A stretch of DNA of 64,000 bases from Vairimorpha necatrix. Taxonomy: Eukaryota. The notes under the pieces were generated by a model. The model was not told the origin of the DNA. It worked only from the letters and a program-made list of their open reading frames with translations, and did not search any database. This document shows positions 1-64,000 of the stretch, in pieces; position 1 is the first letter of the stretch, and every line of letters begins with the position of its first letter. The translations under genes and the position numbers were made by a program. The stretch spans positions 496,001 through 560,000 of the forward strand of contig CP142731.1 of the NCBI GenBank assembly GCA_036630325.1. Reading direction: 5' to 3'.

Positions 1-118
1 AAACATCATCACATTAATCATTTAGTTTACAATATTTTCTCAAACTAAATGTCATTCATTTGTTTGTTTGTTTACAAACAATTAAATATTTAAAAATAGC
101 CCCTCACCAAAAAAAAGG

Positions 119-3100
119 ATGATGAACCATAAAAATAATAAATCTCAATATAGTAAAAATAACATGTACAAACAACAATTAAATAATCTCATTGAGACGT
201 ACCTCCGCTTGGGGTACGTCAAGTTGAATTCAACGAGTGAAATCCCAAGCAAGGTGAAACTGTCGAAATACCAAGGGAAGCAGGCAGAAAAACTAAAAGG
301 AAAATATATTACATTTGAAACCAAAATAGAAGGTTTAGAACAAAGGTTCACTACAGACATCTATTACATTGAAGATATACGGTCAATAGATATTATAGAA
401 TGGTTAAAAGAGATCGAGAAAATCTCAGAAGAAAACCAATGGAATTCTAAACAGCTCATGATGGTAATTAGGAAAATGAGTAAAGACTCATTGATCGAGC
501 AAGAGAGGATAGTGGAAGATTTTTTCTCCACACGCGATTATCTGATCGGTCTTAGATTTCCGATAGAACATAGCAGAAGCATATTAACAGAACTAGCTTC
601 TATCAAACAGTTAAGCTATGAAACCATACAAGAATACGTTCAAGAAATTAAGGAACTTGTTAACATTTATGCTGTAATTAATAAACTTTCAAAAACAGAG
701 TTCAATAGGCGAGTAGAAGAGACTTTTTACAATGGACTTGGTCCATATACAGATGGAGAGCTTTTCAAGCATGAATTTAAAGACTATAAAGATGCAATTA
801 GATTTCTTTACACGTTAGAAAAGAAAATAGTATCTAAACAAGTAATACTAGAGAAGAAAGTTTTAGATCCTATAAGGAAAGAACCCTATAAAGGGACTTT
901 AGAGGTAGTAAGCAATAACAAGTGGTGCAAATACCACAAGAAGAATGATCACGATTCAAAGGATTGCGAGACTTACCAGAAATTTATAAACGAAAAAATT
1001 AAGAATAGGGATGAAAAACAGAAAGGAGAGACTAGGAACTTGATTATTAGCGAGAAAGGAATAAATACTAAAACACCCGAACTACAAGGGGTAATTAAAA
1101 AATACCAAACGTCATTTTTTATGGACTCGGGAGCTTCAAGGAACTTCATAAAAAGAGAAGTTGCCCTTAAGCTAAAAATACCTATCGTCGAGGATTCTCC
1201 AATAACTATAAAATACGGAAATGATGACATGGAAGAGTGTACTGAGACAGTTAATGAGGAAATTAAAATAATAGGAGCTAAGTCAAGCCACGTAGTTAAA
1301 TTTTACTTACTGAATAACTTACCAGTCGAATTTGTATTAGGAAACGAATTTCTTAGTAGTAACGAAGTAATAATGAATTATAAGAATCAGACTATAATAA
1401 TCAACGGTGATGTGATCAGTACAAAGAACCAAGAAGACAGTGAATCAGACATCGAAGATTTAGATAAAATTTTAATTGAAAGCCTGTGTCTGTCTTTAGA
1501 AAATCTCAATAACGACGAATTAAAACGTTTCATTTATTCATATGTAAAAACCAATTCTTCTTATAAACAAATAAAAATAGCACCGATAGAAATAAGGATG
1601 AGACAAGACATTAAAACACCTAAACCAAAATTCTACAGTGTTCCACATAAACATACAGTCGGAGCTAAACGAGAACTACAAAGGTTACTAGAAAATGATA
1701 TAATCGAACTCTCAGATTCGCCATATGCCAGCCCGGCATTTTTAATAGAAAAAAAGAATAAAGATTTGAGACTGGTGGTCGATTATAGAGAAATAAACGA
1801 ATATGTCATAGATGAGGTTGCGGCAATACCCAATATAACAGAAAATATTATGCAAATGGGAAGCGCTAAATGGTATACAAAAATCGATCTGAAGAACGGT
1901 TTCAACCAACTATACATAAAACCCGAAAGTCGGAAATTTACGGCGTTTACATTATTGGGAAGACAATACCAATACAAAAGGGTCCCATTTGGAATTCGTT
2001 CAGGACCTAAAATTTTTCAAAAAACAATCATCAAAATACTAGAAGACATAGATAATATATTTGTTTACATTGATGATATAATAGCCTTTTCACCAGACCT
2101 TGAAAGTCATATAAAAACCGTGTCAAAAATTTTAAGAAGACTCAAAAGTTATGAAGTAGCAATAAATTTTGAAAAAAGCGAGTTTTTTACTAATAATACC
2201 ACGATACTAGGAAACGTGATTTGTGAAAATACTATGAAACCAGAACTAACGAGCATTCAGAAATTGTTAGCACTCAGAAACCCTAAATCAAAAAAGGAGC
2301 TGCAAAGAATAATTGGCATAATGAACTGGTACAGACCTTATGTTTCTAACTTGAGTGATAAAATTGCAAACATTACAGAACTGCTTAAGAACACAAATAC
2401 AGGAATACTTTGGACTGACAAACACAAAGATATAGTAGCGCAAATCGCAGTTGATATTAGTAAAGCGGCACTTAAGTTACTAGACTACACGAAGAAATTT
2501 GTTATACAGTGCGACGCTTCAAATAATGGCATAGGAGGTGTACTCTTTCAAGAAGGAGGAATACTTGGATACTACAGCAAAAAGCTAAACAGTACCGAAA
2601 AGAACTATTCAATAGTCGAAAAGGAATTATTTGCTATTATTAAGACGTTAAATCATTTCAGAAATATCATATTAGGTTACTATGTAGAGGTGTCTACTGA
2701 TAATAAAAACTGTTTACTACCGAACAAGCAAATATCTAGCAGGATTGAAAGGTGGAAGTTAGTATTGAACCAGTTCAATATCAAAATAACGTCCATATCT
2801 GGCACAGAGAACGCAATAGCTGACAGCTTATCTAGAAATTTGATATTAACGACAAGTCAAGAAGTTATAGACAAAACGAGATACTTAAATGAACTTAATC
2901 AGTTCGTTATGAAAACAAAAGAAACCCCCAATGTTTGGGCTAAAGACAAGAAAAACAGAATAATAATAGATAATGATCAGTCAAGGAATTTTTTGGATTA
3001 TATGCATCGAAGAACTATACACGTTGGATCTACAATTCTTTACAATAATATTAAGCATATATTCAAAGTTACAGGTGTAAAAAAGTTAATTAAAGAAATT

Positions 3101-3928
3101 ACAAGTAACTGTATCAATTGCATCAGAACGAAAAATAATAAGAAAAAAAACCGATCTTATAATAGTATTGTAGCCTCTGCGCCATTCGAAAAGATATCGA
3201 GTGACATCTATGGACCATTTAGTCTAGAGAACTACATACATAACGGTACATGTCATAAGGGATATTATATCACTATTATAGACGTATATACGAGAACGCT
3301 AAGAGTATACTTTGCATATAAGGTTACAGCGGAGCGTATAATTACATGTATTAAAGACTGGATAGAAGTTTATGGAAGGCCTAAGACCTTTATATCTGAT
3401 AATGGAACTCAATATGATTCAGAGAAGTTAATTAAATATTGTGCAGAGCACGAAATACAAAAGATAGCAACTCCTATATATCACCCAAGTAGTAATGGTA
3501 TCAGTGAGAGGCTGAACCAAACAATCACGCAATGCCTCAGGTTATATAAAGGCAGAAATCTGAAATCAGTATCAGAAGGAATCCACATAAGACATAACCA
3601 CAACTATAATACTGCACTTAAAGTATCTCCAACTACCTTTTTAATAGGACACAGTCCATATGATCCTTTCGGGATTAAAAGTGATAAATTACAAACTAGC
3701 TGTAGAGAAAATACCGAGAAGTCGGGCGGAAATAGGAAGTCCCCAGTTTTCAAAATAGGTCAACAAGTTTTCGTGAGAAACTTTAAAGCAAAGAAATTAG
3801 ATGATCAATATTTAGGACCGGTGACAGTAACTAACGCAGGAAAGAAAGGAAAGTGGTATAAGTTAGAGGGATTTGAAAATGAAATACATGAAGATGACAT
3901 CAAATTCGGCGGAGTGGGCAGGATGTGA
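119..3928 (+). CDS. Intact Gag-Pol polyprotein (Gag, protease, RT, RNase H, integrase)
   Basis: CKYHKKNDHDSKDC knuckle, DSGA protease, YIDD RT, DAS RNase H, SDNG...NGISERLN integrase; RT-RH-IN order. Confidence 0.95.
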   Translation: MMNHKNNKSQYSKNNMYKQQLNNLIETYLRLGYVKLNSTSEIPSKVKLSKYQGKQAEKLKGKYITFETKIEGLEQRFTTDIYYIEDIRSIDIIEWLKEIEKISEENQWNSKQLMMVIRKMSKDSLIEQERIVEDFFSTRDYLIGLRFPIEHSRSILTELASIKQLSYETIQEYVQEIKELVNIYAVINKLSKTEFNRRVEETFYNGLGPYTDGELFKHEFKDYKDAIRFLYTLEKKIVSKQVILEKKVLDPIRKEPYKGTLEVVSNNKWCKYHKKNDHDSKDCETYQKFINEKIKNRDEKQKGETRNLIISEKGINTKTPELQGVIKKYQTSFFMDSGASRNFIKREVALKLKIPIVEDSPITIKYGNDDMEECTETVNEEIKIIGAKSSHVVKFYLLNNLPVEFVLGNEFLSSNEVIMNYKNQTIIINGDVISTKNQEDSESDIEDLDKILIESLCLSLENLNNDELKRFIYSYVKTNSSYKQIKIAPIEIRMRQDIKTPKPKFYSVPHKHTVGAKRELQRLLENDIIELSDSPYASPAFLIEKKNKDLRLVVDYREINEYVIDEVAAIPNITENIMQMGSAKWYTKIDLKNGFNQLYIKPESRKFTAFTLLGRQYQYKRVPFGIRSGPKIFQKTIIKILEDIDNIFVYIDDIIAFSPDLESHIKTVSKILRRLKSYEVAINFEKSEFFTNNTTILGNVICENTMKPELTSIQKLLALRNPKSKKELQRIIGIMNWYRPYVSNLSDKIANITELLKNTNTGILWTDKHKDIVAQIAVDISKAALKLLDYTKKFVIQCDASNNGIGGVLFQEGGILGYYSKKLNSTEKNYSIVEKELFAIIKTLNHFRNIILGYYVEVSTDNKNCLLPNKQISSRIERWKLVLNQFNIKITSISGTENAIADSLSRNLILTTSQEVIDKTRYLNELNQFVMKTKETPNVWAKDKKNRIIIDNDQSRNFLDYMHRRTIHVGSTILYNNIKHIFKVTGVKKLIKEITSNCINCIRTKNNKKKNRSYNSIVASAPFEKISSDIYGPFSLENYIHNGTCHKGYYITIIDVYTRTLRVYFAYKVTAERIITCIKDWIEVYGRPKTFISDNGTQYDSEKLIKYCAEHEIQKIATPIYHPSSNGISERLNQTITQCLRLYKGRNLKSVSEGIHIRHNHNYNTALKVSPTTFLIGHSPYDPFGIKSDKLQTSCRENTEKSGGNRKSPVFKIGQQVFVRNFKAKKLDDQYLGPVTVTNAGKKGKWYKLEGFENEIHEDDIKFGGVGRM

Positions 3929-4044
3929 TGACTTTTATTAATGAATGTGAAACATCATCACATTAATCATTTAGTTTACAATATTTTCTCAAACTAAATG
4001 TCATTCATTTGTTTGTTTGTTTACAAACAATTAAATATTTAAAA

Positions 4045-7000
4045 CTAGCGTATGCACACCCGTTCTGAGAACGGGTTGTTTGTGTTTGAAAGGGTACATG
4101 TTTTAATTTTATCACATTATGTTTATTCTTTAAAAAAATGGCATAGTTTCTGTACGCTCACGGCGCATTTTACCATCTTTTATCTTTTTTTTGTTGAAAA
4201 AAAATGGCATAGTCCTTATACGCTCACGGCGCATTTCTTCATCTCTTGGCTCTTATGAGCCAATTAGTTCATGTAGAACTACATTCTTGGTTTCGCCCCT
4301 GTTTGTCCCCAACTTGATCCTCAAGTTTTCGCTCTTCTTCACTCTTGACAAAGCTACGTATAATTGACCATGAGAAAATACATCCTCAGGCAAATACACT
4401 CCCACTTTGTCAAAAGACAGTCCCTGTGCTTTATGTATTGTCATCGCATATGACAATACCACAGGAAACTGTCTTCTTTTAAGTACAAACGGAAGAAGAG
4501 TGTCAATTGGCATCATGTCTATCTTTGGTATAACAGCAAGGGTGCCCCTTCCCCTTCCTGTTATTATTTCACCTAAGATGTAATTATCTTTAAGACCTTT
4601 TATCTTCAATCTGGTCCCATTTAATAATCCATTCTTAGGATCAATATTGCGTAACAACATCACTATTGCCCCTATCTTCAGTACTAACTTATGTGGAGGT
4701 AGTCCTGATGGCTGTTGCATGTTCAAGAACCCAAGAGGAAATCTCAGTTGTTCTTCGATATCCTCTGATTCTATAGCATCAGAACTCACATATACCCTAG
4801 AAGATCCATTAAGTAGGTTTAACACTTTGGCATTCAATTCATTTGCATGTTCATTTTTGCTCGTTAAGATAATCTTATCAAACAAAGAATCATCACCTGC
4901 TTCAATTTTGATCGTTCCAAAAATGCTATCGACTATGTCTCCTTCTTCAAGATATTCTTTGGGTATCTCCACACATCCTTTACTATCTCTAGTACGCCCC
5001 TCACCTATATCTAACAACCACTTATTAAACTTCAATTGATTATAAGATCTCATATTTGTTTCAAGCTTAAGTACACAGACGTGTGCCCAAAGTCTTGAAC
5101 TAATTAATGAGTTCTCGATGATATCATTTGGAGTACCCTTCATTACAATGGTTGATGTCTGTCTAAAGTCACCACCCAACAATAGAGTTTTCCCTCCAAA
5201 GATATCATCATTGTTACAGAGTCTTTTAAGCACCTCATCTATTGCGTTCAATGCATGTTTTGACATCATCGAAACTTCATCTATTAGCAATAAAGAGGCC
5301 TTTATTATTCTCTCTGCTTCTGGAGTATTTTGCTTTAGTCTAGATACGCTGGTCTCTGTCGAAGGAACAGGAAGTTTCATACAACTATGCATTGTTCTTC
5401 CATCCTTTAATAAATCTGCAGCAATACCTGTGGTTGCCATCTGTATTGAAGATTTTTTATTCTTGTTTAAATACTCGATAAGGACATTATATAGATATGT
5501 CTTCCCCGATCCTGCTGGTCCATCTAAAAAGAATAAATTTCCCCTTTTATCTATATTATCTGTTATTAAATTAAAAGCTTCTTTCTGTTTTGCATTTAGA
5601 GAGGAGATCATCTGATCTAGATCTTTTTTATTATCAGAGATGGTTTTTGCCTTCTCGATGTAGTTAATAGGCTCATCTAAACCCAGAGCATTTAGACTCC
5701 ATCCATGAGCATTAATTATATCTTTTAATCTACTAATAACTTCGTCTCTACTATTCTGATCTAGATCTTCAGACATATCTCCAAGATACTTATCAAAGAG
5801 TTCTTTGGTATTTTTTGGCTTATTAAAAGCACAAATATATCCAAACAATACTCTTATTATTGCTGGGGATTCAGTTGCTACTGCCTCATCCAAAGCCCTT
5901 TCCCATTCTTTGTCATCTTGAAGAAGTCCTCTTTCTTCAACCGCTTCTGCAAAAGAACTATAAACTATACCATTTACAGTTCTCAAATCATCATATGATC
6001 TAGCCCCTTTTACATTGATCAATAGGACTCTGAGGCTAAATCTTTCCTTCTCTGTAGGAGATACAGAATAAAGTCTAGTAATTATCTTACTGTACTTATT
6101 CTTTCTCCTTATCCATTCCCCTTTTTTATATGTATAGTGATAGGGTATCTCACTATACGAAAACTGATGTGCTCCTTCATCAACTTCATTCAACTTGAAG
6201 TAGGCTAAAAGAGGAGTCTGTCTAAGATCAGATAATCTAACAGCTTCCTCTTCTCTGCCTTCTTCGAAAGTGATCAATTGTTCTTGTGGAAGATGCACAG
6301 GAAGTCTATGGATCTTATGAGATCTCCCATGCATCTTGTATTCCATTAATCTCCAGGTAGCCTCTGGTGCTGAGACATATCTGGAATTCACAAAATGATC
6401 AATTTCATTGTTGTCTGTTATTCTCATTTCAGCACAATCAAATCCCTTGTAAATATACTTGAAAATATACTTAACTGACTTAATAGAAGTACAAACTTCT
6501 ACATTGATATGACAGTTGTATTTTTCAAGCAAATAAGCATTATAGGGGACCACGTTAGCATTAGTAACAATGTAGCCCTTTACACTGTACTCAGTCCCTC
6601 TTATTCTTCGGTACTCAGGATATCCGTCATTATTAATCTTTGTTCCAGTATTATGTTCCTTAGGATATTCCTTAGTGCAGACACCATTTTCCATACATGG
6701 ACTTGTCAAGTTATTAAGTCCACATGGGCCATGAATCATATGTTTTGTTACACAGTTGTGTAACATCTCATTTTCCATAGGCGATGGTATCTCTGCACTT
6801 ACATACTTATCTATAACACTTACATCCCGAATCTTGTCCTTCAACATTATCAATATGTGAGCATGAGGAAGTCCACGTTTTTGGAACTCAATAGAATAGA
6901 CATGAGCTACGACTTCCCCAAATACTCTCCCCGACAAAATCTCCTCCATCATTTTTTTTAATTTTATGTTGAAGACCTTTGCTACCAAATCTGGTCTATC

Positions 7001-9153
7001 AACTGCTGTTTGTCCTTCAAAAAGATTTTCCTTGATCTCCTTCCAGTTTGGATTGCAAGTCATAGTAATAAAAAGATCGGGCTTGCCGAAACTTCTTACA
7101 ATTGACATTGCATCATGATATCGCTCTCTCATATTTCTCGGAGATCCTTGGAAACTTGATGGTAAGATAACGGGCTTGGCAGAACTTTCTGATCCATTAT
7201 TTACATAATCTACTAAGCCTTTGTAAAGATCTACCCTCAACTTCTTCTGATTTAACTTTATAAAGTTTAAGTTATTTGCTTCGACTTGTAGATATGAATC
7301 TACAATCCATTGTTGAAATAACTTTCCTTCATAAAGTAAAGGATTGAACTTATCCTTTCTTACAGATATTTGAGCTACTTTATATTGTAGCAGACTTATC
7401 TTCTGTGCCTCTCCAAGATAAGACTCCAACCTCAAATTTGCATTCCATCCAGCTTCGCCATGTGGATAGAACAAAGTATATGCCATTGGATCTAAATGTG
7501 GACTTAAAATATCCAAATGTAAATTATCTGAATTAAGCCCCTTGCTATATACTTTAATGTCCCTTTCAAATGGGGGTTCTCCATTTGGATCAGTGAAAAT
7601 CATTGCGATTTCACTTGTAGAGGGAGCATTATACCTTCTCTGATCTCTTTCTAAATTCTTATTAAAGACCATAGAAATGTCTTTAACTTCCTTTCCCAAC
7701 TCCTTTTGCTCCTTTATTACTTCAGACATATTTTTATATGCATCGGAATATGGGTTTGCTGATCTTATGAATCCATCTAATTTGCTCATGATATTAATAT
7801 CACAGTTTCTGTTAGATAGATTCATCATTCTTTGAGCATTGGCCATATCACTATCTACTACATATAGTTGAGAATATTTCTTTGGTGCATTAGAGTCCAT
7901 ATTATTTACATTATAAGTGTTATGATACACTTGTCCATGTATTTTGAATACATATGGTCCATTGGATACAGTTTCTATTTGAGCACCAAGAGAAGCAAAA
8001 GAAAGAGCAGCATTGTAGGATCTAATATTTTCTCTGAAGTTTTTTGCATCTTTATCTTTTCCAATGAATAAATTCTTAATGTCATCTGGAAAGTCTCTTG
8101 TTATTTGTAATTTGACTTTCCCAAAATGACAGCAGCTTTTGTATAATCCATTGCTGCTTGCTTCTCCAGCAAAATGTAATGCACCACAAAAGCCACATTC
8201 TTCTTTCAAATCTCCACAATAATGTTCAGCATGGTTTCTGCTTGTGATTCTACATGCTACATCTAATCTTTCCGTAAGAGCTTCTATTATTCTGTTATCT
8301 TTTAAGTCATCTAATTCTTCTTTGTTGTTTATTGGATTGCTTGGTGTTTTGTTGTCGCTAGAGAAACTGAATATCGAATTCCTTTTTTTTGTTTCTCCAG
8401 CATTTGTTTTTTTATTTTTTTGATTATATACAGAGGTGTTGGCCTCATAGAAAATAACATTGTTATTTTCTGTATTACTACATATCTCCTGAGAGATAGT
8501 AACAGTTGCTTTGGGTTGTTTATTAAAATCGTTGTTTGCTTGATTTTTCATAAACATAATGAGGGGTGGAGAAAAAAATTTTATTTATAGTTTTTAAAAT
8601 TCCATTGGGGAAGAAGAAAACAAAAATGAGAATATAATTTGATAAATAGAATTGATATTAGTGTGAATCTTATTTAATTGAGTTTGTTAGTCAGTTGATA
8701 AATTCCTACTGTTTGTAAATCATCTTTCCAATGTTTGTTTCTTGTTTTGATTTTCCATTTCTGGTAAGAATTAAAAAGGAGCAAATGTGATTTTTAGAAG
8801 TTAAGTATATTATTGAACCGACATTGCAGTTTTAGAGTTAATTCAGAAACAAATATAAATTCAATTGAGTTAATTTCACACATTAGCAACCAATTTTTTC
8901 TACATTTTGTTTCATATTGTTTTTGTTTTCTTTTTCTAAAAGGAAGAAATTAAAAAGGAGAAAATCATATTTCTAAGCATTTCGAAAATGATTTATAAAT
9001 CATGTGTAAAGAATGGAAGTGGGTTAAAATTGTGTATAAAATACAATTTAAGTATTCAAAATCATTTTTGAATCAAAATTTGCAATTTTATTTTTTTACC
9101 ATTTTTTATATTTTAGGGGTAAAAAATTAAATAAAATTCTTTTATATATATGA
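4045..9153 (-). mobile_element. Autonomous Helitron 1
   Basis: Minus strand starts TC (9153) and ends CTAG (4045); subterminal hairpin acccgttc-tga-gaacgggt 4058-4076; RepHel ORF. Confidence 0.95.
4253..8557 (-). CDS. Helitron Rep/Pif1-helicase, 1434 aa
   Basis: EFQKRGLPHAHIL HUH motif, YIFKYIYKG, GPAGSGKT, LLIDEVSM, GGDFRQ, HGQLYVALSRV; N-terminal Cys cluster. Confidence 0.96.
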   Translation of the reverse strand: MFMKNQANNDFNKQPKATVTISQEICSNTENNNVIFYEANTSVYNQKNKKTNAGETKKRNSIFSFSSDNKTPSNPINNKEELDDLKDNRIIEALTERLDVACRITSRNHAEHYCGDLKEECGFCGALHFAGEASSNGLYKSCCHFGKVKLQITRDFPDDIKNLFIGKDKDAKNFRENIRSYNAALSFASLGAQIETVSNGPYVFKIHGQVYHNTYNVNNMDSNAPKKYSQLYVVDSDMANAQRMMNLSNRNCDINIMSKLDGFIRSANPYSDAYKNMSEVIKEQKELGKEVKDISMVFNKNLERDQRRYNAPSTSEIAMIFTDPNGEPPFERDIKVYSKGLNSDNLHLDILSPHLDPMAYTLFYPHGEAGWNANLRLESYLGEAQKISLLQYKVAQISVRKDKFNPLLYEGKLFQQWIVDSYLQVEANNLNFIKLNQKKLRVDLYKGLVDYVNNGSESSAKPVILPSSFQGSPRNMRERYHDAMSIVRSFGKPDLFITMTCNPNWKEIKENLFEGQTAVDRPDLVAKVFNIKLKKMMEEILSGRVFGEVVAHVYSIEFQKRGLPHAHILIMLKDKIRDVSVIDKYVSAEIPSPMENEMLHNCVTKHMIHGPCGLNNLTSPCMENGVCTKEYPKEHNTGTKINNDGYPEYRRIRGTEYSVKGYIVTNANVVPYNAYLLEKYNCHINVEVCTSIKSVKYIFKYIYKGFDCAEMRITDNNEIDHFVNSRYVSAPEATWRLMEYKMHGRSHKIHRLPVHLPQEQLITFEEGREEEAVRLSDLRQTPLLAYFKLNEVDEGAHQFSYSEIPYHYTYKKGEWIRRKNKYSKIITRLYSVSPTEKERFSLRVLLINVKGARSYDDLRTVNGIVYSSFAEAVEERGLLQDDKEWERALDEAVATESPAIIRVLFGYICAFNKPKNTKELFDKYLGDMSEDLDQNSRDEVISRLKDIINAHGWSLNALGLDEPINYIEKAKTISDNKKDLDQMISSLNAKQKEAFNLITDNIDKRGNLFFLDGPAGSGKTYLYNVLIEYLNKNKKSSIQMATTGIAADLLKDGRTMHSCMKLPVPSTETSVSRLKQNTPEAERIIKASLLLIDEVSMMSKHALNAIDEVLKRLCNNDDIFGGKTLLLGGDFRQTSTIVMKGTPNDIIENSLISSRLWAHVCVLKLETNMRSYNQLKFNKWLLDIGEGRTRDSKGCVEIPKEYLEEGDIVDSIFGTIKIEAGDDSLFDKIILTSKNEHANELNAKVLNLLNGSSRVYVSSDAIESEDIEEQLRFPLGFLNMQQPSGLPPHKLVLKIGAIVMLLRNIDPKNGLLNGTRLKIKGLKDNYILGEIITGRGRGTLAVIPKIDMMPIDTLLPFVLKRRQFPVVLSYAMTIHKAQGLSFDKVGVYLPEDVFSHGQLYVALSRVKKSENLRIKLGTNRGETKNVVLHELIGS

Positions 9154-10198
9154 CTAGCGTATGCTTTCCCGTTTTGGAAAACGGGATTATTATGTTTTGT
9201 TTATGGTATGTACCTCCTTTAATTTTTTTTGAAGTTTCCATATTTGGTTTGAAAAGAAAGGGGAAATGCAATTTTCAACAACATTAAAATTATTTCCAAT
9301 GCAAAACTTGAATACAGAATTCAAATCAAATTATTCTATAAAATTCAATTTGATAACTTTATTATGTTTTTACGTTCAAAATTTGACACTTATCATTCGA
9401 AATCCGAAATGGTTAATTGTTTTATGAATTTTTGTGGAAGGGTTAAATAAATTCTAAAAAACGATTCTGACGATATTTTGGAACTGAGTTTTACAAAAAA
9501 TTTATAAAAAACAAAAAAGTATTAACATATAGTATACGCATCTACAATTATCAAATTGAAACATTAAATCTAAAAAAACTATTTTTATAACTTAATAAGA
9601 TCAAAATACATAGTTTAGAAATTTTAAAACCACAAAAAAGAGGGGTAAAAAATTAAATAAAATTCTTTTATATATATGACTAGCGTATGCTTTCCCGTTT
9701 TGAAAACGGGATTTACATGTTTAGTTTTATAATATGTTCCTCCTCGGTAAATTTTGGTAAGTTTCCATTTTGGGATGTTTGAATTTGACAGGGCGAAGAC
9801 ATGTTTATTAAAAATACTTTTTAGTGACATAGAAGGAGTAAAGTTGAGTTAAAAACACTTATGAGTCTCATTGAAATAATTCTGGGATTTTTAAGCTCAA
9901 TTTTTTTTCTTATTTTTAACCTTTTCTTTAATTAATATTATTGTGAATTTTTTCTAGAAGGGTTAAATAAATTCTAAAAAACGATTCTGACGATATTTTG
10001 GAACTGAGTTTTTTAAAAATAATAAATAGAATAAAAATGCATTAATATATAGTATACGCACTTACAATTATCAAATTTAAGCATTGAGTTTAAATTTGAT
10101 ATTATAATAACATAATAAGCTATAATGAGAAGTTTAGATTTTACAAAATCACAAAAAAGAGGGGTAAAAAATTAAATAAAATTCTTTTATATATATGA
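9154..10198 (-). mobile_element. Two non-autonomous ~520-bp Helitron units (9154-9679, 9680-10198)
   Basis: Each has the TCATATATATAAAAG 5' end, a cccgtttt..aaaacggg hairpin and a CTAG 3' end; fused CTAG|TC. Confidence 0.92.
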
Positions 10199-13100
10199 CT
10201 AGTGTATACAGACCCGTTCTTAGAACGGGTTGTTTGTGTTTGCATTGGTACGTGTTTCTTTATATTACAATCTCAATTAAAAAAATGGCATAGTTTTTGT
10301 ACGCTCACGGCGCATTTTATCATCTTTTATCTCATCCTTATTGGAAGAAAAATGGCATAGTTCTTGTACGCTCACGGCGCATTTCTCCATCTCTTGGCTC
10401 TTATGGGCCAATTAGTTCACGTAGAACTACATTTTTGACATTGCCCCTGTTTCCCCCCAACTTGATCCTCAAGTTTTCACTCTTCTTCACTCTTGACAAA
10501 GCTACGTATAATTGACCATGAGAAAATACATCCTCAGGCAAATACACTCCCACTTTGTCAAAAGACTGTCCCTGTGCTTTATGTATTGTCATCGCATATG
10601 ACAATACCACAGGAAACTGTCTTCTTTTAAGTACAAACGGAAGAAGAGTGTCACTTGGCATCATATCAATCTTTGGTATTACGGCAAGGGTGCCCCTTCC
10701 CCTTCCTGTTATTATCTCACCTAAGATGTAATTATCTCTGAGACCTCTTATCTTCAATCTTGTCCCATTTAATAATCCATTCTTAGGATCAATATTGCGT
10801 AACAACATCACTATTGCCCCTATCTTCAATACTAACTTATGTGGAGGTAGTCCTGATGGCTGTTGCATGTTCAAGAACTCAAGAGGAAATCTCAGTTGTT
10901 CTTCGATATCCTCTGATTCTATAGCATCAGAACTCATATATACCCTCGAAGATCCATTAAGAAGGTTTAACACTTTGGCATTCAATTCATTTGCATGTTC
11001 ATTTTTGCTCGTTAAGATAATCTTATCAAACAAAGAATCATCACCTGCTTCAATTTTGATTGTATCAAAAATGCTATCGACTATGTCCCCTTCTTCAAGA
11101 TATTCTTTGGGTATCTCCACACATCCTTTACTATCTCTAGTACGCCCCTCACCTATATCTAACAACCATTTATTAAACTCCAATTGATTATAAGATCTCA
11201 TATTCGTTTCAAGCTTTAGTACACAGACATGTACCCAAAGTCTTGAACTAATTAATGAGTTCTCGATGATATCATTTGGAGTACCTTTCATTACAATGGT
11301 TGATGTCTGTCTAAAGTCACCACCCAACAATAGAGTTTTCCCTCCAAATATATCATCATTGTCACAGAGTCTTTTAAGCACCTCATCTATTGCGTTCAAT
11401 GCATGTTTTGACATCATCGAAACTTCATCTATTAGCAATAAAGAGGCCTTTATTATTCTCTCTGCTTCTGGAGTATTTTGCTTTAGTCTAGATACGCTGG
11501 TCTCTGTCAAAGGAACAGGAAGTTTCATACAACTATGCATTGTTCTTCCATCCTTTAATAAATCTGCAGCAATACCTGTGGTTGCCATCTGTATTGAAGA
11601 TTTTTTACTCTTACTTAGATACTCGATCAGGACATTATATAAATATGTCTTCCCCGATCCTGCTGGTCCATCTAAAAAGAATACATTGCCTCTTTTATCT
11701 ATATTATCTGTAATTATATTAAACGCATTTTTCTGGTTTTCATTCAAAGAGGATATCATCTGATCTAGATCTTGTTCATTATCAAAGATAGTTTTTGCCT
11801 TCACGATATAGTTAATCGGCTCATCTAAACCCAGAGCATTTAAGCTCCATCCATGAGCATTAACTATATCTTTTAATCTACTTAATATTTCGTCTCTACT
11901 ATTCTGATAAAGATCTTCAGACATATCTCCAAGATACTTCTCAAAGAGTTCTTTGGTATTTTTAGGCTTATTGAAAGCACAAATATATCCAAACAATGCT
12001 CTTATTATTGATGGGGACTCGGTTGATACAGCCTCATCCAAAGCCCTTTCCCATTCTTTATCATCTTGAAGAAGTCCTCTTTCTTCCACCGCTTCTGCAA
12101 AAGAACTGTAAACTACACCATTTACAGTTCTCAAATCCTCATATGACTTAGCCCCCTTTACATTGATCAATAGGACTCTGAGGCCAAATCTTTCCTTCTC
12201 TATTGGAGATACAGAATAAAGTCTAGTAATTATCTTACTATACTTATTCTTTCTCCTGATCCATTCTCCCCTTTTATATGTATAGTGATAGGGTATCTCA
12301 CTATACGAAAATTGATGTGCTCCTTCATCAACTTCATTCAATTTGAAGTAGGCTAAAAGAGGAGTCTGTCTAAGATCAGACAATCTAACAGCTTCCTCTT
12401 CTCTGCCTTCTTCGAAAGTGATCAATTGTTCTTGTGGAAGATGCACAGGAAGTCTATGGATCTTATGAGATCTTCCATGCATCTTGTATTCCATTAATCT
12501 CCAGGTAGCCTCTGGTGCTGAGACATATCTGGAATTCACAAAATGATCAATTTCATTATTGTCTGTTATTCTCATTTCAGCACAATCAAATCCTTTGTAA
12601 ATATACTTGAAAATATACTTTACTGACTTGATAGAAGTACAAACTTCTACATTGATATGACAGTTGTATTTTTCAAGCAAATAAGCATTATAGGGGACCA
12701 CGTTAGCATTAGTAACAATGTTGCCCCTTATATTGTACTCGACACCCCTTATTCTTCGGTACTCAGGATATCCGTCATTATTAATCTTTGTTTCGTTATT
12801 ATATTCCTTAGGATATTCCTTAGTGCAGACACCATTTTCCATGCATGGACTTGTCAAGTTATTTAGTCCACATGGGCCATGAATCATGTGTTTTGTTACA
12901 CAATTGTGTAACATCTCATTTTCCATAGGCGATGGTATCTCTGCACTTACGTATTTATCGATCTTATTTTCATCCCGAATCTTGTCCTTTAACATTATTA
13001 ATATGTGAGCATGAGGAAGTCCACGTTTCTGAAACTCAATAGAGTAGACATGGGCTACGACTTCCCCAAATACTCTCCCCGACAAAATCTCCTCCATCAT

Positions 13101-16100
13101 ACTTTTTAATTTCATGTTGAAGACCTTTGCTACCAAATCTGGTCTATCAACTGCTGTTTGTCCTTCAAAAAGATTTTCCTTGATCTCCTTCCAGTTTGGA
13201 TTGCAAGTCATAGTAATAAAAAGATCAGGCTTGCCGAAACTTCTTACAATTGACATTGCATCATGATATCTCTCTCTCATATTTCTCGGAGATCCTTGGA
13301 AACTTGATGGTAAGATCACGGGCTTGGCAGAACTTTCTGATCCATTATTTACATAATCTACTAAGCCTTTGTAAAGATCTACTCTCAACTTCTTCTGATT
13401 TAACTTTATGAAGTTTAAGTTATTTGCTTCAACTTGTAAATATGGTTAAGTTCTCGACTTACCCCCCCCCCCCCCCACCCCTAAAAAAAATAAAAAAGGG
13501 GAAAAAATAAAAAAAATAAAAAATTTGACCCATAATGAGAATTAAAGAATTTAGAAAACTCATCTATAAAAAAAATGAGTTAATGCAATTTTTAATTGCA
13601 AAAAACATTTTGAGGGTCCCTATGTGCAATAAATGCAATATACCAATGACTCAAAATCGGACAAACACTGAAAACTATCGTTGTTATTCAAGACGTGATG
13701 GTAAAAAATGTTCTAACAAAGGAACCATAATAACAAAGCGTTTTTAAGAACTCAAAATTGCCTATTGAGGATCTTTTAATATTGCTTTGCGAATGGGTAA
13801 AGGGTTCAAGTAATTTGGCCGCCACGTTAGAACTTGATATAGGTAAATGTACGGTATCAAGATGGTTTACGCGTTTTAATAACGCCGTGTACGTCTCTTA
13901 TTCAACATATATAAACAATCAAACGATTGGCGGCGTCGGTTGTATTGTTGAAATTGATGAAACTTTACTTGTAAAAAGTAAAAACCATGCGGGAAGGGTT
14001 CTTCAATATCAAGTATGGGCAGTTGGAGGCGTTGTGAGAGGGGATGCAAATTCTTTTTTCTTTGAGATCGTAGAAAATAGAACAAGAGCTACTCTTGTTG
14101 AATTAATTACAAGAAAAATTGCTCCGGGGACCACAATTGTGACAGATTGTTGGCGTGGATATAGTGATATTCAAACAATCTGTGTAGAATATGAGTATCT
14201 ACATTTGACTGTGAATCACAGCCAAAATTTTGTTGATAATATAACTGGTGCGCATACTCAGACTATAGAGGGAATGTGGTCGGTTATTAAAAGAGAACTA
14301 AGAAAAGGCGGAACTAGTCATGGTACTATTATGAATCTTGTAAGAAAGATTTACATTAACAGATTCAAATTAATATATCGTGAAAATCTATTAGATAAAA
14401 TGTTAGAATTTTTTCAAATAGGTAATTTTAGTATTGTAGCTTATGATATTATTCCTGAAATAGATTTTACAATTGTGGAATAATTTCTTTTGTTTTTTTT
14501 GGGGGTAAGGGGGGTTAAGTCGAGAATTAAACGTTTTTTTATTTTTTTTTATTTTTTCCCCTTTTTTTATTTTTTTTTATTTTTTTTTATTTTTTCCCCT
14601 TTTTTTATTTTTTTTAGGGGTGGGGGGTAAGTCGAGAACTTAACCGTAAATATGAATCTACAATCCATTGTTGAAATAACTTTCCTCCATAAAGTAAAGG
14701 ATTGAACTTATCTTTCCTTATAGATATCTGTGCTACTTTATATTGTAGTAAAGATATCTTCCGTGCCTTTCCTAGATAAGACTCCAATCTCAAATTTGCG
14801 TTCCATCCAGCTTCGCCATGTGGATAGAACAAAGTATATGTCATTGGATCTAAATGTGGACTTAAAATATCCAAGTGTAAATTATCTGAATTAAGACCCT
14901 TGCTATATACTTTGATGTCCCTTTCAAATGGTGGTTCTCCATTCGGATCAGTGAAAATCATTGCGATCTCAAAAGTAGAGGGAGCATTATACCTTCTCTG
15001 ATCTCTTTCTAAATTCTTATTAAAGACCATAGAAATGTCTTTAACTTCCTTTCCCAACTCCTTTTGCTCCTTAATTACTTCAGACATATTTTTGTATGCA
15101 TCAGAATATGGGTTTGCTGATCTTATGAATCCATCTAATTTGCTCATGATATTAATATCACAATTTCTGTTAGATAGATTCATCATTCTTTGAGCATTGG
15201 CCATATCACTATCCACTACATATAATTGGGCATATTTCTTTGGTGCATTAGAGTCCATATTATTTACATTATAAGTGTTATGATACACTTGTCCATGTAT
15301 CTTGAATACATATGGTCCATTGGATACAGTTTCTATTTGAGCACCAAGAGAAGCAAAAGAAAGAGCAGCATTGTAGGATCTAATATTTTCTTTAAAGTTC
15401 TTTGCATTTTTGTCTTTCCCAATAAATAAATTCTTAATGTCATCTGGGAAGTCTCTTGTTCTTTGTAAATTAACTTTCCCAAAATGACAGCAGCTTTTGT
15501 ATAATCCATTACTGCTTGCTTCTCCTGCAAAATGTAATGCACCACAAAAGCCACATTCTTCTTTCAGATCTCCACAATAATGTTCGGCATGGTTTCTAGT
15601 ACTGATTCTGCAAGCTACATCTAGAATCTCCGTCAAAGCATCCATCTTAGTGTTATTAATTCTCATGATTGTTTCTTCTGTTTCTTCTGTTTCTTGGGCT
15701 GTTTTGTTTTCGCTAGAGAAACTGAATATAAAATTCCTTTTTTTTGTTTCTCCAGCATTTGTTTTTTTATTTTTTGTGTTATGTACAGATGTATTGGCTT
15801 CATAGAAAACAACATTGTTGTTTTCAGTATTACTACTTATCTCCTGAGAGATAGTGTTAGTTGCTTTGGGTTGTTCACTTGAATCATTTTTTGCTTGATT
15901 TTTTGTAAACATAATGGGGGTAAAGAAAAAAATTTTATTTATAGTTTTTGAAATTCCATTTTGGGAAGGAAGAAAACAAAAAGAAGAATTTGATTTTTTA
16001 GAATTAATAATCTACATTAAATAATATTCTTTTCGAAATTGATTTACAATTTGTTATAAAACTCATTGATATTGTTATTAATGTTTATAATCAATTTTAT

Positions 16101-16689
16101 AGTATTTGTTTGTTTTGACATTTTGATTTCCATTTCTGAAATGAAAAACATAATTCTTACAACATAGAAACAGAAATTATAATATAAATTTAAAAAAGCA
16201 GAGTTATTTGGTGATATTAAAATTTAAAATATCTGTAAATCAAATTATTACAATTGTTATTTTTTTTTTTTTTTGATCTATGATTTTCCATTTCTGATTA
16301 AAGAATTTAAAAGGAGTAAAGATAATTTTTGAAAGAACAAATAAATTATTAAGTTTATAATTGACATTACAATTGGTTTTAAAATTAATAATTATACATT
16401 AATCTAAATAATTCTCAATTTTTAAGCAGTCCATTTTGACATTTTGAATTTTGTTGATTTTTCTTTCTGTTTTTGGACGGAGGAATTAAAAAGGAGAAAT
16501 CAATATTTTTTTCAAAATTGAAAATAAGTTAAAAGTAATAATTGAAAAGTGTATCTGGTCTAAAATTGTCTATAAAATACAATGAAAGCATTTAATTTTG
16601 TTTTAAAACAAAAATTTTACCATTTTAAATTTTCTCTTTTTTTGAGTTTTAGGGGTAAAAAATTAAATAAAATTCTTTTATATATATGA
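10199..16689 (-). mobile_element. Autonomous-type Helitron 2, RepHel (15912-10401) interrupted by a Merlin
   Basis: ORFs 14614-15912 and 10401-13388 are the N- and C-halves of a close paralog of RepHel 1; TC/CTAG ends. Confidence 0.94.
13444..14645 (+). mobile_element. Merlin (IS1016/ISXO2-like) DNA transposon, transposase 13535-14483 frameshifted
   Basis: TIR GGTTAAGTTCTCGACTTACCCC; 8-bp TSD gtaaatat (13436-13443, 14646-14653); VEIDET / VTDCWRGY / HTQTIEGMW motifs. Confidence 0.93.
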
Positions 16690-16824
16690 TATTTAAAAAT
16701 AGCCCCTCACCAAAAAAAAGGATGATGAACCATAAAAATAATAAATCTCAATATAGTAAAAATAACATGTACAAACAACAATTAAATAATCTCATTGAGA
16801 CGTACCTCCGCTTGGGGTACGTCA

Positions 16825-18400
16825 CTAGTTTATAACAGATATTGCATGCTTATTAATAGCTTGAATCATATTCTTACTATATAATTGAGTCTTGCACAGT
16901 TTTTCAACCCTCTGTGGGCTCTCACTTCTTACATTTCCAAAAGTCTCTCTTCTGACAGCACTATAGGCATCTTCTGTTATGCCAAGGTATTTGTATCCTT
17001 GATGTCCTTCTAGTGCTACAGCATCTTCACTCCAATCACTACAGTTAGTTGCAGACTTGCTTCTGTTCATTTCTAAACCTACAGATGAGAAACCCTTTTT
17101 AGTTTCCTCATTCATCAGTTTTAAAACGACAAAGTTCTCTGCGAGGAACTTAAGATCATCAAAAAATAGAAGATGGTTTGTTACATAAACACTTTCGTGG
17201 GTCTGTATTCCTACTTTTAGGTAAGTTGAAGTTAGCTTCCTGCTCAACGGGTCCATACACAGTACAAACAAAAGCGGCGACAAGGAATACCTTTGTAATA
17301 TGCCTCTTCTAATCTTCTTATTCAGTAACATTTTCGATCCTGATTTTATCTCAATGTGACACCTTTTAAAGATGACTGCCATGTCTTGGCGGTAGCTTGT
17401 TGGTTTTTAAAAAGGAAATGTAAATAGATTTACAAGTTGAAGAGTAATTCATATTTATTTAAAAATAATTTTCTAAAATAGTTTTTTCTGAATCATATCA
17501 AATATAATTGGTTACATGACGTATCCGTGCTGGTAAAAATGTTCCAGCACGCTTATAGAATTAATTTTAGTATTTTTAATTGTTTTATTGTTAGGTGTTT
17601 TTGTTTGTTTATTGTTAGGTGTGTAATGTGTGTTTGAGTTTCTGTTCATTGATGCGTCCCTACGACATAATTTTGCTATTTATAGTTGTGGTTCACCAAC
17701 CACTTTTGAATGTTTCAAAATGGACCATTAGCCTTTGTTAAATATCGGCGTGTTTTGAAAACTGCTTGACGTTTCCTTATTGATTGGTCACTCTAGAAAC
17801 ATGTGGTTATACCACATTACACGAGTACCAATTAAAACATTGATCTGAAACGACTATTTCCTTGAGTATAATTGGTAATAGTGATGGTATGGCGGTGACT
17901 TCTAAGAATTTACTTATCCATTGAAAAGATTTAACTTGCTAATACACGTTAATAGATAAGAATGGTCTACGTAGTCGTAGTCTTTCTTAACATCTATCCA
18001 CATGGTCATCAGCTTGTTTCCATGCTCCTTATTGACAGCTATATTAATCATATCTTGTTCTTTTGCTCCTTGGACTTGTCTAACTGTCCCTAGTTGGTCC
18101 TCTTCTAACAGCCCTCTACTTTATACAATTAACTGCATTACTTCGTAGAGCATTTCGTTGTAAGCTTGTGGAGGTTCGACATACGTGTTTTGTTTGAAGT
18201 CATTACCACTAGTGGGGGTACCTTGGGGTATCATATAAATAATCCACCGTAGAACCAAGCTTTGGGTTCTTTCCCATCCAAGCATACTTCTTTAAAAATC
18301 TTGTTAAGGAATGAGTGTAAAACTCCACACTTCTTAATAAAGGGCTGAAGATTCTATCACAGCCCGCAGCCTTCCAATTTGGTAAATATTTAATAATATA
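16825..18400 (-). pseudogene. Degenerate non-LTR retrotransposon RT (R4/Dong-like)
   Basis: Minus-strand remnants LPNWKAAG, WIDVKKDYD, RGILQRYSLSPLLF, HLLFFDDLK, YKYLG. Confidence 0.75.
17517..17816 (-). mobile_element. Solo LTR
   Basis: Minus strand TGTGGTAT...TACGTCA; 5-bp TSD ttaca (17512-17516, 17817-17821); ends resemble element A and the 41615 LTR. Confidence 0.8.
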
Positions 18401-21400
18401 TGTTATATATTCTTATATTTCTGAACCCCAATTATGATAAATAAATACATGGGGGCGATACCGAATCGTGAGCTAACAAGTGTTGGCTGTGGTCAAGAGG
18501 CCAGAAGGTTATTAGAAGAGCTTAAGGGGATTGTTTATGGACTAATATTGTCTGATTATGATTTTGAGAAGAATGTAAAGAAGGAGATTTTTGATCTTGG
18601 AACTGATGAGTTGAAAGAATTTATGGTTAAGAATATTAAGATTGGAGATCATTGGAAAGTTATGGAAACCAAATTAGAGGAATTGGTTAAAGTACAGGGG
18701 GAAAAGGGTATGGGATTACGGGCGCTACTTAAAAAATCGCACCCCCCTAAAAAAATTACATTGACCAATTAAATTTATATAAAAAAAATATTTTTAACCC
18801 TTAAAATTATATTTAAAACAATATTTTTATGAAAATATGAATTTACAAAAGTTAAAATATTTAAAAAAACAGTTATAACATATTATTTAGTTCAAAGATT
18901 TAATTACTTTAACATAGAAAAAATATCAATTATTTTTACGAAGGCCAATTTGATTGTAAATGGTTTTGAATATTCTATATTTCCTTTTTTCCATTAAAAC
19001 TCATCTAACCAACATTTAATTCTTATTTTATTCATTCCTCCACGCTTTCTATAATCATGCTTTAAATGCGACCACATATTTTCTACATAATTTGTATTTT
19101 GTCCTTCTTCATTACAAAATCCCATAGAGTGATTTACCACACTATGGTGAGAACCAAATTCACTTATAGCACGTGGATAGGATGGATAACCATCAGTTAC
19201 TATATCCGTGCCTACTTTTACATATTTTTTTAATACTAGTAAAATCGTTTCCCATTTTCTATTGGGTATTAGTTCCACAAAAAACTCTCTACAATTTCCT
19301 TCCAATACACCTCCTATTATCCACCGAATTCCAGGTTCAGAATCCAATCGACTATAGGGATTCGATACTATAATTCCATTACAAATAGCTGTTTCGTCTA
19401 TTTGTATCCTCTGACCAACTCCACCTATCGTCGTAACAACAGTAGAAGAGTTGGAAATTGTTTCCATTATTATTTCTTTTACAGAAATATATGTTGGTTC
19501 TGAAGTTTCACACATGTTGATAGCCTGAAAATTAGTATATGACAAACACCAACAATAAATGCAACGAAAATTTTTTTTAAATTCAATATCTAAAGATTTA
19601 AATTTAGAACCTTTATTTAATGAACATCTTCGTTTACAAATTTTTTTGCTACATTTGTACCCCTTTCCTTGAGAAAACAAAGATATGTTTTGAATAAACA
19701 TAATTCCTTTGCACTGATCATTAGTACGGGGAATACAAGGATATAACAAGTTGTTCTTCAATCCGTAGTCGATTGCCCTGTCATTATCAGCGAAAATAGG
19801 ATTGTATGTATTGAATTGAAGCATTTCGTCCATCATCCTGTTCATTATAAGGGATAGATAAAATAAAAAAAATTTCACGTTCAAAATACCATTACTTAAA
19901 AATTCGTACCCCCCCCCCGGAAAAAAAATCCTTTAAAATTTGATTTTATCTCATTTTATACCAAATAATTTTTTTTAGTGAACGTATTTTTTAGGGGGTG
20001 CGAATTTTTAAGTAGCGCCAGATTACGGATGATTGAGGAGGTCACAAAGATGGTGGCAGAGGAGATTAGAAATATTAGTAGAGAAGAAAGAATATTTGAA
20101 AAGAGAGGAACAATGAAATGTTATAATTGTTCAAGAATGGATCATAAGAGTCAGATGTGTTATTATAGATATAGAAATGTTAAGAATAAAGACGAATGTG
20201 AGAGTATTAAAGAAGAAGGTAGCAGTAGCTGTGATGAAAGGACTTATAGGAACACATGGGATGCTAAGAGACAAAAGAAACAAGAATGGAAGACATGAAA
20301 TAAAAGATGTTATGATGAGGTAGGAAAGAACGGCCTAACATTAGAAGACATGAGAAAATGGTTTAGGAACGTTTTAGACAACGAAGAAGAGAAAATAAGA
20401 TATTGTAAAATTGAAAAATGCAGAATAAGAACTGAAGAAGGCAAGAAAGTTGTAAGGAAAGGTCAGCAGGTGCCACAAGCGCATAAAGAAGAGCTGAGAA
20501 AATATATTCAGAAGTTAGAGACAAGGAATGTCATAAGAAGATCGAAGTCGGAATTGAGAAATCCGATTAAAGCTCTAGTTAAGCCAGATGGAAGTATAAG
20601 ACTGGTTAGCAATCTCATGGCATTAAATGATTTAGTTGAGAAAGACCCTTATGTTTTAGTAACATTAGGGATATCATAAGGAACACGCAAGGGTCGAAGT
20701 TTTTCAGTGTTATAGAGCTTAAGGAGGCTTTTTATGGAATCGAAATAGAAGAGCAAGACAGGCATAAGACTGCATTTGAGCATGATAAGATAGTATATGA
20801 GTGGAATAGTATGGTCATGGGGTTTAAAAACTCGCTTCAGATCATGCAGAGAATTATGAATAAGATTTTTGAAAAACATTTGGGTGGTAAAACAGAAGTA
20901 TACATGGATGATATAGTGATTCATGCAAAGACTAGAAAAGAACATGATAAATTATTTGTAGAAGCGATGAAATTGTTAGAACGGAATTATGCGGATAAAT
21001 TCAAAGAAAATTCAGTATTGCTAAAAGGAAGTCAAGTTATTTGATGTTACACTAAACGGGGATGATATGATGCCGTCTGAAATCAAGAAAAACGAAGCAT
21101 TAGAGTTTCCAACGCCGCAGAATGTGTCTGACAAAAGTAGATTTTTAGGACTGAGTGGATGGTTCTGAGAATTTACTATAAATTATGCGGAGAAGACATC
21201 ATATATGACTGAAAGTTTAAAGGTAAAAGTAAAGTATGGAATTAGACTGATGATGCGCATAAAGAGTTCGAAAATATAAAAACGTTAAGAAGCATGAGTA
21301 AGTGGAAAATTGTAAACTATAACAAGGAATTCTAATAAGAGTTGGCGCGAGCAATATAAGAATGAGTGCACTACCTATGCAGGAGAATGATAAAGAAAAG

Positions 21401-22839
21401 TGGGTGCCAGTACAATGGGCATCGAAGAAATTTACCCCGACGGAAACTAGATATGGTCTAAGTGAAAAGGAAGTGTATGCCATATATTGGGGAATAAAGA
21501 AATTTGAGTATGAGTTAAGAGAACGAAAATTTAAAGTAGAAACGGATCATAAAGCATTGGAGGAAATAAGAAGAAAGCCGTGTATTAATAATAATAGGAT
21601 TAATCGATGGATCGAAAAGATCCAAGAGTTTGACTTTGAAATAGATTGCAGGAAACCAGAACATATGGTCGTGGCGGATGCTTTAAGTAGGATACACGAG
21701 GAGGTTGATCCAAGAAAAGAAATGATTAAAAAGAAGTGAGCGCCAAACTGAAGGTAAATGGTTGAAGCACGTCGAGACAATAGACGGTAAAGAATTCTGT
21801 AAATTTGATTCGGGGAGGAAAGCATTGATTCCTAAAATAGAAGAAAGAGATGAGCTTATGAGACGTTATCATGAAGAGCATGGACACAGAGGACTAGGAA
21901 GCATGTATTATGCCATGAAGTTTGATTATTATTGGCCAGGAATGAAAGAAGATATAGTGAAAATGATAAAAAGATGCGAGGAGTGTCAATTTTACAATAG
22001 GAAAAAGTCTGGAGGATTGAATTTGTTTCTACAAGCAGGTATTTAGAAAAAGTAGCGTTAGATTTTATTGATTTTAGAGATAAGGGCAAATATGTATTAG
22101 TTGCGATAGATTACCATACGAGGATAGCGTGGGGATGTGTATTATACGATAAGAAGAGATCCTCTGTGGCCCAGTTTATTGAGAACTTATGTAGAAATGG
22201 CAGGAGGCCGAAGGAAATAATAAGGGATAATGGGAAGGAATTTGATAATGTTGACTTTAAAGATTTGTGTAGAAAATTGGATATTACTCATAATAAGGCG
22301 AGTGTCGAGTCTCATAGAAGCAATGGTAGAGTTGAAAGAGTTATAGGAACGCCGAGAGAGCTAATATTGAAAATGAGTAAAGAGACGGCGAGTTTTGAAG
22401 ACATAGTGATGGAAAGCTTTAAAATTTATAATAATAGTTACCATGAAGGTATAAGAAGTACTCCCAATGAAGCGGTAAAAGACAATACGGGAAAAGTGAT
22501 GATATTAAATGGACCAGAAGGAGACTACAGTAAAAGATTTGTTAGAAGATATAGAGTCGGTTTATTGAAGGACAACGAGTAAGGATAGCTAAGAAAGAAA
22601 ACATCAAAGGATGTAATAAATATGAAAAGGGAAGGTTTTTAGACGAAGGTATCATAATAGTGATATACCCTGGGGACTCGTATGTTGTGAAGCTATCTAA
22701 TGGGCGATATGTTAAAAAGAGACATTATGACTTGAAAAATCTGCTTGGGGCTAATGGTGATGTAGGAGACTAACCGTCTTGGAGGAGGGATGTTATATAT
22801 TCTTATATTTTTGATCCCTAATTATGATAAATAAATACA
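18401..22839 (+). mobile_element. Ty3/Gypsy element B, degenerate, 49-bp LTRs
   Basis: LTRs 18401-18449 and 22791-22839 (TG..CA); TSD atata; PBS TGGGGGC; PPT ggaggaggga; YMDD, TDHKAL, NGRVER remnants. Confidence 0.9.
18721..20019 (-). mobile_element. Merlin transposon in gag of element B
   Basis: TIR GGCGCTACTTAAAAA; TSD ggattacg/agattacg; ORF 18994-19884 with IQIDET, VTDGYPSY, NYVENMWS. Confidence 0.9.
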
Positions 22840-22864
22840 ATATATATTTTATTGATGGTTATTC

Positions 22865-23758
22865 GGTTAAATTGCGATGTTACCCCCCCCCCCCCACCCC
22901 TAAAAAAATAAAAAAAAGGGGAAAAATAAAAAAAGGGGAAAAAATAAAAAAAGTGAAAAAAATAAAAAAGGGGAAAAATAAAAAAAAGGGGAAACTAAAA
23001 TTTATTCAATTAATTCAAAATCAAATTCGGGCGCTAAATCGTAATTTAAAAATGATATATTATCAATCTCAAAAAAGCATAGCATTCTTTCAAGTAGTGA
23101 TTCTCTATAAATTAACTTAGAACGAGCTATATAAAGTTTTCGAATGAGATTCATTAAAGAACCATGGCTTGTTCCTTCCTTGCGCAATTCCCTTTTAATT
23201 ACAGATCACATTTATTCAATTGTTTGGGTATATGCGCCTGTTGTTGCATTTATAAAATTTTGGCTATGATTTACAGTTTAATGTAAATAGTTATAATCCG
23301 GACATAGTTCCGAAACCCTTTAATTTTCCGCCAACAATTAGTAATAATTGTAGATCTGGGTGCGATTTTTCGTTTTATTAAATTAAAAAGAGTATTCTTG
23401 ATCGATTTTCAACAATTTCGGAAAAAAAAGAATCGCTGTATTCTCTTACTGCTCAATCAATGGCCCAAACTTGGTATTGAAGGATTCTACCGTAATGATT
23501 TTTACTTTTAACAAGCAATGTCCCGTCTATTCAACTACGCAATTTAAACCTCCTATGGTTTTGTTTTTTATGTAGTTGAAATAGGACAAGAATACAGCGT
23601 TATTAAAACGTTTAAACCAGCGATATACGGTACTACTATCTATATCCAATTCGATAGTAGCCGAAACATTGGTTACCCCTTTTACCCATTCACACAGCAA
23701 AATTAAAAGATCTTCGATATCTAATCTAGAACTTTTAAAAATGCATTGTTTGTAAATG
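22865..23758 (-). mobile_element. Degenerate Merlin (3' TIR and transposase remnant)
   Basis: TIR GGTTAAATTGCGATGTTACCCC; C-terminus similar to the 13758-14483 transposase. Confidence 0.8.
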
Positions 23759-26700
23759 TGTGGTATCCCGGGCTAACTTTCCCGGTGAGTAAATACCAAT
23801 CTATAATATTTTTAATATAAATGTTTTTATTATAATTTGTATAAGCTTCTTTAAAATCCGATCCTCTCATCTATCTCCTTTTTTGTACCCTTCCTTTCTG
23901 CGATTTTATTTATAGTAAATATTTTTCTAAAAAATTCTATGATAGTTTTGACAGGGAGGGAAATAAAGTAAATGTTGAAGACTAACAGTCTACAACACTT
24001 TTGCAAAAGTTATCTTGTAGAAAAATGTGTAACCTGGGAAACCTTTTTACGAGCGAATACCACTTTTTAATGTTTTTATTACTTTAAGCGTTAGCTTTTG
24101 GCGTGTTTTCCGTCTAATCGCCTCATTTTGTTCTCTTGTTGTTCACCCTTCTTTTTATGAAAAATTAAAAAACAAATAATTTTCTAGAAAATTCATTTTT
24201 TAAGAAGGCGTAAATTGATAGGTTGTAGAAAAAATACAGTCTACGACGATAATAAAATTCTCTAGTCGTCTCGTCTATGTCTTTCTAGACTTCTTGCAAA
24301 AATATTTAAATATAAAGTATCTTATAAAATAATCTTTAACTTAGAAAATTTGGTGTTTTTGCCGATGAAACGTCACTAATGTATGGCTATAAATATATAT
24401 TTATTTCGTATGTGTATACATGGGACGGTGGTTACTAAATACCATGAATGAACTGAAACTGACTTGACATACAGACATGCTTCGAGGCGTATATCCAATC
24501 TCTTGTTTCGAATAAGACTTTTAAAGGTATCTCTTTAGAATATAGAAGATTGGGAGATCTCTGAAGTAATGGGATGGAGAGACTCAGATTCAATCATCTC
24601 TACTCATAAAGAGATGCATATGAAGAAGGAAATAGAGACAAGAGAAGGGGGAAATGCTTTATTTAAGTAATTTTTTTAGATATCTTTAATCATGAAGAGT
24701 AATATGAAAAATTATATATTTATTGCTACAAAATTAATTAATGAGTAATATTTGCAAAAATTTGTCTATAGAAAAACTGTTGTAGTCGATAAAAGACTGA
24801 CCAATCATATTCTTACAGATGGATAGATTTGATTGACTGCTAAATGTATTTGGAAACATTACTGAAAAGGGAAGGAAATATGAATAAAAAAATTGACATG
24901 TCGACAACGACGAATTATGTCGGATACTACACAAGTAAAACATAAGAGGTATTCGACACCAAAATAAACACAATGCTGGTGCTAGAATTTTAAGGTGGAC
25001 CAAAGAATAATATAAAATGGCATTGGTTGTAAGCATAAAGGAATTGCATTCTTATGGGCGTCCCAAACTCCCGGAGGGAAATGGAAACATTGGAGATAGT
25101 TCATATATGGAAATTTTCGAGCCTCATAAAGACAACGATATAACTTTAAACATTAGGGTTTAATAACATTACAGAGACGAAGATAGAGATTTGTCGCAGA
25201 AGTTGCAGAAAGCAGCAGTGCTTATTGAGAGATCCTCTTCTAAATTTAGACGGTTTGTGTCAAATGGTCAGACAAATAACCAATGGAGATAAAGACTCTT
25301 TTATACTATTATACCATTACAGTTTAGACTTGTCGAGGAGATGAGTTTATTCTATGCCCTTATAAGAAGTCAGTAGGGTTTAAGCTGCATGCCGACGTGG
25401 GCAGAGGGCACAACACCAAAGTTCACTACGAAAAAGGATTTTACAGAAAGATAAGCTATATAAACCATTCGAGAAAAAATAATAAACAACGCACACTTCA
25501 CAAATAATGTAATTATTTCAGTAAAGATTTCAAATAACTAACCATTATTTTCAGTACGAAAAGAAAACCTTTAAAAAAATATATAAATGCATTAGATGAA
25601 TATGACAGGATGCAAAAAGCAAAGACAGTAAAAAAATTACATTTTTTTTTAATATCTACAAAATAGTTTTAAACTTTTATTGTAAAAGCTGCCTTTTTAA
25701 ATAAATATAAAGGTATTATATACCGGAGCCAATGTTTCTATCATAAACTACAACAATACTCCTTAGGAAGAACGTAATTAGATTATTGGATATAATGGGA
25801 TGTTTAGAATATAGGAAAGGAAATATTATATAGAACTCCTTAATAGACTCTACAATTGAAATCAATGAAAAATGCGTGATTTTTTCACCCTTAATAATAA
25901 AGACATTAAATATGTCGTTTTAGTTGCAAATTTGATACGTAACAATGAAAAATTTGATCTTAGACGATCTATATGCCCCCAAATATAGAATCTACTAAAT
26001 GTCAAACTTTTCTTGTGAGTTAGAAGATAATGAAATTTTAAAAGAGTATGAAGACGATTTTTAAAAAGAAATAAGCTACTATAATCTCTGAACTGAAAGC
26101 ATTGATCTAAGACAGACGAACAGTACAAAAATAATTTGTAAAAGGAACGGAAGAATACCAGAGTCACAAGAAGAGGCTGTAAACGAGGCAACCATCAAAC
26201 TCCTAGAACTTCGGATTTTAAGGTAAGCATAAGCCATGGTGTGGCAGAATATTGACTGTTTCGAAACCGGGCTAAACATGAAGAATGTGCGGAGAATAAT
26301 AAGAGCTAGAAAGCATAATTGCTAAGTACGCATACATGACTCTTAGAATCGACGCAATTTTTGACAGTCTAAGACTGTAACCATATTTACAATAGATGAA
26401 ACTAGTGCTTTCCATAAAATTCCTTTACAAGATGAAGACATGTAAAAAAATAACATTCTTTTGTATGGAACAGTATATAATTTAACCGTATGCATTTCGG
26501 AATTTTTTTACGCTTCAGCAACATTTAAAAGTGCAATAAACAATTTATCTAGGAAAAAAACTAAAATTTTGTGATCCTATACTTAGATGGTAAATAATAT
26601 GTTTATAAAACAAAAAGACAATAAGAAACCTGTAAAAATAATATTTTGGAAAAAAATAAGAGAAATAAATATATCGCTTAACTGCAAATGTACAGGTTTT

Positions 26701-27758
26701 TTGGATCAGAAACTAGGTTCTTATTGCGTCATCGGAAGTCACATTATCAAGGTAAACGAAACGCGCATTTAGATACACATGCAGGCCCAATTTCTACCAC
26801 ATAAAGAAATAAATAAGTTTTTATGAAAAACTAATCATTGTATGGATTTTGTGACAAAGATTGCAGAAATTATGGGACTCTTGGATAACGTACTTAAGGG
26901 CAGAAATCAAACTACGGGTAAAAAGGTTTAAACTCAAAGTCAAAGATCAAAATACGTTAAAATCGTTAAAAAGTACATAACTGAAATACAATACGTACGC
27001 AGACAAATTTAAAGCTTTTTCATAAAGTTACGGACTCATTTCAAACGAGAATTGGAGCAGTGCGCCTGAAAAAGAACAAAAGTTGAGCTGAAAAATGATT
27101 CTGCCTTTGAAAAGAGACTGGTTAATTGTCAGAAGAATTATTCATTACAATAAGAACTTATGGGCTTGTTTAAAGAACAGCAATTTATAAATTACATTTG
27201 GGAAGCAAATTTACGTTAAGAACAAACCATAAAGCTCTAATCATCAATGGAGAGTAAGAATCAACAAGTAAGATTCTCGGGTGAGCACTCTTATTGGCGT
27301 AATATGACTTCTAATTTAAAAATATAAAAAAGAATAACATAGCTGATCGTTTAGCAGATTCCAACAATATTGTGAAAACTTGTAACTTTGATATACATCA
27401 GTTATCTAAAAATAACACTATTGAAATACTAGAGAAGTATCATAAATATCTGGCCATGAGACATCGAACATCATAAAATTTCTGATTCTCGGCCACAAAA
27501 GTGGAAAATTATACATCGAGACATAATACAAATTTGTAAGTAATTGCAAAACATGTTTACGCTCGAGATTTCAACTCATGAAAACAAATAACAAGCTAAT
27601 ACTTTTAAAAAACCTAATCAGCTTTGGGTATTTGATCTGACAATGAAACTTTTGAAAAAAAAAAATGGAAGTGTATACATATTTGTAGCGATTAATCATT
27701 ATATTAATGTATTTAAAGAAGATTTCGCGGAGCAAAAATAGTTGTGAAATATTATTGT
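23759..27758 (+). pseudogene. Highly degenerate Ty3/Gypsy remnant C
   Basis: Begins TGTGGTAT like other LTRs here; broken pol-like remnants (FG..APATF-like ~26490, TNHKA ~27220); boundaries approximate. Confidence 0.5.
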
Positions 27759-30700
27759 TGTAGTTACTTACGCTAAAACCGAGCATTTATAATGCTTGGA
27801 TATTTCTTTATATTTTTATAATATTTTACCCCATCTTATGGAAGGAGAAAAGAAACATATGAAAAAAAATAATATTACTAACATGGCGACAATGACTATG
27901 GTATAATAAATTTCCATGGTAACCCAGACGAAGATATAGTAGTATGGCTAAGAGATCTACTACTTATAACTAAATTAGCAGGTTTGGGAGAGGAAGATTC
28001 AATGCAACTGATACTGATGAAGCTAAGAGGAATAGCTCTTTCTTGGGCTTCGGAATTATTAGAAAGAAGGCAATGGAAAATAAAAGGCGATGAATTTACA
28101 ACCCTTCTAAAGAAACGATTTGTCAAGTATAATGACACGGAATTTACCTTATCAAAATTCCTTACTTCCCCTACACCCTCATCAAGAGAAGAATTTTCAG
28201 AATTACTTAAGACTGGAACATTTATTCTAAACAAAAATTTTATGAATGTAGGAGCATTAATGCAGGTACTCATTAGCAAGTGCCCAGATACAATTAAAGC
28301 CTCTCTTTTTGAAACAGCCGAAAGGCCAAGAGACTGGCGACACTTCTGCCAAAGAGCAGAGCAACTATCATGGATAGCATATCCAGATAAATTATTAAAC
28401 AGAGTTTCAACCACCTTTAATAAAACTAACTATACAAACCCCGCTAAATATAAAAGCCTTCATAAACAAAAAAGATTTTGTAAGATCCATGGGACGGGTA
28501 ATCATGATACAGAATTTTGTTTTACTAAAAAAACTAAAGAATATGGGTTGGATAGAACCGTCAAATAAAAAAAAATTAATGTAGTGAAAGAAGACGAAGA
28601 AGAAATTGACCAAGACAGTCCAATCTATGAAAATAAATCTGATTTTATTTATTCGGTGAATATGTCAAACAATACATCAAACAAATTCTTCATATATGCA
28701 CAAATTGACAATACCAGAAGATTATGTCTCATAGATACTGGAGCCGATGTCTCGATAATACATCGGGATATAGTTAGTCCTAATATGAAAGAATATATAC
28801 ATCAGAATACAATACGATCGGCTTGTGGAACAGATATGAAATTAACGGCAAAGTTAAAAAATATCAAAATAGAAATCTTTGGATCCAAAATATATTCTCT
28901 CCTCTTATTACTGAAACAGAACCAAGATACATCATAGTTGGGACAGATGTGATAACGCAGCACCCAGAAATTTTAATTAAAGTACTGACAAATAAAAAAC
29001 TTGTGTCAAAAAAAATTATAAAGAAGTTCCTAACTATTAATCGGGTCGAAGAAGAAGAACATCTAAAAAGCAAGGAAGATATTTTGAAAAGATATCCAGA
29101 ACTATTTAAAGAAGAAATCAATACAGAACAGACTTGTCAAGAAGGTAGACATAATATAGATGTCGGAGAAAAAGGACCTATATACTGTAAATCATCACGA
29201 ATCCCAATACACTATGAAAAAGCAATTGACGATGAAATAAACAAAAATCTTAAATTGGGCATTATCACTCATAGTAAGAGTCCATGGAACAGCAGAATAG
29301 TACCAGTAACAAAACCTGGTGGCACCTTGCGTATGTGTATAGACTACAGACCACTAAACAAGATTTCTATTCAAGATAAATACCCTAGCCCATGGATAGA
29401 TGAAATTCTTGATGAACTTAATAAGTCAAGTATATTTACTTCATTAGACGCTACATCAGGATATTATCAATTAGAGGTCGATGAGAAGGATAGAGAAAAA
29501 ACTGCATTTTCATGGAAAACAGGCCATTATGAAATCGTAAGAATGCCATTCGGGCTTTGCAATGCTCCAGCAACTTTCCAAAAAAATATGGATAGAATTT
29601 TGAGAGAATATTTGGGAGAATTTGTTATTGCGTATTTAGATGATATTATTATTTATTCAGAAAACATTACGGAACATAAAAAGCATGTGGAATTCGTATT
29701 AAATAAAATTAAAGAGGCCAAAATCACTCTTAACTTAAAAAAATGTAAATTTTATAAGACTGAGCTCAAGATACTAGGAAACGTAATAACTGAAGGAAAA
29801 ATAAAACCAGACCCACAAAAGATAGAGACAATAAAAAAAATATCCGATTTCAGCTAATTTAAGGGAACTAAGATCTTTCTTGGGATTAATAAATTATTGT
29901 AGAGAATTTATAAAACAATATGCTGAAAAATCAAGACCCCTTTTTAATTTATTAAAAGGAGAAAGTAAAAAAAGCTGCAAGAGAATAGAACACGATGATA
30001 ATACGATCCTAGCATTTGAATCATTTAAGAAAGAATTGACCGAAGAGACTTCAAGAATACAGCCAGACTTTTCCAAAGAATTTATTTTAATAACCGATGC
30101 ATCTAATATAGGAATGGGAGCAATATTAGCTCAAGTAGACGCAAATGGCACAGAGAGGATGATATCGGCATACAGTAAAAGCTTTGACAAACATCAGTTG
30201 AATTATTCTGTATTAGACAAAGAACTTCTGGCCGTTGTAAAAGGAATAGAAAACTATCGGCACTATCTTGTAGGGAAAGAATTTATATTAAAGACCGACC
30301 ATCGTGCGCTAGTTTATTTGTGGGAATGCAAGGACACGACCACAAGATTACTTAGATGGGCTATGAAACTTCAAGAATATAAGTTTAAAGTCGAATACAT
30401 AAAAGGGGATTACAACGCAGCCGATGAATACTCGAGAGTTTGTAGCGTACATAAAGCGCGCGAAGAGAATATGAATATAACTGAAATAGAAAGACAGAAT
30501 ATTTTGAGAGAATATCATTTTACACTAGGACATGGATCAGCAAATAACATGAAAGCGATAATAAAAGAAAGATACTGGTGGAAGGGAATGTTCACTGATA
30601 TAGATAACTATTACAACAAATGTTTAACCTGTTTAAAAGCGGGCGGTGAAAAAGTCAAAACTAAAAATAAAGTAATCGAAACAAAAAACCATAATGAACT

Positions 30701-31182
30701 GTGGGAAGTAGACCTAGTAGGTAGATTAAATGACAACGGTAAAACCAAATTTATAGTTATCTGTATAGATCACCATACTAAATGGATAAAGACGAAAATA
30801 ATCAACCAGAAACCTCTGTAGAAATTATAAAAGTACTTGAAAAATTTATGAATAAGTCCAATGAAAAGCCCAATAGAATATTATCAGATTGTGGACTAGA
30901 ATTTGCAAATACAAAGGTTTCAGATTGGGCCCAAAGGGTCGGTATTAAATGGGACTTCTCGTCCCCATTCCATCATCAGACCATTGGAGCTGTTGAACGT
31001 GTGATCCAAACATTTATGAACAAATTGAAAAAGCTTACCGATTTTGGAAAGAGACATTGGACAAAGCTGGTGAAGGTTGCAACTTTAGCCGTAAATTTAT
31101 CTTATAACAGAGCTATTGGGACTTCACCATTCGTATATAAGGAAGGAAGATTACCAGAATTGAATATAGATAAAACGGATCA
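27759..31182 (+). mobile_element. Ty3/Gypsy element D, frameshifted, 3'-truncated by a Merlin
   Basis: PBS TGGCGAC at 27884; CKIHGTGNHDTEFC, DTGA, YLDD, TDAS, TDHRAL, integrase; 5' boundary approximate. Confidence 0.88.
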
Positions 31183-32264
31183 GGTAAAAAATACGACATA
31201 TAGACACCCAATGTTAATTATACGACATTATTAAAAAATTAAAGATTCGGCGGATTAAGAAACAAAAAAAAACAGATAAAACAAAGATATTTATTCAAAG
31301 CACAGACAGTAACCCCAGTAAAACAGATATAGCGCGTTTTCTATATCTATTTTTAAACATAATTTCATCGAGATAATATTGCAGCAAGTCATGTTTTCTA
31401 CCTTTCATTTTTTTTTATTATATTTTTGTTTCGACCAGTATGATTCTACATGTTGAGTATGAACTCCTGTATTTGGATTAACAAAATTAAGTGAATGAAT
31501 ACTGTGAGATGTTCAAAGCCTAACATTTCCAGGATTTTTTTGTAGGCAGCCCATTCATCGCTGTAAATAATAGTTCCACCTTTACGAACTGTTTTAATGA
31601 TAGGTAATAGAGTTGCAGCAGATCTATTAGTTACGACTTTCATATATTCTTTTGCCGGTTTGAAGCTTGTATCGACAATACCGAATACTTACACTTGATT
31701 ATTTGAAATACTACTAACATGGCTTTTCTGCTTGTGGCAAAATAAAGATTCGTCCAATTGGCATACAATTCCCTTTCCTCCTAACAAAATAGGGTCCAAC
31801 AATAAGCTTTCTGAAACTAAAATACGCAATTTGGAGTATATTTTAGAAACTGTCTGTCGAGTGATTCCATAACTATTAGCAACTGATTTTATATTTGTAT
31901 TTTCTAACCACAAAACTATAACGGTCCACACGTCTGATAAACTCAATTGAAAATCATAAAAAAAGGAATTTGTGCGTATGCTATAAGTCGAAAATGCTTT
32001 AACACACTTTGAATTATAACACACAAAAGCTCTTCCATCAATTACATCCTTCTTAACTCTTTCAGACATATATTCATCACAATTCTTACACTTTGAGCAA
32101 GAAAGTAATAAGTTTTTTCTTCTTAATATATCGATCACATAATCGACTTCAAAGGTTCTATGCTTAAAATTTGTTCCAATCTTGAAGTTCTGTTTCTCAT
32201 TTTAAGGGTAAAAAATATTTTTAATGGGTAAAAAATACGACATATTATGTCGTATTGTTTTACC
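31183..32264 (-). mobile_element. Merlin transposon with in-frame stop
   Basis: TIR GGTAAAAAATACGACATA; CQLDES, IYSDEWAAY; flanks give no matching TSD. Confidence 0.85.
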
Positions 32265-32808
32265 TGATTCGTTTAAAGTGCTTAGTTGAAATAGACGAGA
32301 TATTGCTTGTTAAAATTAAAAACCATAACGGTAGAATCCTTCAATACCAGTTTTGGGCTGTACGTGGAGTAGTAAGAGGAGACAGCAATTCCTTTTTTTC
32401 AAACTGTGGAAATTCGATTAAGAACTACTCTTGTCGATTTAATAAAACGAAAAATCGCACCCTGTTCTACAATTATTACTGATTGTTGGTGCGGTTATTA
32501 AGGGGTTTCGGAACTATGTCCGGATTATAACTATTTACATTTAACTGTAAATCATAGCCAAAATTTAGTAAATGCAACAACAGGCGCTCATACCCGAACA
32601 ATTGAGGGAATGTGGTCAGTAATTTATTGGGAGTTGCGCAAAGAAGGACTTGCCATGGTTCTTTAATGAATCTACTTCGAAAACTCTATATAGCTCGTTT
32701 TAAGTTAATTTATAGAGAATTACTACTTGAAAGAATGTTAAGCTTTTTTAAAGTTACAAATATATGGCTTTTAAATTACGATTTAGCGACTGAATTTGAT
32801 GTTGAAAT
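32265..32808 (+). pseudogene. Merlin transposase fragment; its 3' end resumes at 44430-44508
   Basis: Same family as 22865-23758; continues aattgaataa...gggtaacatcgcaacttaacc after element E. Confidence 0.8.
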
Positions 32809-33169
32809 TGTAGGAAGAGTGACACATGTCAAATCCAACTGTGTCCATCTTCAGAGATTTGACATGTCTGTCTTTAAATATTTTATAATAAATAAACCCA
32901 TGTTTTCACTCCAACAATTTGGCGACAAGGACAAGAACTTTCTCACTTTCAGAAATGAAGAGAAAGACAACCCACAGCAGTTCTTGGAGAACTTGCTAGA
33001 GGTGGGGAGGTTGCAGGAATACAGCGAGGGTAAGCTTATACTCCTTTTTAAAATGTCTCTAAAAGAAGAAGCAAGGGACTGGATTAACGCTCAGCCAATA
33101 GGACTAAGGCTTGATAAATTGATCGAGGGATTCAAAGGAAGATTTTTTAGCAATATACAATTGAAAATA

Positions 33170-35778
33170 TCATATATATAAAAGAATTTTATTTAATTTT
33201 TTACCCCTCTTTTTTGTGACTTTGAAATTTCTAAACTACATATTTAATGCTTATTGTGTTATTATAATATCAAATATAAACTCATTGAAGGATTTTGACT
33301 ATCATATGTGCGTATGCTATATATTAATGCATTTTTATTTTTATTATTATTTTTGTAAAACTCAGTTCCAAAATATCGTCAGAATCGTTTTTTAGAATTT
33401 ATTTAACCCTTCTAGAAAAAATTCAAAAAAACATTAACCAAAGAAAAAGTTGAATATAAGTGTCATAAAATGAGCTTATAAAATCCCAAAATTATCTCAT
33501 TATAATTTTTAAATGATTTGATTTCAACTTTACTCCTTATATGTTACTAAAAAGTATTTTTCAAAATCATGTTTTCTTCTTTTCAAATTCATTCATCATA
33601 AATTGGAAACTTAAGAAAATTAAAAGGGGAAATACATATTAAAAAACTAAACATTTAGATCCCGTTTTCAAAACGGGAAAGCATACGCTAGTCATCATAT
33701 ATATAAAAGAATTTTATTTAATTTTTTACCCCTATTTTTTGTGACTTTGAAATTTCAAAACGATACATTTTGTGCCTTTTACGTTAATATATTATCAAAT
33801 ATAGATTTAATGCTTTAATTTGATAATTTTAAGTGCGTATATTATATATTAATGCATATTAATTCATATTATTATTTTTGTAAAACTCAGTTCCAAAATA
33901 TCGTCAGAATCGTTTTTTAGAATTTATTTAACCCTTCTAGAAAAATTTTAAAAATAATTGCCAAAAGAAGAAATTGAATATAAGTGTCATAAATTGAGCT
34001 TAAAAGTTCCCAAAATTATCTCATTATAACTATTAAATGTTTTTAGATCAAGTTTTTTTCTTATATGTTACTAAAAAGTATTTTTCAAAATCATGTTTTC
34101 TCCTTTTTAAATTCAGTTATCCCAAAAATGGAAACTCAACAAAATTCAAGGATCAAAGACATATTATCAAACTAAACATTTAGATCCCGTTTTCAAAAGG
34201 GGAAAGCATACGCTAGTCATATATATAAAAGAATTTTATTTAATTGTTTACCCCTATTTTTTTGTGGTTTTGTAAATCTCAAACTTCTTATTATAGCTTA
34301 TTGTGTTATTAAAATAGTGTTTTCGGATTTAATGCTTTCGTTTGAATATCGTAAGTGCGTACACTATATATTAATGCATTTTTATTTTAATTCTTTGTTT
34401 TGTAAAACATAGTTCCAAAATATCATCAGAATCGTTTTTTAGAATTTATTTGACCCTTCCACGAAAAATTGTAAAAACATCTGAAATTTTTTTTTTGAAT
34501 GTAAGTGTCAAATTTTGAACGTATAAACATAATAAAGTTATTAAATTAGATTTTATAGAATAATTTGATTTGAATTCTATATTCAAGTTTCGCATTGAAA
34601 ATAATTTTAATGTGTTAAACATTGCATTCCCCTTTTAATTTCAAACCAAATATGACAACTTAAAAAAAAATTAAAGGTGGGACATATCATGAAACAAAAC
34701 ATTTAGATCCCGTTTTCAAAACGGGAAAGCATACGCTAGTCATCATATATATAAAAGAATTTTATTTAATTTTTTACCCCTCTTTTTTGTGACTTTGAAA
34801 TTTCTAAACGATACATTTTGAGCCTTTTACGTTAATATAATATCATATATAGATTTAATGTTTTAATTTGATAATTGTAAGTGCATATATTATATATTAA
34901 TGCATTTCCATTTTAATTCTTTGTTTTGTAAAACTCAGTTCCAAAATATCGTCAGAATCGTTTTTTAGAATTTATTTAACCCTTCTAGGAAAAATTCACA
35001 AAAATATTAACCAATAATGATTTTGAAGATAAGTGTCAAATTTTGAACGTAAAAACATAATAAAGTTATCAAATTAAATTTTATAGAATAATTTGATTTG
35101 AATTCTGTATTCAAGTTTTGTATTGGAAATAATTTAATGTTGTTGAAAATTGCATTTCCCCTTTCTTTTCAAACCAAATATGGAAATTCAAAAAAAGATA
35201 AAGGAGGTACATATTATAAAATAAACATTTAGATCCCGTTTTCAAAACGGGAAAGCATACGCTAGTCATATATATAAAAGAATTTTATTTAATTTTTTAC
35301 CCCTCTTTTTTGTGATTTTGAAATTTCTAAACTTCTTATAATAGCTTTTTATCTTATTATAATATCAGATATAAACTCAATGAAATATTTTGACTATCGT
35401 AAGTGTGTATGTTATAAGTTGATACTTTTTTTGTTTTAATTATTATTTTTGTAAAACTCAGTTCCAAAATATCGTCAGAATCGTTTTTTAGAATTAATTT
35501 AACCCTTCTAGAAAAAATTCACAAAAATATTAACCAAAGAAAAATCGAATATAAGTGTCAAAAATTGAGCTTAGAATTCCATAAAATTATTTCATTGAGA
35601 CTAATAAGTGTTTTTAACTCAACTTTACTCCTTCTATGTTACTAAAAAGTATTTTAAAAATCAAGTCTAAACTCTGTCAAATTCAATCATCCAAAATGGA
35701 AACTTTACAAAATTTAAGGATGAAAGACATATTCTAAACATTTAGATCCCGTTTTCAAAACGGGAAAGCATACGCTAG
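33170..35778 (+). mobile_element. Five tandem non-autonomous Helitron units (~520 bp)
   Basis: Units 33170-33691, 33695-34216, 34217-34739, 34743-35265, 35266-35778; TC..hairpin..CTAG; inserted at A|T in gag, no TSD. Confidence 0.94.
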
Positions 35779-35935
35779 TCTATTGATAAACTTTCTTCTT
35801 TAAGATATCATGGGGTTTTTTATTAAATTATCTGGATAAGATGGCGGGATTGGCACGAAAAGGCAATGTCCCGGAATGTGTATTGATAGCTTTTACATTA
35901 AAAGGACTACCTAATGACATAGCAAACATTGTGTT

Positions 35936-38900
35936 TGTTGTTATTATTTAAAAATTTATATTTTTACCCCTCAATTTTATGAACAGTGAGCATGAAAACA
36001 AAATGGTGGAGAATGAAAAAGTAATTCCCATGACAAGAGAGCTTACAAAAAAAATGCCACTCTAGAGCTCAAAAGACTAGGAAATCTGTCTTATTTTAAA
36101 AGCATGAGTGATGAACAGAAGAGTGAGTTTATAATCAGCAGAGCTTGCCCTGAAATAATTGATTGGTATTGCAACCATAAGCAGAGAAAGGCGGCTTTCA
36201 ATTGGAGTCGTTGGAAGGAAGAACTGGAGGAATTTTGCTCTCCTAATAAATTAGACATAGGATATGTGTTCCGTCTTAAACAGAAACCAGCCGAGACTAT
36301 TTGTGAGTATATTAAACTGGTGGATGAAGCAGCCAGAGTTCATAAACTAAACAATGAAGATATAATAAAAATTATCTTAGCGGGAATGAAAGATGAGATC
36401 CCAGATGTAAAAAGAATAATAATTAGAAGTAAAGTAGTTGATGAAGTTCTATTTAGTGACATTAGACTGTTAGAAGGTACTTATCAAGCAGAAAAATTAA
36501 AGAAGGAAGAAAGAAGAAAAATTAAAAAGGAAAAAAAGGAATTAGAAAAGAAGGAACTTGAACTTAAGAAAGAGGAAATTAGAGAATTGAGAAGTATTTT
36601 AACACAACTTAAGATTTTGAAGCTTCAGGAACCAAAACAAATTACTTGTTACAATTGCGGAAAGTCGGGACATATATCCAGATACTGTAGGGCTCCAAGA
36701 GACAGTAAAAATAAATCATTTAAAAGAATATATAAAGTTCTTGAAGATGCCGAGAAGAAAGTGCAAGATTATATTAATAAAAATAATTCTGTTTATATCA
36801 ATGGACTTTATTCGAGGCCACTCTAGATACAGGTTCTCACTATAATTTTATATCGAGGGCAGTTAAAAGAGTTTAAAAAGTTAAAACAAAAGTAACCATC
36901 AGAAAATGACTTTTAACACATGTTTGGATGAGCCTTTTATCATCGAAAAGCATGTTTTTCAAGAAATTGAATACCGAGGAAAGATTTTAAAAGAAAAGTT
37001 TTACATTTTACCCAAAGTAAGGGCAGAGAAAATTCTTGTTGGAAGAGAAACAATAAAAATTTTAATGGAAGAAAAGAGTGTTTACCAAGCAGAAATGAAA
37101 ACGAAAGAGGGTATTAAAGTTGTGGAAAAGATTTATGATTTGACCAGAAAAATTGAGGCAGGAATTGATAATGCAGTAAACGAATTGTTAAAGAAAGGAT
37201 ATATTTCAGATTCTAAATCCACGTGGTTGAATAATATTAGACCAGTTATTAAACCAAATGGAAGCATTCGAGTTACAACTAATCTTGTTGCATTAAATAA
37301 ATTAGTAGAGCAAGATCGACATTCCTTGCCTATTATAATATTATCCTAGTAAATTTAAAAGATATGAAATATTTTAGTAAAATTGATTTAAAAGATGGTT
37401 TCTTCCAAATTCCGCTTGCTAAATAAGACAGGCACAAAACTGCTTTCCGTGTTAGACATAGATTATACGGCGCTACTTCATTTTCTTGCCCCCCCCCTAA
37501 AAAAAACATCAATAAAAAGATACAAAATCGTGTTATTTTTCAAATCTAAACATTTTTTTTTGAGGGGGGCAAGAAAATGAAGTTAAGGTATTTTTTGTCG
37601 ATTTGAAAATTTTTAAATGCCTCCTGCAGATTCCTCATTAAGGGGTTAAAAAATTTTAATTTTTTAATTCCTAATAAGAAATTTAAAGGAAGCTATCTGG
37701 GAGCTAAATATCTGCGAAGATGCGTGCTTTAGGCACAATGAAGCAGCAATTGATTTTTTTAGAAAATGGTCTTCTAAAAAAGATCGATTGCTTGCAGACA
37801 TTGTTCGACATCAGAACGAACTGTTCTTATGAACATTAATGGATGTTCCGGCTAAATTGACGGTAAAGCTTTTCGTTGTGTTAATAAAAAGTGTAGTTCG
37901 AAGAGCTAACGTAAAAAAAAGTACGATGTTTAAAGGAATAAGCGTCCCATTTCACAAAATTCTTAAGCATTCTATTGCTGGGTATTTAATTATACTACTT
38001 ACCAAGCAATAGATCTGTGCAAAATATGTGAAAATTCATATATTAAAATCAAGGATACAGTGATGGAAATCTTTGCTTCTAAAAGCGATGATAGCTATCA
38101 AATTGGAGGAACTTCTGTTCGTGTACAATTTGATGAAACCGCCATATGCAACGGGTTAATTGTATCTAATCCTTCTTCAACTTTGGATTCCATGCCTGGA
38201 ATTCAATGGATTATAGGCGGCATAGTAGAAGGTAATTGTAGAGAATTTGTTCTTGAATTGCTACCGAATCGACAATCTGGTACTATTGAAGAGTTTTTTA
38301 GACACAGAGTAAAACGTGGCTCTATTATAATTTCTGATGGATACCCTTCATGCCCTCCAGCCTCTAGAAATTTTGAAAGTTAACATTACAAAGTAAATCA
38401 TTCGCTTGGGTTTATAAATGCAGAAGGAGACCACACAAATAATATAGAAAATTTGTGGTCCTATTTGAAGAATGAGTATAGTTCGAGTTGGGCTTAAAAG
38501 ACATAGGATTAATTTATTTCTAAAAGAATTTGCTTGGAAAAAAAGAAAAATCAATCATTTTAATAATGATGATCATAGGTGTGCTTATATAAAAATTTTA
38601 AAACTTCGTAGGTTAGAATAAATAAAATTTCTTCTAAATAATTTTTTTTTCTAGGGGGGGGCAAGAAAATGAAGTAGCGCCGATTATACGAATGGAATGT
38701 AATGCCCATGGGTTTTAGAAATGCCCGGCCATTTTTCAAAGGCACATGGATAGAGTTTTGGCCGATGAAATAGGGAAATCATGTTATGTTTACGTGGATG
38801 ATATTTTGATTTTTAGTAAAGATGAAACAGAACATATAGCAGTTTTAAGAAATATTATCGATATTTTAGAGAGAAACAAGTTAGAGCCAAATGGGGAAAA

Positions 38901-40644
38901 GACAATCTATAAACAAGAAAAGGTCGAATTTTTATGCCATATAATAAGTCAAAATAAAGTTTATCCAAAGAATTCTGTTACACAGGGCATTGACAATACG
39001 GAAACTCCCCGAGATAGAAAGCAATTACAAGAATTCTTGGGTCTTATTAATTATTATAGGAAATTTATTAAAGGATTGCAATTATTGGAGCACCCTTATA
39101 TGACTTATTACAGGAAAAGAAAAAATATATATGGGACGAAGGTGCCAAAAAAGCATTTGAAGCATTAAAAGGGAAACTAAAGCGAAATCGAAAAAAAATC
39201 AACCTGACTTTAATAAGCCTTTTCAATTTGAAACAGACGCTTCTAATCATGGTATAGGAGCAATTTTATCACAAACTAATGAGAACGGGAGATACCCAAT
39301 AGCTTTTGCCTCAAGAAGATTGAAGGAGCTGAAAAGAAGTACAGCATTTCAGAAAAATTTTTTTTAGCAATCTTATGGGGACTTGAACATTTTAAGTATT
39401 TTGTGTATGGACACAGGTGAATGTAATTACGGACCACAAAGCGTTAGAGGTTATTAATAAAGGAGATATTGCATGCCCGAGAATTCAAAGGTGGTTAGAT
39501 AGGTTAAGCATGTTTGACTATGTTATCAAGTATAAAAAGGAAACGAGATGGTACACGTGGATTGCCTAAGTAGAAATACCACAAATATAGAGTCGGAAAA
39601 GGAAATGGAGAATAACAGGGTTGTAGAGGTAAATTACGTTATAATCAAGGAATGTAGGCAAAGGAAATTTATAAGTAGAATCCATGAAGAATGTCTACAC
39701 AATGGCGAAAAGACGATTAAACATAAACTACTTTTACAAGGTATTAATTTTAAAAATATGGATAAAATAATAAAGGAAGAGATTTCTAAATGTGTTATAT
39801 GCAAACAATATAATCCAAAAAAGAATAAAAAATTTGTTTTTGTAACGGCCCAAGAAGTAGGGGGAAAGGTAGCCATAGACATAATCGGACCAGTAGAAAA
39901 CCGTTATATAATATCTGGGATCGATTACTTCACAAGAAAAGGATTTGCCAAGATTATAGGCAGTAGGCAGGATAGTAATGTTCTTAATTTCGTGAAAGAA
40001 CTTCATAAAGATTTAAAAATCCAGATGCTAATTTTAGATCAGTCTAGAGAAAATCTGAGCAACAAAATCCAAGACTTTGCCAGAGAACAGAAATTCGAAC
40101 TGCATTATACCTCCCCGTTCCATCATCAATCTGGTGGACGGGTTGAAAGATTTAACAGAACGTTGCAAGACTTGATATATAAAAATAAAAATGATAGCCT
40201 TCTTACTAATAAAGTAATTAAAGCGGTAAAGGTATATAATGAGTCATATCACACTGGGATAGAGATGACCCCAGAAGAAGCGGTGAAAGAAGAAAATCAT
40301 CAAAAATTAAGAGAAATACAATTCAAAAAAAGAATTAAATTCAATAAAAAGAACTCCAACAAAGAGAGAGAGGAAATATTTAAAAATGGAGATATTGTTT
40401 TAATTAAAGAAGAAGCAGGCTTGACTAAAGGTAAGCCCAGATTTAAAGCTAGAGGAATAATTGTTAGTAATGCAGGTGAAAGTTCATACAACATTAAGGT
40501 GAAAAAATAGATAATCAAAAGACACGCCTCACAACTTAAGTTAATTATAGACGAGCTTTCCTCTTGACCAGTGGGATGTTGTTATTATTTAAAAATTTAT
40601 ATTTTTACCCCTTAATTTTATGAACAGTGAGCATGGAAACAAAA
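35936..40644 (+). mobile_element. Ty3/Gypsy element F, 68-bp LTRs
   Basis: LTRs 35936-36003 and 40577-40644; TSD gtgtt; PBS TGGTGGAGAATG; CYNCGKSGHISRYC, YVDD, integrase. Confidence 0.9.
37469..38681 (+). mobile_element. Merlin transposon in RT of element F
   Basis: TIR GGCGCTACTTCATTTTCTTGCCCC; perfect TSD gattatac; VQFDET, ISDGYPS. Confidence 0.92.
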
Positions 40645-41614
40645 GTGTTAATAAACAATAAGGATTCTTTATCATGGGAGTACATTTACAGAGCTTTGAG
40701 GAATGTGAAATGCGAAAATGTACCAAGATATACAGAAGTAGCGCGAGGAGAGCAAATGGAGGTGGATGCGATTAGGAGAAAGGTATCCCAGAAAAAGAAT
40801 TGGAAAATGGAGAAGAAAGAAAAAATTAGGTGCTTTATTTGCGGACAAAAAGGCCATATAGTTGCTCAATGCAGATTTAATAGCCTCAGGAAGAATGTGA
40901 GAGAAATGGAGAAAGTGGAAGTAGATAAAGAATGTGATTCCAATAAAATTTTTTTTACTATTCCCTTTCAAGATTTAATGACACTAGAGTAACACTTAAG
41001 GCCGCATCATTGAATAATTCTGAAGCAAAATTTAAAGTACTGATCGATACAGGAGCAGATTTAAATCTGATTAGACCAGAATTGTTACTAAATAAAACTA
41101 TTGTTAGTCCGTCAAAACAACAACTTAGAGCAGCGAACGGGTCAAAGATAAAAATTATTGGGGAAACGGTAGCTAAGATTAAAATAGAAGGGATGATTTT
41201 TGAAGATAATTTTATTATAACAAGAGATATTACAATTCCATGTATCATAGGACATGGGCTACTTGATAAATACAAAGTAACTTTAAAATTTGGAGATAAT
41301 AGAATGGAGCTTAAATCCGTGTTAATGGCAAAGGGTAAAGCCATAGGTTACCACAAGATCATCATTAAAGAGGATAAACCAATACTAACACAGTTATACA
41401 ATTAGGTGGCGCAAAAGAGGACATAGCCTCTAAAATAGTAAAAGAATATCTGGACTTGGGAATCATAAGGCCAAGTGAAAGTGCATGGAGAAGTCCAATT
41501 ATTATTGTTCCAAAAAGAATGGGGCTCACATGTTATGTGTGGACTATAGAAGGCTGAATGATGCGACGATTAAAGACGCGTACCCAATGCCAAATGTAGA
41601 AGAATTCATAAATG

Positions 41615-41871
41615 TGTGGTATTATCCACATGTCAAGAAAATCATTTTTTCTGATAAAAACTTTTTCTAGAAAAAATGAATTTTCTAGAATTTTATTTTT
41701 TATAAATATTTATTTTTGAAAAGAAGGGCATGAGCTACGAGAAGAGAAGTCATAAGCAAAGCTATGACAGGTCAAAACTTAACAAAGACCAATACAGGCC
41801 AGAAGAGCCTATAATAAAAAATTATTTAGAAATGTATTTTAAACTGGGCAAAGTCCCCAGTAATAACGTCA
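41615..41871 (+). mobile_element. Solo LTR in RT of element E
   Basis: TGTGGTAT...ACGTCA; TSD aaatg; removal restores EEFINALEG. Confidence 0.85.
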
Positions 41872-44800
41872 AAATGCATTAGAAGGTGCTAGTTACTTTA
41901 CAAAATTGAATGTAGAATTGGGATATCATCAAATTGATATGGCGCCTTGTGATATAGAAAAGACAGCCTTCGCCTGTAGAGAAGGATTATTTGAATTTAC
42001 TTAAATGCCATTTAGGCTTGTCAATGGACCAGCTACATTTCAACGTGTCATGAACAATATCTTAAAAGAATTCTTATTTAAATTTGTTGTAGTATATATG
42101 GATGATATACTAATTTATAGTAAATCGGAAGAAGACCATAAGAGAGATGTTAAAAGAGTATTAGAAAACTTAAATCAGTAGGACTTAGGTTGGATAAAGA
42201 GAAGTGCGAATTTAATAAGACCCACTTAAAAATTTTAGGACACGTTATATCAAAGGAGGGAATAAGTGTTGACGAAGAAAGAGTTAAAAGCATTCAAGAA
42301 TTGCCAGTTCCTAAGAGTAAGAAGAAATTACAATCTTTGTTGGGGCTATACAATTATTGCTCTAAATTTATAAAAAATAGTCATAGAGTGGTTAGTCCAC
42401 TATTCGATATAATAAGACTCAAGAACGAGGAAGCGGATAGCTTCTGGAAAAATGCAGAGAATGATAAGGAATACTGCAAGGCAATAGAAGAGGTAAAACG
42501 GGCTATGAGGAGAACGGCCTTATTGACGATACCAAATTTAAAAGATAAGTTTATTTTTACTACAGATGCATCGAATGAGGGATGCGGGGCCACATTGGCG
42601 CAAATGTGTGACGGAAAAGAAAAGATTATATCTTATTACAGTTCTTTACATTCCAAGACAGAAAAAAACCATTTCACTACTGAGCAATAATTGCTGACAG
42701 TAACAAAATCTATTCAATACTTCAGAGAATATTTATTTTTTAGGGAAATTTACACTAAAAACGGAACATCAGGCTTTGAAATATATATTTAAGTCTAGGA
42801 ATGTCTAAGCTAGGTTGGCTAGATGGTCATTACTGTTACAAGAATATGATTTCGATATTGAATACATTACAGGACCATCAAACTATACAGACCACTTAAG
42901 CAGAGAATTTGAGAAACAGAAGGAGACTGTTTTAGAAGTAAATACAATACAAAAGAAAATAATTAAAAAGAAAGGACTTTAGTGCTATTGAAATTTTACC
43001 ATGATCTATTAGGTCATGGATCAAAACAAAATATGAAATATAATATTGGTCGAAAATTTACTTGGAAAAATATAGGCAGAGACATAGAAAACTACGTAGA
43101 TAATTGTGAGATTTGTCAAAAAGAACTACCCTAGAGGAAATTTAGTGACATTGTGCCATTTGTAACAAAGACTATTGGCGAAATTTGAAAAGTAGACATA
43201 GTAGGGCCCTTGAGAGAAAGCGAGCAAGGGTATAAATTCTTATTGACAATCATTGACCACTTTTCTAAAATTGCAGAGGTAGTGCCCATTTATACGAAAG
43301 ACATGAACACAATTATTATTTGGTAGATAAACATATAGTCAGGAAGTATGGTATTCCAAAGGCCATTTTATCCGATAATGGTAAAGAATTAAAAAATAAT
43401 ATCTGTGAGGAATATTCGTAGACCAAAAAATTCATCTGGAAATATGATTCCCCTTATAAACCTACAACCACGGGGCTTGTTGAGAAGTTTAACAGAACAA
43501 TAGCCATAAAATTAAGGAAGGTTACAGAATTCGGTAAATTTGATTGAACAAAATGTGTCCCTAAAGTAGTCAGAGCCTATATGCAATCATATCATAGGGC
43601 TATAGGGTGTGCAACAATAGAACTCTTAACAGGAATAGTTCCAAATAAGTTAGATATGCAAGAAGGAATGCATTTAACAAAGCATAGGAAAGAGTTTTAA
43701 GAGCAAGCAATTAAGAACTTGGAGGTTTACAGACGAGAATACGACACGAGTAAAAAGACCAACTCCACGGATAAAGATGCCATTAAGGTGGGAGATAGAG
43801 TTTGGTATTATTTAATTTTACCGTTCCGAGGAAAACTTGAACCAAAATGGGAAAAAGTAACGGTCGTAGAACTGCGATTTAATTCATTTATGGTGTTACT
43901 AGATAATGGCAAAACAGTTATGGCAAGTCTAAACCATGTTAAGCTTTTAAAGGTAGGGTAGTGTAGGGAGAGTGACACATGTCAAATCCAACTGTGACCA
44001 TCTTGAGAGATTTGACATGTCTGTCTTTAAATATTTTATAATAAATAAACCCATGTTTTCTCTCTGTGATGTACATTGCTACATCACATGAACAGATGTC
44101 AAATATGTCATCTGTCACTGATGTCCAAAGACATGTCAAGCATTTCAAGTTACATGTCAAGATGAGTCACACAAACAAACAAACAAACGAAAGTTGCATG
44201 GTCGTTACTACATTCGTAAGTACGCCAATGTTTGTAGGTTAGTGTTGACAAGAATCTTTAAATTAAAAATAAACTATAAAAGAAAGTCTGTCTGTGAAGG
44301 GTATGGAATATATAGAATCCAAGAGAGAGACTAAAACCATCAATAAACATATTTACATTAAAAACTATTTAGAGAGATATTATAAAAATGGCCATGTACC
44401 CCGGATACATGACACACTCCAACAAAAATAATTGAATAAATTTTAGATTTGTCTTTTTTTATTTTCCCCCCCTTTTTAAGAGGGGGGGGGTAACATCGCA
44501 ACTTAACCGAATGGAATAAATAGGACGAACACTTTTAATGCCTTCTTTAGTTCCTCTGTCTCACAAAATACCAAAAAGCGATGTAAAATCATCATCTTTT
44601 TTGATTCAAAAGAAATTCCAAAGTCTCTTTATATAATTTTTTTATATTTACTTTTTTTAATTTTAAATGCAGGTTTCAGACGGCCATGTACCGATTAAAG
44701 TATATAAAGAAATTCTAAAATGTTGGATTTTAATATCGAATCAATATTCGATTTTGTAGTATCTTTCTGATTTAATTTAATTTTTAAATTCTAATTCGTA

Positions 44801-45371
44801 TAATTATATGTACAACGATCGTTAGCTATCATTTCTTTGTTTTTATTCTTTGAAAAATTAAAAATGATACGAAATAAACAATAAACATTCATTGTGTATT
44901 GTATGTTATAAAAAATAACATACATATAGTTACAACATTAAAGATTCATCAGAAATTTTGACATAAAAATATCATAGATGTACAGATCTCAATAATTAAC
45001 TAAAATTTGTTGTGACAACTAGCATAATAATTTTTTTAAATAGAATTAAGGATATATACAGACAATATCAACTAGGTGCGGAAATTGTTTTTTATAACAT
45101 AACTTATTTTACTTTCGTTATCATTATAAAAAACATGACTTGTCATATTTGTCCTTTTAAATTTATATCTAAATTATAATCTTTTGTATCGATAAATTTG
45201 TTTCATTGTTTATGTTTGTGTGCGATATTGTTTATGTTTCATTGTAAGATTGTTTGAGATTGTTTGCAATATTGTTTATGTTTTATTTGTAAAATTTATT
45301 AAGTTTGATCATTAAAGAGTTACTTAAACAAACAAATAAAACTATAAGAAAAGAAAAAATTTGACCCCAAT

Positions 45372-46767
45372 ATGTTTTTCGTGAACTTGCTTATTCTTTT
45401 CATTAAAACAATAAGACCACTTACTGCTGTCATTGCAGAAGAAACATGCGAACAAATACCAGAAGACATTTGTAAGGCTGTAGGTAGACGAGGGGTTGTA
45501 GCAAATTCTACAAATATCAATGCAATGGTAAACTTATTAAATAAGATGAACATTGAAAAGGCCTATGTGTTTGGGTGGGAGATTGCCTAGAGACTATGGT
45601 ATTGTATTCTAATGGAGCTCTTGTCCCATACATCAAAGACAGAATCAGTAGTAAATACGCAATGTGCATAGGAGATTGTCCATGTAGACCTAAAATACTA
45701 GGTGAATCTACAAAAGAATGTTGTGCTTTTTTGGAAGAGAGACCTAAATCATGTTGCGGAACAAAGAATGTAGAATCCAAGACCTGTTGTAGATCAGATA
45801 AAAGGGCCGAAAGTCTATGCTCGTGCAATCAGATGCTAGTCAATAAATCTCGTTTTACAATGAAAAGCCAACCCCACGTGTCGTGTTGAAATACGAAATC
45901 ACAACATCATTCTGTAACATTAAAGATCATGAAGGTGAAATAGCAGAATCCAAAAAGTGTTTTCTAACTCAAGAAGCAGCGCCTTGTCAATTTAAAAGAT
46001 ATAAAGGTTCATGTTGTTACATTGACAAGAGATTGTGCTGTAAACAGACACGACCGAGAGCTTGCACCAATGATCGTAAAAATAATTGTAGATGTCATTT
46101 AAATAAAAGGCCGTGCTGCAGTTATGATTATAAACAGCATTGTTTTAAAACAAAAAGGTGTTGTATTGATAAAAACTCATACAATGATAAGTATCATAAG
46201 CGACGCCCTTGTGATAATGAACACTACGAAGAATCTCATGGATCAAGACAAGAAAGCGAGTCTTCTTCAGACATTTATATTCAGAGCTCGGAAGAATATT
46301 GTGACGTGAAAATAAATAATTGCTTAGTACCTCCTACTATCGAACATAATGAATATTTTCAAGAATTATTTTATGCCGATGAAGAAAGAAAAAATAAAAC
46401 GACGACAATAAAATCAAAATCTTTCGAATATAAGTCGGTCGAAGATGAAAATATTTCTTTAGCAGAAAATGAATACACATATCAACACACAAAAAAAGAA
46501 ATAGTCATTGACAAATGTGATGGTAAACTGTTGAAAATTCCTAGAAAATTATATGATTCATTCCTCATCTATCAAATTACTAGTAAACTCAGTTCCAAGC
46601 ATCGTATGCCCATGTGTCTATATATCACTGATGATGATTTATTATTCGTGATGATAAATCATAAGATGTATCACGTAGACATAACATGTAGAAAGTTAGT
46701 ACTTGAAGAAGTATGTAATAAAGATAGGGAAATGCTTCAATTGCATCTCATAAGATTTATAAATTAA
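45372..46767 (+). CDS. EnP1: EnP1-like Cys-rich endospore/spore wall protein with two apparent frameshifts
   Basis: Hydrophobic N-terminus; MNIEKAYVFGW..MVLYSNGALVP..KYAMCIGDCPC recalls Encephalitozoon EnP1 (from memory); CCC motif just upstream of ATG. Confidence 0.75.
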
Positions 46768-47726
46768 ATAAATGCTTAGTGTAACATATTTTCTCAATAC
46801 ACAAAAAACCACTTTTCTTTAACACTTCTTTTTTTTTCTAATATATTACTATTAAAGTAATGACTTTAAAGTTTGAATTTGAATCTTATAATAATGGGTC
46901 TTTGTAAAAAAAACTCATGTCTTTTACAAGCGTGAAATATGCATTATTTATTTTTTATGAAAATTATATTAATAGAGTTTATTTCTAAATGAAATTAACT
47001 CGAACAAATATAATAATACTAATCTACACAAAAACTTCGTTTAGATTATTTTAAACTAAAATTTATCTTAATCATCATTATTTTTTTTTCTTGGATTATA
47101 TACTTATATAATCATTCTTTTGTTGTAGAAGGTCCCCGTATTATTAGACGTGAAATTTTATGAGTTATGGAAGATATAGAAATAATATATTTATTTCAAA
47201 TCATCAAAATGTATTTTGTTATTGACAATTCATTATATACAGTAATATAGCAAAGAAATTTTTAGTTATAATTCGCATTGAATGGGTCCTGCGATATATT
47301 TATTGATATATTTTGTAGAGACCAGGGCATAATCATATCATGAGACTTAAAAGCATCGGTATTAGAGTATAGTTTTTTGTACTTACAAATTGGGATATGA
47401 TACATAAAGAATAATTCCACCTTTAGATCATTTTTACTATAAGTCGGTTCTTTAGCGGATTAACAAACTCTGATTGAACTTTCTATTTTTATACAAACCC
47501 ATTTTTGTGGCTATAAAGTCAATGATGGCATTATACTTTTTATATATCTACTTCTACTATATTACACCAATAATGTTAAATGGTTTTTATTTTTTTCGTG
47601 TTTTAAACACACCAATTTTATAACTTTATACTTATTGTGTCATTAAGATTTAATCTAGTTGAGATTCTCAAACTGATTTTTCGAAGAGCATGTACTATAT
47701 ATTTATACATTTTTATTCGAAGTATG

Positions 47727-48058
47727 TTTTGTAAAACTTAAATCCAATATATCATAAAGACATTTTTTAGAATTTTTTTAACATTTCCACAAAAAAAAAA
47801 ACGAAAACATATTACTCATAAAAATGTGCATAATAAATATAAAAAATTGAACCTAAAACATTTAGAAGATACCCCATTATTGTTTTTAAGTTGGTGTGAT
47901 TCAATTTTCTATTTCAGTTTTGCTTAGATGTAATTTCTACTTTTTTAGAAACCATGATTTTTCCTTTTTAAATTCACCCAACATAGGTCGAAGTTCATAT
48001 AAAAAAAACCGATGAACGAATCAAGTTGATAGCATTAAAAAAAAATGCATACGCTAGT
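47727..48058 (+). mobile_element. Decayed non-autonomous Helitron remnant
   Basis: Degenerate central block at ~47727-47790 and gcatacgctag 3' terminus. Confidence 0.6.
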
Positions 48059-51000
48059 GTACTTTTAAAATATTGTGAAAAAACAATAATCAAAAATTAA
48101 TACAATAATACTATCATAAAAAAAAATATGAAAATAACAAATTGAAAATTTATCCAGGAGTTTTCAAATTTTTTAAAAGGATGCAAAGGTCTTATTGAAG
48201 ATGATGAAAGTCGAGTTGTACAAAGGGAATTAAAATACTAGTAACTGGAGTGTCTTACACGATTATTAATTTTATATGATGAATAATGACTACTTTATTC
48301 AAGAAAAACTTTATAATATGAGAAAATGCATAAATGTTTTATGTAAATAGATATTGGAAGTCCAACATAACGTGTTTATGTTTGTCTGAAAAATACATTG
48401 TACTGTCCATGTTTCTAAAACATAAATTTTAAAAAATAATCGAATCGGCTCTGTATGTCTAAAAAAATTTAGATAAAAAAGATATTGCTGTAATTTTATT
48501 TCGGAAAGATTTTTAACACGAACCACATAAATCTGAACTCAAATAGGAAGTTTAAGCATCATATTAAATGCCCGAAACCGATAGGGTGCTTATACAAACA
48601 ACTATGTACATTCTGTCATTGTTTTTTACTTCTTCGTATTTCAATGTATTGATATGTTACACAAAAGCCAAATATCTATAATATAATTAATGCCAATAAA
48701 GAAATAATCCAGAAAAAAATTATAATTTATTATATAAAAATTCAAGCGTCAAATTCTACGTATAATGTAACATATAGACGTATAAATAAGAAAAACATGG
48801 AATTTACATTTTATGTGGCGTAAAATTACGCATAAAATGAAATTAATTATAGTTCTAAATTAAGTATTGATTATTTTTCAATAATAAATACCTAAAAACA
48901 TTTTAGATAGGTTTTTATTTAAATAAAAAAATCAGAATCTGCTAGTGTTTTATTAGAAATCAAAACCCAGTTGTAAATCTATATTTCATACATTGCAACA
49001 AAAAGAAAAATGATTCAATGATTTATTAAATATTATAACCATATTTAGTTGTCATTGTTTATAGCAAAAATAAATAAAGCTTATAGAAAACTTATGAACT
49101 GTAAAATACGTAATATTTTATTAACCAAACAGCTACAGTAAATATGCTGTTAGGCTAAGCTAGAAGACTGTACTGAGGCATTATACAGACAAAATTACTC
49201 AAAATGAATTTGGAACCCAGGCAGAAATTATATAATAAGGTACGGAAACGGAAATAATCATTGAAGCCCGATTCTAGGGGGTTTTCGGGTCGCACCCCCA
49301 AAACATCTAAAGCCATAAGACAATTTTCAATTTAAATATTTTTTATTTCACTAATTTAATGCAAAAATTATTTTCATATTTTTAATTTTTAGTCGAAATC
49401 TATTTATTTCATATTTATACGACTGTTTTTGATAAAGAAAATTTTCTTTATTAAATCAAGAGCTCATTCTCTAAAAAAAATTATTGTTTTCTTTTTTAGA
49501 CATTAAAATTCCTTTGTTTATATTTGTATGATATTTTCATAATTTTTTGTTAGAGACAATATATCCTGATAGACACAAAGACGTTTGACAAATTCAGAAA
49601 CATAATCTTAACAAATTTTAATTGAAGTTTTCACTAAACGGGGATTACTTGTAAATATTGTTAATTACAGTCAAACTAAATAGATACACGAGAGTTTAAA
49701 TAATTTAATGTTATTCTTAAGTTTTTAAATAGTTTTAAAACATATATATCAATGAAAAACTCAATATTTTAGAAATATATGTCTTTTTATAATTTCTTGC
49801 TATAGTATCCGATCAAATATTGACGAAACATATTTTTACAAGTAGAGATTTGTTTGTTTGCATAAATCATTAAAAACATTTATAAAGAAGGGATGAGAAA
49901 TTACTTAAAAAAATTTACAATTCTCGTAACAGCTACATCGATTTCCCACGTTAGTTATATACAGTTACAACCCCTCTTAAAGTAAAATTATATGTAAATG
50001 TCTTAAAAATTATCCCTCAAAAAAAATATTAATCTTTTTGTCGCGGCCAAATAAGGGGCCTGGTCATGATGGTATGTTGATTTATAATTTTTTTATGTGT
50101 TTCATCGTTTTATATATTAATTTTGTGGCTCAATGTTCATATTTTAGAAAATCCACTACTTTTGTTTGTATTTATCAAAAGCTAACAAAATATACCTGTA
50201 TAATTTTATATTTTTGTAGGGCTACTATCATGTCATAATGACATATCACATAAAATAAATCTGTCAAACATCTTATCACTGACTGGGAAACGTCGATAAA
50301 TAAACAAAAATATTTTTAGAGATATATTTATAATGTACGATACAAACAATTAGTATTCTTGTTAAACAAATTGTCATGTCCTCAAAACCATGACATCTGT
50401 GTTTTACTGTGTTAAAACTTTAATCAGTAAAACACTGCCCCGAACGAATAGTCTAAGGCGGTGATCTCTAACGATCGGACATGAAACGTTATGTTTCATA
50501 AATAAATATAAATAGTCCAAAAAAGTTTGAAGACACCGAGCATGAAGAGTAACTTTAATAACAAATCAAATAAAAAGAAATATAATACAAATATTTTAGA
50601 AATGTATTTAAAAGACGGAGATATTACTCCGGTTCATGTCACAAATAAACATTAAAAATAAAAGAAAGGCATGTAATCTAATCTAGAGCAAGGCCAATAA
50701 AGCTATCAGTAAGTGAAGCAATAAAAATATATTTTAAGAGCATATGTACTTTATACTACATAAATTAATATACAATTATACATGATGCATTTATTTGTGT
50801 TATACATCACAAACTCACCATGGAAAAGATATAATATATTTTTATGTGAGTATCAAAGTCAAAGTGTCATCTCACATCTTAAAAATGTCAAGTTTTTTGT
50901 TTATTTGTTTGGGTCAACAAATAAACAAAACAAATGTGTATTAGACAAAATAATTTTATATCTGAGAATTAGATAATAGATCATTTAATTTTCAGAATAA

Positions 51001-51380
51001 TCATAGTTTTAGATAAATATATAAGTTGTGTTCATGTATAATACTGTAGTATCATGTAGATTCAACTCTTTATAAAGCATCATTTAGAATTCATGTTTTT
51101 TATACAATTTTTACAAAATTATAAATGTTGCTAATCTCAGATCACAATTTTGATCAGTGAATCAGTGATTAATCAATCATTTGCTGATTTATTAAAATAA
51201 TTTTTTACCCTTGTAAAATTTTATTTCATCCAATCTGATATTATATCATTTATTAAGTATTTTTAAACAATTATAGTTTTCATATTTTATATTATAAGAA
51301 TTTGTATTAAGAAATATATTTATTTCTAATATTTTCATAAATACTGATTAAAATCAAATATATTGATTTTTAATACACAA

Positions 51381-52627
51381 CACCAGGTTGATTCTGCCTG
51401 ACGTAGACGCTATTCCCTAAGATTAACCCATGCATGTTTTTGATATGGAAAAATGGACTGCTCAGTAATACTCACTTTATTTAATGTATTAAATTAGTAT
51501 AACTGCGTTAAAGTGTAGCATAAGACATATACAGTAAGAGTGAGACCTATCAGCTAGTTGTTAAGGTAATGGCTTAACAAGGCAATGACGGGTAACGGTA
51601 TTACTTTGTAATATTCCGGAGAAGGAGCCTGAGAGACGGCTACTAAGTCTAAGGATTGCAGCAGGGGCGAAACTTGACCTATGGATTTTATCTGAGGCAG
51701 TTATGGGAAGTAATATTCTATTGTTTCATATTGTAAAAGTATATGAGGTGATTAATTGGAGGGCAAATCAAGTGCCAGCAGCCGCGGTAATACTTGTTCC
51801 AAGAGTGTGTATGATGATTGATGCAGTTAAAAAGTCCGTAGTTTATATTTAAGAAGCAATATGAGGTGTACTGTATAGTTGGGAGAGAGATGAAATGTGA
51901 CGACCCTGACTGGACGAACAGAAGCGAAAGCTGTACACTTGTATGTATTTTTTGAACAAGGACGTAAGCTGGGAGGAGCGAAGATGATTAGATACCATTG
52001 TAGTTCCAGCAGTAAACTATGCCGACGATGTGATATGATATTAATTGTATTAGATGATAGAAATTTGAGTTTTTTGGCTCTGGGGATAGTATGATCGCAA
52101 GATTGAAAATTAAAGAAATTGACGGAAGAATACCACAAGGAGTGGATTGTGCGGCTTAATTTGACTCAACGCGAGGTAACTTACCAATATTTTATTATTC
52201 AGAGAAGATTTATAATCTGAGAATGATAATAGTGGTGCATGGCCGTTTTCAATGGATGCTGTGAAGTTTTGATTAATTTCAACAAGACGTGAGACCCTTT
52301 TATTAATAGACAGACACAATCAGTGTAGGAAGAAAAGGATTAAAACAGGTCCGTTATGCCCTCAGACATTTTGGGCTGCACGCGCAATACAATAGATATA
52401 TAATCTTTATGGGATAATATTTTGTAAGAGATATTTGAACTTGGAATTGCTAGTAAATTTTATTAAATAAGTAGAATTGAATGTGTCCCTGTTCTTTGTA
52501 CACACCGCCCGTCGCTATCTAAGATGATATGTGTTGTGAAATTAGTGAAAACTACTTGAACAATATGTATTAGATCTGATATAAGTCGTAACATGGTTGC
52601 TGTTGGAGAACCATTAGCAGGATCATA
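51381..52627 (+). rRNA. Microsporidian SSU (16S-like) rRNA
   Basis: caccaggttgattctgcctgac start, gtgccagcagccgcggtaa, gtacacaccgcccgtc, aagtcgtaac, ggatca; ~1.25 kb. Confidence 0.98.
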
Positions 52628-52664
52628 ATAAGTTAAATTTAAATTAATTTTAATTATTAAATTT

Positions 52665-54258
52665 ACCCACACATGGGATCAATAGGATACCATAACGATG
52701 AAGGTCGTAATAGAATACGAAAGTATATTATTTACCTAATTAATATATTTATAATGTATTGATAACCCTTTGAACTTAAGCATATCATTAAAAGGAGGAA
52801 AAGAAACTAACTAGGATTTCTTTAGTAGCAGCGAGTGAACAAGAAATAACCCTCCATTGTAATCCTTAATTGGAGTTGTAAATGGTTTATTCTATTAATT
52901 ATATTTATAGAGAATATTATATTCGTTATTAATAGAATAGAATAATGTACTTGAGTAGAGCTGCTTGGTAGTGCAGTTTGAATAAAGGTAGAATGAAATA
53001 TCTAAGGTTAAATATAATGGTATACCGATAGAAAATAAGTACTGCGAAGGAACTTGTGAAAATGTGTGGAGTTTAGCCTTATTTTTAAGGACCCGTCTTG
53101 AAACACGGACCAAGGAGATTATAATTATAGCAAGATAAAAATTAAATTTTTTAATCTTTATTAACTTGATTAGTTATAATTATAAGACCCGAAACACAGT
53201 GAACTATACATGTTCTGGTTGAAGATAAGCAACAGTTTATTGGAAGACCATAATCATTCTGACGTGCAAATCGATGATTTAAGATGTGTATAGTGGCGAA
53301 AGACCAATCGAACTGTGTGGTAGCTGGTTCACAGCGAAATGTCTCTCAGGACAGCAGTTATTATTATATAGGACATAGATGTAGGACACTGTTATAGTTT
53401 TTTAACTATGAGAAATCTTTAATTCTATGGAATTATATAAATTAAATTTATATAATGAATCTATTGTATAACTAGTGGGCACATGATTGTAAGAATGATG
53501 TGCAAAAAGGGATGAACCTTATGAAACATTAAATATTCTAAATAGTAGATATTATACCATAAATATGATGAATACATTGAGACAGTAGGGCGGTTGTTAT
53601 GGAAGTAGAAATCCGCTAAGAAACGTGTTACAACGTACCTACCGAATGTATTATTGTATAAAATGGAAGAAGATTACTACTTTTATGAGATGTTTCTAAT
53701 AAATATTTAGGTAGCTGTGCAATTTGTTTGTATTGAAGTATATATGTGAGTATATATAGAAGAAACAAATGAGCCGATCTTGGAGGCAGTAACAATATAT
53801 TTGTATAGATATAGACTAGGGTTTTCAATTATTATTGAAGTGAATCGGTGTTATTTATAAAAACAAAAAAGATTAATAATTCTTTATTAAATTATTATAA
53901 GGTAACTTGATAATGACAGTATATTTCAATAAATTTAAGATAAATGAATTAAATTTTATTTTAACTATGGATTGTCATGATAAGAAATAGTTAATTATAT
54001 ATACTTGATAAAAATAAAATAATTTTAACCGTACCTATACCGCATCAGGTGTCTTTGTATCATAACAAATATTTTAAATTAAAGTAAGTAAGGGAATTCG
54101 GCAAATTAGATCTGTAACTTTGGGATAAAGATTGGCTCTAGCATGCTAGAACTTTTACTATGTAAGGAATCTGACTGTTTATTAAAAACATAGCTTTTTG
54201 TATTTACAAGAAGTGAATTCTGCCCAGTGCATTTATTGTTAAAGTTGTGTAAGCGAAT

Positions 54259-54311
<53 letters not shown>

Positions 54312-54410
54312 TTAATTGGTGACGCGCATGAATGGAGCAACGAGATTCCTACTGTCCCTACTTACAATTTTGTGAAACCACGAGACAAGGGAACGGGCTT
54401 GTTATTTATC

Positions 54411-54442
<32 letters not shown>

Positions 54443-54877
54443 TTAGTATGTTTTAATAAATATTCGGTATATTGTAGAGAGGTGGGAGAAGTATTGTGAA
54501 ACCACTAGTATGTTTGAATATTTATTTATTAGAATATATGGGGAGTTTGGCTGGGGCGGTACAGCTGTTAAAAAGTAACACAGCTGTCCTAAGGTAGATG
54601 AATGATGGATGGTAACCATCAGTTTATTATAAGGGAATAAATCTGCTTTACTTTATGCATATGACTGTATTTAGTAGGGAAACCTTGGCCTAGCGATCCC
54701 AATTACATTCATTATGTATTGGGTGATTGAAAAGTTACCACAGGGATAACTGGCTTGTAGCAGGCAAGCGATCATAGCGACTCTGCTTTTTGATTCTTCG
54801 ATGTCGTCTCTTCTGATCATCGTAGTGTATATGTTACGAAGTGTTGGATTGTTCACCCGGTAATGAGGAACGTGAGA

Positions 54878-54919
<42 letters not shown>

Positions 54920-55145
54920 TAAGTATTTTTGAGTGAACTTTGATAGTACGAGAGGAACTCTAAGTGATGACCACTGGTAGTGCGATTAACTATTAAGTTA
55001 TGTTGCTTAGCTACGTCGTTTCGATTAAGGCTGAAAGCCTCTTAAGCCTGAAGCGTAGCTCAAAGATACATTTAGGAGAATACTACTCTTTTAAGCAGAA
55101 CTGTAAGAATGAAGGTGTATGCCGACATTTTGAGGTTACTGCTTT
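52665..55145 (+). rRNA. LSU rRNA with fused 5.8S, after a ~37-nt AT-rich ITS
   Basis: gacccgtcttgaaacacggaccaagg, taaggtagccaaatgcctcgtc, sarcin-ricin agtacgagaggaac, terminal helix aagcagaac...gttactgctt; ends approximate. Confidence 0.96.
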
Positions 55146-55330
55146 TTTGTATGTATAGTAGGTGTTGTATACAAATAAGAGAGCGTATACGTCGCGGAGG
55201 GTGGGACCGATGTTTTTTAACTAGGTGCAGATCTCTAAGTCTTACCAACCTTCGGCTGCTGGTTGGTAAGTAGGGCCAGCTATACTCTAGGGGTGGGAGA
55301 CCCATTGCTGGTGAGAAGGACACCGTTAAC

Positions 55331-55399
55331 ACCCTCCATAAGAGAGCGTCCACGTCGCGGAGGGTGGGACCGATGTTTTTTAACTAGGTGCAGATCTCT
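55331..55399 (+). ncRNA. HDV-like self-cleaving ribozyme
   Basis: P1 ACCCUCC/GGAGGGU, P2 AGAGA/UCUCU, P3 GCG/CGC, L3 UCCACGU, P1.1 CC/GG, P4 ACC..GGU, J4/2 GCAGA. Confidence 0.9.
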
Positions 55400-55832
55400 A
55401 AGTCTTACCAACCTTCGGCTGCTGGTTGGTAAGTAGGGTCAGCTATACTCTAGGGGTGGGAGACCCATTGCTGGTGAGAAGGACACCGTTAACTTTCGAG
55501 TAATTCTTCATATTTTTAACCTGGGAGAGGTTGGGCATGATACTGAAGCTGTATTGTTCCGCTGAACTGAGTCGTGTTCTTAAATGGTGTATTGAACCAG
55601 GCGTTGTGTTTTCGTCAGGTCCGCGAAATATGTAGTCAGAGATGACTAAGGATCTGTTACCTACGGGAACAAATTTTTCTCCTACAAGCGAGGCCGTTGA
55701 GGTATGCTGGCGTGTAATCGCAATTATTGATGTTTTTCTGGTTGGTGGAGTTTTTGGTGGCTTGGTGGCTTTTCTTCGTTTTGCTGATTCTGTCTTTTTA
55801 CAATAAACAATTTTAATTTTATTTTTATTTTT
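55331..55832 (+). mobile_element. Ribozyme-headed SINE-like element, full length
   Basis: 15-bp TSD aaggacaccgttaac (55316-55330, 55833-55847); AATAAA then T-rich tail. Confidence 0.88.
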
Positions 55833-56007
55833 AAGGACACCGTTAACTTTCGAGTAATTCTTCATATTTTTAACCTGGGAGAGGTTGGGCATGATACTGA
55901 AGCTGTATTGTTCCGCTGAACTGAGTCGTGTTCTTAAATGGTGTATTGAACCAGGCGTTGTGTTTTCGTCAGGTCCGCGAAATATGTAGTCAGAGATGAC
56001 TAAGGAT

Positions 56008-56076
56008 ACCCTCCATAAGAGAGCGTCCACGTCGCGGAGGGTGGGACCGATGTTTTTTAACTAGGTGCAGATCTCT
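56008..56076 (+). ncRNA. HDV-like ribozyme, copy 2
   Basis: Same sequence as 55331-55399. Confidence 0.9.
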
Positions 56077-56505
56077 AAGTCTTACCAACCTTCGGCTGCT
56101 GGTTGGTAAGTAGGGTCAGCTATACTCTAGGGGTGGGAGACCCATTGCTGGTGAGAAGAACACCGTTAACTTCCGAGTAATTCTTCATATTTTTTAACCT
56201 GGGAGAGGTTGGGCATGATACTGAAGCTGTATTGTTCCGCTGAACTGAGTCGTGTTCTTAAATGGTGTATTGAACCAGGCGTTGTGTTTTCGTCAGGTCC
56301 GCGAAATATGTAGTCAGAGATGACTAAGGATCTGTTACCTACGGGAACAAATTTTTCTCCTACAAGCGAGGCCGTTGAGGTATGCTGGCGTGTAATCGCA
56401 ATTATTGATGTTTTTCTGGTTGGTGGAGTTTTTGGTGGCTTGGTGGCTTTTCTTCGTTTTGCTGATTCTGTCTTTTTTACAATAAACAATTTTATTTTAT
56501 TTTTT
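56008..56505 (+). mobile_element. Ribozyme-headed SINE-like element, full length
   Basis: 16-bp TSD agagatgactaaggat (55992-56007, 56506-56521). Confidence 0.88.
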
Positions 56506-56756
56506 AGAGATGACTAAGGATCTGTTACCTACGGGAACAAATTTTTCTCCTACAAGCGAGGCCGTTGAGGTATGCTGGCGTGTAATCGCAATTATTGATG
56601 TTTTTCTGGTTGGTGGAGTTTTTGGTGGCTTGGTGGCTTTTCTTCGTTTTGCTGATTCTGTCTGTCAGGGGACAAGCCCAGGTGCATACTGAGACTTGCC
56701 CTGCCCAAGGAATGAATTGTGTTTTGACAGGGCTTTGGAGAGACCAACACATTAAT

Positions 56757-56825
56757 GCCCACCACAAGAGAGCGTCCACGTCGCGGAGGGTGGGACCGAT
56801 GTTTTTTAACTAGGTGCAGATCTCT
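56757..56825 (+). ncRNA. HDV-like ribozyme variant (G1.U wobble, A-A mismatch in P1)
   Basis: P1 GCCCACC/GGAGGGU; core otherwise conserved; heads the SINE copy ending at 57252. Confidence 0.8.
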
Positions 56826-57252
56826 AAGTCTTACCAACCTTCGGCTGCTGGTTGGTAAGTAGGGTCAGCTATACTCTAGGGGTGGGAGACCCATTGCTGG
56901 TGAGAAGAACGCCGTTAACTTTCGAGTAATTCTTAATATTTTTAACCTGGGAGAGGTTGGGCATGATACTGAAGCTGTATTGTTCCGCTGAACTGAGTCG
57001 TGTTCTTAAATGGTGTATTGAACCAGGCGTTGTGTTTTCGTCAGGTCCGCGAAATATGTAGTCAGAAATGACTAAGGATCTGTTACCTACGGGAACAAAT
57101 TTTTCTCCTACAAGCGAGGCCGTTGAGGTATGCTGGCGTGTAATCGCAATTATTGATGTTTTTCTGGTTGGTGGAGTTTTTGGTGGCTTGGTGGCTTTTC
57201 TTCGTTTTGCTGATTCTGTCTTTTTTTACAATAAACAATTTTAATTTTTTTT

Positions 57253-57839
57253 AGTGGTAAAACCACAAATAAAACCAACTTTAATAGATTTAAATCACTT
57301 AAAGTAGAAACCGGCGGCAATATAAAAGTGCCCAAAAATACTATTTATGAAGTTTTAAACAGAAAATTTATCATTCCTAAAAAAGATATGAAGGGTAAAG
57401 CGCAACAAACCAGGAGCAAGCTCAGTAGAGCAAAAAGTGACCACTTTGGTGGTCCAAACAACAATTTAGATACAGAAATGTATTTAAAACAACAAACTAA
57501 GCATGTATATGCTAATAAAAGTTTCCCAAGTGTTACTTTCAAAAATGATGGAGAAATGAAATATTTTCTCAAGAAAATCAAAATTCTCTCAGAAAGAATT
57601 AATAAAAACGATATTTTTGACACGTCAAAAAAAGAAAATAACAAAGATCTTCTTGATATTAAAAGATACATATCTAGCACTACTGAATTAGTATTGATTC
57701 AGCAGACATATTTGGAGCTCTTCCATGATAAGCTAGAAAAACAAAATATCAAATTAAAAAATTTGAAAAAAAATAATCTGATGGATGACAGTAATCAAAT
57801 TACAGAATCAACAAAAAATAAAATTGAGATGATGATAGA
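57253..57839 (+). pseudogene. Older LINE ORF1 pieces (internal 57253-57387; N-terminal 57388-57839, continuing at 63613)
   Basis: Paralogous to ~58760-58895 and ~57842-58295. Confidence 0.85.
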
Positions 57840-57841
57840 AA

Positions 57842-59515
57842 ATGAAGGGTAAAGCAAGAGAAAGCAGGAGCGAGCTCAGTAGAGCAAAAAGTGACCACTT
57901 TGGTGGTCCAAACAACAATTTAGATATAGAAATGTATTTAAAACAACAAACTAAGCATGTATATGCTAATAAAAGTTTCCCAAGTGTTACTTTCAAAAAT
58001 GATGGAGAAATGAAATATTTTCTCAAGAAAATAAAAATTCTCTCGGAAAGAATTAATAAAAATGATATTTTTGACACATCAAAAAAAGAAAACAATAAAG
58101 ATCTTAGTGATCTTAAAAGATACATAGCTAGCACTACTGAATTATTACTGATTCAGCAGACATATCTGGAGCTCTTCCATGACAAGCTAGAAAAACAAAA
58201 TATCAAATTAAAAAATTTGATTAAAAATAATCTGATGGATGACAGTAATCAATTTACAGAATCAACAAAAAATAAAATTGAGATGATGATTGAGAATCAC
58301 TCAAAAGAATGTGTAGAACAAAAGGATAATAACTCCGATGTTCCAAATGATACCAGTAGCGAAACCCTTCAGTTAGCTACTGGAAACAATGATATTTCTA
58401 AATTAGAAATCATAAATGAAGATGTTTTAATTAATGTCAAAAATATCGTGTCTGCTGTCAAAGTAGAAGAAGAAGATCGATTGTCAGATGATGGCAAAAG
58501 AAAATGTATAGGTGTCTCAAATGCGTCTACAAATATTATAATTAATAAAAATATTAAAACAAAAGATGTTAAGCTAGACTTAGCTTTCATTAATAAAAAA
58601 GCAGTAGTTAGACATCTGTCAACTATCTCTGCTATTATAGCTGGTAAAAGAAAAGCTCCTAAGAATGGAGTCAAGCTTTTCCATATAAACGAAGACGGAT
58701 GGACATCTGTCAAACACACATTCAAGCCTAAAGTCCAGATAGACTTGAAGAAAAACAGAAGTGGTAAAACCACAGATAAAACCAACTTTAATAGATTTAA
58801 ATCACTTAAAGTAGAAACTAGTGGCAATGTAAAAGTGCCCAAAAAGATTAATCATGAAGCTGTAAAGAGAAAGAATATCATTCCTAAAAAAGATCATGAA
58901 AAGGAAAGATTACAAAATCAGAGAATAAATTTTACAAAAAAAACGAAGGACAGAAAAAATGAGAAATGTCAACAAAAAAGAGTTCCAGTTTTACCAAAGA
59001 AAAACTGGGCCAAAGAGCTATCTGAAGAAGCTCTTATGAAAATTATTAAGGATGGTAGAATTATTTCCAAGTGTAAGTTTAGGATAGCTCTTGTGTCTGG
59101 ACTCGGATTGAAAGGGAAACCTCAATCTAGAGACGCTTGGGCAGCCTTAGCTGATGTGGAAAATAAAGATATACCACTTATAAAACAATTTAAAGATTCG
59201 GAAGTAGTACTTCTGATGATTAGAGAACACGTGGGCCAAAAGGTACTAAGCAAAATTAAAGAAAAGTTCGGAGGTTCTAATATCTGCGATGAAGTTAATT
59301 TCTTCACCGACTTTATGTCTTTAACAAAAACAACTGTTCTAGGAGAGCTGCAAAGACTCTCTGGAACGCATAAAAATTTTGTACCGCTTGTAAAAGCATG
59401 TTGGTACATAACTAAAGAATTAAATAAAGAAAACCCAAACCATGGTTCTTTCATTATTTTAGAAAATATGATGGGTGAGCCTGCCCGAGAATCTAAGGAC
59501 TTTAACAATGAATAA
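57842..59515 (+). CDS. LINE ORF1, 557 aa, Lys-rich, no recognisable zinc knuckle
   Basis: Long ORF directly before ORF2, with diverged copies nearby. Confidence 0.8.
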   Translation: MKGKARESRSELSRAKSDHFGGPNNNLDIEMYLKQQTKHVYANKSFPSVTFKNDGEMKYFLKKIKILSERINKNDIFDTSKKENNKDLSDLKRYIASTTELLLIQQTYLELFHDKLEKQNIKLKNLIKNNLMDDSNQFTESTKNKIEMMIENHSKECVEQKDNNSDVPNDTSSETLQLATGNNDISKLEIINEDVLINVKNIVSAVKVEEEDRLSDDGKRKCIGVSNASTNIIINKNIKTKDVKLDLAFINKKAVVRHLSTISAIIAGKRKAPKNGVKLFHINEDGWTSVKHTFKPKVQIDLKKNRSGKTTDKTNFNRFKSLKVETSGNVKVPKKINHEAVKRKNIIPKKDHEKERLQNQRINFTKKTKDRKNEKCQQKRVPVLPKKNWAKELSEEALMKIIKDGRIISKCKFRIALVSGLGLKGKPQSRDAWAALADVENKDIPLIKQFKDSEVVLLMIREHVGQKVLSKIKEKFGGSNICDEVNFFTDFMSLTKTTVLGELQRLSGTHKNFVPLVKACWYITKELNKENPNHGSFIILENMMGEPARESKDFNNE

Positions 59516-62500
59516 AGTATCTTTGTTAAAGTCCTGTTATTATAGGAAATTATTTTCCTATAACAAGAGTGATATTTTCAAATCTCTAAATAAAAAAACG
59601 CATAATCCAATTGGATTTACTCAGATTAAAAATACTTTCCAAACGACAACGAGATTGAATAGTCTCAAATATTTTTCTATTAGAAAGAATATGTGGTGGA
59701 AGAAAGTACAAGAACAATATTGTATTGTCAAGATACAAAGAATTCCTTATGGAGTGAAAGATCTCCTCAAAGACTTATGTAAGAAGAACTCTCTTTTGGA
59801 GAATTCCATCATTACAGCAAGAAAGTATAGACGAAGAGACACGTCTTTTACAAAAATAATAGTTGAAAAACTATACGCAAATTTATTGATTAAGACAGTT
59901 AAAGCTAAAGGCTTTAAAGTTTTAAATGATAATAGAAAAGAACTAGAGAAATCTAGTAAAGTAAATAAAAAGACCAAAGAGAACATAAAACTCTTAAGTC
60001 TAAACATTAATCATCTCTCTAATAAGAGAGAAGAACTTGAGTTTCTTCTTAAGAAGGAGAAACCAGAAATTATGTGTTTACAAGAAACTTGGAGACAATC
60101 TACAAGACCTTTAAAACTTGAAAAATACACTACAGTTGAAACACCTAGTGGTGGAAAAAATAAACCAGGATTAATAACTCTGGTTAGAAATAATGGAGCG
60201 ATCAGATGTTCCAAAAAAGGAACCGACTCAAACATTCTGCAAACTGTAGTTGAGTTTAGTTCAGCAGGCAAATGGATTAAGTATTTAGTCTTAAATGTCT
60301 ACATACCACAAACAAGGATCTCAAAAGGGAGACCTTGGCTAGATTATTTTCTCTTTTAGAAAAAGAGAATTTCAGAAATAACTATAGTGAGATCATAGTG
60401 ATGGGAGATATGAATATGCAGAGTTCTAGTCTCAAGAAAAAATTAAATGTAGTTGGTTTGCCAGTTACAATAAAATATAACAGCAACGATGGTACAAGGA
60501 TCCTCAAAGATGGTAAAAGATCTAAGAGGAAAATTGATACCATCTTTCGACTAAAAAGTAATGATAATGAGAAGATCATTATATCCAAGTCTTGGGTATT
60601 AAGTGATCACTTAGTGCTCAAAAGAAGTATTAAACTTGCCGTTGATAAGATCTCCGATCAACTAGTTTATGATAAGAAAATGCTGGAAAATCCAAAAGTG
60701 ATTAAAAAGCTAAAAAAGAAGTTGTGTAATCAACAATTAAACATGAATAATCTCCCCGAGATTATTCAGAAAGTTTGTACATCTTTGAAGATTTACAAAA
60801 AGAGAAGAGTCCATACTGGACTTACAATGAGATGGAGATATTTAAAAGTCTTCAAAGAAAAACGTCTAGCAGCAAGAGCTGTTATGAAAAATTACAATGA
60901 AATCAACTCAATTAGATTCGAATATCTCAAAAAGAGAGTAGACGAAACTAAAAAGTTGATTCGCAAAGATAGATCGAAACTTTGGGCTTTAAGAGGAATA
61001 AAGCTCTTTAAAAGTAACAGATACCGAGAATTCTGGCAATGGCTGAAAAATAGAAGTGTTTCCATTCGTTTGGATCAAGTGGCTCTAATTGACCACAATA
61101 AGCTTCTTCAGACTTGCCGAGCAAAGAAGCTAGAAATAGCAAATAATTTTTACGCTGATTTGGCGTCAGAGAATGATATAGATGTCAATGTCTATGATAA
61201 AGTAGATCTTGTTGATCTTCCCCCAGAGATAACAGATGAAGAATTTCTATCCGCACTGAAGAAATGTGGAAATAACAAAGCTGCCGGTCCTGATGAGATT
61301 CCAACCGAGCTATACAAATACTTACTGACTAGAGCAGTAGAAGATAAATTCTTTAAATTCATGCTACATGAATTTAATAAATATATTTGTGGAAATAGTA
61401 CTCCTGAATATTGGAGCATGGCAAACATGATTTGCCTTCACAAAAAAGGAGATGAGACAGATCTGAATAATTATAGGGGAATCTCCTTAATTAACACAAT
61501 TAGTAAGATCTATCTCAAGATAATAAATGACAGGTTAACTCAATTTGTCGAAGAACAAGATATACTCTCTAGATACCAAGCAGGATTCCGAGCAGGTGAA
61601 GAGTGTATGAATCAGATTACATCTCTACTAGAAATAGTGAGAAGAAGAGAATTCAGAGGCTTGAACACAATAATGTGTTTCATTGACTTTGAAAAAGCTT
61701 ATGATAATGTAAGTCATGACTTATTATTTGAAAAGCTTACAAAACTTAATATCCCATTGTATTTAATCAATACAATAAAGGATATTTATAAATATACCAC
61801 CATGCGTGTGAAAATTGGTGGTGACACGTCAAGTGGTTATAGCTACAGAAAAGGAGTGAGACAAGGGTGCCCTTGTTCTCCAATGCTGTTCAATATATTC
61901 ATCAATGATATTTTTGACGGCATAGAAGGAGTTTTGATCCCAAGATCAAATACGAGAGTTCCGGGACTGATGTTCGCAGATGATATTGTTGTCTTCGGAA
62001 ACAACATTGATGATCTTAATAATAAGATCAATAGAATTTCAAAGTGGGCAGTTAATAACAGAATGAAGATTAACTGCACAAAAAGCGGAGTATTAGAATG
62101 GAATGCTCATTCTAACATACAAGAATTCCGAAGTTTATATTCTCTCAGTACAGACTTTGGTGTGATTGAAGAAGTCACTGAATACAGATATCTAGGTGTC
62201 TTAATTAAAAGAAACACGCTAGAAGAACACTTGGTTAAAGACGCAGCAATGCGTGGCAAGAAAGCCTTGGACGCCTTGATGCCCAAGTTGATGAATAGCA
62301 GCATCAATCTCTACTTCAAGGCGATCTTAATAAAATGTGTACTAGTACCCACACTAATGTATGGCAGTGAATTGTGGGGAATGTCAAGTACAAGAGCAGG
62401 TAAGATTAACAGGATCTTAAGAAAATCTATCAGAATGATATTCAAAAGAGTATTAGTTCCACTAGATAGAGTAATGGACGAGTTCAGTATCGAACGAATT

Positions 62501-63199
62501 CATATACAAGCAGCTTTGAGTAGATTCAGAGCATACAACAAGTGGAAACACAATAAGACAATCATATCGGATATAATCTCAATTAATCCGAAAGAAAGAA
62601 AAACTACCTGGTGTTCAAGAACACAAAGATGGTTAAAACGATTTGTTGGCAACGAATACGAATCAAGTGATAGTAGATTTATCACTACAAAAATAATTGA
62701 TGTACTAAGAAGTCGAAGAACTCTAAATACTTCTTTAGCTGCATCAATAGCAAACCAATATGACATAAGAAATTCACAAATAAAATATGTCATGAACAAA
62801 ATAAACAATAGAAAAATTAGAACATATACTAGATTGAGATGTAATCTAGTAAAGTGGTCCTCAGCAATAGCATATTCAAAAAGAATACCAATGAGTTATA
62901 GAAACAAATGCTTTTTGTGTGATGGACCACAAGAAAATTTAGAACACTTTCTGTTGGAGTGCGTCTGTTTTACTGACATTAGAACATCTTTTGAAAATAA
63001 ACTGCCTCTACTGACTTGTTCAAAAACAAATATCCGAGAAAAAACCAAACAACTCCTTGGTAATAAAATCGGACTAAAAAATAACCCAGATAAGATAAAA
63101 GAACTTTGTTGGACTATAGAGTTCTTAGATAGAATGGTTGTCTCTAGAAGAATTATATTTGAAAAGAAACTTAAAGAGATAACAAAACAGGATAATTAA
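59508..63199 (+). CDS. LINE ORF2: APE endonuclease, RT, CCHC; one -1 frameshift at ~60325
   Basis: SLNINHL, CLQETW, MGDMN, SDH; YRGISL, FIDFEKAYD, GVRQGC..SP.LF, FADD, YRYLG; CFLC..HFLLEC. Confidence 0.92.
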
Positions 63200-63612
63200 T
63201 ATGAATAATTAAAAACAATAAAATCTAGAAATGGAAGAAAGAGATGTTATTTTACTAACAAGAAAACTTATATTTAATTATATTTGACCTGGGAGAGGTC
63301 GGGCATGATACTGATGCTGTATTGTTCCGCTGAACTGAGTCGTGTTCTTAAATGGTGTATTGAGCCAGGCGTTTTCGTTTTTCATCAGACTCATGAAAGT
63401 GGGTCTCTAGTCATATTATGACTAAGGATGTATCCTATGGGAACAAACTTTTCTCCTACAAGCGAGGCCGTTAAGGTATGCTGGCGTGTAAACGCACTTA
63501 TTGATGATTTTTTCTTTATTAGTGGAGTTTTTGGTGGCTTGGAGGCTTTTCTTCGTTTTGCTGATTCTGTCTTTTTTTTACAATAAACAATTTTATTTTA
63601 TTTTTTTTTTTT

Positions 63613-64000
63613 GAGATGATGATAGAGAATCACTCAAAAGAATATGTAGAACTAAAGGATAAACCCTCCGATGTTCCAAATGATACCAGTAGCGAAACCC
63701 TTCAGTTAGCTACTGGAAACAATGATATTTCTAAATTAGAAATCATCAATGAAGATGTTTTAATTAATGTCAAAAATCTCCCATCTGCTGTCATAAATCT
63801 CGACACTGCTGTCAAAGTAGAAGAACAAGATAAATTGTCAGAAGATGGCAAAAGAAAATGTATAGATGTTTCAAAGGCATCTACAGATATTATAATTAAT
63901 AAAAATATTAAACCAAAAGATGGTAAGCTAGATATAGCTTCCATTAACAAAAAAGCAGTAGTTAGACATCTGTCAACTATCTCTGCTATTATAGCTGGTA
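63613..64000 (+). pseudogene. Continuation of the interrupted older LINE ORF1
   Basis: Paralogous to ~58280 onward; runs off the window. Confidence 0.85.

Follow-up and report, generated by a model that had tools for sequence, protein, structure and literature searches.

The closest analogues of the element described here are the R2/R1 hybrid SIDEs of Drosophila (Eickbush and Eickbush 2012), in which a ribozyme is joined to the 3' end of another LINE (PMC3414825). Both kinds of element are short and non-autonomous and combine a 5' HDV-like ribozyme, in our case a candidate one, with a LINE 3' end. In the hybrid SIDEs, as outlined in that report, the ribozyme comes from elsewhere than the LINE that gives the 3' end and the TSDs (R1, 14 bp), and the LINE of our locus (LINE Y) likewise lacks the 5' module of its short partner. 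The Drosophila elements depend on co-transcription with rRNA, and the same dependence is proposed below for the present element. They and the R2 SIDEs of Drosophila occupy fixed R1 or R2 sites inside the 28S gene of an arthropod, whereas here the host is a microsporidian, the target sites that can be read belong to the element itself, and the cluster is located outside the gene.

The R2 element carries a 5' ribozyme that frees it from the rRNA co-transcript; in R2 ribozymes, according to PMC3774820, P1 spans 6-7 bp and P2 5 bp or more, and P4 varies greatly. The candidate ribozyme here likewise sits at the 5' end of its element, and its predicted helices (P1 of 7 bp, P2 of 5 bp, P3 of 3 bp, and a weak P4) fall within the R2 range. 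Unlike R2, the LINE at this locus has a predicted AP-type endonuclease, L1 ORF2p as its best PDB match, and no ribozyme, and the LSU gene is uninterrupted. In the L1Tc/NARTc pair of Trypanosoma cruzi, too, a truncated partner accompanies an AP-endonuclease LINE; the first ~77 nt of the RNA hold an HDV-like ribozyme (Pr77/L1TcRz), whose cleavage is described as freeing the element from co-transcripts (PMC3383444, PMC3185411). The autonomous L1Tc has the same head, which doubles as an internal promoter, whereas here the head is found only on the short element. LINEs at the 3' flanks of rRNA operons, as found here, are described for the tail-to-tail operons of Hamiltosporidium tvaerminnensis and Gurleya vavrai (PMC12449221); these species belong to a different clade, and the part of that report drawn on here describes no partner, ribozyme, orientation rule, or mechanism.

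Results

Retroelements adjoin the 3' end of a single rDNA unit

The window, by which we mean the whole 64-kb stretch of DNA that was analyzed, contains one rDNA unit followed on its 3' side by repeats (Table 1). The 3' end of the LSU gene was placed at window position 55166, which matches the last position (2987/2987) of the archaeal LSU model RF02540; the eukaryotic LSU model RF02543 over-extends, to 55309. At the other end of the gene, the 5.8S-like part of the LSU may start upstream of 52743. The first base of the repeat family that could be aligned (BLAST, alignment) is 55175, so that a spacer of ~8 nt follows the modelled LSU end. An earlier, sequence-only reading had put the start of the cluster ~30 nt past the LSU end. 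That distance is right when counted from 55145, but 55145 is the end of the last long LSU helix rather than of the gene, because the archaeal-model alignment reaches 55166. The same reading gave the cluster an extent of 55145..57840, which captures the run of elements near the LSU end but stops short, since the cluster runs past 57840 to the end of the window. Its proposals that a retroelement cluster adjoins the LSU 3' end in the rRNA sense and that every piece is co-oriented with the rRNA were both borne out: copies are present from 55175 onward, all on the plus strand by BLAST, and all seven element matches and every LINE piece share that strand.

Table 1. Coordinates of the rDNA unit, the element copies, the candidate ribozymes, and the LINE pieces in the window.
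Feature	Position	Strand	Basis or remark
SSU rRNA gene, microsporidian type	51381..52628	+	Rfam RF02542, 1048.1 bits
LSU rRNA gene	52743..55166	+	RF02543, 1342.3 bits; 3' end from RF02540 local alignment
Spacer, 8 nt	55167..55174	none	Modelled LSU end to first element base
Copy O fragment 1 (element positions 8-163; oldest copy)	55175..55330	+	BLAST 97.4%, alignment
ins1, full-length non-autonomous element inside O	55331..55832	+	BLAST, alignment
Candidate HDV-like ribozyme of ins1, 72 nt	55331..55402	+	Descriptor match; same sequence as in ins2
Copy O fragment 2 (element positions 149-324)	55833..56007	+	BLAST 98.3%
ins2, full-length non-autonomous element inside O	56008..56505	+	BLAST, TSD
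Candidate HDV-like ribozyme of ins2	56008..56079	+	Rfam CPEB3 16.0 bits, MFE fold, descriptor
Copy O fragment 3 (element positions 309-466; ends before tail)	56506..56663	+	BLAST 100%
G+C-rich stretch, 94 nt, directly upstream of copy 4	56664..56757	none	Unique in window (BLAST: self only)
Copy 4, full length, three changes in element positions 1-9	56757..57252	+	BLAST 98.0%
LINE fragment Z, 5'-truncated	57253..57387	+	Equivalent to LINE Y 58760-58908 at 87%
LINE X 5' part, from ORF1 ATG, split by Y	57388..57843	+	94% to Y
LINE Y	57842..63612	+	BLAST, Pfam, TSD
LINE X continuation after Y, runs off window	63613..64000	+	88% to Y 58278-58646

The cluster is a pile of nested insertions

The repeats are piled up directly 3' of the single rDNA unit, where one LINE and its non-autonomous partner have inserted at least seven times by target priming and always in the same sense, and we regard both the LINE/partner relationship and the nested mode of insertion as virtually certain. 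When the reference copy (56008-56506) was compared with the window by BLAST, seven matches were obtained, all on the plus strand and all between 55175 and 63606, with none in positions 1-55174. The LINE pieces, also all on the plus strand, were delimited by BLAST at 57253-57400, 57388-57848, 57842-63612, and 63611-64000. The insertions ins1 and ins2 are flanked by perfect TSDs of 15 bp (AAGGACACCGTTAAC, at 55316-55330 and 55833-55847) and 16 bp (AGAGATGACTAAGGAT, at 55992-56007 and 56506-56521), respectively. An array of tandem IGS sub-repeats was ruled out, since the copies are nested with perfect TSDs and do not follow one another head to tail in register.

Co-orientation extends to all seven insertion events, but these are not independent because four of the seven went into an older copy of their own family. 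The rRNA itself is the reference for the orientation of only three of them, O, copy 4, and Z, and the probability of co-orientation by chance is therefore 1 in 8. The readable target sites are the element's own sequence, not rDNA. Purines predominate at the three nick sites that could be read (AAGGAC, AGAGATG, and GAGATG), which is too few (n = 3) to define a target-site consensus and amounts to a loose purine-rich preference at most. The 94-nt G+C-rich stretch matched no Rfam family above noise. Copy 4, which lies behind this foreign sequence, is also the sole full-length copy with a mutated P1.

An AP-endonuclease LINE and its SIDE-like partner

Sequence homology identifies the autonomous partner as a LINE of ~5.8 kb with an AP-endonuclease and an RT. 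LINE Y comprises ORF1 (57842-59515), an AP-endonuclease part (59475-60359), an RT part (60335-63199), and a 3' UTR with a T-rich tail reaching to 63612; the RT part lies in a different frame from the AP-endonuclease part, which constitutes a frame break in ORF2. It is inserted in LINE X with a TSD of 17-18 bp containing one mismatch (57826-57843 and 63613-63630). The RT part matched Pfam RVT_1 (6.4e-39), and the best solved relative was human L1 ORF2p (2.4e-27). The Exo_endo_phos match of LINE Y scored 18.1 bits, below the 24.5 cut-off, and the endonuclease part is 40% identical (E 2e-59) to P0001, a single-ORF relative that carries PF03372. The presence of APE and RT in ORF2, the TSDs, and the 5'-truncated copy Z are those of an AP-endonuclease LINE; the AP-endonuclease homology and the insertions outside the LSU, in the element's own sequence, set it apart from the R2 clade. 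The LINE starts at the ORF1 ATG, without the 5' module or a ribozyme.

The non-autonomous element is ~499 nt long, and ins1 and ins2 share the same first base as defined by their TSDs, the A of ACCCTCC. Element positions 186-498 (the 3' 313 nt) match segment 63283..63606 (+) of the LINE Y 3' UTR at 87% by BLAST, whereas the 5' 185 nt is a G+C-rich module without a match in LINE Y, X, or Z (BLAST, window). No R2-like element was seen in the window. ORFs over the element occur only on the opposite strand, and the element thus has no coding capacity. With its LINE 3' end, its lack of coding capacity, and TSDs of 15-16 bp compared to 17-18 bp for the LINE, it has the properties of a SINE- or SIDE-type partner; it does not derive both ends from one element by internal deletion, as a SIDE in the strict sense does, and at best resembles the hybrid SIDE type.

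No tRNA genes were found in the window, which rules out a tRNA-derived head, and the Rfam scan gave no small-RNA match (tRNA, 5S, or 7SL) to the element. Neither an A box nor a B box is present in the element, which contains 12 T-runs of at least 4, six of them of at least 5, including T6 at position 46. These sequence features identify the partner as SIDE-like and not as a Pol III SINE. The label SINE/LINE used in the sequence-only reading is accordingly apt for a LINE with a short non-autonomous partner, but "SINE" is loose for an element with no tRNA, 5S, or 7SL head and many T-runs.

The shared 3' module showed compensatory changes between element and LINE at only 2 of 80 predicted pairs, too few for structure conservation. 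The 173-nt 5' module folded no better than shuffled sequences (z = -0.51; 58 of 200 shuffles were at least as stable), which counts against the ribozyme described next. Among other Rfam ribozymes and small RNAs, nothing rose above noise in 54900-57400 (for example, two lncRNA fragments at E 2.6-3).

A candidate HDV-like ribozyme at the element's 5' end

The first 72 nt of the element quite probably adopt an HDV-like ribozyme fold. The predicted helices are P1 (1-7/29-35), P2 (11-15/65-69), and P3 (16-18/26-28), together with L3 (19-25), P1.1 (20-21/36-37), and P4 (39-59). The putative catalytic C of J4/2 is element position 61, which is unpaired, with the 3' strand of P2 beginning four bases further on. 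The predicted cleavage site coincides exactly with the TSD-defined 5' end of the element. The MFE fold contains P1 enclosing P3, plus a weak P4 (-3.4 kcal/mol). The P1 base pair next to the cleavage site is A1-U35. In HDV-like ribozymes a G-U wobble at the base of P1 is usual, though not universal.

Comparison with the CPEB3 ribozyme by cmscan showed identity at 12 of the 13 positions of P3-L3-P3. The scores of 16.0 bits (E 0.038 on 106 nt searched and 0.89 on 2.5 kb) and, for copy 4, a weaker 14.3 bits are far below the CPEB3 gathering score of 35, and no other HDV-type Rfam family appeared at E values up to 10. A structural descriptor (P1 of 7 bp, P3 of 3 bp, L3 U..G, P1.1, P2 of 5 bp, and C at -4) was drawn up with the candidate already known, from general features of the class. 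It found the nested double-pseudoknot layout of the HDV-like class at 55331 and 56008, the 5' ends of ins1 and ins2, and these were its only two matches on both strands of the 64-kb window. The layout features were taken from PMC3774820 and from the usual architecture of HDV-like ribozymes. Shuffled windows gave a mean of 0.16 matches, with at least one match in 15 of 100 shuffles, and shuffles of the 499-nt unit gave 4 matches in 5000. The core descriptor without P2 was far less selective (mean of 1.39 matches per shuffled window, with at least one in 74 of 100).

The ribozymes of ins1 and ins2 are identical over 72 nt, and covariation was therefore absent; the two other copies carry disruptive changes. 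In copy 4 the P1 strand reads CCCACC, which introduces one P1 mismatch. Copy O lacks the 5' strand of P1, and in its L3 the CC of the intact copies is replaced by AT, so that its ribozyme would be dead and cleavage adjoining the LSU end is ruled out. A G-U-rich 7-mer of the LSU tail, considered by eye as a substitute P1 strand for O, was rejected: the L3 of O cannot form P1.1, and the descriptor misses O. The intact candidate ribozyme nearest to the LSU is that at 55331, ~165 nt downstream.

These observations bear on the possibility that the locus is simply a transposon graveyard, in which a LINE and its deletion derivative gathered by chance or because they do no harm there, the hairpin is not catalytic, and an internal promoter sets the 5' end. 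TEs crowd the window both before and after the rDNA, and the sub-threshold Rfam score, the lack of covariation, and the frequency of the core descriptor in shuffles all fit such an origin. The LINE itself begins at an ATG without a ribozyme, so the family can make defined 5' ends without one, and the 77-nt 5' head of L1Tc/NARTc is described as being able to combine promoter and ribozyme functions (PMC3383444). Against a noncatalytic hairpin stand the full descriptor at the exact first base of the element, for which the shuffles give a chance of ~1e-6 per position, and the near identity of P3-L3-P3 to the CPEB3 consensus. Chance accumulation is opposed by two insertions in a single old copy of 460 nt and the nesting of three LINEs within 600 nt, which would be far more clustered than random in a genome of ~15 Mb, the size given for the nearest named relative (PMC10759460). 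We consider a graveyard unlikely and self-cleavage of the candidate ribozyme in vivo probable.

Discussion

Proposed source of the element RNA

According to our proposal, a copy lying downstream of an active promoter would be co-transcribed, the element itself being without promoter features. The ribozyme would cut immediately 5' of base 1 and shed the upstream RNA, the LINE-type 3' UTR of the element would serve as the handle for the LINE reverse transcriptase, and the LINE machinery would copy the freed RNA into a new site with duplications of 15-18 bp. The RNA of the autonomous LINE would begin at its ORF1 ATG. A 5' HDV-like ribozyme is the hallmark of elements carried along in the co-transcript of a host gene. 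An element pair of this kind with a functional ribozyme head, leaving the read-through step aside, is on balance the likely arrangement.

Read-through from the rRNA gene would be the candidate source of the RNA for ins1 and ins2. It is the obvious one because no transcription unit other than the rDNA was found upstream on this strand; within ~10 kb upstream in the window, the rDNA unit is the only annotated same-strand feature. We put forward rDNA read-through at this locus tentatively, as plausible but less likely than not. Counting against it are the dead ribozyme of the copy adjoining the LSU, the readable target sites, which lie in the element and not in rDNA, and the frame break in ORF2 of LINE Y. 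A TE beside rDNA is unremarkable in itself, because the window is TE-dense upstream and the genome of the nearest named relative is given as 50% repeats (PMC10759460). The TEs upstream of the rDNA include gypsy, Helitron, and DDE elements.

A fuller model built on the sequence-only reading goes considerably further, in that the rDNA 3' flank would be a dedicated niche in which elements replace the 3' ETS, Pol I reads through in most or all units, and cleavage aids formation of the LSU 3' end. The start of the element ~8 nt past the modelled LSU end and in sense, the co-transcription implied by a ribozyme head, and the confinement of the family, within the 64-kb window, to the 3' side of the rDNA are what such a niche would produce, and the LINE repeats of Hamiltosporidium and Gurleya are reported to lie predominantly between tail-to-tail rRNA operons (PMC12449221). 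Yet only one rDNA unit is visible in the window, the readable targets lie in the element itself, and the AP-type endonuclease shows a loose purine-rich preference at most (3 sites). Moreover, the ribozyme of the flanking copy is dead, and at least 165 nt would stay attached to the LSU after any cleavage. This model is improbable as a whole, and a contribution of the ribozyme to LSU 3' processing is speculative and very improbable.

A wider version, in which the family has its master locus in the rDNA 3' flank, would combine Pol I read-through RNA, ribozyme trimming, and nearby re-insertion; copies with a dead ribozyme would stay fused to the pre-rRNA, and the LINE machinery would occasionally retro-copy whole rDNA units. 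It would explain the dispersed single-locus rRNA operons of Vairimorpha-like microsporidia if true, but we think it highly unlikely. Least plausible, and to be given hardly any weight, is that the rDNA and the element travelled together, either as a retro-copied read-through pre-rRNA or through an RT jump from element RNA onto rRNA, to yield a dispersed rDNA unit: the junction copy is 5'-truncated by 7 nt and its ribozyme dead, so that an rRNA-element co-transcript would stay whole, the nearest named relative is described as having 18-20 dispersed single rDNA loci (PMC10759460), and template jumps in vivo are reported for the R2 RT (PMC3414825), but no duplication was found around the rDNA and element (a weak test, with the 3' end of copy O missing; the best exact repeat between 46000-51380 and 55167-64000 was a 17-mer inside LINE ORF1, blastn E 0.17), and a retro-copy would be without an upstream promoter.

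Significance of a partner with a candidate ribozyme head

If the candidate ribozyme is active, a microsporidian would possess an HDV-like ribozyme. A full-text literature search combining HDV-like ribozyme with microsporidia returned no paper on the topic, judged by title. An active ribozyme would also make the element a second, independent chimera of a ribozyme head and another LINE's tail, after the Drosophila hybrid SIDEs, and would offer a concrete, testable mechanism by which rRNA operons and LINEs come to lie together, an association that the account of other microsporidia reports descriptively (PMC12449221). The locus is also relevant to the survival of promoter-less retroelements in the small genomes of parasites. 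The claim of most weight, which we offer as a proposal only, is that the rRNA gene's own transcription would feed the elements.

Related sequences in contig collections

A search for the exact 28-nt pattern of the ribozyme core gave no matches in metagenome, genome, and viral contig collections. A 20-nt LSU pattern was found at seven loci in metagenome contigs, none of which yielded a second rDNA flank. One of these agrees with the window at 100% over 409 nt, on a contig that stops at window position ~55053, short of the LSU 3' end, and the remaining six loci are just 77-79% alike over the conserved part.

rDNA unit and the 3' flank of the LSU gene

Rfam places a single rDNA unit, on the + strand, in the window, which has a G+C content of 31.8%. 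V. necatrix is described as having 18-20 full rDNA loci, dispersed and neither tandem nor subtelomeric, in a ~15-Mb genome that is 50% repeats (PMC10759460). In a local alignment to the archaeal LSU model, the last model position (2987/2987) corresponds to window base 55166. The eukaryotic model reaches 55309 (hit 52743-55309), overshooting the gene by ~140 nt and entering the first copy of the retroelement, so automated annotation would set the LSU 3' end within a retroelement. The first base matching the repeat is 55175, 8 nt beyond the modelled LSU end and 30 nt beyond the last long LSU helix (55145), which the sequence-only reading had taken as the end of the gene; its claim that retroelements begin almost at the LSU end is thus borne out. 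The cluster does not stop at 57840, where that reading had drawn it, but continues as retroelement sequence to the end of the window. A public metagenome contig (L006, 2359 nt) was 100% identical to LSU positions 54645-55053 and is uninformative on the flank because it stops before the LSU 3' end. At 50597-50613, in the AT-rich region 0.8 kb upstream of the SSU, 17 nt recur exactly in the 5' part of the LINE ORF1 (57927-57943 / 57474-57489); no extended similarity was found around it and the blastn E value was 0.17, and it is therefore probably due to chance.

Nested anatomy and orientation of the array

Alignment, BLAST, and junction checks resolved the array into copies of a short non-autonomous retroelement of ~499 nt (O, ins1, ins2, and copy 4) and LINE copies or pieces (X, Y, and Z), as listed in the table. 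Copy O ends abruptly at element position 466. A reading as tandem spacer repeats was ruled out, since the copies are nested and carry duplications. The O fragments were 97.4% (55175-55330), 98.3%, and 100% (56506-56663, adjoining ins2) identical to ins2 by BLAST; the last value could reflect gene conversion between neighboring copies.

Features of the rDNA unit, the retroelement array, and the ribozyme candidate (helices and loop in element positions, all other features in window positions)
Feature	Position	Strand	Details
SSU rRNA, microsporidian type	51381-52628	+	Rfam
LSU rRNA	52743 to ~55166	+	Rfam; 3' end from local alignment to archaeal LSU model
Copy O	55175-55330, 55833-56007, 56506-56663	+	Oldest short copy, 3 fragments; begins at element position 8
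ins1	55331-55832	+	Full length, splits O; perfect 15-bp flanking duplication AAGGACACCGTTAAC
ins2	56008-56505	+	Full length, splits O; perfect 16-bp flanking duplication AGAGATGACTAAGGAT
G+C-rich stretch	56664-56757		94 nt, unique in window; between truncated end of O and copy 4
Copy 4	ends 57252	+	Fourth full-length copy; directly after 94-nt unique stretch
LINE fragment Z	57253-57387	+	5'-truncated
LINE X	begins 57388; remainder after Y to window end	+	Inserted into Z
LINE Y	57842-63612	+	Inserted into X; 17-18-bp duplication, one mismatch
Candidate P1	1-7 with 29-35		7 bp, six G-C
Candidate P2	11-15 with 65-69		
Candidate P3	16-18 with 26-28		
Candidate L3	19-25		7 nt, U first, G next to last
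Candidate P1.1	20-21 with 36-37		
Candidate P4	within 39-59		-3.4 kcal/mol, weak

A BLAST search of the window with the repeat copy at 56008-56506 gave seven matches, all on the + strand and all within 55175-63606, with none in the 55 kb before 55175. The LINE pieces were likewise all on the + strand, which upholds the earlier observation that every SINE/LINE piece lies in the rRNA sense. The seven insertion events share a single orientation throughout. They are not independent draws, since in four of them the target was itself an older member of the family; only O, copy 4, and Z (three events) took their orientation relative to the rRNA itself. Both the LINE and the rRNA have purine-rich sense strands, and this alone might bias insertion orientation. 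One 460-nt copy received two insertions, and three LINEs nest within a span of 600 nt, far more clustering than expected at random for a genome of ~15 Mb, the size given for V. necatrix. The excess points to a target preference satisfied by the elements themselves, to re-insertion nearby, or to a strong survivorship bias. The three nick sites that can be read are purine-rich, a number too small to define a consensus.

The LINE and its short partner

LINE Y encodes an ORF1 of 557 aa in which no Pfam family was recognized and an RT ORF with an RVT_1 match at 6.4e-39. Its N-terminal endonuclease part scored 18.1 bits, below the Pfam cut-off of 24.5, and matched P0001, a single-ORF relative of 1237 aa with both domains, at E 2e-59. 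In relatives such as P0001 the two parts form one ORF; in LINE Y they lie in different frames with a 25-nt overlap at 60335-60359, so that LINE Y is probably a defective copy or misassembled at this point. The best solved relative was human L1 ORF2p (2.4e-27), ahead of R2 proteins (6.3e-23), and the best named relative of the RT was a V. necatrix protein (86% identity over 38% of the query). Two independent copies, X and Y, start inside the ORF1 ATG (57388 and 57842); the LINE RNA is thereby predicted to lack a ribozyme and to have practically no 5' UTR.

The short element and the LINE have their 3' end in common: element positions 186-498 match the LINE Y 3' UTR at 87%, and no counterpart of the first 185 nt was found by BLAST in any LINE piece. 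RNAalifold folded the shared 3' module into 80 pairs with compensatory change in only two, too few to support a conserved handle structure. The 15-16-bp duplications of the short element, like the 17-18 bp of the LINE, show that it moved by target-primed insertion. It is the most G+C-rich stretch of this part of the window, carries AATAAA at position 474 and a T-rich tail, and yielded neither a tRNA-like head nor an Rfam small-RNA match; no A or B box was found with short motifs. Pol III transcription is implausible because the element contains 12 T-runs of at least four, including T6 at position 46.

A candidate HDV-like ribozyme at the element 5' end

When 54900-57400 was scanned permissively, the Rfam model of the CPEB3 (HDV-like) ribozyme matched weakly twice, exactly where ins2 (16.0 bits) and copy 4 (14.3 bits) begin; both scores are well below the gathering score of 35. 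For the 106 nt around the ins2 start, CPEB3 was the only Rfam family reported (E 0.038), and the P3-L3-P3 core equals the model consensus at 12/13 positions of the printed alignment. Helices were assigned by hand from the sequence; P1, P3, and a small P4 also appear in the MFE fold, which supports the assignment. Element position 61, four bases ahead of the P2 3' strand, is an unpaired C. The helix lengths are within the range given for R2 ribozymes in PMC3774820 (P1 of 6-7 bp, P2 of at least 5 bp, P4 absent to long).

The full structural descriptor, applied to both strands of the window, matched only at 55331 and 56008; it was written after the candidate had been seen, which makes its figures generous. 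Across 100 dinucleotide-shuffled versions of the window, the core lacking P2 gave a mean of 1.39 matches (at least one in 74/100) and the full descriptor a mean of 0.16 (at least one in 15/100), and 5000 shuffles of the 499-nt unit contained a core match in 30 and a full match in 4 (~1e-6 per position). The matches fall at element base 1 as set independently by the target-site duplications, and even with generous figures chance is a poor explanation for motif and terminus coinciding. Other observations speak against the ribozyme. The copies ins1 and ins2 are identical over 72 nt and provide no covariation, P4 is weak, the 173-nt head does not exceed its shuffles in stability (z = -0.51), and no relatives were found in three sequence collections. 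The base of the candidate P1 is A-U; G-U is usual at this position in HDV-like ribozymes. Taken together, the head quite probably adopts an HDV-like fold, with self-cleavage putative.

The state of two other copies fits the ribozyme assignment. Copy O, old and truncated, has a changed L3 and is without the P1 strand. Copy 4 has a changed P1 strand (CCCACC) and is preceded by 94 nt of foreign sequence, as expected if an uncleaved transcript was copied; in this single case, the stretch might be 5' flank carried along from a P1-mutant source.

Proposed mobilization and the source of the transcript

We propose that the LINE RT recognizes the common 3' end, and that the short element lacks a promoter of its own and would be transcribed within a longer RNA that the ribozyme would cleave just ahead of base 1. 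For ins1 and ins2 this co-transcript would most simply be read-through from the LSU, because the rDNA is the only same-strand gene found upstream of them and the 5 kb preceding the SSU is AT-rich and ORF-free. The sequence-only reading had the elements occupying the 3' ETS and using Pol I read-through. It is supported in part: LINE and partner pieces do lie in the rRNA sense directly 3' of the LSU with a candidate HDV-like head among them, and read-through would be a reasonable source for ins1 and ins2. Several points weigh against relying on it: copy O, which touches the LSU, is predicted to be unable to cleave, cleavage by the nearest intact ribozyme candidate would leave the LSU with ~165 nt extra, those target sites that can be read are within the element rather than the rDNA, and the other side of the rDNA is also packed, with gypsy, Helitron, and DDE-transposase elements. 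A ribozyme role in rRNA 3' processing, also raised earlier, is speculation.

Relation to known systems

The short element, with its putative HDV-like ribozyme head, is a non-autonomous LINE partner of a kind already known. Its best parallel is the Drosophila R2/R1 hybrid SIDE, in which, as PMC3414825 describes it, the R2 ribozyme directly precedes R1 3' sequences and the element is moved by R1 with 14-bp duplications. A second is the L1Tc/NARTc pair of T. cruzi, described as differing in that the autonomous element also bears the head, which is also a promoter. R2 itself has a different endonuclease type from this LINE and inserts inside 28S. LINEs at LSU 3' flanks of microsporidia have been noted descriptively: in Hamiltosporidium and Gurleya, the regions separating tail-to-tail rRNA operons are the predominant location of specific LINE repeats (PMC12449221), and the passages compared here describe no ribozyme, partner element, or mechanism. 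A full-text literature search for microsporidia, HDV-like, and ribozyme returned nothing on the topic as judged by title. New for this kind of element are the phylum and the position at the edge of an rRNA gene rather than inside it.

Transposons upstream of the rDNA

None of the 13 ORFs scanned was recognized as an ordinary host gene. Transposons are dense in the 50 kb upstream of the rDNA (119-3928, +; 4253-8557, -; 10401-13280, -; 18994-19845, -; 28002-40510, +), with a Ty3/gypsy-type polyprotein (protease, RT, RNase H, and integrase), several broken gypsy pieces, two Helitron helicase ORFs, one of them N-terminally shorter, and an IS1595/Merlin-like DDE transposase.

Follow-up and report, generated by a model that had tools for sequence, protein, structure and literature searches.

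Introduction

Non-autonomous partners of LINEs that begin with a ribozyme have been documented, namely the R2 and R2/R1 hybrid SIDEs of Drosophila (Eickbush & Eickbush 2012, PMC3414825) and the L1Tc/NARTc elements of trypanosomatids (PMC3383444). The combination of a self-cutting ribozyme head with borrowed LINE machinery, known in flies and trypanosomes, seems here to occur in a microsporidian, a group for which our literature searches found no report of a ribozyme-headed retroposon. Classical pairs of SINE and LINE, such as eel UnaSINE1 and UnaL2, are held together by a shared LINE 3' UTR through which the reverse transcriptase recognises its template, and they end in a repeat-like tail of variable length. 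At their other end, classical SINEs begin with a Pol III promoter that descends from tRNA, 7SL, 5S or snRNA. The core of HDV-like ribozymes needs a C in J4/2 and a P1.1 helix, in which two nucleotides of L3 pair with the stretch that follows P1, and the pair at their cleavage site is usually a G.U wobble. In this family, the U and G of L3 also pair with each other, and P1 mismatches are tied to a loss of cleavage in vitro, as described in PMC3774820.

The locus considered here lies in a 64-kb stretch of DNA (the window, to which all positions refer). It had been described in an initial annotation as a ribozyme-headed retroposon, mobilised by an adjacent LINE and with no microsporidian report known. 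Our searches agree on the last point, but the novelty was overstated, since ribozyme-headed LINE partners are already on record. We consider it reasonably probable that the units represent a ~500-nt non-autonomous non-LTR retroposon family of a Vairimorpha/Nosema-type microsporidian, with a self-cleaving RNA as part of its cycle.

Results

Nested retroposon copies downstream of the LSU rRNA gene

The window contains an SSU rRNA gene (51381-52628, Rfam SSU_rRNA_microsporidia) and an LSU rRNA gene (52743-55077, Rfam LSU_rRNA_eukarya, 1342 bits, with the local alignment ending at 55077). The LSU gene and all elements described below are on the plus strand. The retroposon array is located downstream of the LSU gene and outside the gene itself, the first copy following in the same orientation after a gap of ~97 nt. 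Repeats are packed densely beside the rDNA here, and such regions are error-prone in assemblies.

When the unit was compared by BLAST with the whole window, seven matches were obtained, six within 55175-57252 and the seventh in the 3' UTR of the LINE. BLAST and alignment bear out the four units of ~500 bp that had been claimed, two of them full length (u2 and u3), one nearly so (u4) and one split (U0). In each, an HDV-like fold of 69 nt is followed by hairpins (~115 nt) and by a ~315-nt module resembling the LINE 3' UTR, and the unit is non-coding, with no plus-strand ORF of at least 80 aa.

The older copy, U0, has been split into three pieces by the insertion of u2 (55331-55832, 502 nt) and u3 (56008-56505, 498 nt), which are 99.0% identical to each other. 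The pieces correspond to unit positions 8-163 (55175-55330), 149-323 (55833-56007) and ~308-465 (56506-56663), the last ending before the tail, so that U0 is devoid of positions 1-7 and of the last ~35-45 nt. The 15 bp to the left of u2, AAGGACACCGTTAAC (55316-55330), are identical to those on its right (55833-55847), and a 16-bp sequence, AGAGATGACTAAGGAT, is repeated perfectly on either side of u3 (55992-56007 and 56506-56521). The middle piece of U0 therefore holds both the right duplication of u2 and the left duplication of u3 (55848-56007 without the former), while the third piece opens with the right duplication of u3 and continues over 56522-56663. Removing u2 or u3 together with one duplicate restores a colinear unit, as retroposition predicts, and the re-joined U0 aligns with u2 over 455 matches and 3 mismatches with 0 internal gaps.

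Target-site duplications can be assessed in two of the four units, u2 and u3, and are perfect in both, at the lengths given by the initial annotation. The copies are 98.3-99.3% identical to one another in alignments, indicating that the insertion events are recent. The tails of three units differ in length and pattern, yet each contains AATAAA and finishes in a T-rich run, as does the LINE tail, again in agreement with what had been claimed. A T-rich rather than A-rich tail is unusual. Taken at the level of sequence, the nested insertions, perfect 15- and 16-bp duplications, variable tails and precise 5' ends establish that the units were retroposed.

The fourth unit, u4 (56757-57252, placed by alignments), is separated from U0 by 93 nt unrelated to the unit (56664-56756). 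This stretch is richer in G+C and forms stems, but has no second copy in the window and no Rfam match on the plus strand. It may be 5' flank brought along by an uncleaved transcript, or the product of a template jump.

A predicted HDV-like ribozyme at the 5' end

A topological descriptor fixed before the scan required the nested double-pseudoknot order P1-P2-P3-L3-P3'-P1'-P1.1-P4-J4/2-P2', with P1 (~7 bp, set at 7 bp) directly 3' of P3, a P3 of 3 bp, an L3 of 6-9 nt, a P1.1 of 2 bp, a P2 of at least 5 bp and CNRA in J4/2. On the plus strand of the window, it matches only at 55331 and 56008, the positions at which u2 and u3 begin, and thus yields predicted HDV-like ribozymes at 55331-55399 and 56008-56076. 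That of u2 is composed of a 7-bp P1, a 5-bp P2, a 3-bp P3, a 7-nt L3, a 2-bp P1.1, P4 and a J4/2 of CAGA. P1 is ACCCUCC/GGAGGGU, the CC of L3 (UCCACGU) pairs with GG after P1, and J4/2 reads G-C-A-G-A. This L3 also contains the U and the G known to pair in HDV-like ribozymes (PMC3774820). For u3, the predicted cleavage falls just before A56008, with C56068 as the putative catalytic residue. RNAfold finds P1, P3 and P4 of the u3 fold unaided; P4 is weak, and the alignment to the CPEB3 ribozyme permits another assignment of P2 and J4/2 without P4. The pair at the predicted cleavage site is A-U.

The initial annotation had assigned the fold to all four units. It stands for u2 and u3, whereas u4 satisfies the topology only with one P1 mismatch and U0 fails because the 7-nt 5' strand of P1 is missing. 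In u4, three of the first nine nucleotides differ and the 5' strand of P1 is GCCCACC, giving a G.U at the base and an A.A mismatch at pair 5; the L3 of U0 is TATACGT instead of TCCACGT (CC to AT). The starts of U0 and u4 do not match the predicted cleavage site, and the 93 extra nt upstream occur at u4, the only copy whose P1 contains a mismatch.

Descriptor matches numbered three in the whole window against 2.56 expected per shuffled window (both strands, 79 shuffles), a chance rate of ~2e-5 per position, and the fold by itself is thus statistically non-significant. In shuffled heads, 2 matches arose among 390,000 positions, and in none of 3000 did one start at position 1. What distinguishes u2 and u3 is that the fold starts on the 5' end independently defined by the duplications, a coincidence with a chance of ~1e-5. 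Comparison of the sequences therefore supports an exact coincidence of the 5' end with the predicted cleavage site in both copies in which this can be tested.

The Rfam check returned two HDV-like matches, to the CPEB3 ribozyme, but at 16.0 and 14.3 bits they fall far under the gathering score of 35. In a 111-nt search against all 4227 Rfam families, CPEB3 gave the sole match on either strand (16 bits, E 0.04). P1, P3 and L3 are aligned in register, and the P3-L3 core is identical at 15 of 16 aligned letters. The helices are identical among the near-identical copies, apart from the defects of u4 and U0, and no covariation is readable; divergent homologues were not found in the collections searched. 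The fold and its position suggest that the unit RNA may cleave itself.

Downstream of the fold, RNAfold shows the hairpins that had been claimed, at unit positions 70-186 (56077-56193 in u3), including a perfect 10-bp stem, CUUACCAACC/GGUUGGUAAG. This region matches nothing outside the units within the window and no Rfam family. The statement that a tRNA-derived Pol III head is absent also held up. ARAGORN found 0 tRNA genes in 54000-58000, and Rfam identified no tRNA-like or other small-RNA head in the units besides the weak HDV-like match. Scored against the Pol III consensus, the best box B in the head has 2 mismatches, and the best box A (1 mismatch) is at unit position 429, that is, in the wrong place within the 3' module. 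These searches support the view that the units do not begin with a tRNA-like sequence or any other known small RNA.

A LINE with a shared 3' module

The units are followed by a LINE copy (57253-63612), delimited with Pfam, tblastn with intact relatives and self-BLAST. It comprises ORF1 (57842-59515), ORF2 (~59508 to 63199; AP-endonuclease, reverse transcriptase and C-terminal Cys/His motif), with one frameshift near 60311-60317, and a 3' UTR (63200-63612). ORF2 matches RVT_1 at 6.4e-39 and Exo_endo_phos at 18.1 bits, under the cut-off of 24.5, and its N-terminal part aligns with relatives carrying PF03372. Intact relatives of 1223-1237 aa belong to clusters in which some proteins bear the name Vairimorpha ceranae, and identity is 86% for a V. 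necatrix protein of 593 aa. The 5' part is rearranged, 57388-57843 being 94% identical to 57842-58297, and 57253-57413 85% identical to 58760-58921. Two internal junctions restart at ATGAAGGG, the start of ORF1; these restarts are also explained by simple tandem duplication. A next, 5'-truncated LINE copy (63613-64000, BLAST 88.5%) starts at the equivalent of 58279, abuts the preceding tail directly and continues past the end of the window. With reverse transcriptase and AP-endonuclease in ORF2, 5'-truncated copies (57253, 63613) and a tailed 3' UTR, the element has the features of an APE-type non-LTR retrotransposon.

The homology reported between 55519-55832 and 63287-63612 is confirmed by BLAST, in which unit positions 187-499 (56194-56505 in u3, including AATAAA and the T-rich tail) align with 63283-63606 at 87.1% identity over 326 columns; the part of the LINE 3' UTR in common with the retroposon, with its own AATAAA and T-rich tail, extends over 63283-63612. 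Conservation of the module is mosaic, with three blocks of 95.5%, 64.2% and 88.6%, a pattern that constraint on some parts of it would produce. The initial annotation had proposed that the adjacent ORF2 mobilises the units. However, since the adjacent copy is frameshifted and its 3' UTR only 87% identical, the real driver is probably another LINE copy or subfamily.

Discussion

The evidence partly supports the interpretation given in the initial annotation and is compatible with the following cycle. The unit, which has no recognisable promoter of its own, would be transcribed inside a longer transcript, one possible source being read-through from the LSU rRNA gene ~97 nt upstream in the same orientation. 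An HDV-like double pseudoknot formed by the first 69 nt would then cut the transcript at the 5' border of the fold, leaving an RNA that starts with ACCCUCC, while its 3' end would be made at or after AAUAAA in the U-rich tail. The shared 3' module would be bound by the ORF2 protein (AP-endonuclease and reverse transcriptase) of a LINE from the neighbouring family, the recognition of the 3' UTR being of the 'stringent' type. Nicking of the target and target-primed reverse transcription up to the cleaved 5' end of the RNA would then account for the target-site duplications of 15-16 bp and for a T-rich tail whose length varies.

A bolder and quite improbable extension of this cycle is that the unit lives as a promoter-less parasite of read-through from dispersed Nosema/Vairimorpha rDNA, in which copies with an intact ribozyme free themselves, while crippled ones carry their 5' flank to new sites. 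The crippled copies would be U0, which lies ~97 nt after the LSU gene without the 5' strand of P1, and u4, with its P1 mismatch and 93 extra nt. If true, an extreme case could copy a whole rDNA unit, adding to the scattering of rDNA loci in Nosema/Vairimorpha.

Is the ribozyme head specific to the unit? It is possible, although we hold it to be the less probable case, that the unit arose from a LINE by internal deletion (a strict SIDE) and moves by the same mechanism. Full-length LINEs would then begin with the same head, which those in the window would have lost simply through 5' truncation or rearrangement. Both copies in the window are indeed incomplete or rearranged at the 5' end, such that neither displays the true 5' end of the LINE. 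HDV-like ribozymes are common at LINE 5' ends (PMC3774820), R2 SIDEs and, as cited in PMC3414825, TbRIME are described as having originated by internal deletion, and NARTc and its LINE L1Tc have their ribozyme-bearing first 77 nt in common (PMC3383444). Moreover, the best relative that the LINE has in metagenomes (L001, 30% identity) interrupts an LSU rRNA gene, and P1 and P3 can possibly be drawn precisely at the 5' junction of this relative, but that fold passes a relaxed descriptor only. Against such an origin, a comparison at word size 7 and E up to 1 gave no match between the 186-nt head and the LINE of 6.4 kb, and a relaxed ribozyme scan of 57201-58400 gave one match only, made of A-T pairs. 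The two junctions at the start of ORF1 also fit an RNA with a headless 5' end.

The fold could also be fortuitous in a retroposon that nevertheless depends on the LINE, its 5' end being set by transcription start from an upstream or internal promoter. The ~2.6 matches expected by chance per window, the sub-threshold Rfam scores, the A-U pair at the cleavage site and the lack of covariation in the helices all speak for this scenario. However, a chance fold would rarely start on an independently defined first nucleotide (odds of ~1e-5) or resemble the P3-L3 core of a known HDV-like ribozyme at 15 of 16 aligned letters. Neither a Pol III head nor convincing boxes were found, and a start directed by an upstream promoter would stay behind when the element moves. 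We therefore judge a fortuitous fold to be distinctly unlikely. Hardly any weight remains for the pattern having arisen by segmental duplication, unequal crossing-over or mis-assembly instead of retroposition. While a dense repeat array beside rDNA invites such errors, two complete, tailed units interrupt a third at different sites with perfect 15-16-bp duplications and exact restoration, and in-register unequal crossing-over between units would not yield a nested pattern.

Measured against a strict definition of SINEs, the units are short and non-coding, with a LINE-shared 3' end and target-site duplications, but without a Pol III-derived head. The borrowed LINE 3' UTR and the tail of varying length are as in the UnaSINE1/UnaL2 type, whereas no tRNA, 7SL, 5S or snRNA head as in classical SINEs was found. 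Measured against the definition of SIDEs, a 5' ribozyme (predicted) and a non-LTR 3' UTR are present, but the two mapped insertions are not site-specific ones in 28S, and co-transcription with the rRNA would at most occur by read-through.

At the level of the ribozyme, the predicted fold of the unit shares the nested double-pseudoknot topology of the CPEB3 (Rfam RF00622) and R2 ribozymes (PMC3774820) and, like the HDV-like family, has a 7-bp P1 directly 3' of P3/L3 and a J4/2 in which C is followed by AGA. Its P3 is GCG/CGC and its 7-nt L3 is one letter off the CPEB3 consensus. It departs in its score, 16 bits where the gathering score is 35, and in its cleavage-site pair, A-U where G.U is usual.

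By analogy of architecture, the closest relatives in kind are the R2/R1 SIDEs of Drosophila and NARTc/RIME of trypanosomes. According to the account in PMC3414825, R2/R1 SIDEs are likewise non-coding elements of a few hundred nt in which an HDV-like ribozyme (predicted in the unit) immediately precedes a 3' UTR that belongs to another LINE, of APE type. They are also arranged head-to-tail among copies of the partner LINE at the rDNA locus, are thought to be co-transcribed in the absence of a promoter of their own, and have a partner that recognises its own 3' UTR in the stringent manner. Their duplications are 14 bp, against 15-16 bp for the unit, and they occupy the fixed R1 site in the 28S gene, whereas the two mapped insertions of the unit are inside another copy of the unit. 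Their ribozyme was donated by R2, while the window's LINE copies, themselves 5'-incomplete, do not carry the head of the unit. Furthermore, SIDE cleavage has been demonstrated in vitro (PMC3414825), whereas the ribozyme of the unit is a predicted one. The T-rich tail and the microsporidian host also set the unit apart. The trypanosomatid elements, to which no sequence relationship was found, offer the other parallel. NARTc and L1Tc, as described in PMC3383444 and PMC4035085, like the unit combine a short, dispersed, non-autonomous element with a LINE-shared 3' end and a 5' HDV-like ribozyme (in the unit a predicted one), and RIME and ingi show the same arrangement (RIME as cited in PMC3414825). 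The first 77 nt of NARTc/L1Tc act as both promoter and ribozyme and are clearly present on the LINE (PMC3383444, PMC4035085), whereas the unit is without an evident promoter and the LINE copies seen here, unlike L1Tc, are without the head.

Nested copies of a short retroposon beside an rRNA locus

Mobile elements crowd the window. On its plus strand lies a Ty3/gypsy-type polyprotein gene with protease, reverse transcriptase (RT), RNase H and integrase (119-3928), and its minus strand carries a Helitron gene with Helitron_like_N and PIF1 helicase domains (4253-8557) together with a second, N-terminally shorter gene of the same domain content (10401-13280). Repeats are reported to make up about 50% of the V. 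necatrix assembly (PMC10759460). At the gathering threshold, Rfam detects no family other than rRNA in the window: SSU rRNA at 51381-52628 (SSU_rRNA_microsporidia) and LSU rRNA from 52743 onward, with the local alignment ending at 55077. Six of the eight sequencing runs listed for the stretch contain part of it and one contains half or more of its words; small shares occur in four runs, from bat gut and freshwater metagenomes. No RNA run is among those containing it, and the conclusions below draw on none of these runs.

An older copy of the approximately 500-nt non-coding unit, here termed U0, begins at 55175, about 97 nt past the LSU gene, whose orientation it shares. A BLAST search of the unit against the whole window returns seven matches, six of them within 55175-57252 and one in the 3' UTR of the adjacent LINE. 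Alignments reveal that U0 is interrupted by two full-length copies, u2 (55331-55832) and u3 (56008-56505), the former flanked by a perfect 15-bp and the latter by a perfect 16-bp duplication. Rejoining U0 by script, with each insert and one duplicate removed, yields an alignment to u2 with 455 matches, 3 mismatches and no internal gaps, and since removal of the inserts restores a colinear U0, the uninterrupted copies serve as mutual 'empty sites'. U0 ends at unit position ~465 and is followed by a foreign stretch of 93 nt (56664-56756) and then by the near-full copy u4 (56757-57252). Pairwise identity among the four copies is 98.3-99.3%. The initial annotation had reported four units with a LINE-like 3' end, two of them with target-site duplications, an observation that BLAST and alignments confirm, and retroposition of the units is well supported. 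The first-strand nick sites map just 5' of AAGG and of AGAG on the plus strand, two sites being too few to indicate a target preference. The u2 and u3 insertions and the ~465 junction all fall within a single older copy of ~500 nt (at unit positions 163, 323 and ~465), and all share its orientation. Such clustering may point to local reinsertion or to target preference, the sample being far too small to say.

The unit shares its 3' end with the adjacent LINE

The unit comprises a predicted ribozyme (unit positions 1-69), a region of hairpins that includes a perfect 10-bp stem (70-186), and a 3' module (187-499) matching the LINE 3' UTR at 87% by BLAST. Identity along this match varies as a mosaic: the first 89 columns are 95.5% identical, the following 67 are 64.2% and the final 140 are 88.6%. 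AATAAA is common to three unit tails and the LINE tail while the T-rich end runs differ in length and pattern, indicating that the tail belongs to the element and is remade at each event. The partnership of the unit with the LINE is well supported. We also considered a conserved structure in the shared module and set it aside, since a single compensatory change among 73 predicted pairs is too little support. The head (unit positions 1-186) has no match elsewhere in the window, the LINE included. It has no recognizable tRNA-like character and no Rfam family apart from a sub-threshold HDV-like match (CPEB3 ribozyme), and only in the 3' module, outside the head, does a sequence come close to a Pol III box A.

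The LINE (57253-63612) encodes an ORF1 of 557 aa (57842-59515) in which no Pfam domain is found at E values up to 0.01, and an ORF2 in which RVT_1 is matched at 6.4e-39 and AP-endonuclease below threshold. Intact relatives of 1223-1237 aa align by tblastn with similarity over their full length apart from one frame change near 60311-60317, which could be a base-calling error of the long-read assembly. The closest protein relative is another V. necatrix protein (86% identity); at 58-79% identity follow clusters in which the named members come from V. ceranae. These relatives place the source in the Vairimorpha/Nosema group.

The tail of u4 is joined directly to this LINE, the LINE's own tail is joined directly to a further, 5'-truncated LINE copy (63613 onward), and at neither head-to-tail joint is a duplication visible inside the window. 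The joints could reflect separate insertions into tails, or they could have arisen within a single event in which the enzyme jumped from one RNA template to another's 3' end, as the R2 reverse transcriptase is known to do (PMC3414825). The 5' part of the LINE is rearranged: a 456-bp segment beginning at the ORF1 ATG is present twice in tandem (57388-57843 repeats 57842-58297 at 94%), and in front of it 160 bp from the interior of ORF1 have been copied (57253-57413 resembles 58760-58921 at 85%). Both internal junctions restart at ATGAAGGG, the start of ORF1, with a 2-nt overlap. This arrangement could have been produced by template jumping that started at the 5' end of a LINE RNA with almost no leader, and a plain tandem duplication fits as well. 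A relaxed ribozyme scan of 57201-58400 gives one match only, made of A-T pairs.

A predicted HDV-like ribozyme at the 5' end of the unit

Our HDV-like descriptor specifies a P1 of 7 bp (G.U allowed), followed by 5-20 nt that include J1/2 and one strand of a P2 with 5 bp or more. It further asks for a P3 of three Watson-Crick pairs, an L3 whose length is 6-9 nt, P1' immediately following P3', then two letters able to pair with L3, and CNRA before P2'. It matches the plus strand of the window at 55331 and 56008 only, and the minus strand once, in A+T-rich sequence at 19712. Since 79 dinucleotide shuffles of the window contain 2.56 matches on average (maximum 8), the number of matches is not significant by itself. 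Both plus-strand matches start on the very first nucleotide of u2 and u3, a position fixed independently by the duplications. With chance rates of 2e-5 per position in window shuffles and 5e-6 in head shuffles (0/3000 at position 1), this agreement with a duplication-defined 5' end is not a chance coincidence. Rfam's only related hits, both to the CPEB3 ribozyme, reach 16.0 and 14.3 bits where the gathering score is 35, and by that standard the sequence is no recognised HDV-like member. A search of 111 nt against all 4227 Rfam families on both strands returns a single match, an HDV-like ribozyme (E 0.04) with P1, P3 and L3 in register, whose P3-L3 core equals the CPEB3 consensus at 15 of 16 letters. 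The defective copies tell a similar story: P1 of u4 contains an A.A mismatch, and 93 foreign nt precede this copy, whereas U0 is missing precisely the seven-letter 5' strand of P1, and its L3 (TATACGT) no longer contains CC. U0 and u4 are also the only copies whose start does not coincide with the predicted cleavage site. In R2 and other HDV-like ribozymes, loss of cleavage has been linked to mismatches in P1 (PMC3774820). Taken together, the start point, the 111-nt result and the defective copies make the HDV-like fold credible.

Against a ribozyme stand the small number of copies (three to four), among which there is no covariation, and a predicted cleavage-site pair (at A56008, the first nucleotide of u3) that is A-U, the usual pair in HDV-like ribozymes being G.U. 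In addition, P4 is weak, and the covariance-model alignment points to another possible P2 that would leave out P4. On the sequence evidence, we regard a genuine self-cleaver as probable but unproven. For U0 and u4 we considered other P1 partners further upstream and rejected them as nonspecific, because many pyrimidine-rich 7-mers pair with GGAGGGU via G.U.

The 93-nt stretch between the truncated older copy and u4 is G+C-richer and has two predicted stems (-24.8 kcal/mol for 104 nt). It has no second copy elsewhere in the window and no Rfam family on this strand. Just upstream of the U0 5' junction, a GTATAC hexamer forms with the TATACGT of U0 a short direct repeat around the junction (55163-55192); we could not tell whether it is due to chance or is a trace of repair.

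Relatives in public DNA

Exact patterns find the ribozyme core in neither metagenome nor viral contigs, and genome contigs lack a 31-nt sequence taken from the 3' module that the unit shares with the LINE. Alignment-guided scans with ORF2 recover 80 loci in metagenomes (best identity 30%), 12 in genome contigs (24-32% identity) and no relative in viral contigs, and all of these loci are too distant to inform covariation or the 5' end of the LINE family. The strict descriptor gives 38 plus-strand matches on these 92 loci, mostly TA-type simple repeats and none at an element 5' end, which we attribute to chance.

Among L001-L020, scanned with Rfam at the gathering threshold, nothing is detected but an LSU fragment in L001, the metagenome contig with the best ORF2 relative (30%). 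Within positions 1-330 of L001, the first 123 nt are LSU rRNA, stopping after GGGATAACTGGCTT, and downstream lies a single-ORF LINE of 1401 aa with AP-endonuclease and RT, so that a relative of the microsporidian LINE is inserted within an rRNA gene. Exactly at the junction there is a possible HDV-like core (P1 CCCCTCG/CGAGGGG, P3 ACC/GGT, L3 of 7 nt), which matches a relaxed descriptor only and has no Rfam ribozyme match.

Discussion

How might such a unit move? We propose that a longer transcript runs across a retroposon copy and that the RNA would cleave itself at the 5' edge of the ribozyme, with its 3' end formed in the U-rich stretch past AAUAAA. A LINE ORF2 protein would then recognise the shared 3' module, and target-primed reverse transcription up to the cleaved 5' end would leave the 15-16-bp duplications. 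If so, a short retroposon could be mobile in a promoter-poor genome, as any transcript crossing a copy would provide a precise template. Target-site duplications set the 5' end of the nested copies independently, which makes these copies a clean natural test case, and the unit gives a handle on the active LINE families in Vairimorpha/Nosema genomes.

Parisot et al. list LINE families for microsporidia, and the words SINE and ribozyme are absent from their main text (PMC4202319). Full-text searches for a microsporidian or Nosema ribozyme or SINE turned up only unrelated papers, and the family could still be catalogued in Repbase, Dfam or supplementary files. Should self-cleavage be confirmed, Microsporidia would gain, as far as these full-text searches show, their first reported self-cleaving ribozyme and with it their first ribozyme-headed partner of a LINE.

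The unit differs from a SINE in being without the defining Pol III head. The known element closest to it is the Drosophila R2/R1 hybrid SIDE (short internally deleted element), in which, as described in PMC3414825, an R2 ribozyme sits directly upstream of the R1 3' UTR, 14-bp duplications flank the insertions, the elements are interspersed with R1 in rDNA tandem arrays, and self-cleavage occurs in vitro. Unlike the SIDE, the Vairimorpha unit is without a fixed site for insertion within the 28S gene, and its ribozyme is so far untraceable to an autonomous element. In trypanosomatids, the first 77 nt of NARTc, with an HDV-like ribozyme, are common to its LINE L1Tc (PMC3383444), and TbRIME shares identity at its 5' end with the L1Tc ribozyme (PMC3414825). 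By analogy, the mechanism proposed for the Vairimorpha unit would not be new in kind, its strategy being known from the Drosophila SIDEs and from NARTc/RIME of trypanosomes.

Follow-up and report, generated by a model that had tools for sequence, protein, structure and literature searches.

A probable HDV-like ribozyme at the head of a short non-LTR retroposon beside the rDNA of a Vairimorpha-like microsporidian

The window, meaning the whole 64-kb stretch of DNA that was analysed, is microsporidian and derives from a Vairimorpha-like host. An Rfam search of the window placed a microsporidian SSU rRNA at 51381-52628 and the start of an LSU rRNA gene at 52743 on the plus strand, with the archaeal LSU model putting the 3' end of that gene at about 55166 (52743-55166). 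The eukaryotic LSU model instead runs on to 55309, and because the archaeal model stops at about 55166 the final ~140 nt of this longer prediction (55167-55309) are not rRNA. The same segment is the 5' portion of a repeat, copy A below, and automated annotation with the eukaryotic model would misplace the LSU 3' end here by entering that copy. Repeats make up about 50% of the Vairimorpha necatrix genome according to its genome paper, and 18-20 scattered rDNA loci have been reported for Vairimorpha-type microsporidia. Further transposons lie at the opposite end of the window (119-3928, 4253-8557 and 10401-13388): a Ty3/gypsy-type polyprotein with protease, reverse transcriptase, RNase H and integrase, and two Helitron-like helicase ORFs (Helitron_like_N and PIF1), the second of which has a shorter N-terminus.

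When positions 55331-55813 were compared with the window by BLAST, four copies of a repeat of about 500 nt were found, all on the plus strand and all within 2.1 kb 3' of the LSU gene. Copy B (55331-55832) is full length at 502 nt, ends in a T-rich tail and is flanked by a 15-bp target-site duplication (TSD; AAGGACACCGTTAAC) whose left (55316-55330) and right (55833-55847) copies are identical. Copy C (56008-56505) has 498 nt, is 98.8% identical to copy B and lies between identical 16-bp TSDs (AGAGATGACTAAGGAT) at 55992-56007 and 56506-56521. The duplications are exact (15/15 and 16/16), and since the base just outside each TSD differs between the two sides, the boundaries of both inserts are unambiguous; each begins at the A of ACCCUCC. 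Copy D (56757-57253) has 497 nt, is 97.8% identical to copy B, and was recognized by alignment, by a relaxed form of the structural descriptor introduced below and by contig ends and a step in contig depth. The length of the T-rich tail differs among B, C and D.

Copy A is the host of the other insertions. It spans 55175-56663 in three pieces (55175-55330, 55848-56007 and 56522-56663) split by B and C; the LSU 3' end lies about 8 nt before its start, and it has neither the first 7 nt of the element nor a T-rich tail. When B and C are cut out together with one TSD copy apiece, the result is an uninterrupted copy A that differs from B only at the missing 5' end, at a pair of adjacent bases and at one further base, and that is colinear with the uninterrupted copy D (in that alignment the excision of C falls 3 nt off). 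The preliminary description of this DNA had stated that both TSD-flanked copies, at 55331 and 56008, start at exactly the same nucleotide with unrelated sequence upstream. The shared start holds to the base; the upstream flanks are in fact two different internal positions of copy A, so that B and C are nested insertions. A spacer of 93 nt that is relatively GC-rich (56664-56756) separates the truncated 3' end of copy A from copy D, and a second copy of it was not found in the window, where the longest shared run is about 12 nt. A single ORF in the element region has 120 aa or more; with 195 aa and on the minus strand (55443-56030), it crosses the junctions of the nested copies B, A and C and is therefore taken to be spurious.

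To the right of the repeat cluster lies a non-LTR retrotransposon (LINE; 57842-63613, plus strand), which is presumed to be the autonomous partner of the short element. Its ORF1 (57842-59515) has no Pfam match. ORF2 lies in two overlapping frames, an endonuclease part (59475-60359), which can be aligned to the endonuclease region of P0001, a relative of 1,237 aa, and a reverse-transcriptase part (60335-63199) with an RVT_1 match at E 6e-39, for which the closest named relative is a Vairimorpha necatrix protein with 86% identity over 38% of the query. The Exo_endo_phos match of the LINE itself is weak, and the assignment of an AP-type endonuclease leans on P0001, which carries PF03372 in this region. 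Identity is 58-59% for P0001 and a second relative, P0002. ORF2 is broken at 60315-60359, where P0001 is continuous (approximately residues 277-284), by one frameshift in the endonuclease domain, and this LINE copy is for that reason probably defective. The window contains no LINE 5' UTR and no LINE 5' end with a ribozyme. Fragments of the LINE pile up at 57254-57843 and at 63611-64000: 57254-57400 repeats the ORF1-internal segment 58761-58908 at 87%, 57388-57843 repeats the start of ORF1 (57842-58297) at 94%, and immediately behind the T tail at 63613 comes a 5'-truncated LINE equivalent to 58278-58646. Two of these fragment junctions begin at the ORF1 ATG.

The short element combines a 5' module of about 180 nt with a LINE 3' module; over its 3' ~320 nt it shares 86% identity with the 3' UTR of this LINE (63279-63613), and both elements end in T-rich tails. 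The shared module is presumed to be the one recognized by the reverse transcriptase. Between the first 69 nt and the 3' module lie about 110 nt without a match elsewhere in the window, and an Rfam and tRNA search of the element body found no tRNA or known RNA family apart from the weak ribozyme match described below. Given the 3' end shared with a LINE, the variable T-rich tails and this lack of a tRNA or Rfam origin, the element is best classed as a SINE/SIDE-like non-autonomous retroposon, and it has the TSDs, the 5'-truncated copies and the absence of coding capacity that go with that class. R2 clade elements are marked by a restriction-like endonuclease and insert at a specific site of the 28S gene. 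Neither trait was found here: the N-terminus of the partner ORF2 is AP-endonuclease-like (PF03372 region), and the copies sit 3' of the LSU gene, not within it.

The first 69 nt of copy B (55331-55399) and the identical first 69 nt of copy C (56008-56076), both on the plus strand, can be folded as an HDV-like ribozyme. The preliminary description had proposed that a full nested double pseudoknot could be paired here, and every pairing that it described is present. In copy B, P1 joins 55331-55337 to 55359-55365 in 7 Watson-Crick pairs, J1/2 is AUA (55338-55340), P2 has 5 pairs (55341-55345 with 55395-55399) and P3 has 3 (55346-55348 with 55356-55358). L3 reads UCCACGU (55349-55355), P1.1 consists of the 2 pairs C55350-G55367 and C55351-G55366, and P4 is formed by 55369-55371 with 55387-55389 and by 55375-55377 with 55382-55384 around a UUUU loop. 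All pairs are Watson-Crick, P1 crosses P2, and P1.1 crosses P3. The five helices follow the canonical order (P1-P2-P3-L3-P3'-P1'-P1.1'-P4-J4/2-P2'), and the nested double pseudoknot that they make is the architecture of HDV-like ribozymes as described in PMC3774820. P1, P3 and P4 were also returned independently by a nested minimum-free-energy prediction (ViennaRNA). P2 is limited to 5 pairs, and P4, besides being short, is rich in A and U. The first pair of P1 is A-U; in HDV this pair is a G-U wobble. The predicted cut lies immediately 5' of A55331.

The letters expected at an HDV-like active site are also in place. J4/2 (55390-55394) reads GCAGA, as had been noted from the start, and fits the pattern C-N-R-A with C55391 as the candidate catalytic cytosine, a base that is kept in copies A to D. 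According to PMC3774820, a U and a G of L3 form a conserved reverse wobble in HDV-like ribozymes, and the corresponding letters here are U55349 and G55354, alongside the two P1.1 cytosines C55350 and C55351. The resemblance of P3 and L3 to the mammalian CPEB3 ribozyme that had been pointed out earlier is borne out by the cmscan alignment, in which the segment from AGCGU to CGCGG agrees with the Rfam consensus at 15 of 16 letters.

Two of the four copies depart from this fold. Copy A lacks the 5' strand of P1, which is the 7 nt missing from its start, and its L3 reads UAUACGU in place of UCCACGU, so that both P1.1 cytosines are gone (CC to AU). Copy D starts with GCCCACCAC and has three changes relative to B in its first 9 nt, where its differences are concentrated: a G-U first pair, an A-A mismatch at the fifth pair of P1, and one change in J1/2. 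No compensatory change occurs among the four copies, which are 97.6-98.8% alike, and there is thus no usable covariation, since B and C are identical in the ribozyme and the changes in A and D only break pairs.

The preliminary description had suggested an Infernal search against the HDV-like Rfam models as a check; the search yielded only sub-threshold matches to CPEB3_ribozyme (RF00622), at 16.0 and 14.0 bits with E 0.57 and 2.7 (the former over copy C) against a gathering score of 35 bits, and the candidate is not counted as a member of the CPEB3 family. In a 110-nt search the E value of this model was 0.19, and in the cmscan alignment the first P1 letter of the model falls on A55331. Rfam includes further HDV-like families, and none of its families other than CPEB3_ribozyme matched the candidate at E up to 10. 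The scope of such models is narrow, and pseudoknots are not represented in them. Folding energy was discarded as evidence, as the 69-mer has -19.0 kcal/mol with a z score of -0.29 and 62 of 200 shuffles were equally stable.

A structural descriptor was modelled on the published architecture of HDV-like ribozymes. It called for a P1 of 7 pairs, a P2 of at least 4 pairs abutting P3, a P3 of 3 pairs, an L3 of 7-8 nt, a P1.1 formed with L3 positions 2-3, and C-N-R-A immediately before the 3' strand of P2. On both strands of the real window (128 kb) it matched exactly twice, at copies B and C, which count as one event because they are copies of each other. Dinucleotide-shuffled windows gave 27 sites in 223 (5 in 68 and 22 in 155), a rate of 0.12 per 128 kb or about 1e-6 per position; with L3 further restricted to a U in position 1 and C-G in positions 5-6, none of the 155 shuffles matched. 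With 0.12 sites expected per 128 kb, a lone match somewhere in a window is only mildly significant, but chance becomes very unlikely when a match that occurs at about 1e-6 per position sits on the TSD-defined first base of a retroposon. Relaxing the descriptor to allow one P1 mismatch and a P2 of at least 3 pairs added only copy D to the matches in the real window (B, C and D); this version was rejected as evidence because it does not discriminate, with 242 sites in 68 shuffles, or 3.6 per window.

Two wider searches were negative. An exact 28-mer from the ribozyme core had 0 matches in viral contigs and 0 in genome contigs, and the descriptor had 0 matches on both strands of 80 metagenome loci with related LINEs (508,702 bases). 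The latter result is uninformative, as the LINEs at these loci are too distant (protein identity of at most 41% over the best segment, mostly 21-32%) and many of the contigs probably lack 5' ends.

Contigs from four public runs that were aligned to copy D and its unique flanks (56664-57400) extend the picture beyond the window. The pieces numbered 32 in run X1, 860 in run X2 and 0 in the DNA run X3; the RNA run X17 also gave 0 pieces, which says nothing about expression. For X2, the summed word depth is about 1,400-4,200 over the left flank, 72,000-207,000 within the element and 150-800 over the right flank; word depth is not a copy number, and the step coincides with the element edges. The left-flank depth exceeds that of the LINE ORF1 fragment on the right, and the spacer at 56664-56756 may on this account be multi-copy. 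Nested insertions are visible in the contigs as well. A joint in X1 after element position 57061 leads into a new 5' end that reads ACCCTCCA, and one in X2 after 56956 leads into a new 5' end of A followed by CCC, while two less clean starts in X2 read AACCT and CCCTT before 56762/56763. At least six joints have 5'-truncated copies right behind a T tail, with truncation points at 56811 (twice), 56813, 56823, 56867 and 57054. The contigs show the expected signs of target-primed reverse transcription in a high-copy family with a preferred full-length start.

Variants of the ribozyme region are likewise represented. Among the 12 of 48 loose ends listed, one X1 contig matches the spacer only up to 56756. 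Another flank precedes an X1 contig sequence that, starting with its second base, has the letters of copy D (CCCACCAC), from which it appears that an RNA with the imperfect P1 had the same 5' end. Mismatches in P1 are described in PMC3774820 as uncommon and as abolishing cleavage in vitro in some cases, and the D-type variant fits either a 5' end that is set by something other than cleavage or a ribozyme that tolerates the mismatch. A diverged X2 contig keeps both P4 sub-helices (ACC..GGU and GUU..AAC) and GCA-A-A, including the J4/2 cytosine (it reads GCAAA). The four positions at which it differs lie in P4 and J4/2 and, in a comparison by eye, are all predicted to be unpaired, which speaks slightly for the fold.

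Taken together, these observations suggest, with a probability of roughly 80%, that 55331-55399 and 56008-56076 are HDV-like self-cleaving ribozymes heading a non-autonomous non-LTR retroposon of about 500 nt in a Vairimorpha-like microsporidian. The 69-nt sequence is probably a genuine HDV-like ribozyme; that it cleaves, that it is co-transcribed and that it uses the enzymes of the LINE are steps that we infer. The element would be transcribed inside a longer RNA, with read-through from the LSU rRNA as a plausible source, since the predicted cut site of copy B lies about 165 nt 3' of the LSU end on the same strand. The double pseudoknot would then fold, and C55391 would catalyse a cut just 5' of A55331 that sheds the upstream host sequence. 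The 3' ~320 nt, which copy the LINE 3' UTR, would recruit the endonuclease and reverse transcriptase of that LINE, and target-primed reverse transcription up to the cleaved RNA end would give inserts that start at A1, with 15-16-bp TSDs and a T-rich tail of variable length. The preliminary description had read the boundary as a genomic footprint of cleavage in vivo before reverse transcription, and the present data agree with that reading on all points that sequence can address: an HDV-like fold with its active-site letters forms the first 69 nt of a TSD-flanked retroposon, and the independent insertions B and C, along with contig junctions from two runs, begin at the first nucleotide of P1.

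The strongest of the alternatives, though an unlikely one, is that the element owes its 5' end to the start of transcription at an internal or upstream promoter and that the HDV-like pairing is coincidental or serves another, non-cleaving purpose. Since a fixed 5' end is a property of every retrocopied RNA, the identical starts of B and C do not by themselves need a ribozyme, and the P1-mismatched D-type variant that ends at the same position, the sub-threshold Rfam scores and the missing thermodynamic signal also speak for this view. In L1Tc the 77-nt module is described as both promoter and ribozyme (PMC3383444), and a promoter role may thus exist here too. Against this explanation, a pattern expected by chance at about 1e-6 per position falls exactly on the TSD-defined first base, the letters of L3 and J4/2 are the conserved ones of the active site, and no tRNA-like sequence or known RNA family was found in the element to supply a Pol III promoter.

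Somewhat less probable again is that the ribozyme is a relic of a functional HDV-like one, perhaps that of a full-length LINE, which is now inactive while its copies spread by other means. In favour of this, copy A has lost P1 and the P1.1 cytosines, copy D has a P1 mismatch, and the sole LINE copy in the window has a frameshifted ORF2 and no 5' UTR. Yet B and C are 98.8% identical, their ribozymes are intact and identical and their TSDs are exact, which implies recent activity of an RNA that starts at A1, and the contigs show more copies with an intact ACCCTCC start.

A further idea, held to be about as improbable as a relic, concerns copy A and would make it something other than an ordinary insertion, with its start so close to the LSU end, its first 7 nt missing and its ribozyme dead. 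On one reading it would be a chimeric rRNA-element retrocopy, produced when the reverse transcriptase, at the 5' end of the element RNA, switched to an rRNA precursor; jumps of the R2 reverse transcriptase to U12 and tRNA have been reported, and such chimeric retrocopies could disperse whole rDNA units over the chromosomes of Vairimorpha-type microsporidia. In a milder version the rDNA-flanking copies would serve as master copies, with Pol I read-through providing their transcripts and the ribozyme setting these free, a life style like that of R2 without site-specific insertion. A search for a TSD around the rDNA unit plus copy A found no indicative shared 10-mer, and the retrocopy idea thus has no support here. 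The motif GTATAC occurs twice in this region, once right after the LSU end (55167-55172) and once in the former L3 of copy A (55186-55191), at the site of GTCCAC in B, C and D. Two of the three substitutions of copy A beyond its unalignable first 7 nt hit the P1.1 cytosines and create this second GTATAC (GUAUAC in the RNA), which might stem from gene conversion, or from repair or templating where the 5' junction was made.

The weakest alternative, in which there is no mobile element and the copies are rDNA spacer sub-repeats from unequal recombination with repeat junctions posing as TSDs, draws on the common strand of all copies, their confinement to 2.1 kb 3' of the LSU gene and their appearance as simple direct repeats in a repeat search, but it was rejected for the following reasons: taking out B and C together with one TSD apiece regenerates a continuous copy A; the copies have tails of unequal length; a LINE 3' UTR 7 kb away matches the 3' part; and in the contigs the depth changes stepwise at the edges of the element, other flanks occur, and 5'-truncated copies follow T tails.

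The reading of the element as a ribozyme-headed retroposon has close parallels. It is established for insects, trypanosomatids and other eukaryotes that HDV-like ribozymes cut retrotransposon RNAs free from co-transcripts. The R2 SIDEs of Drosophila join a 5' ribozyme to a LINE 3' end (Eickbush & Eickbush 2012, PMC3414825), and like these and the R2/R1 hybrid SIDEs the present element is short and non-coding, with a 5' HDV-like ribozyme and a non-LTR 3' end. It also resembles R2 SIDEs in lying in or beside the rDNA and, as we infer for the element here, in being spread by LINE machinery; the 14-bp TSDs of the R2/R1 hybrid SIDEs (PMC3414825) are similar to the 15-16 bp seen here. In contrast to R2 SIDEs, the partner has an endonuclease part of the AP type and not of the R2 type, no fixed 28S site is used, the two insertions having taken different internal sites of another copy, and the element has a T-rich tail and about 110 nt without other match in the window between ribozyme and 3' module.

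In trypanosomatids, L1Tc, NARTc and SIDER (Pr77/L1TcRz, ~77 nt) likewise carry a 5' HDV-like ribozyme in autonomous and non-autonomous non-LTR elements (PMC4035085, PMC3185411, PMC3383444), with the ribozymes of NARTc and SIDER reported to cut 5' of nucleotide +1 (PMC4035085). The L1Tc/NARTc ribozyme is described as freeing the element RNA from co-transcripts, and its first nucleotide is C1, so that a G is not required at this position. Their module differs in doubling as an internal promoter and in being common to the LINE and the short element, whereas the window here holds no LINE 5' end with a ribozyme. Some trypanosomatid candidates with 'adequate folding' were reported as inactive in vitro (PMC4035085). 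The mammalian CPEB3 ribozyme (RF00622) shares with the candidate its topology, a 7-nt L3 and the near-consensus P3/L3/P3' (15/16), but it differs in P1, P2 and P4 and is intronic and single-copy, where the present one heads a retroposon. The likeness is best taken as convergence towards an active site under constraint, an argument already made for R2 ribozymes (PMC3774820), and not as family membership.

The strategy is therefore a known one (R2, R2 SIDEs, L1Tc/NARTc, SIDER), and it is the host group that is new. Searches of open-access full texts found no report of an HDV-like ribozyme or a comparable element in Microsporidia; the words 'ribozyme' and 'SINE' are both absent from the V. necatrix genome paper, and a review lists only MITEs in the rDNA of Nosema bombycis. 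If active, the element would be a compact natural HDV-like ribozyme of 69 nt from a highly reduced parasite, and it would explain how an abundant short element without a promoter is expressed in a genome that is about half repeats. The nested insertions with their exact TSDs would provide a very clean natural footprint of the presumed cleavage. Directly 3' of the candidate ribozyme, at 55404-55433, a perfect 10-bp hairpin (CTTACCAACC ... GGTTGGTAAG) was recognized by eye; the same hairpin is found in copies A, C and D, and it could affect the folding of the ribozyme or bind a protein.
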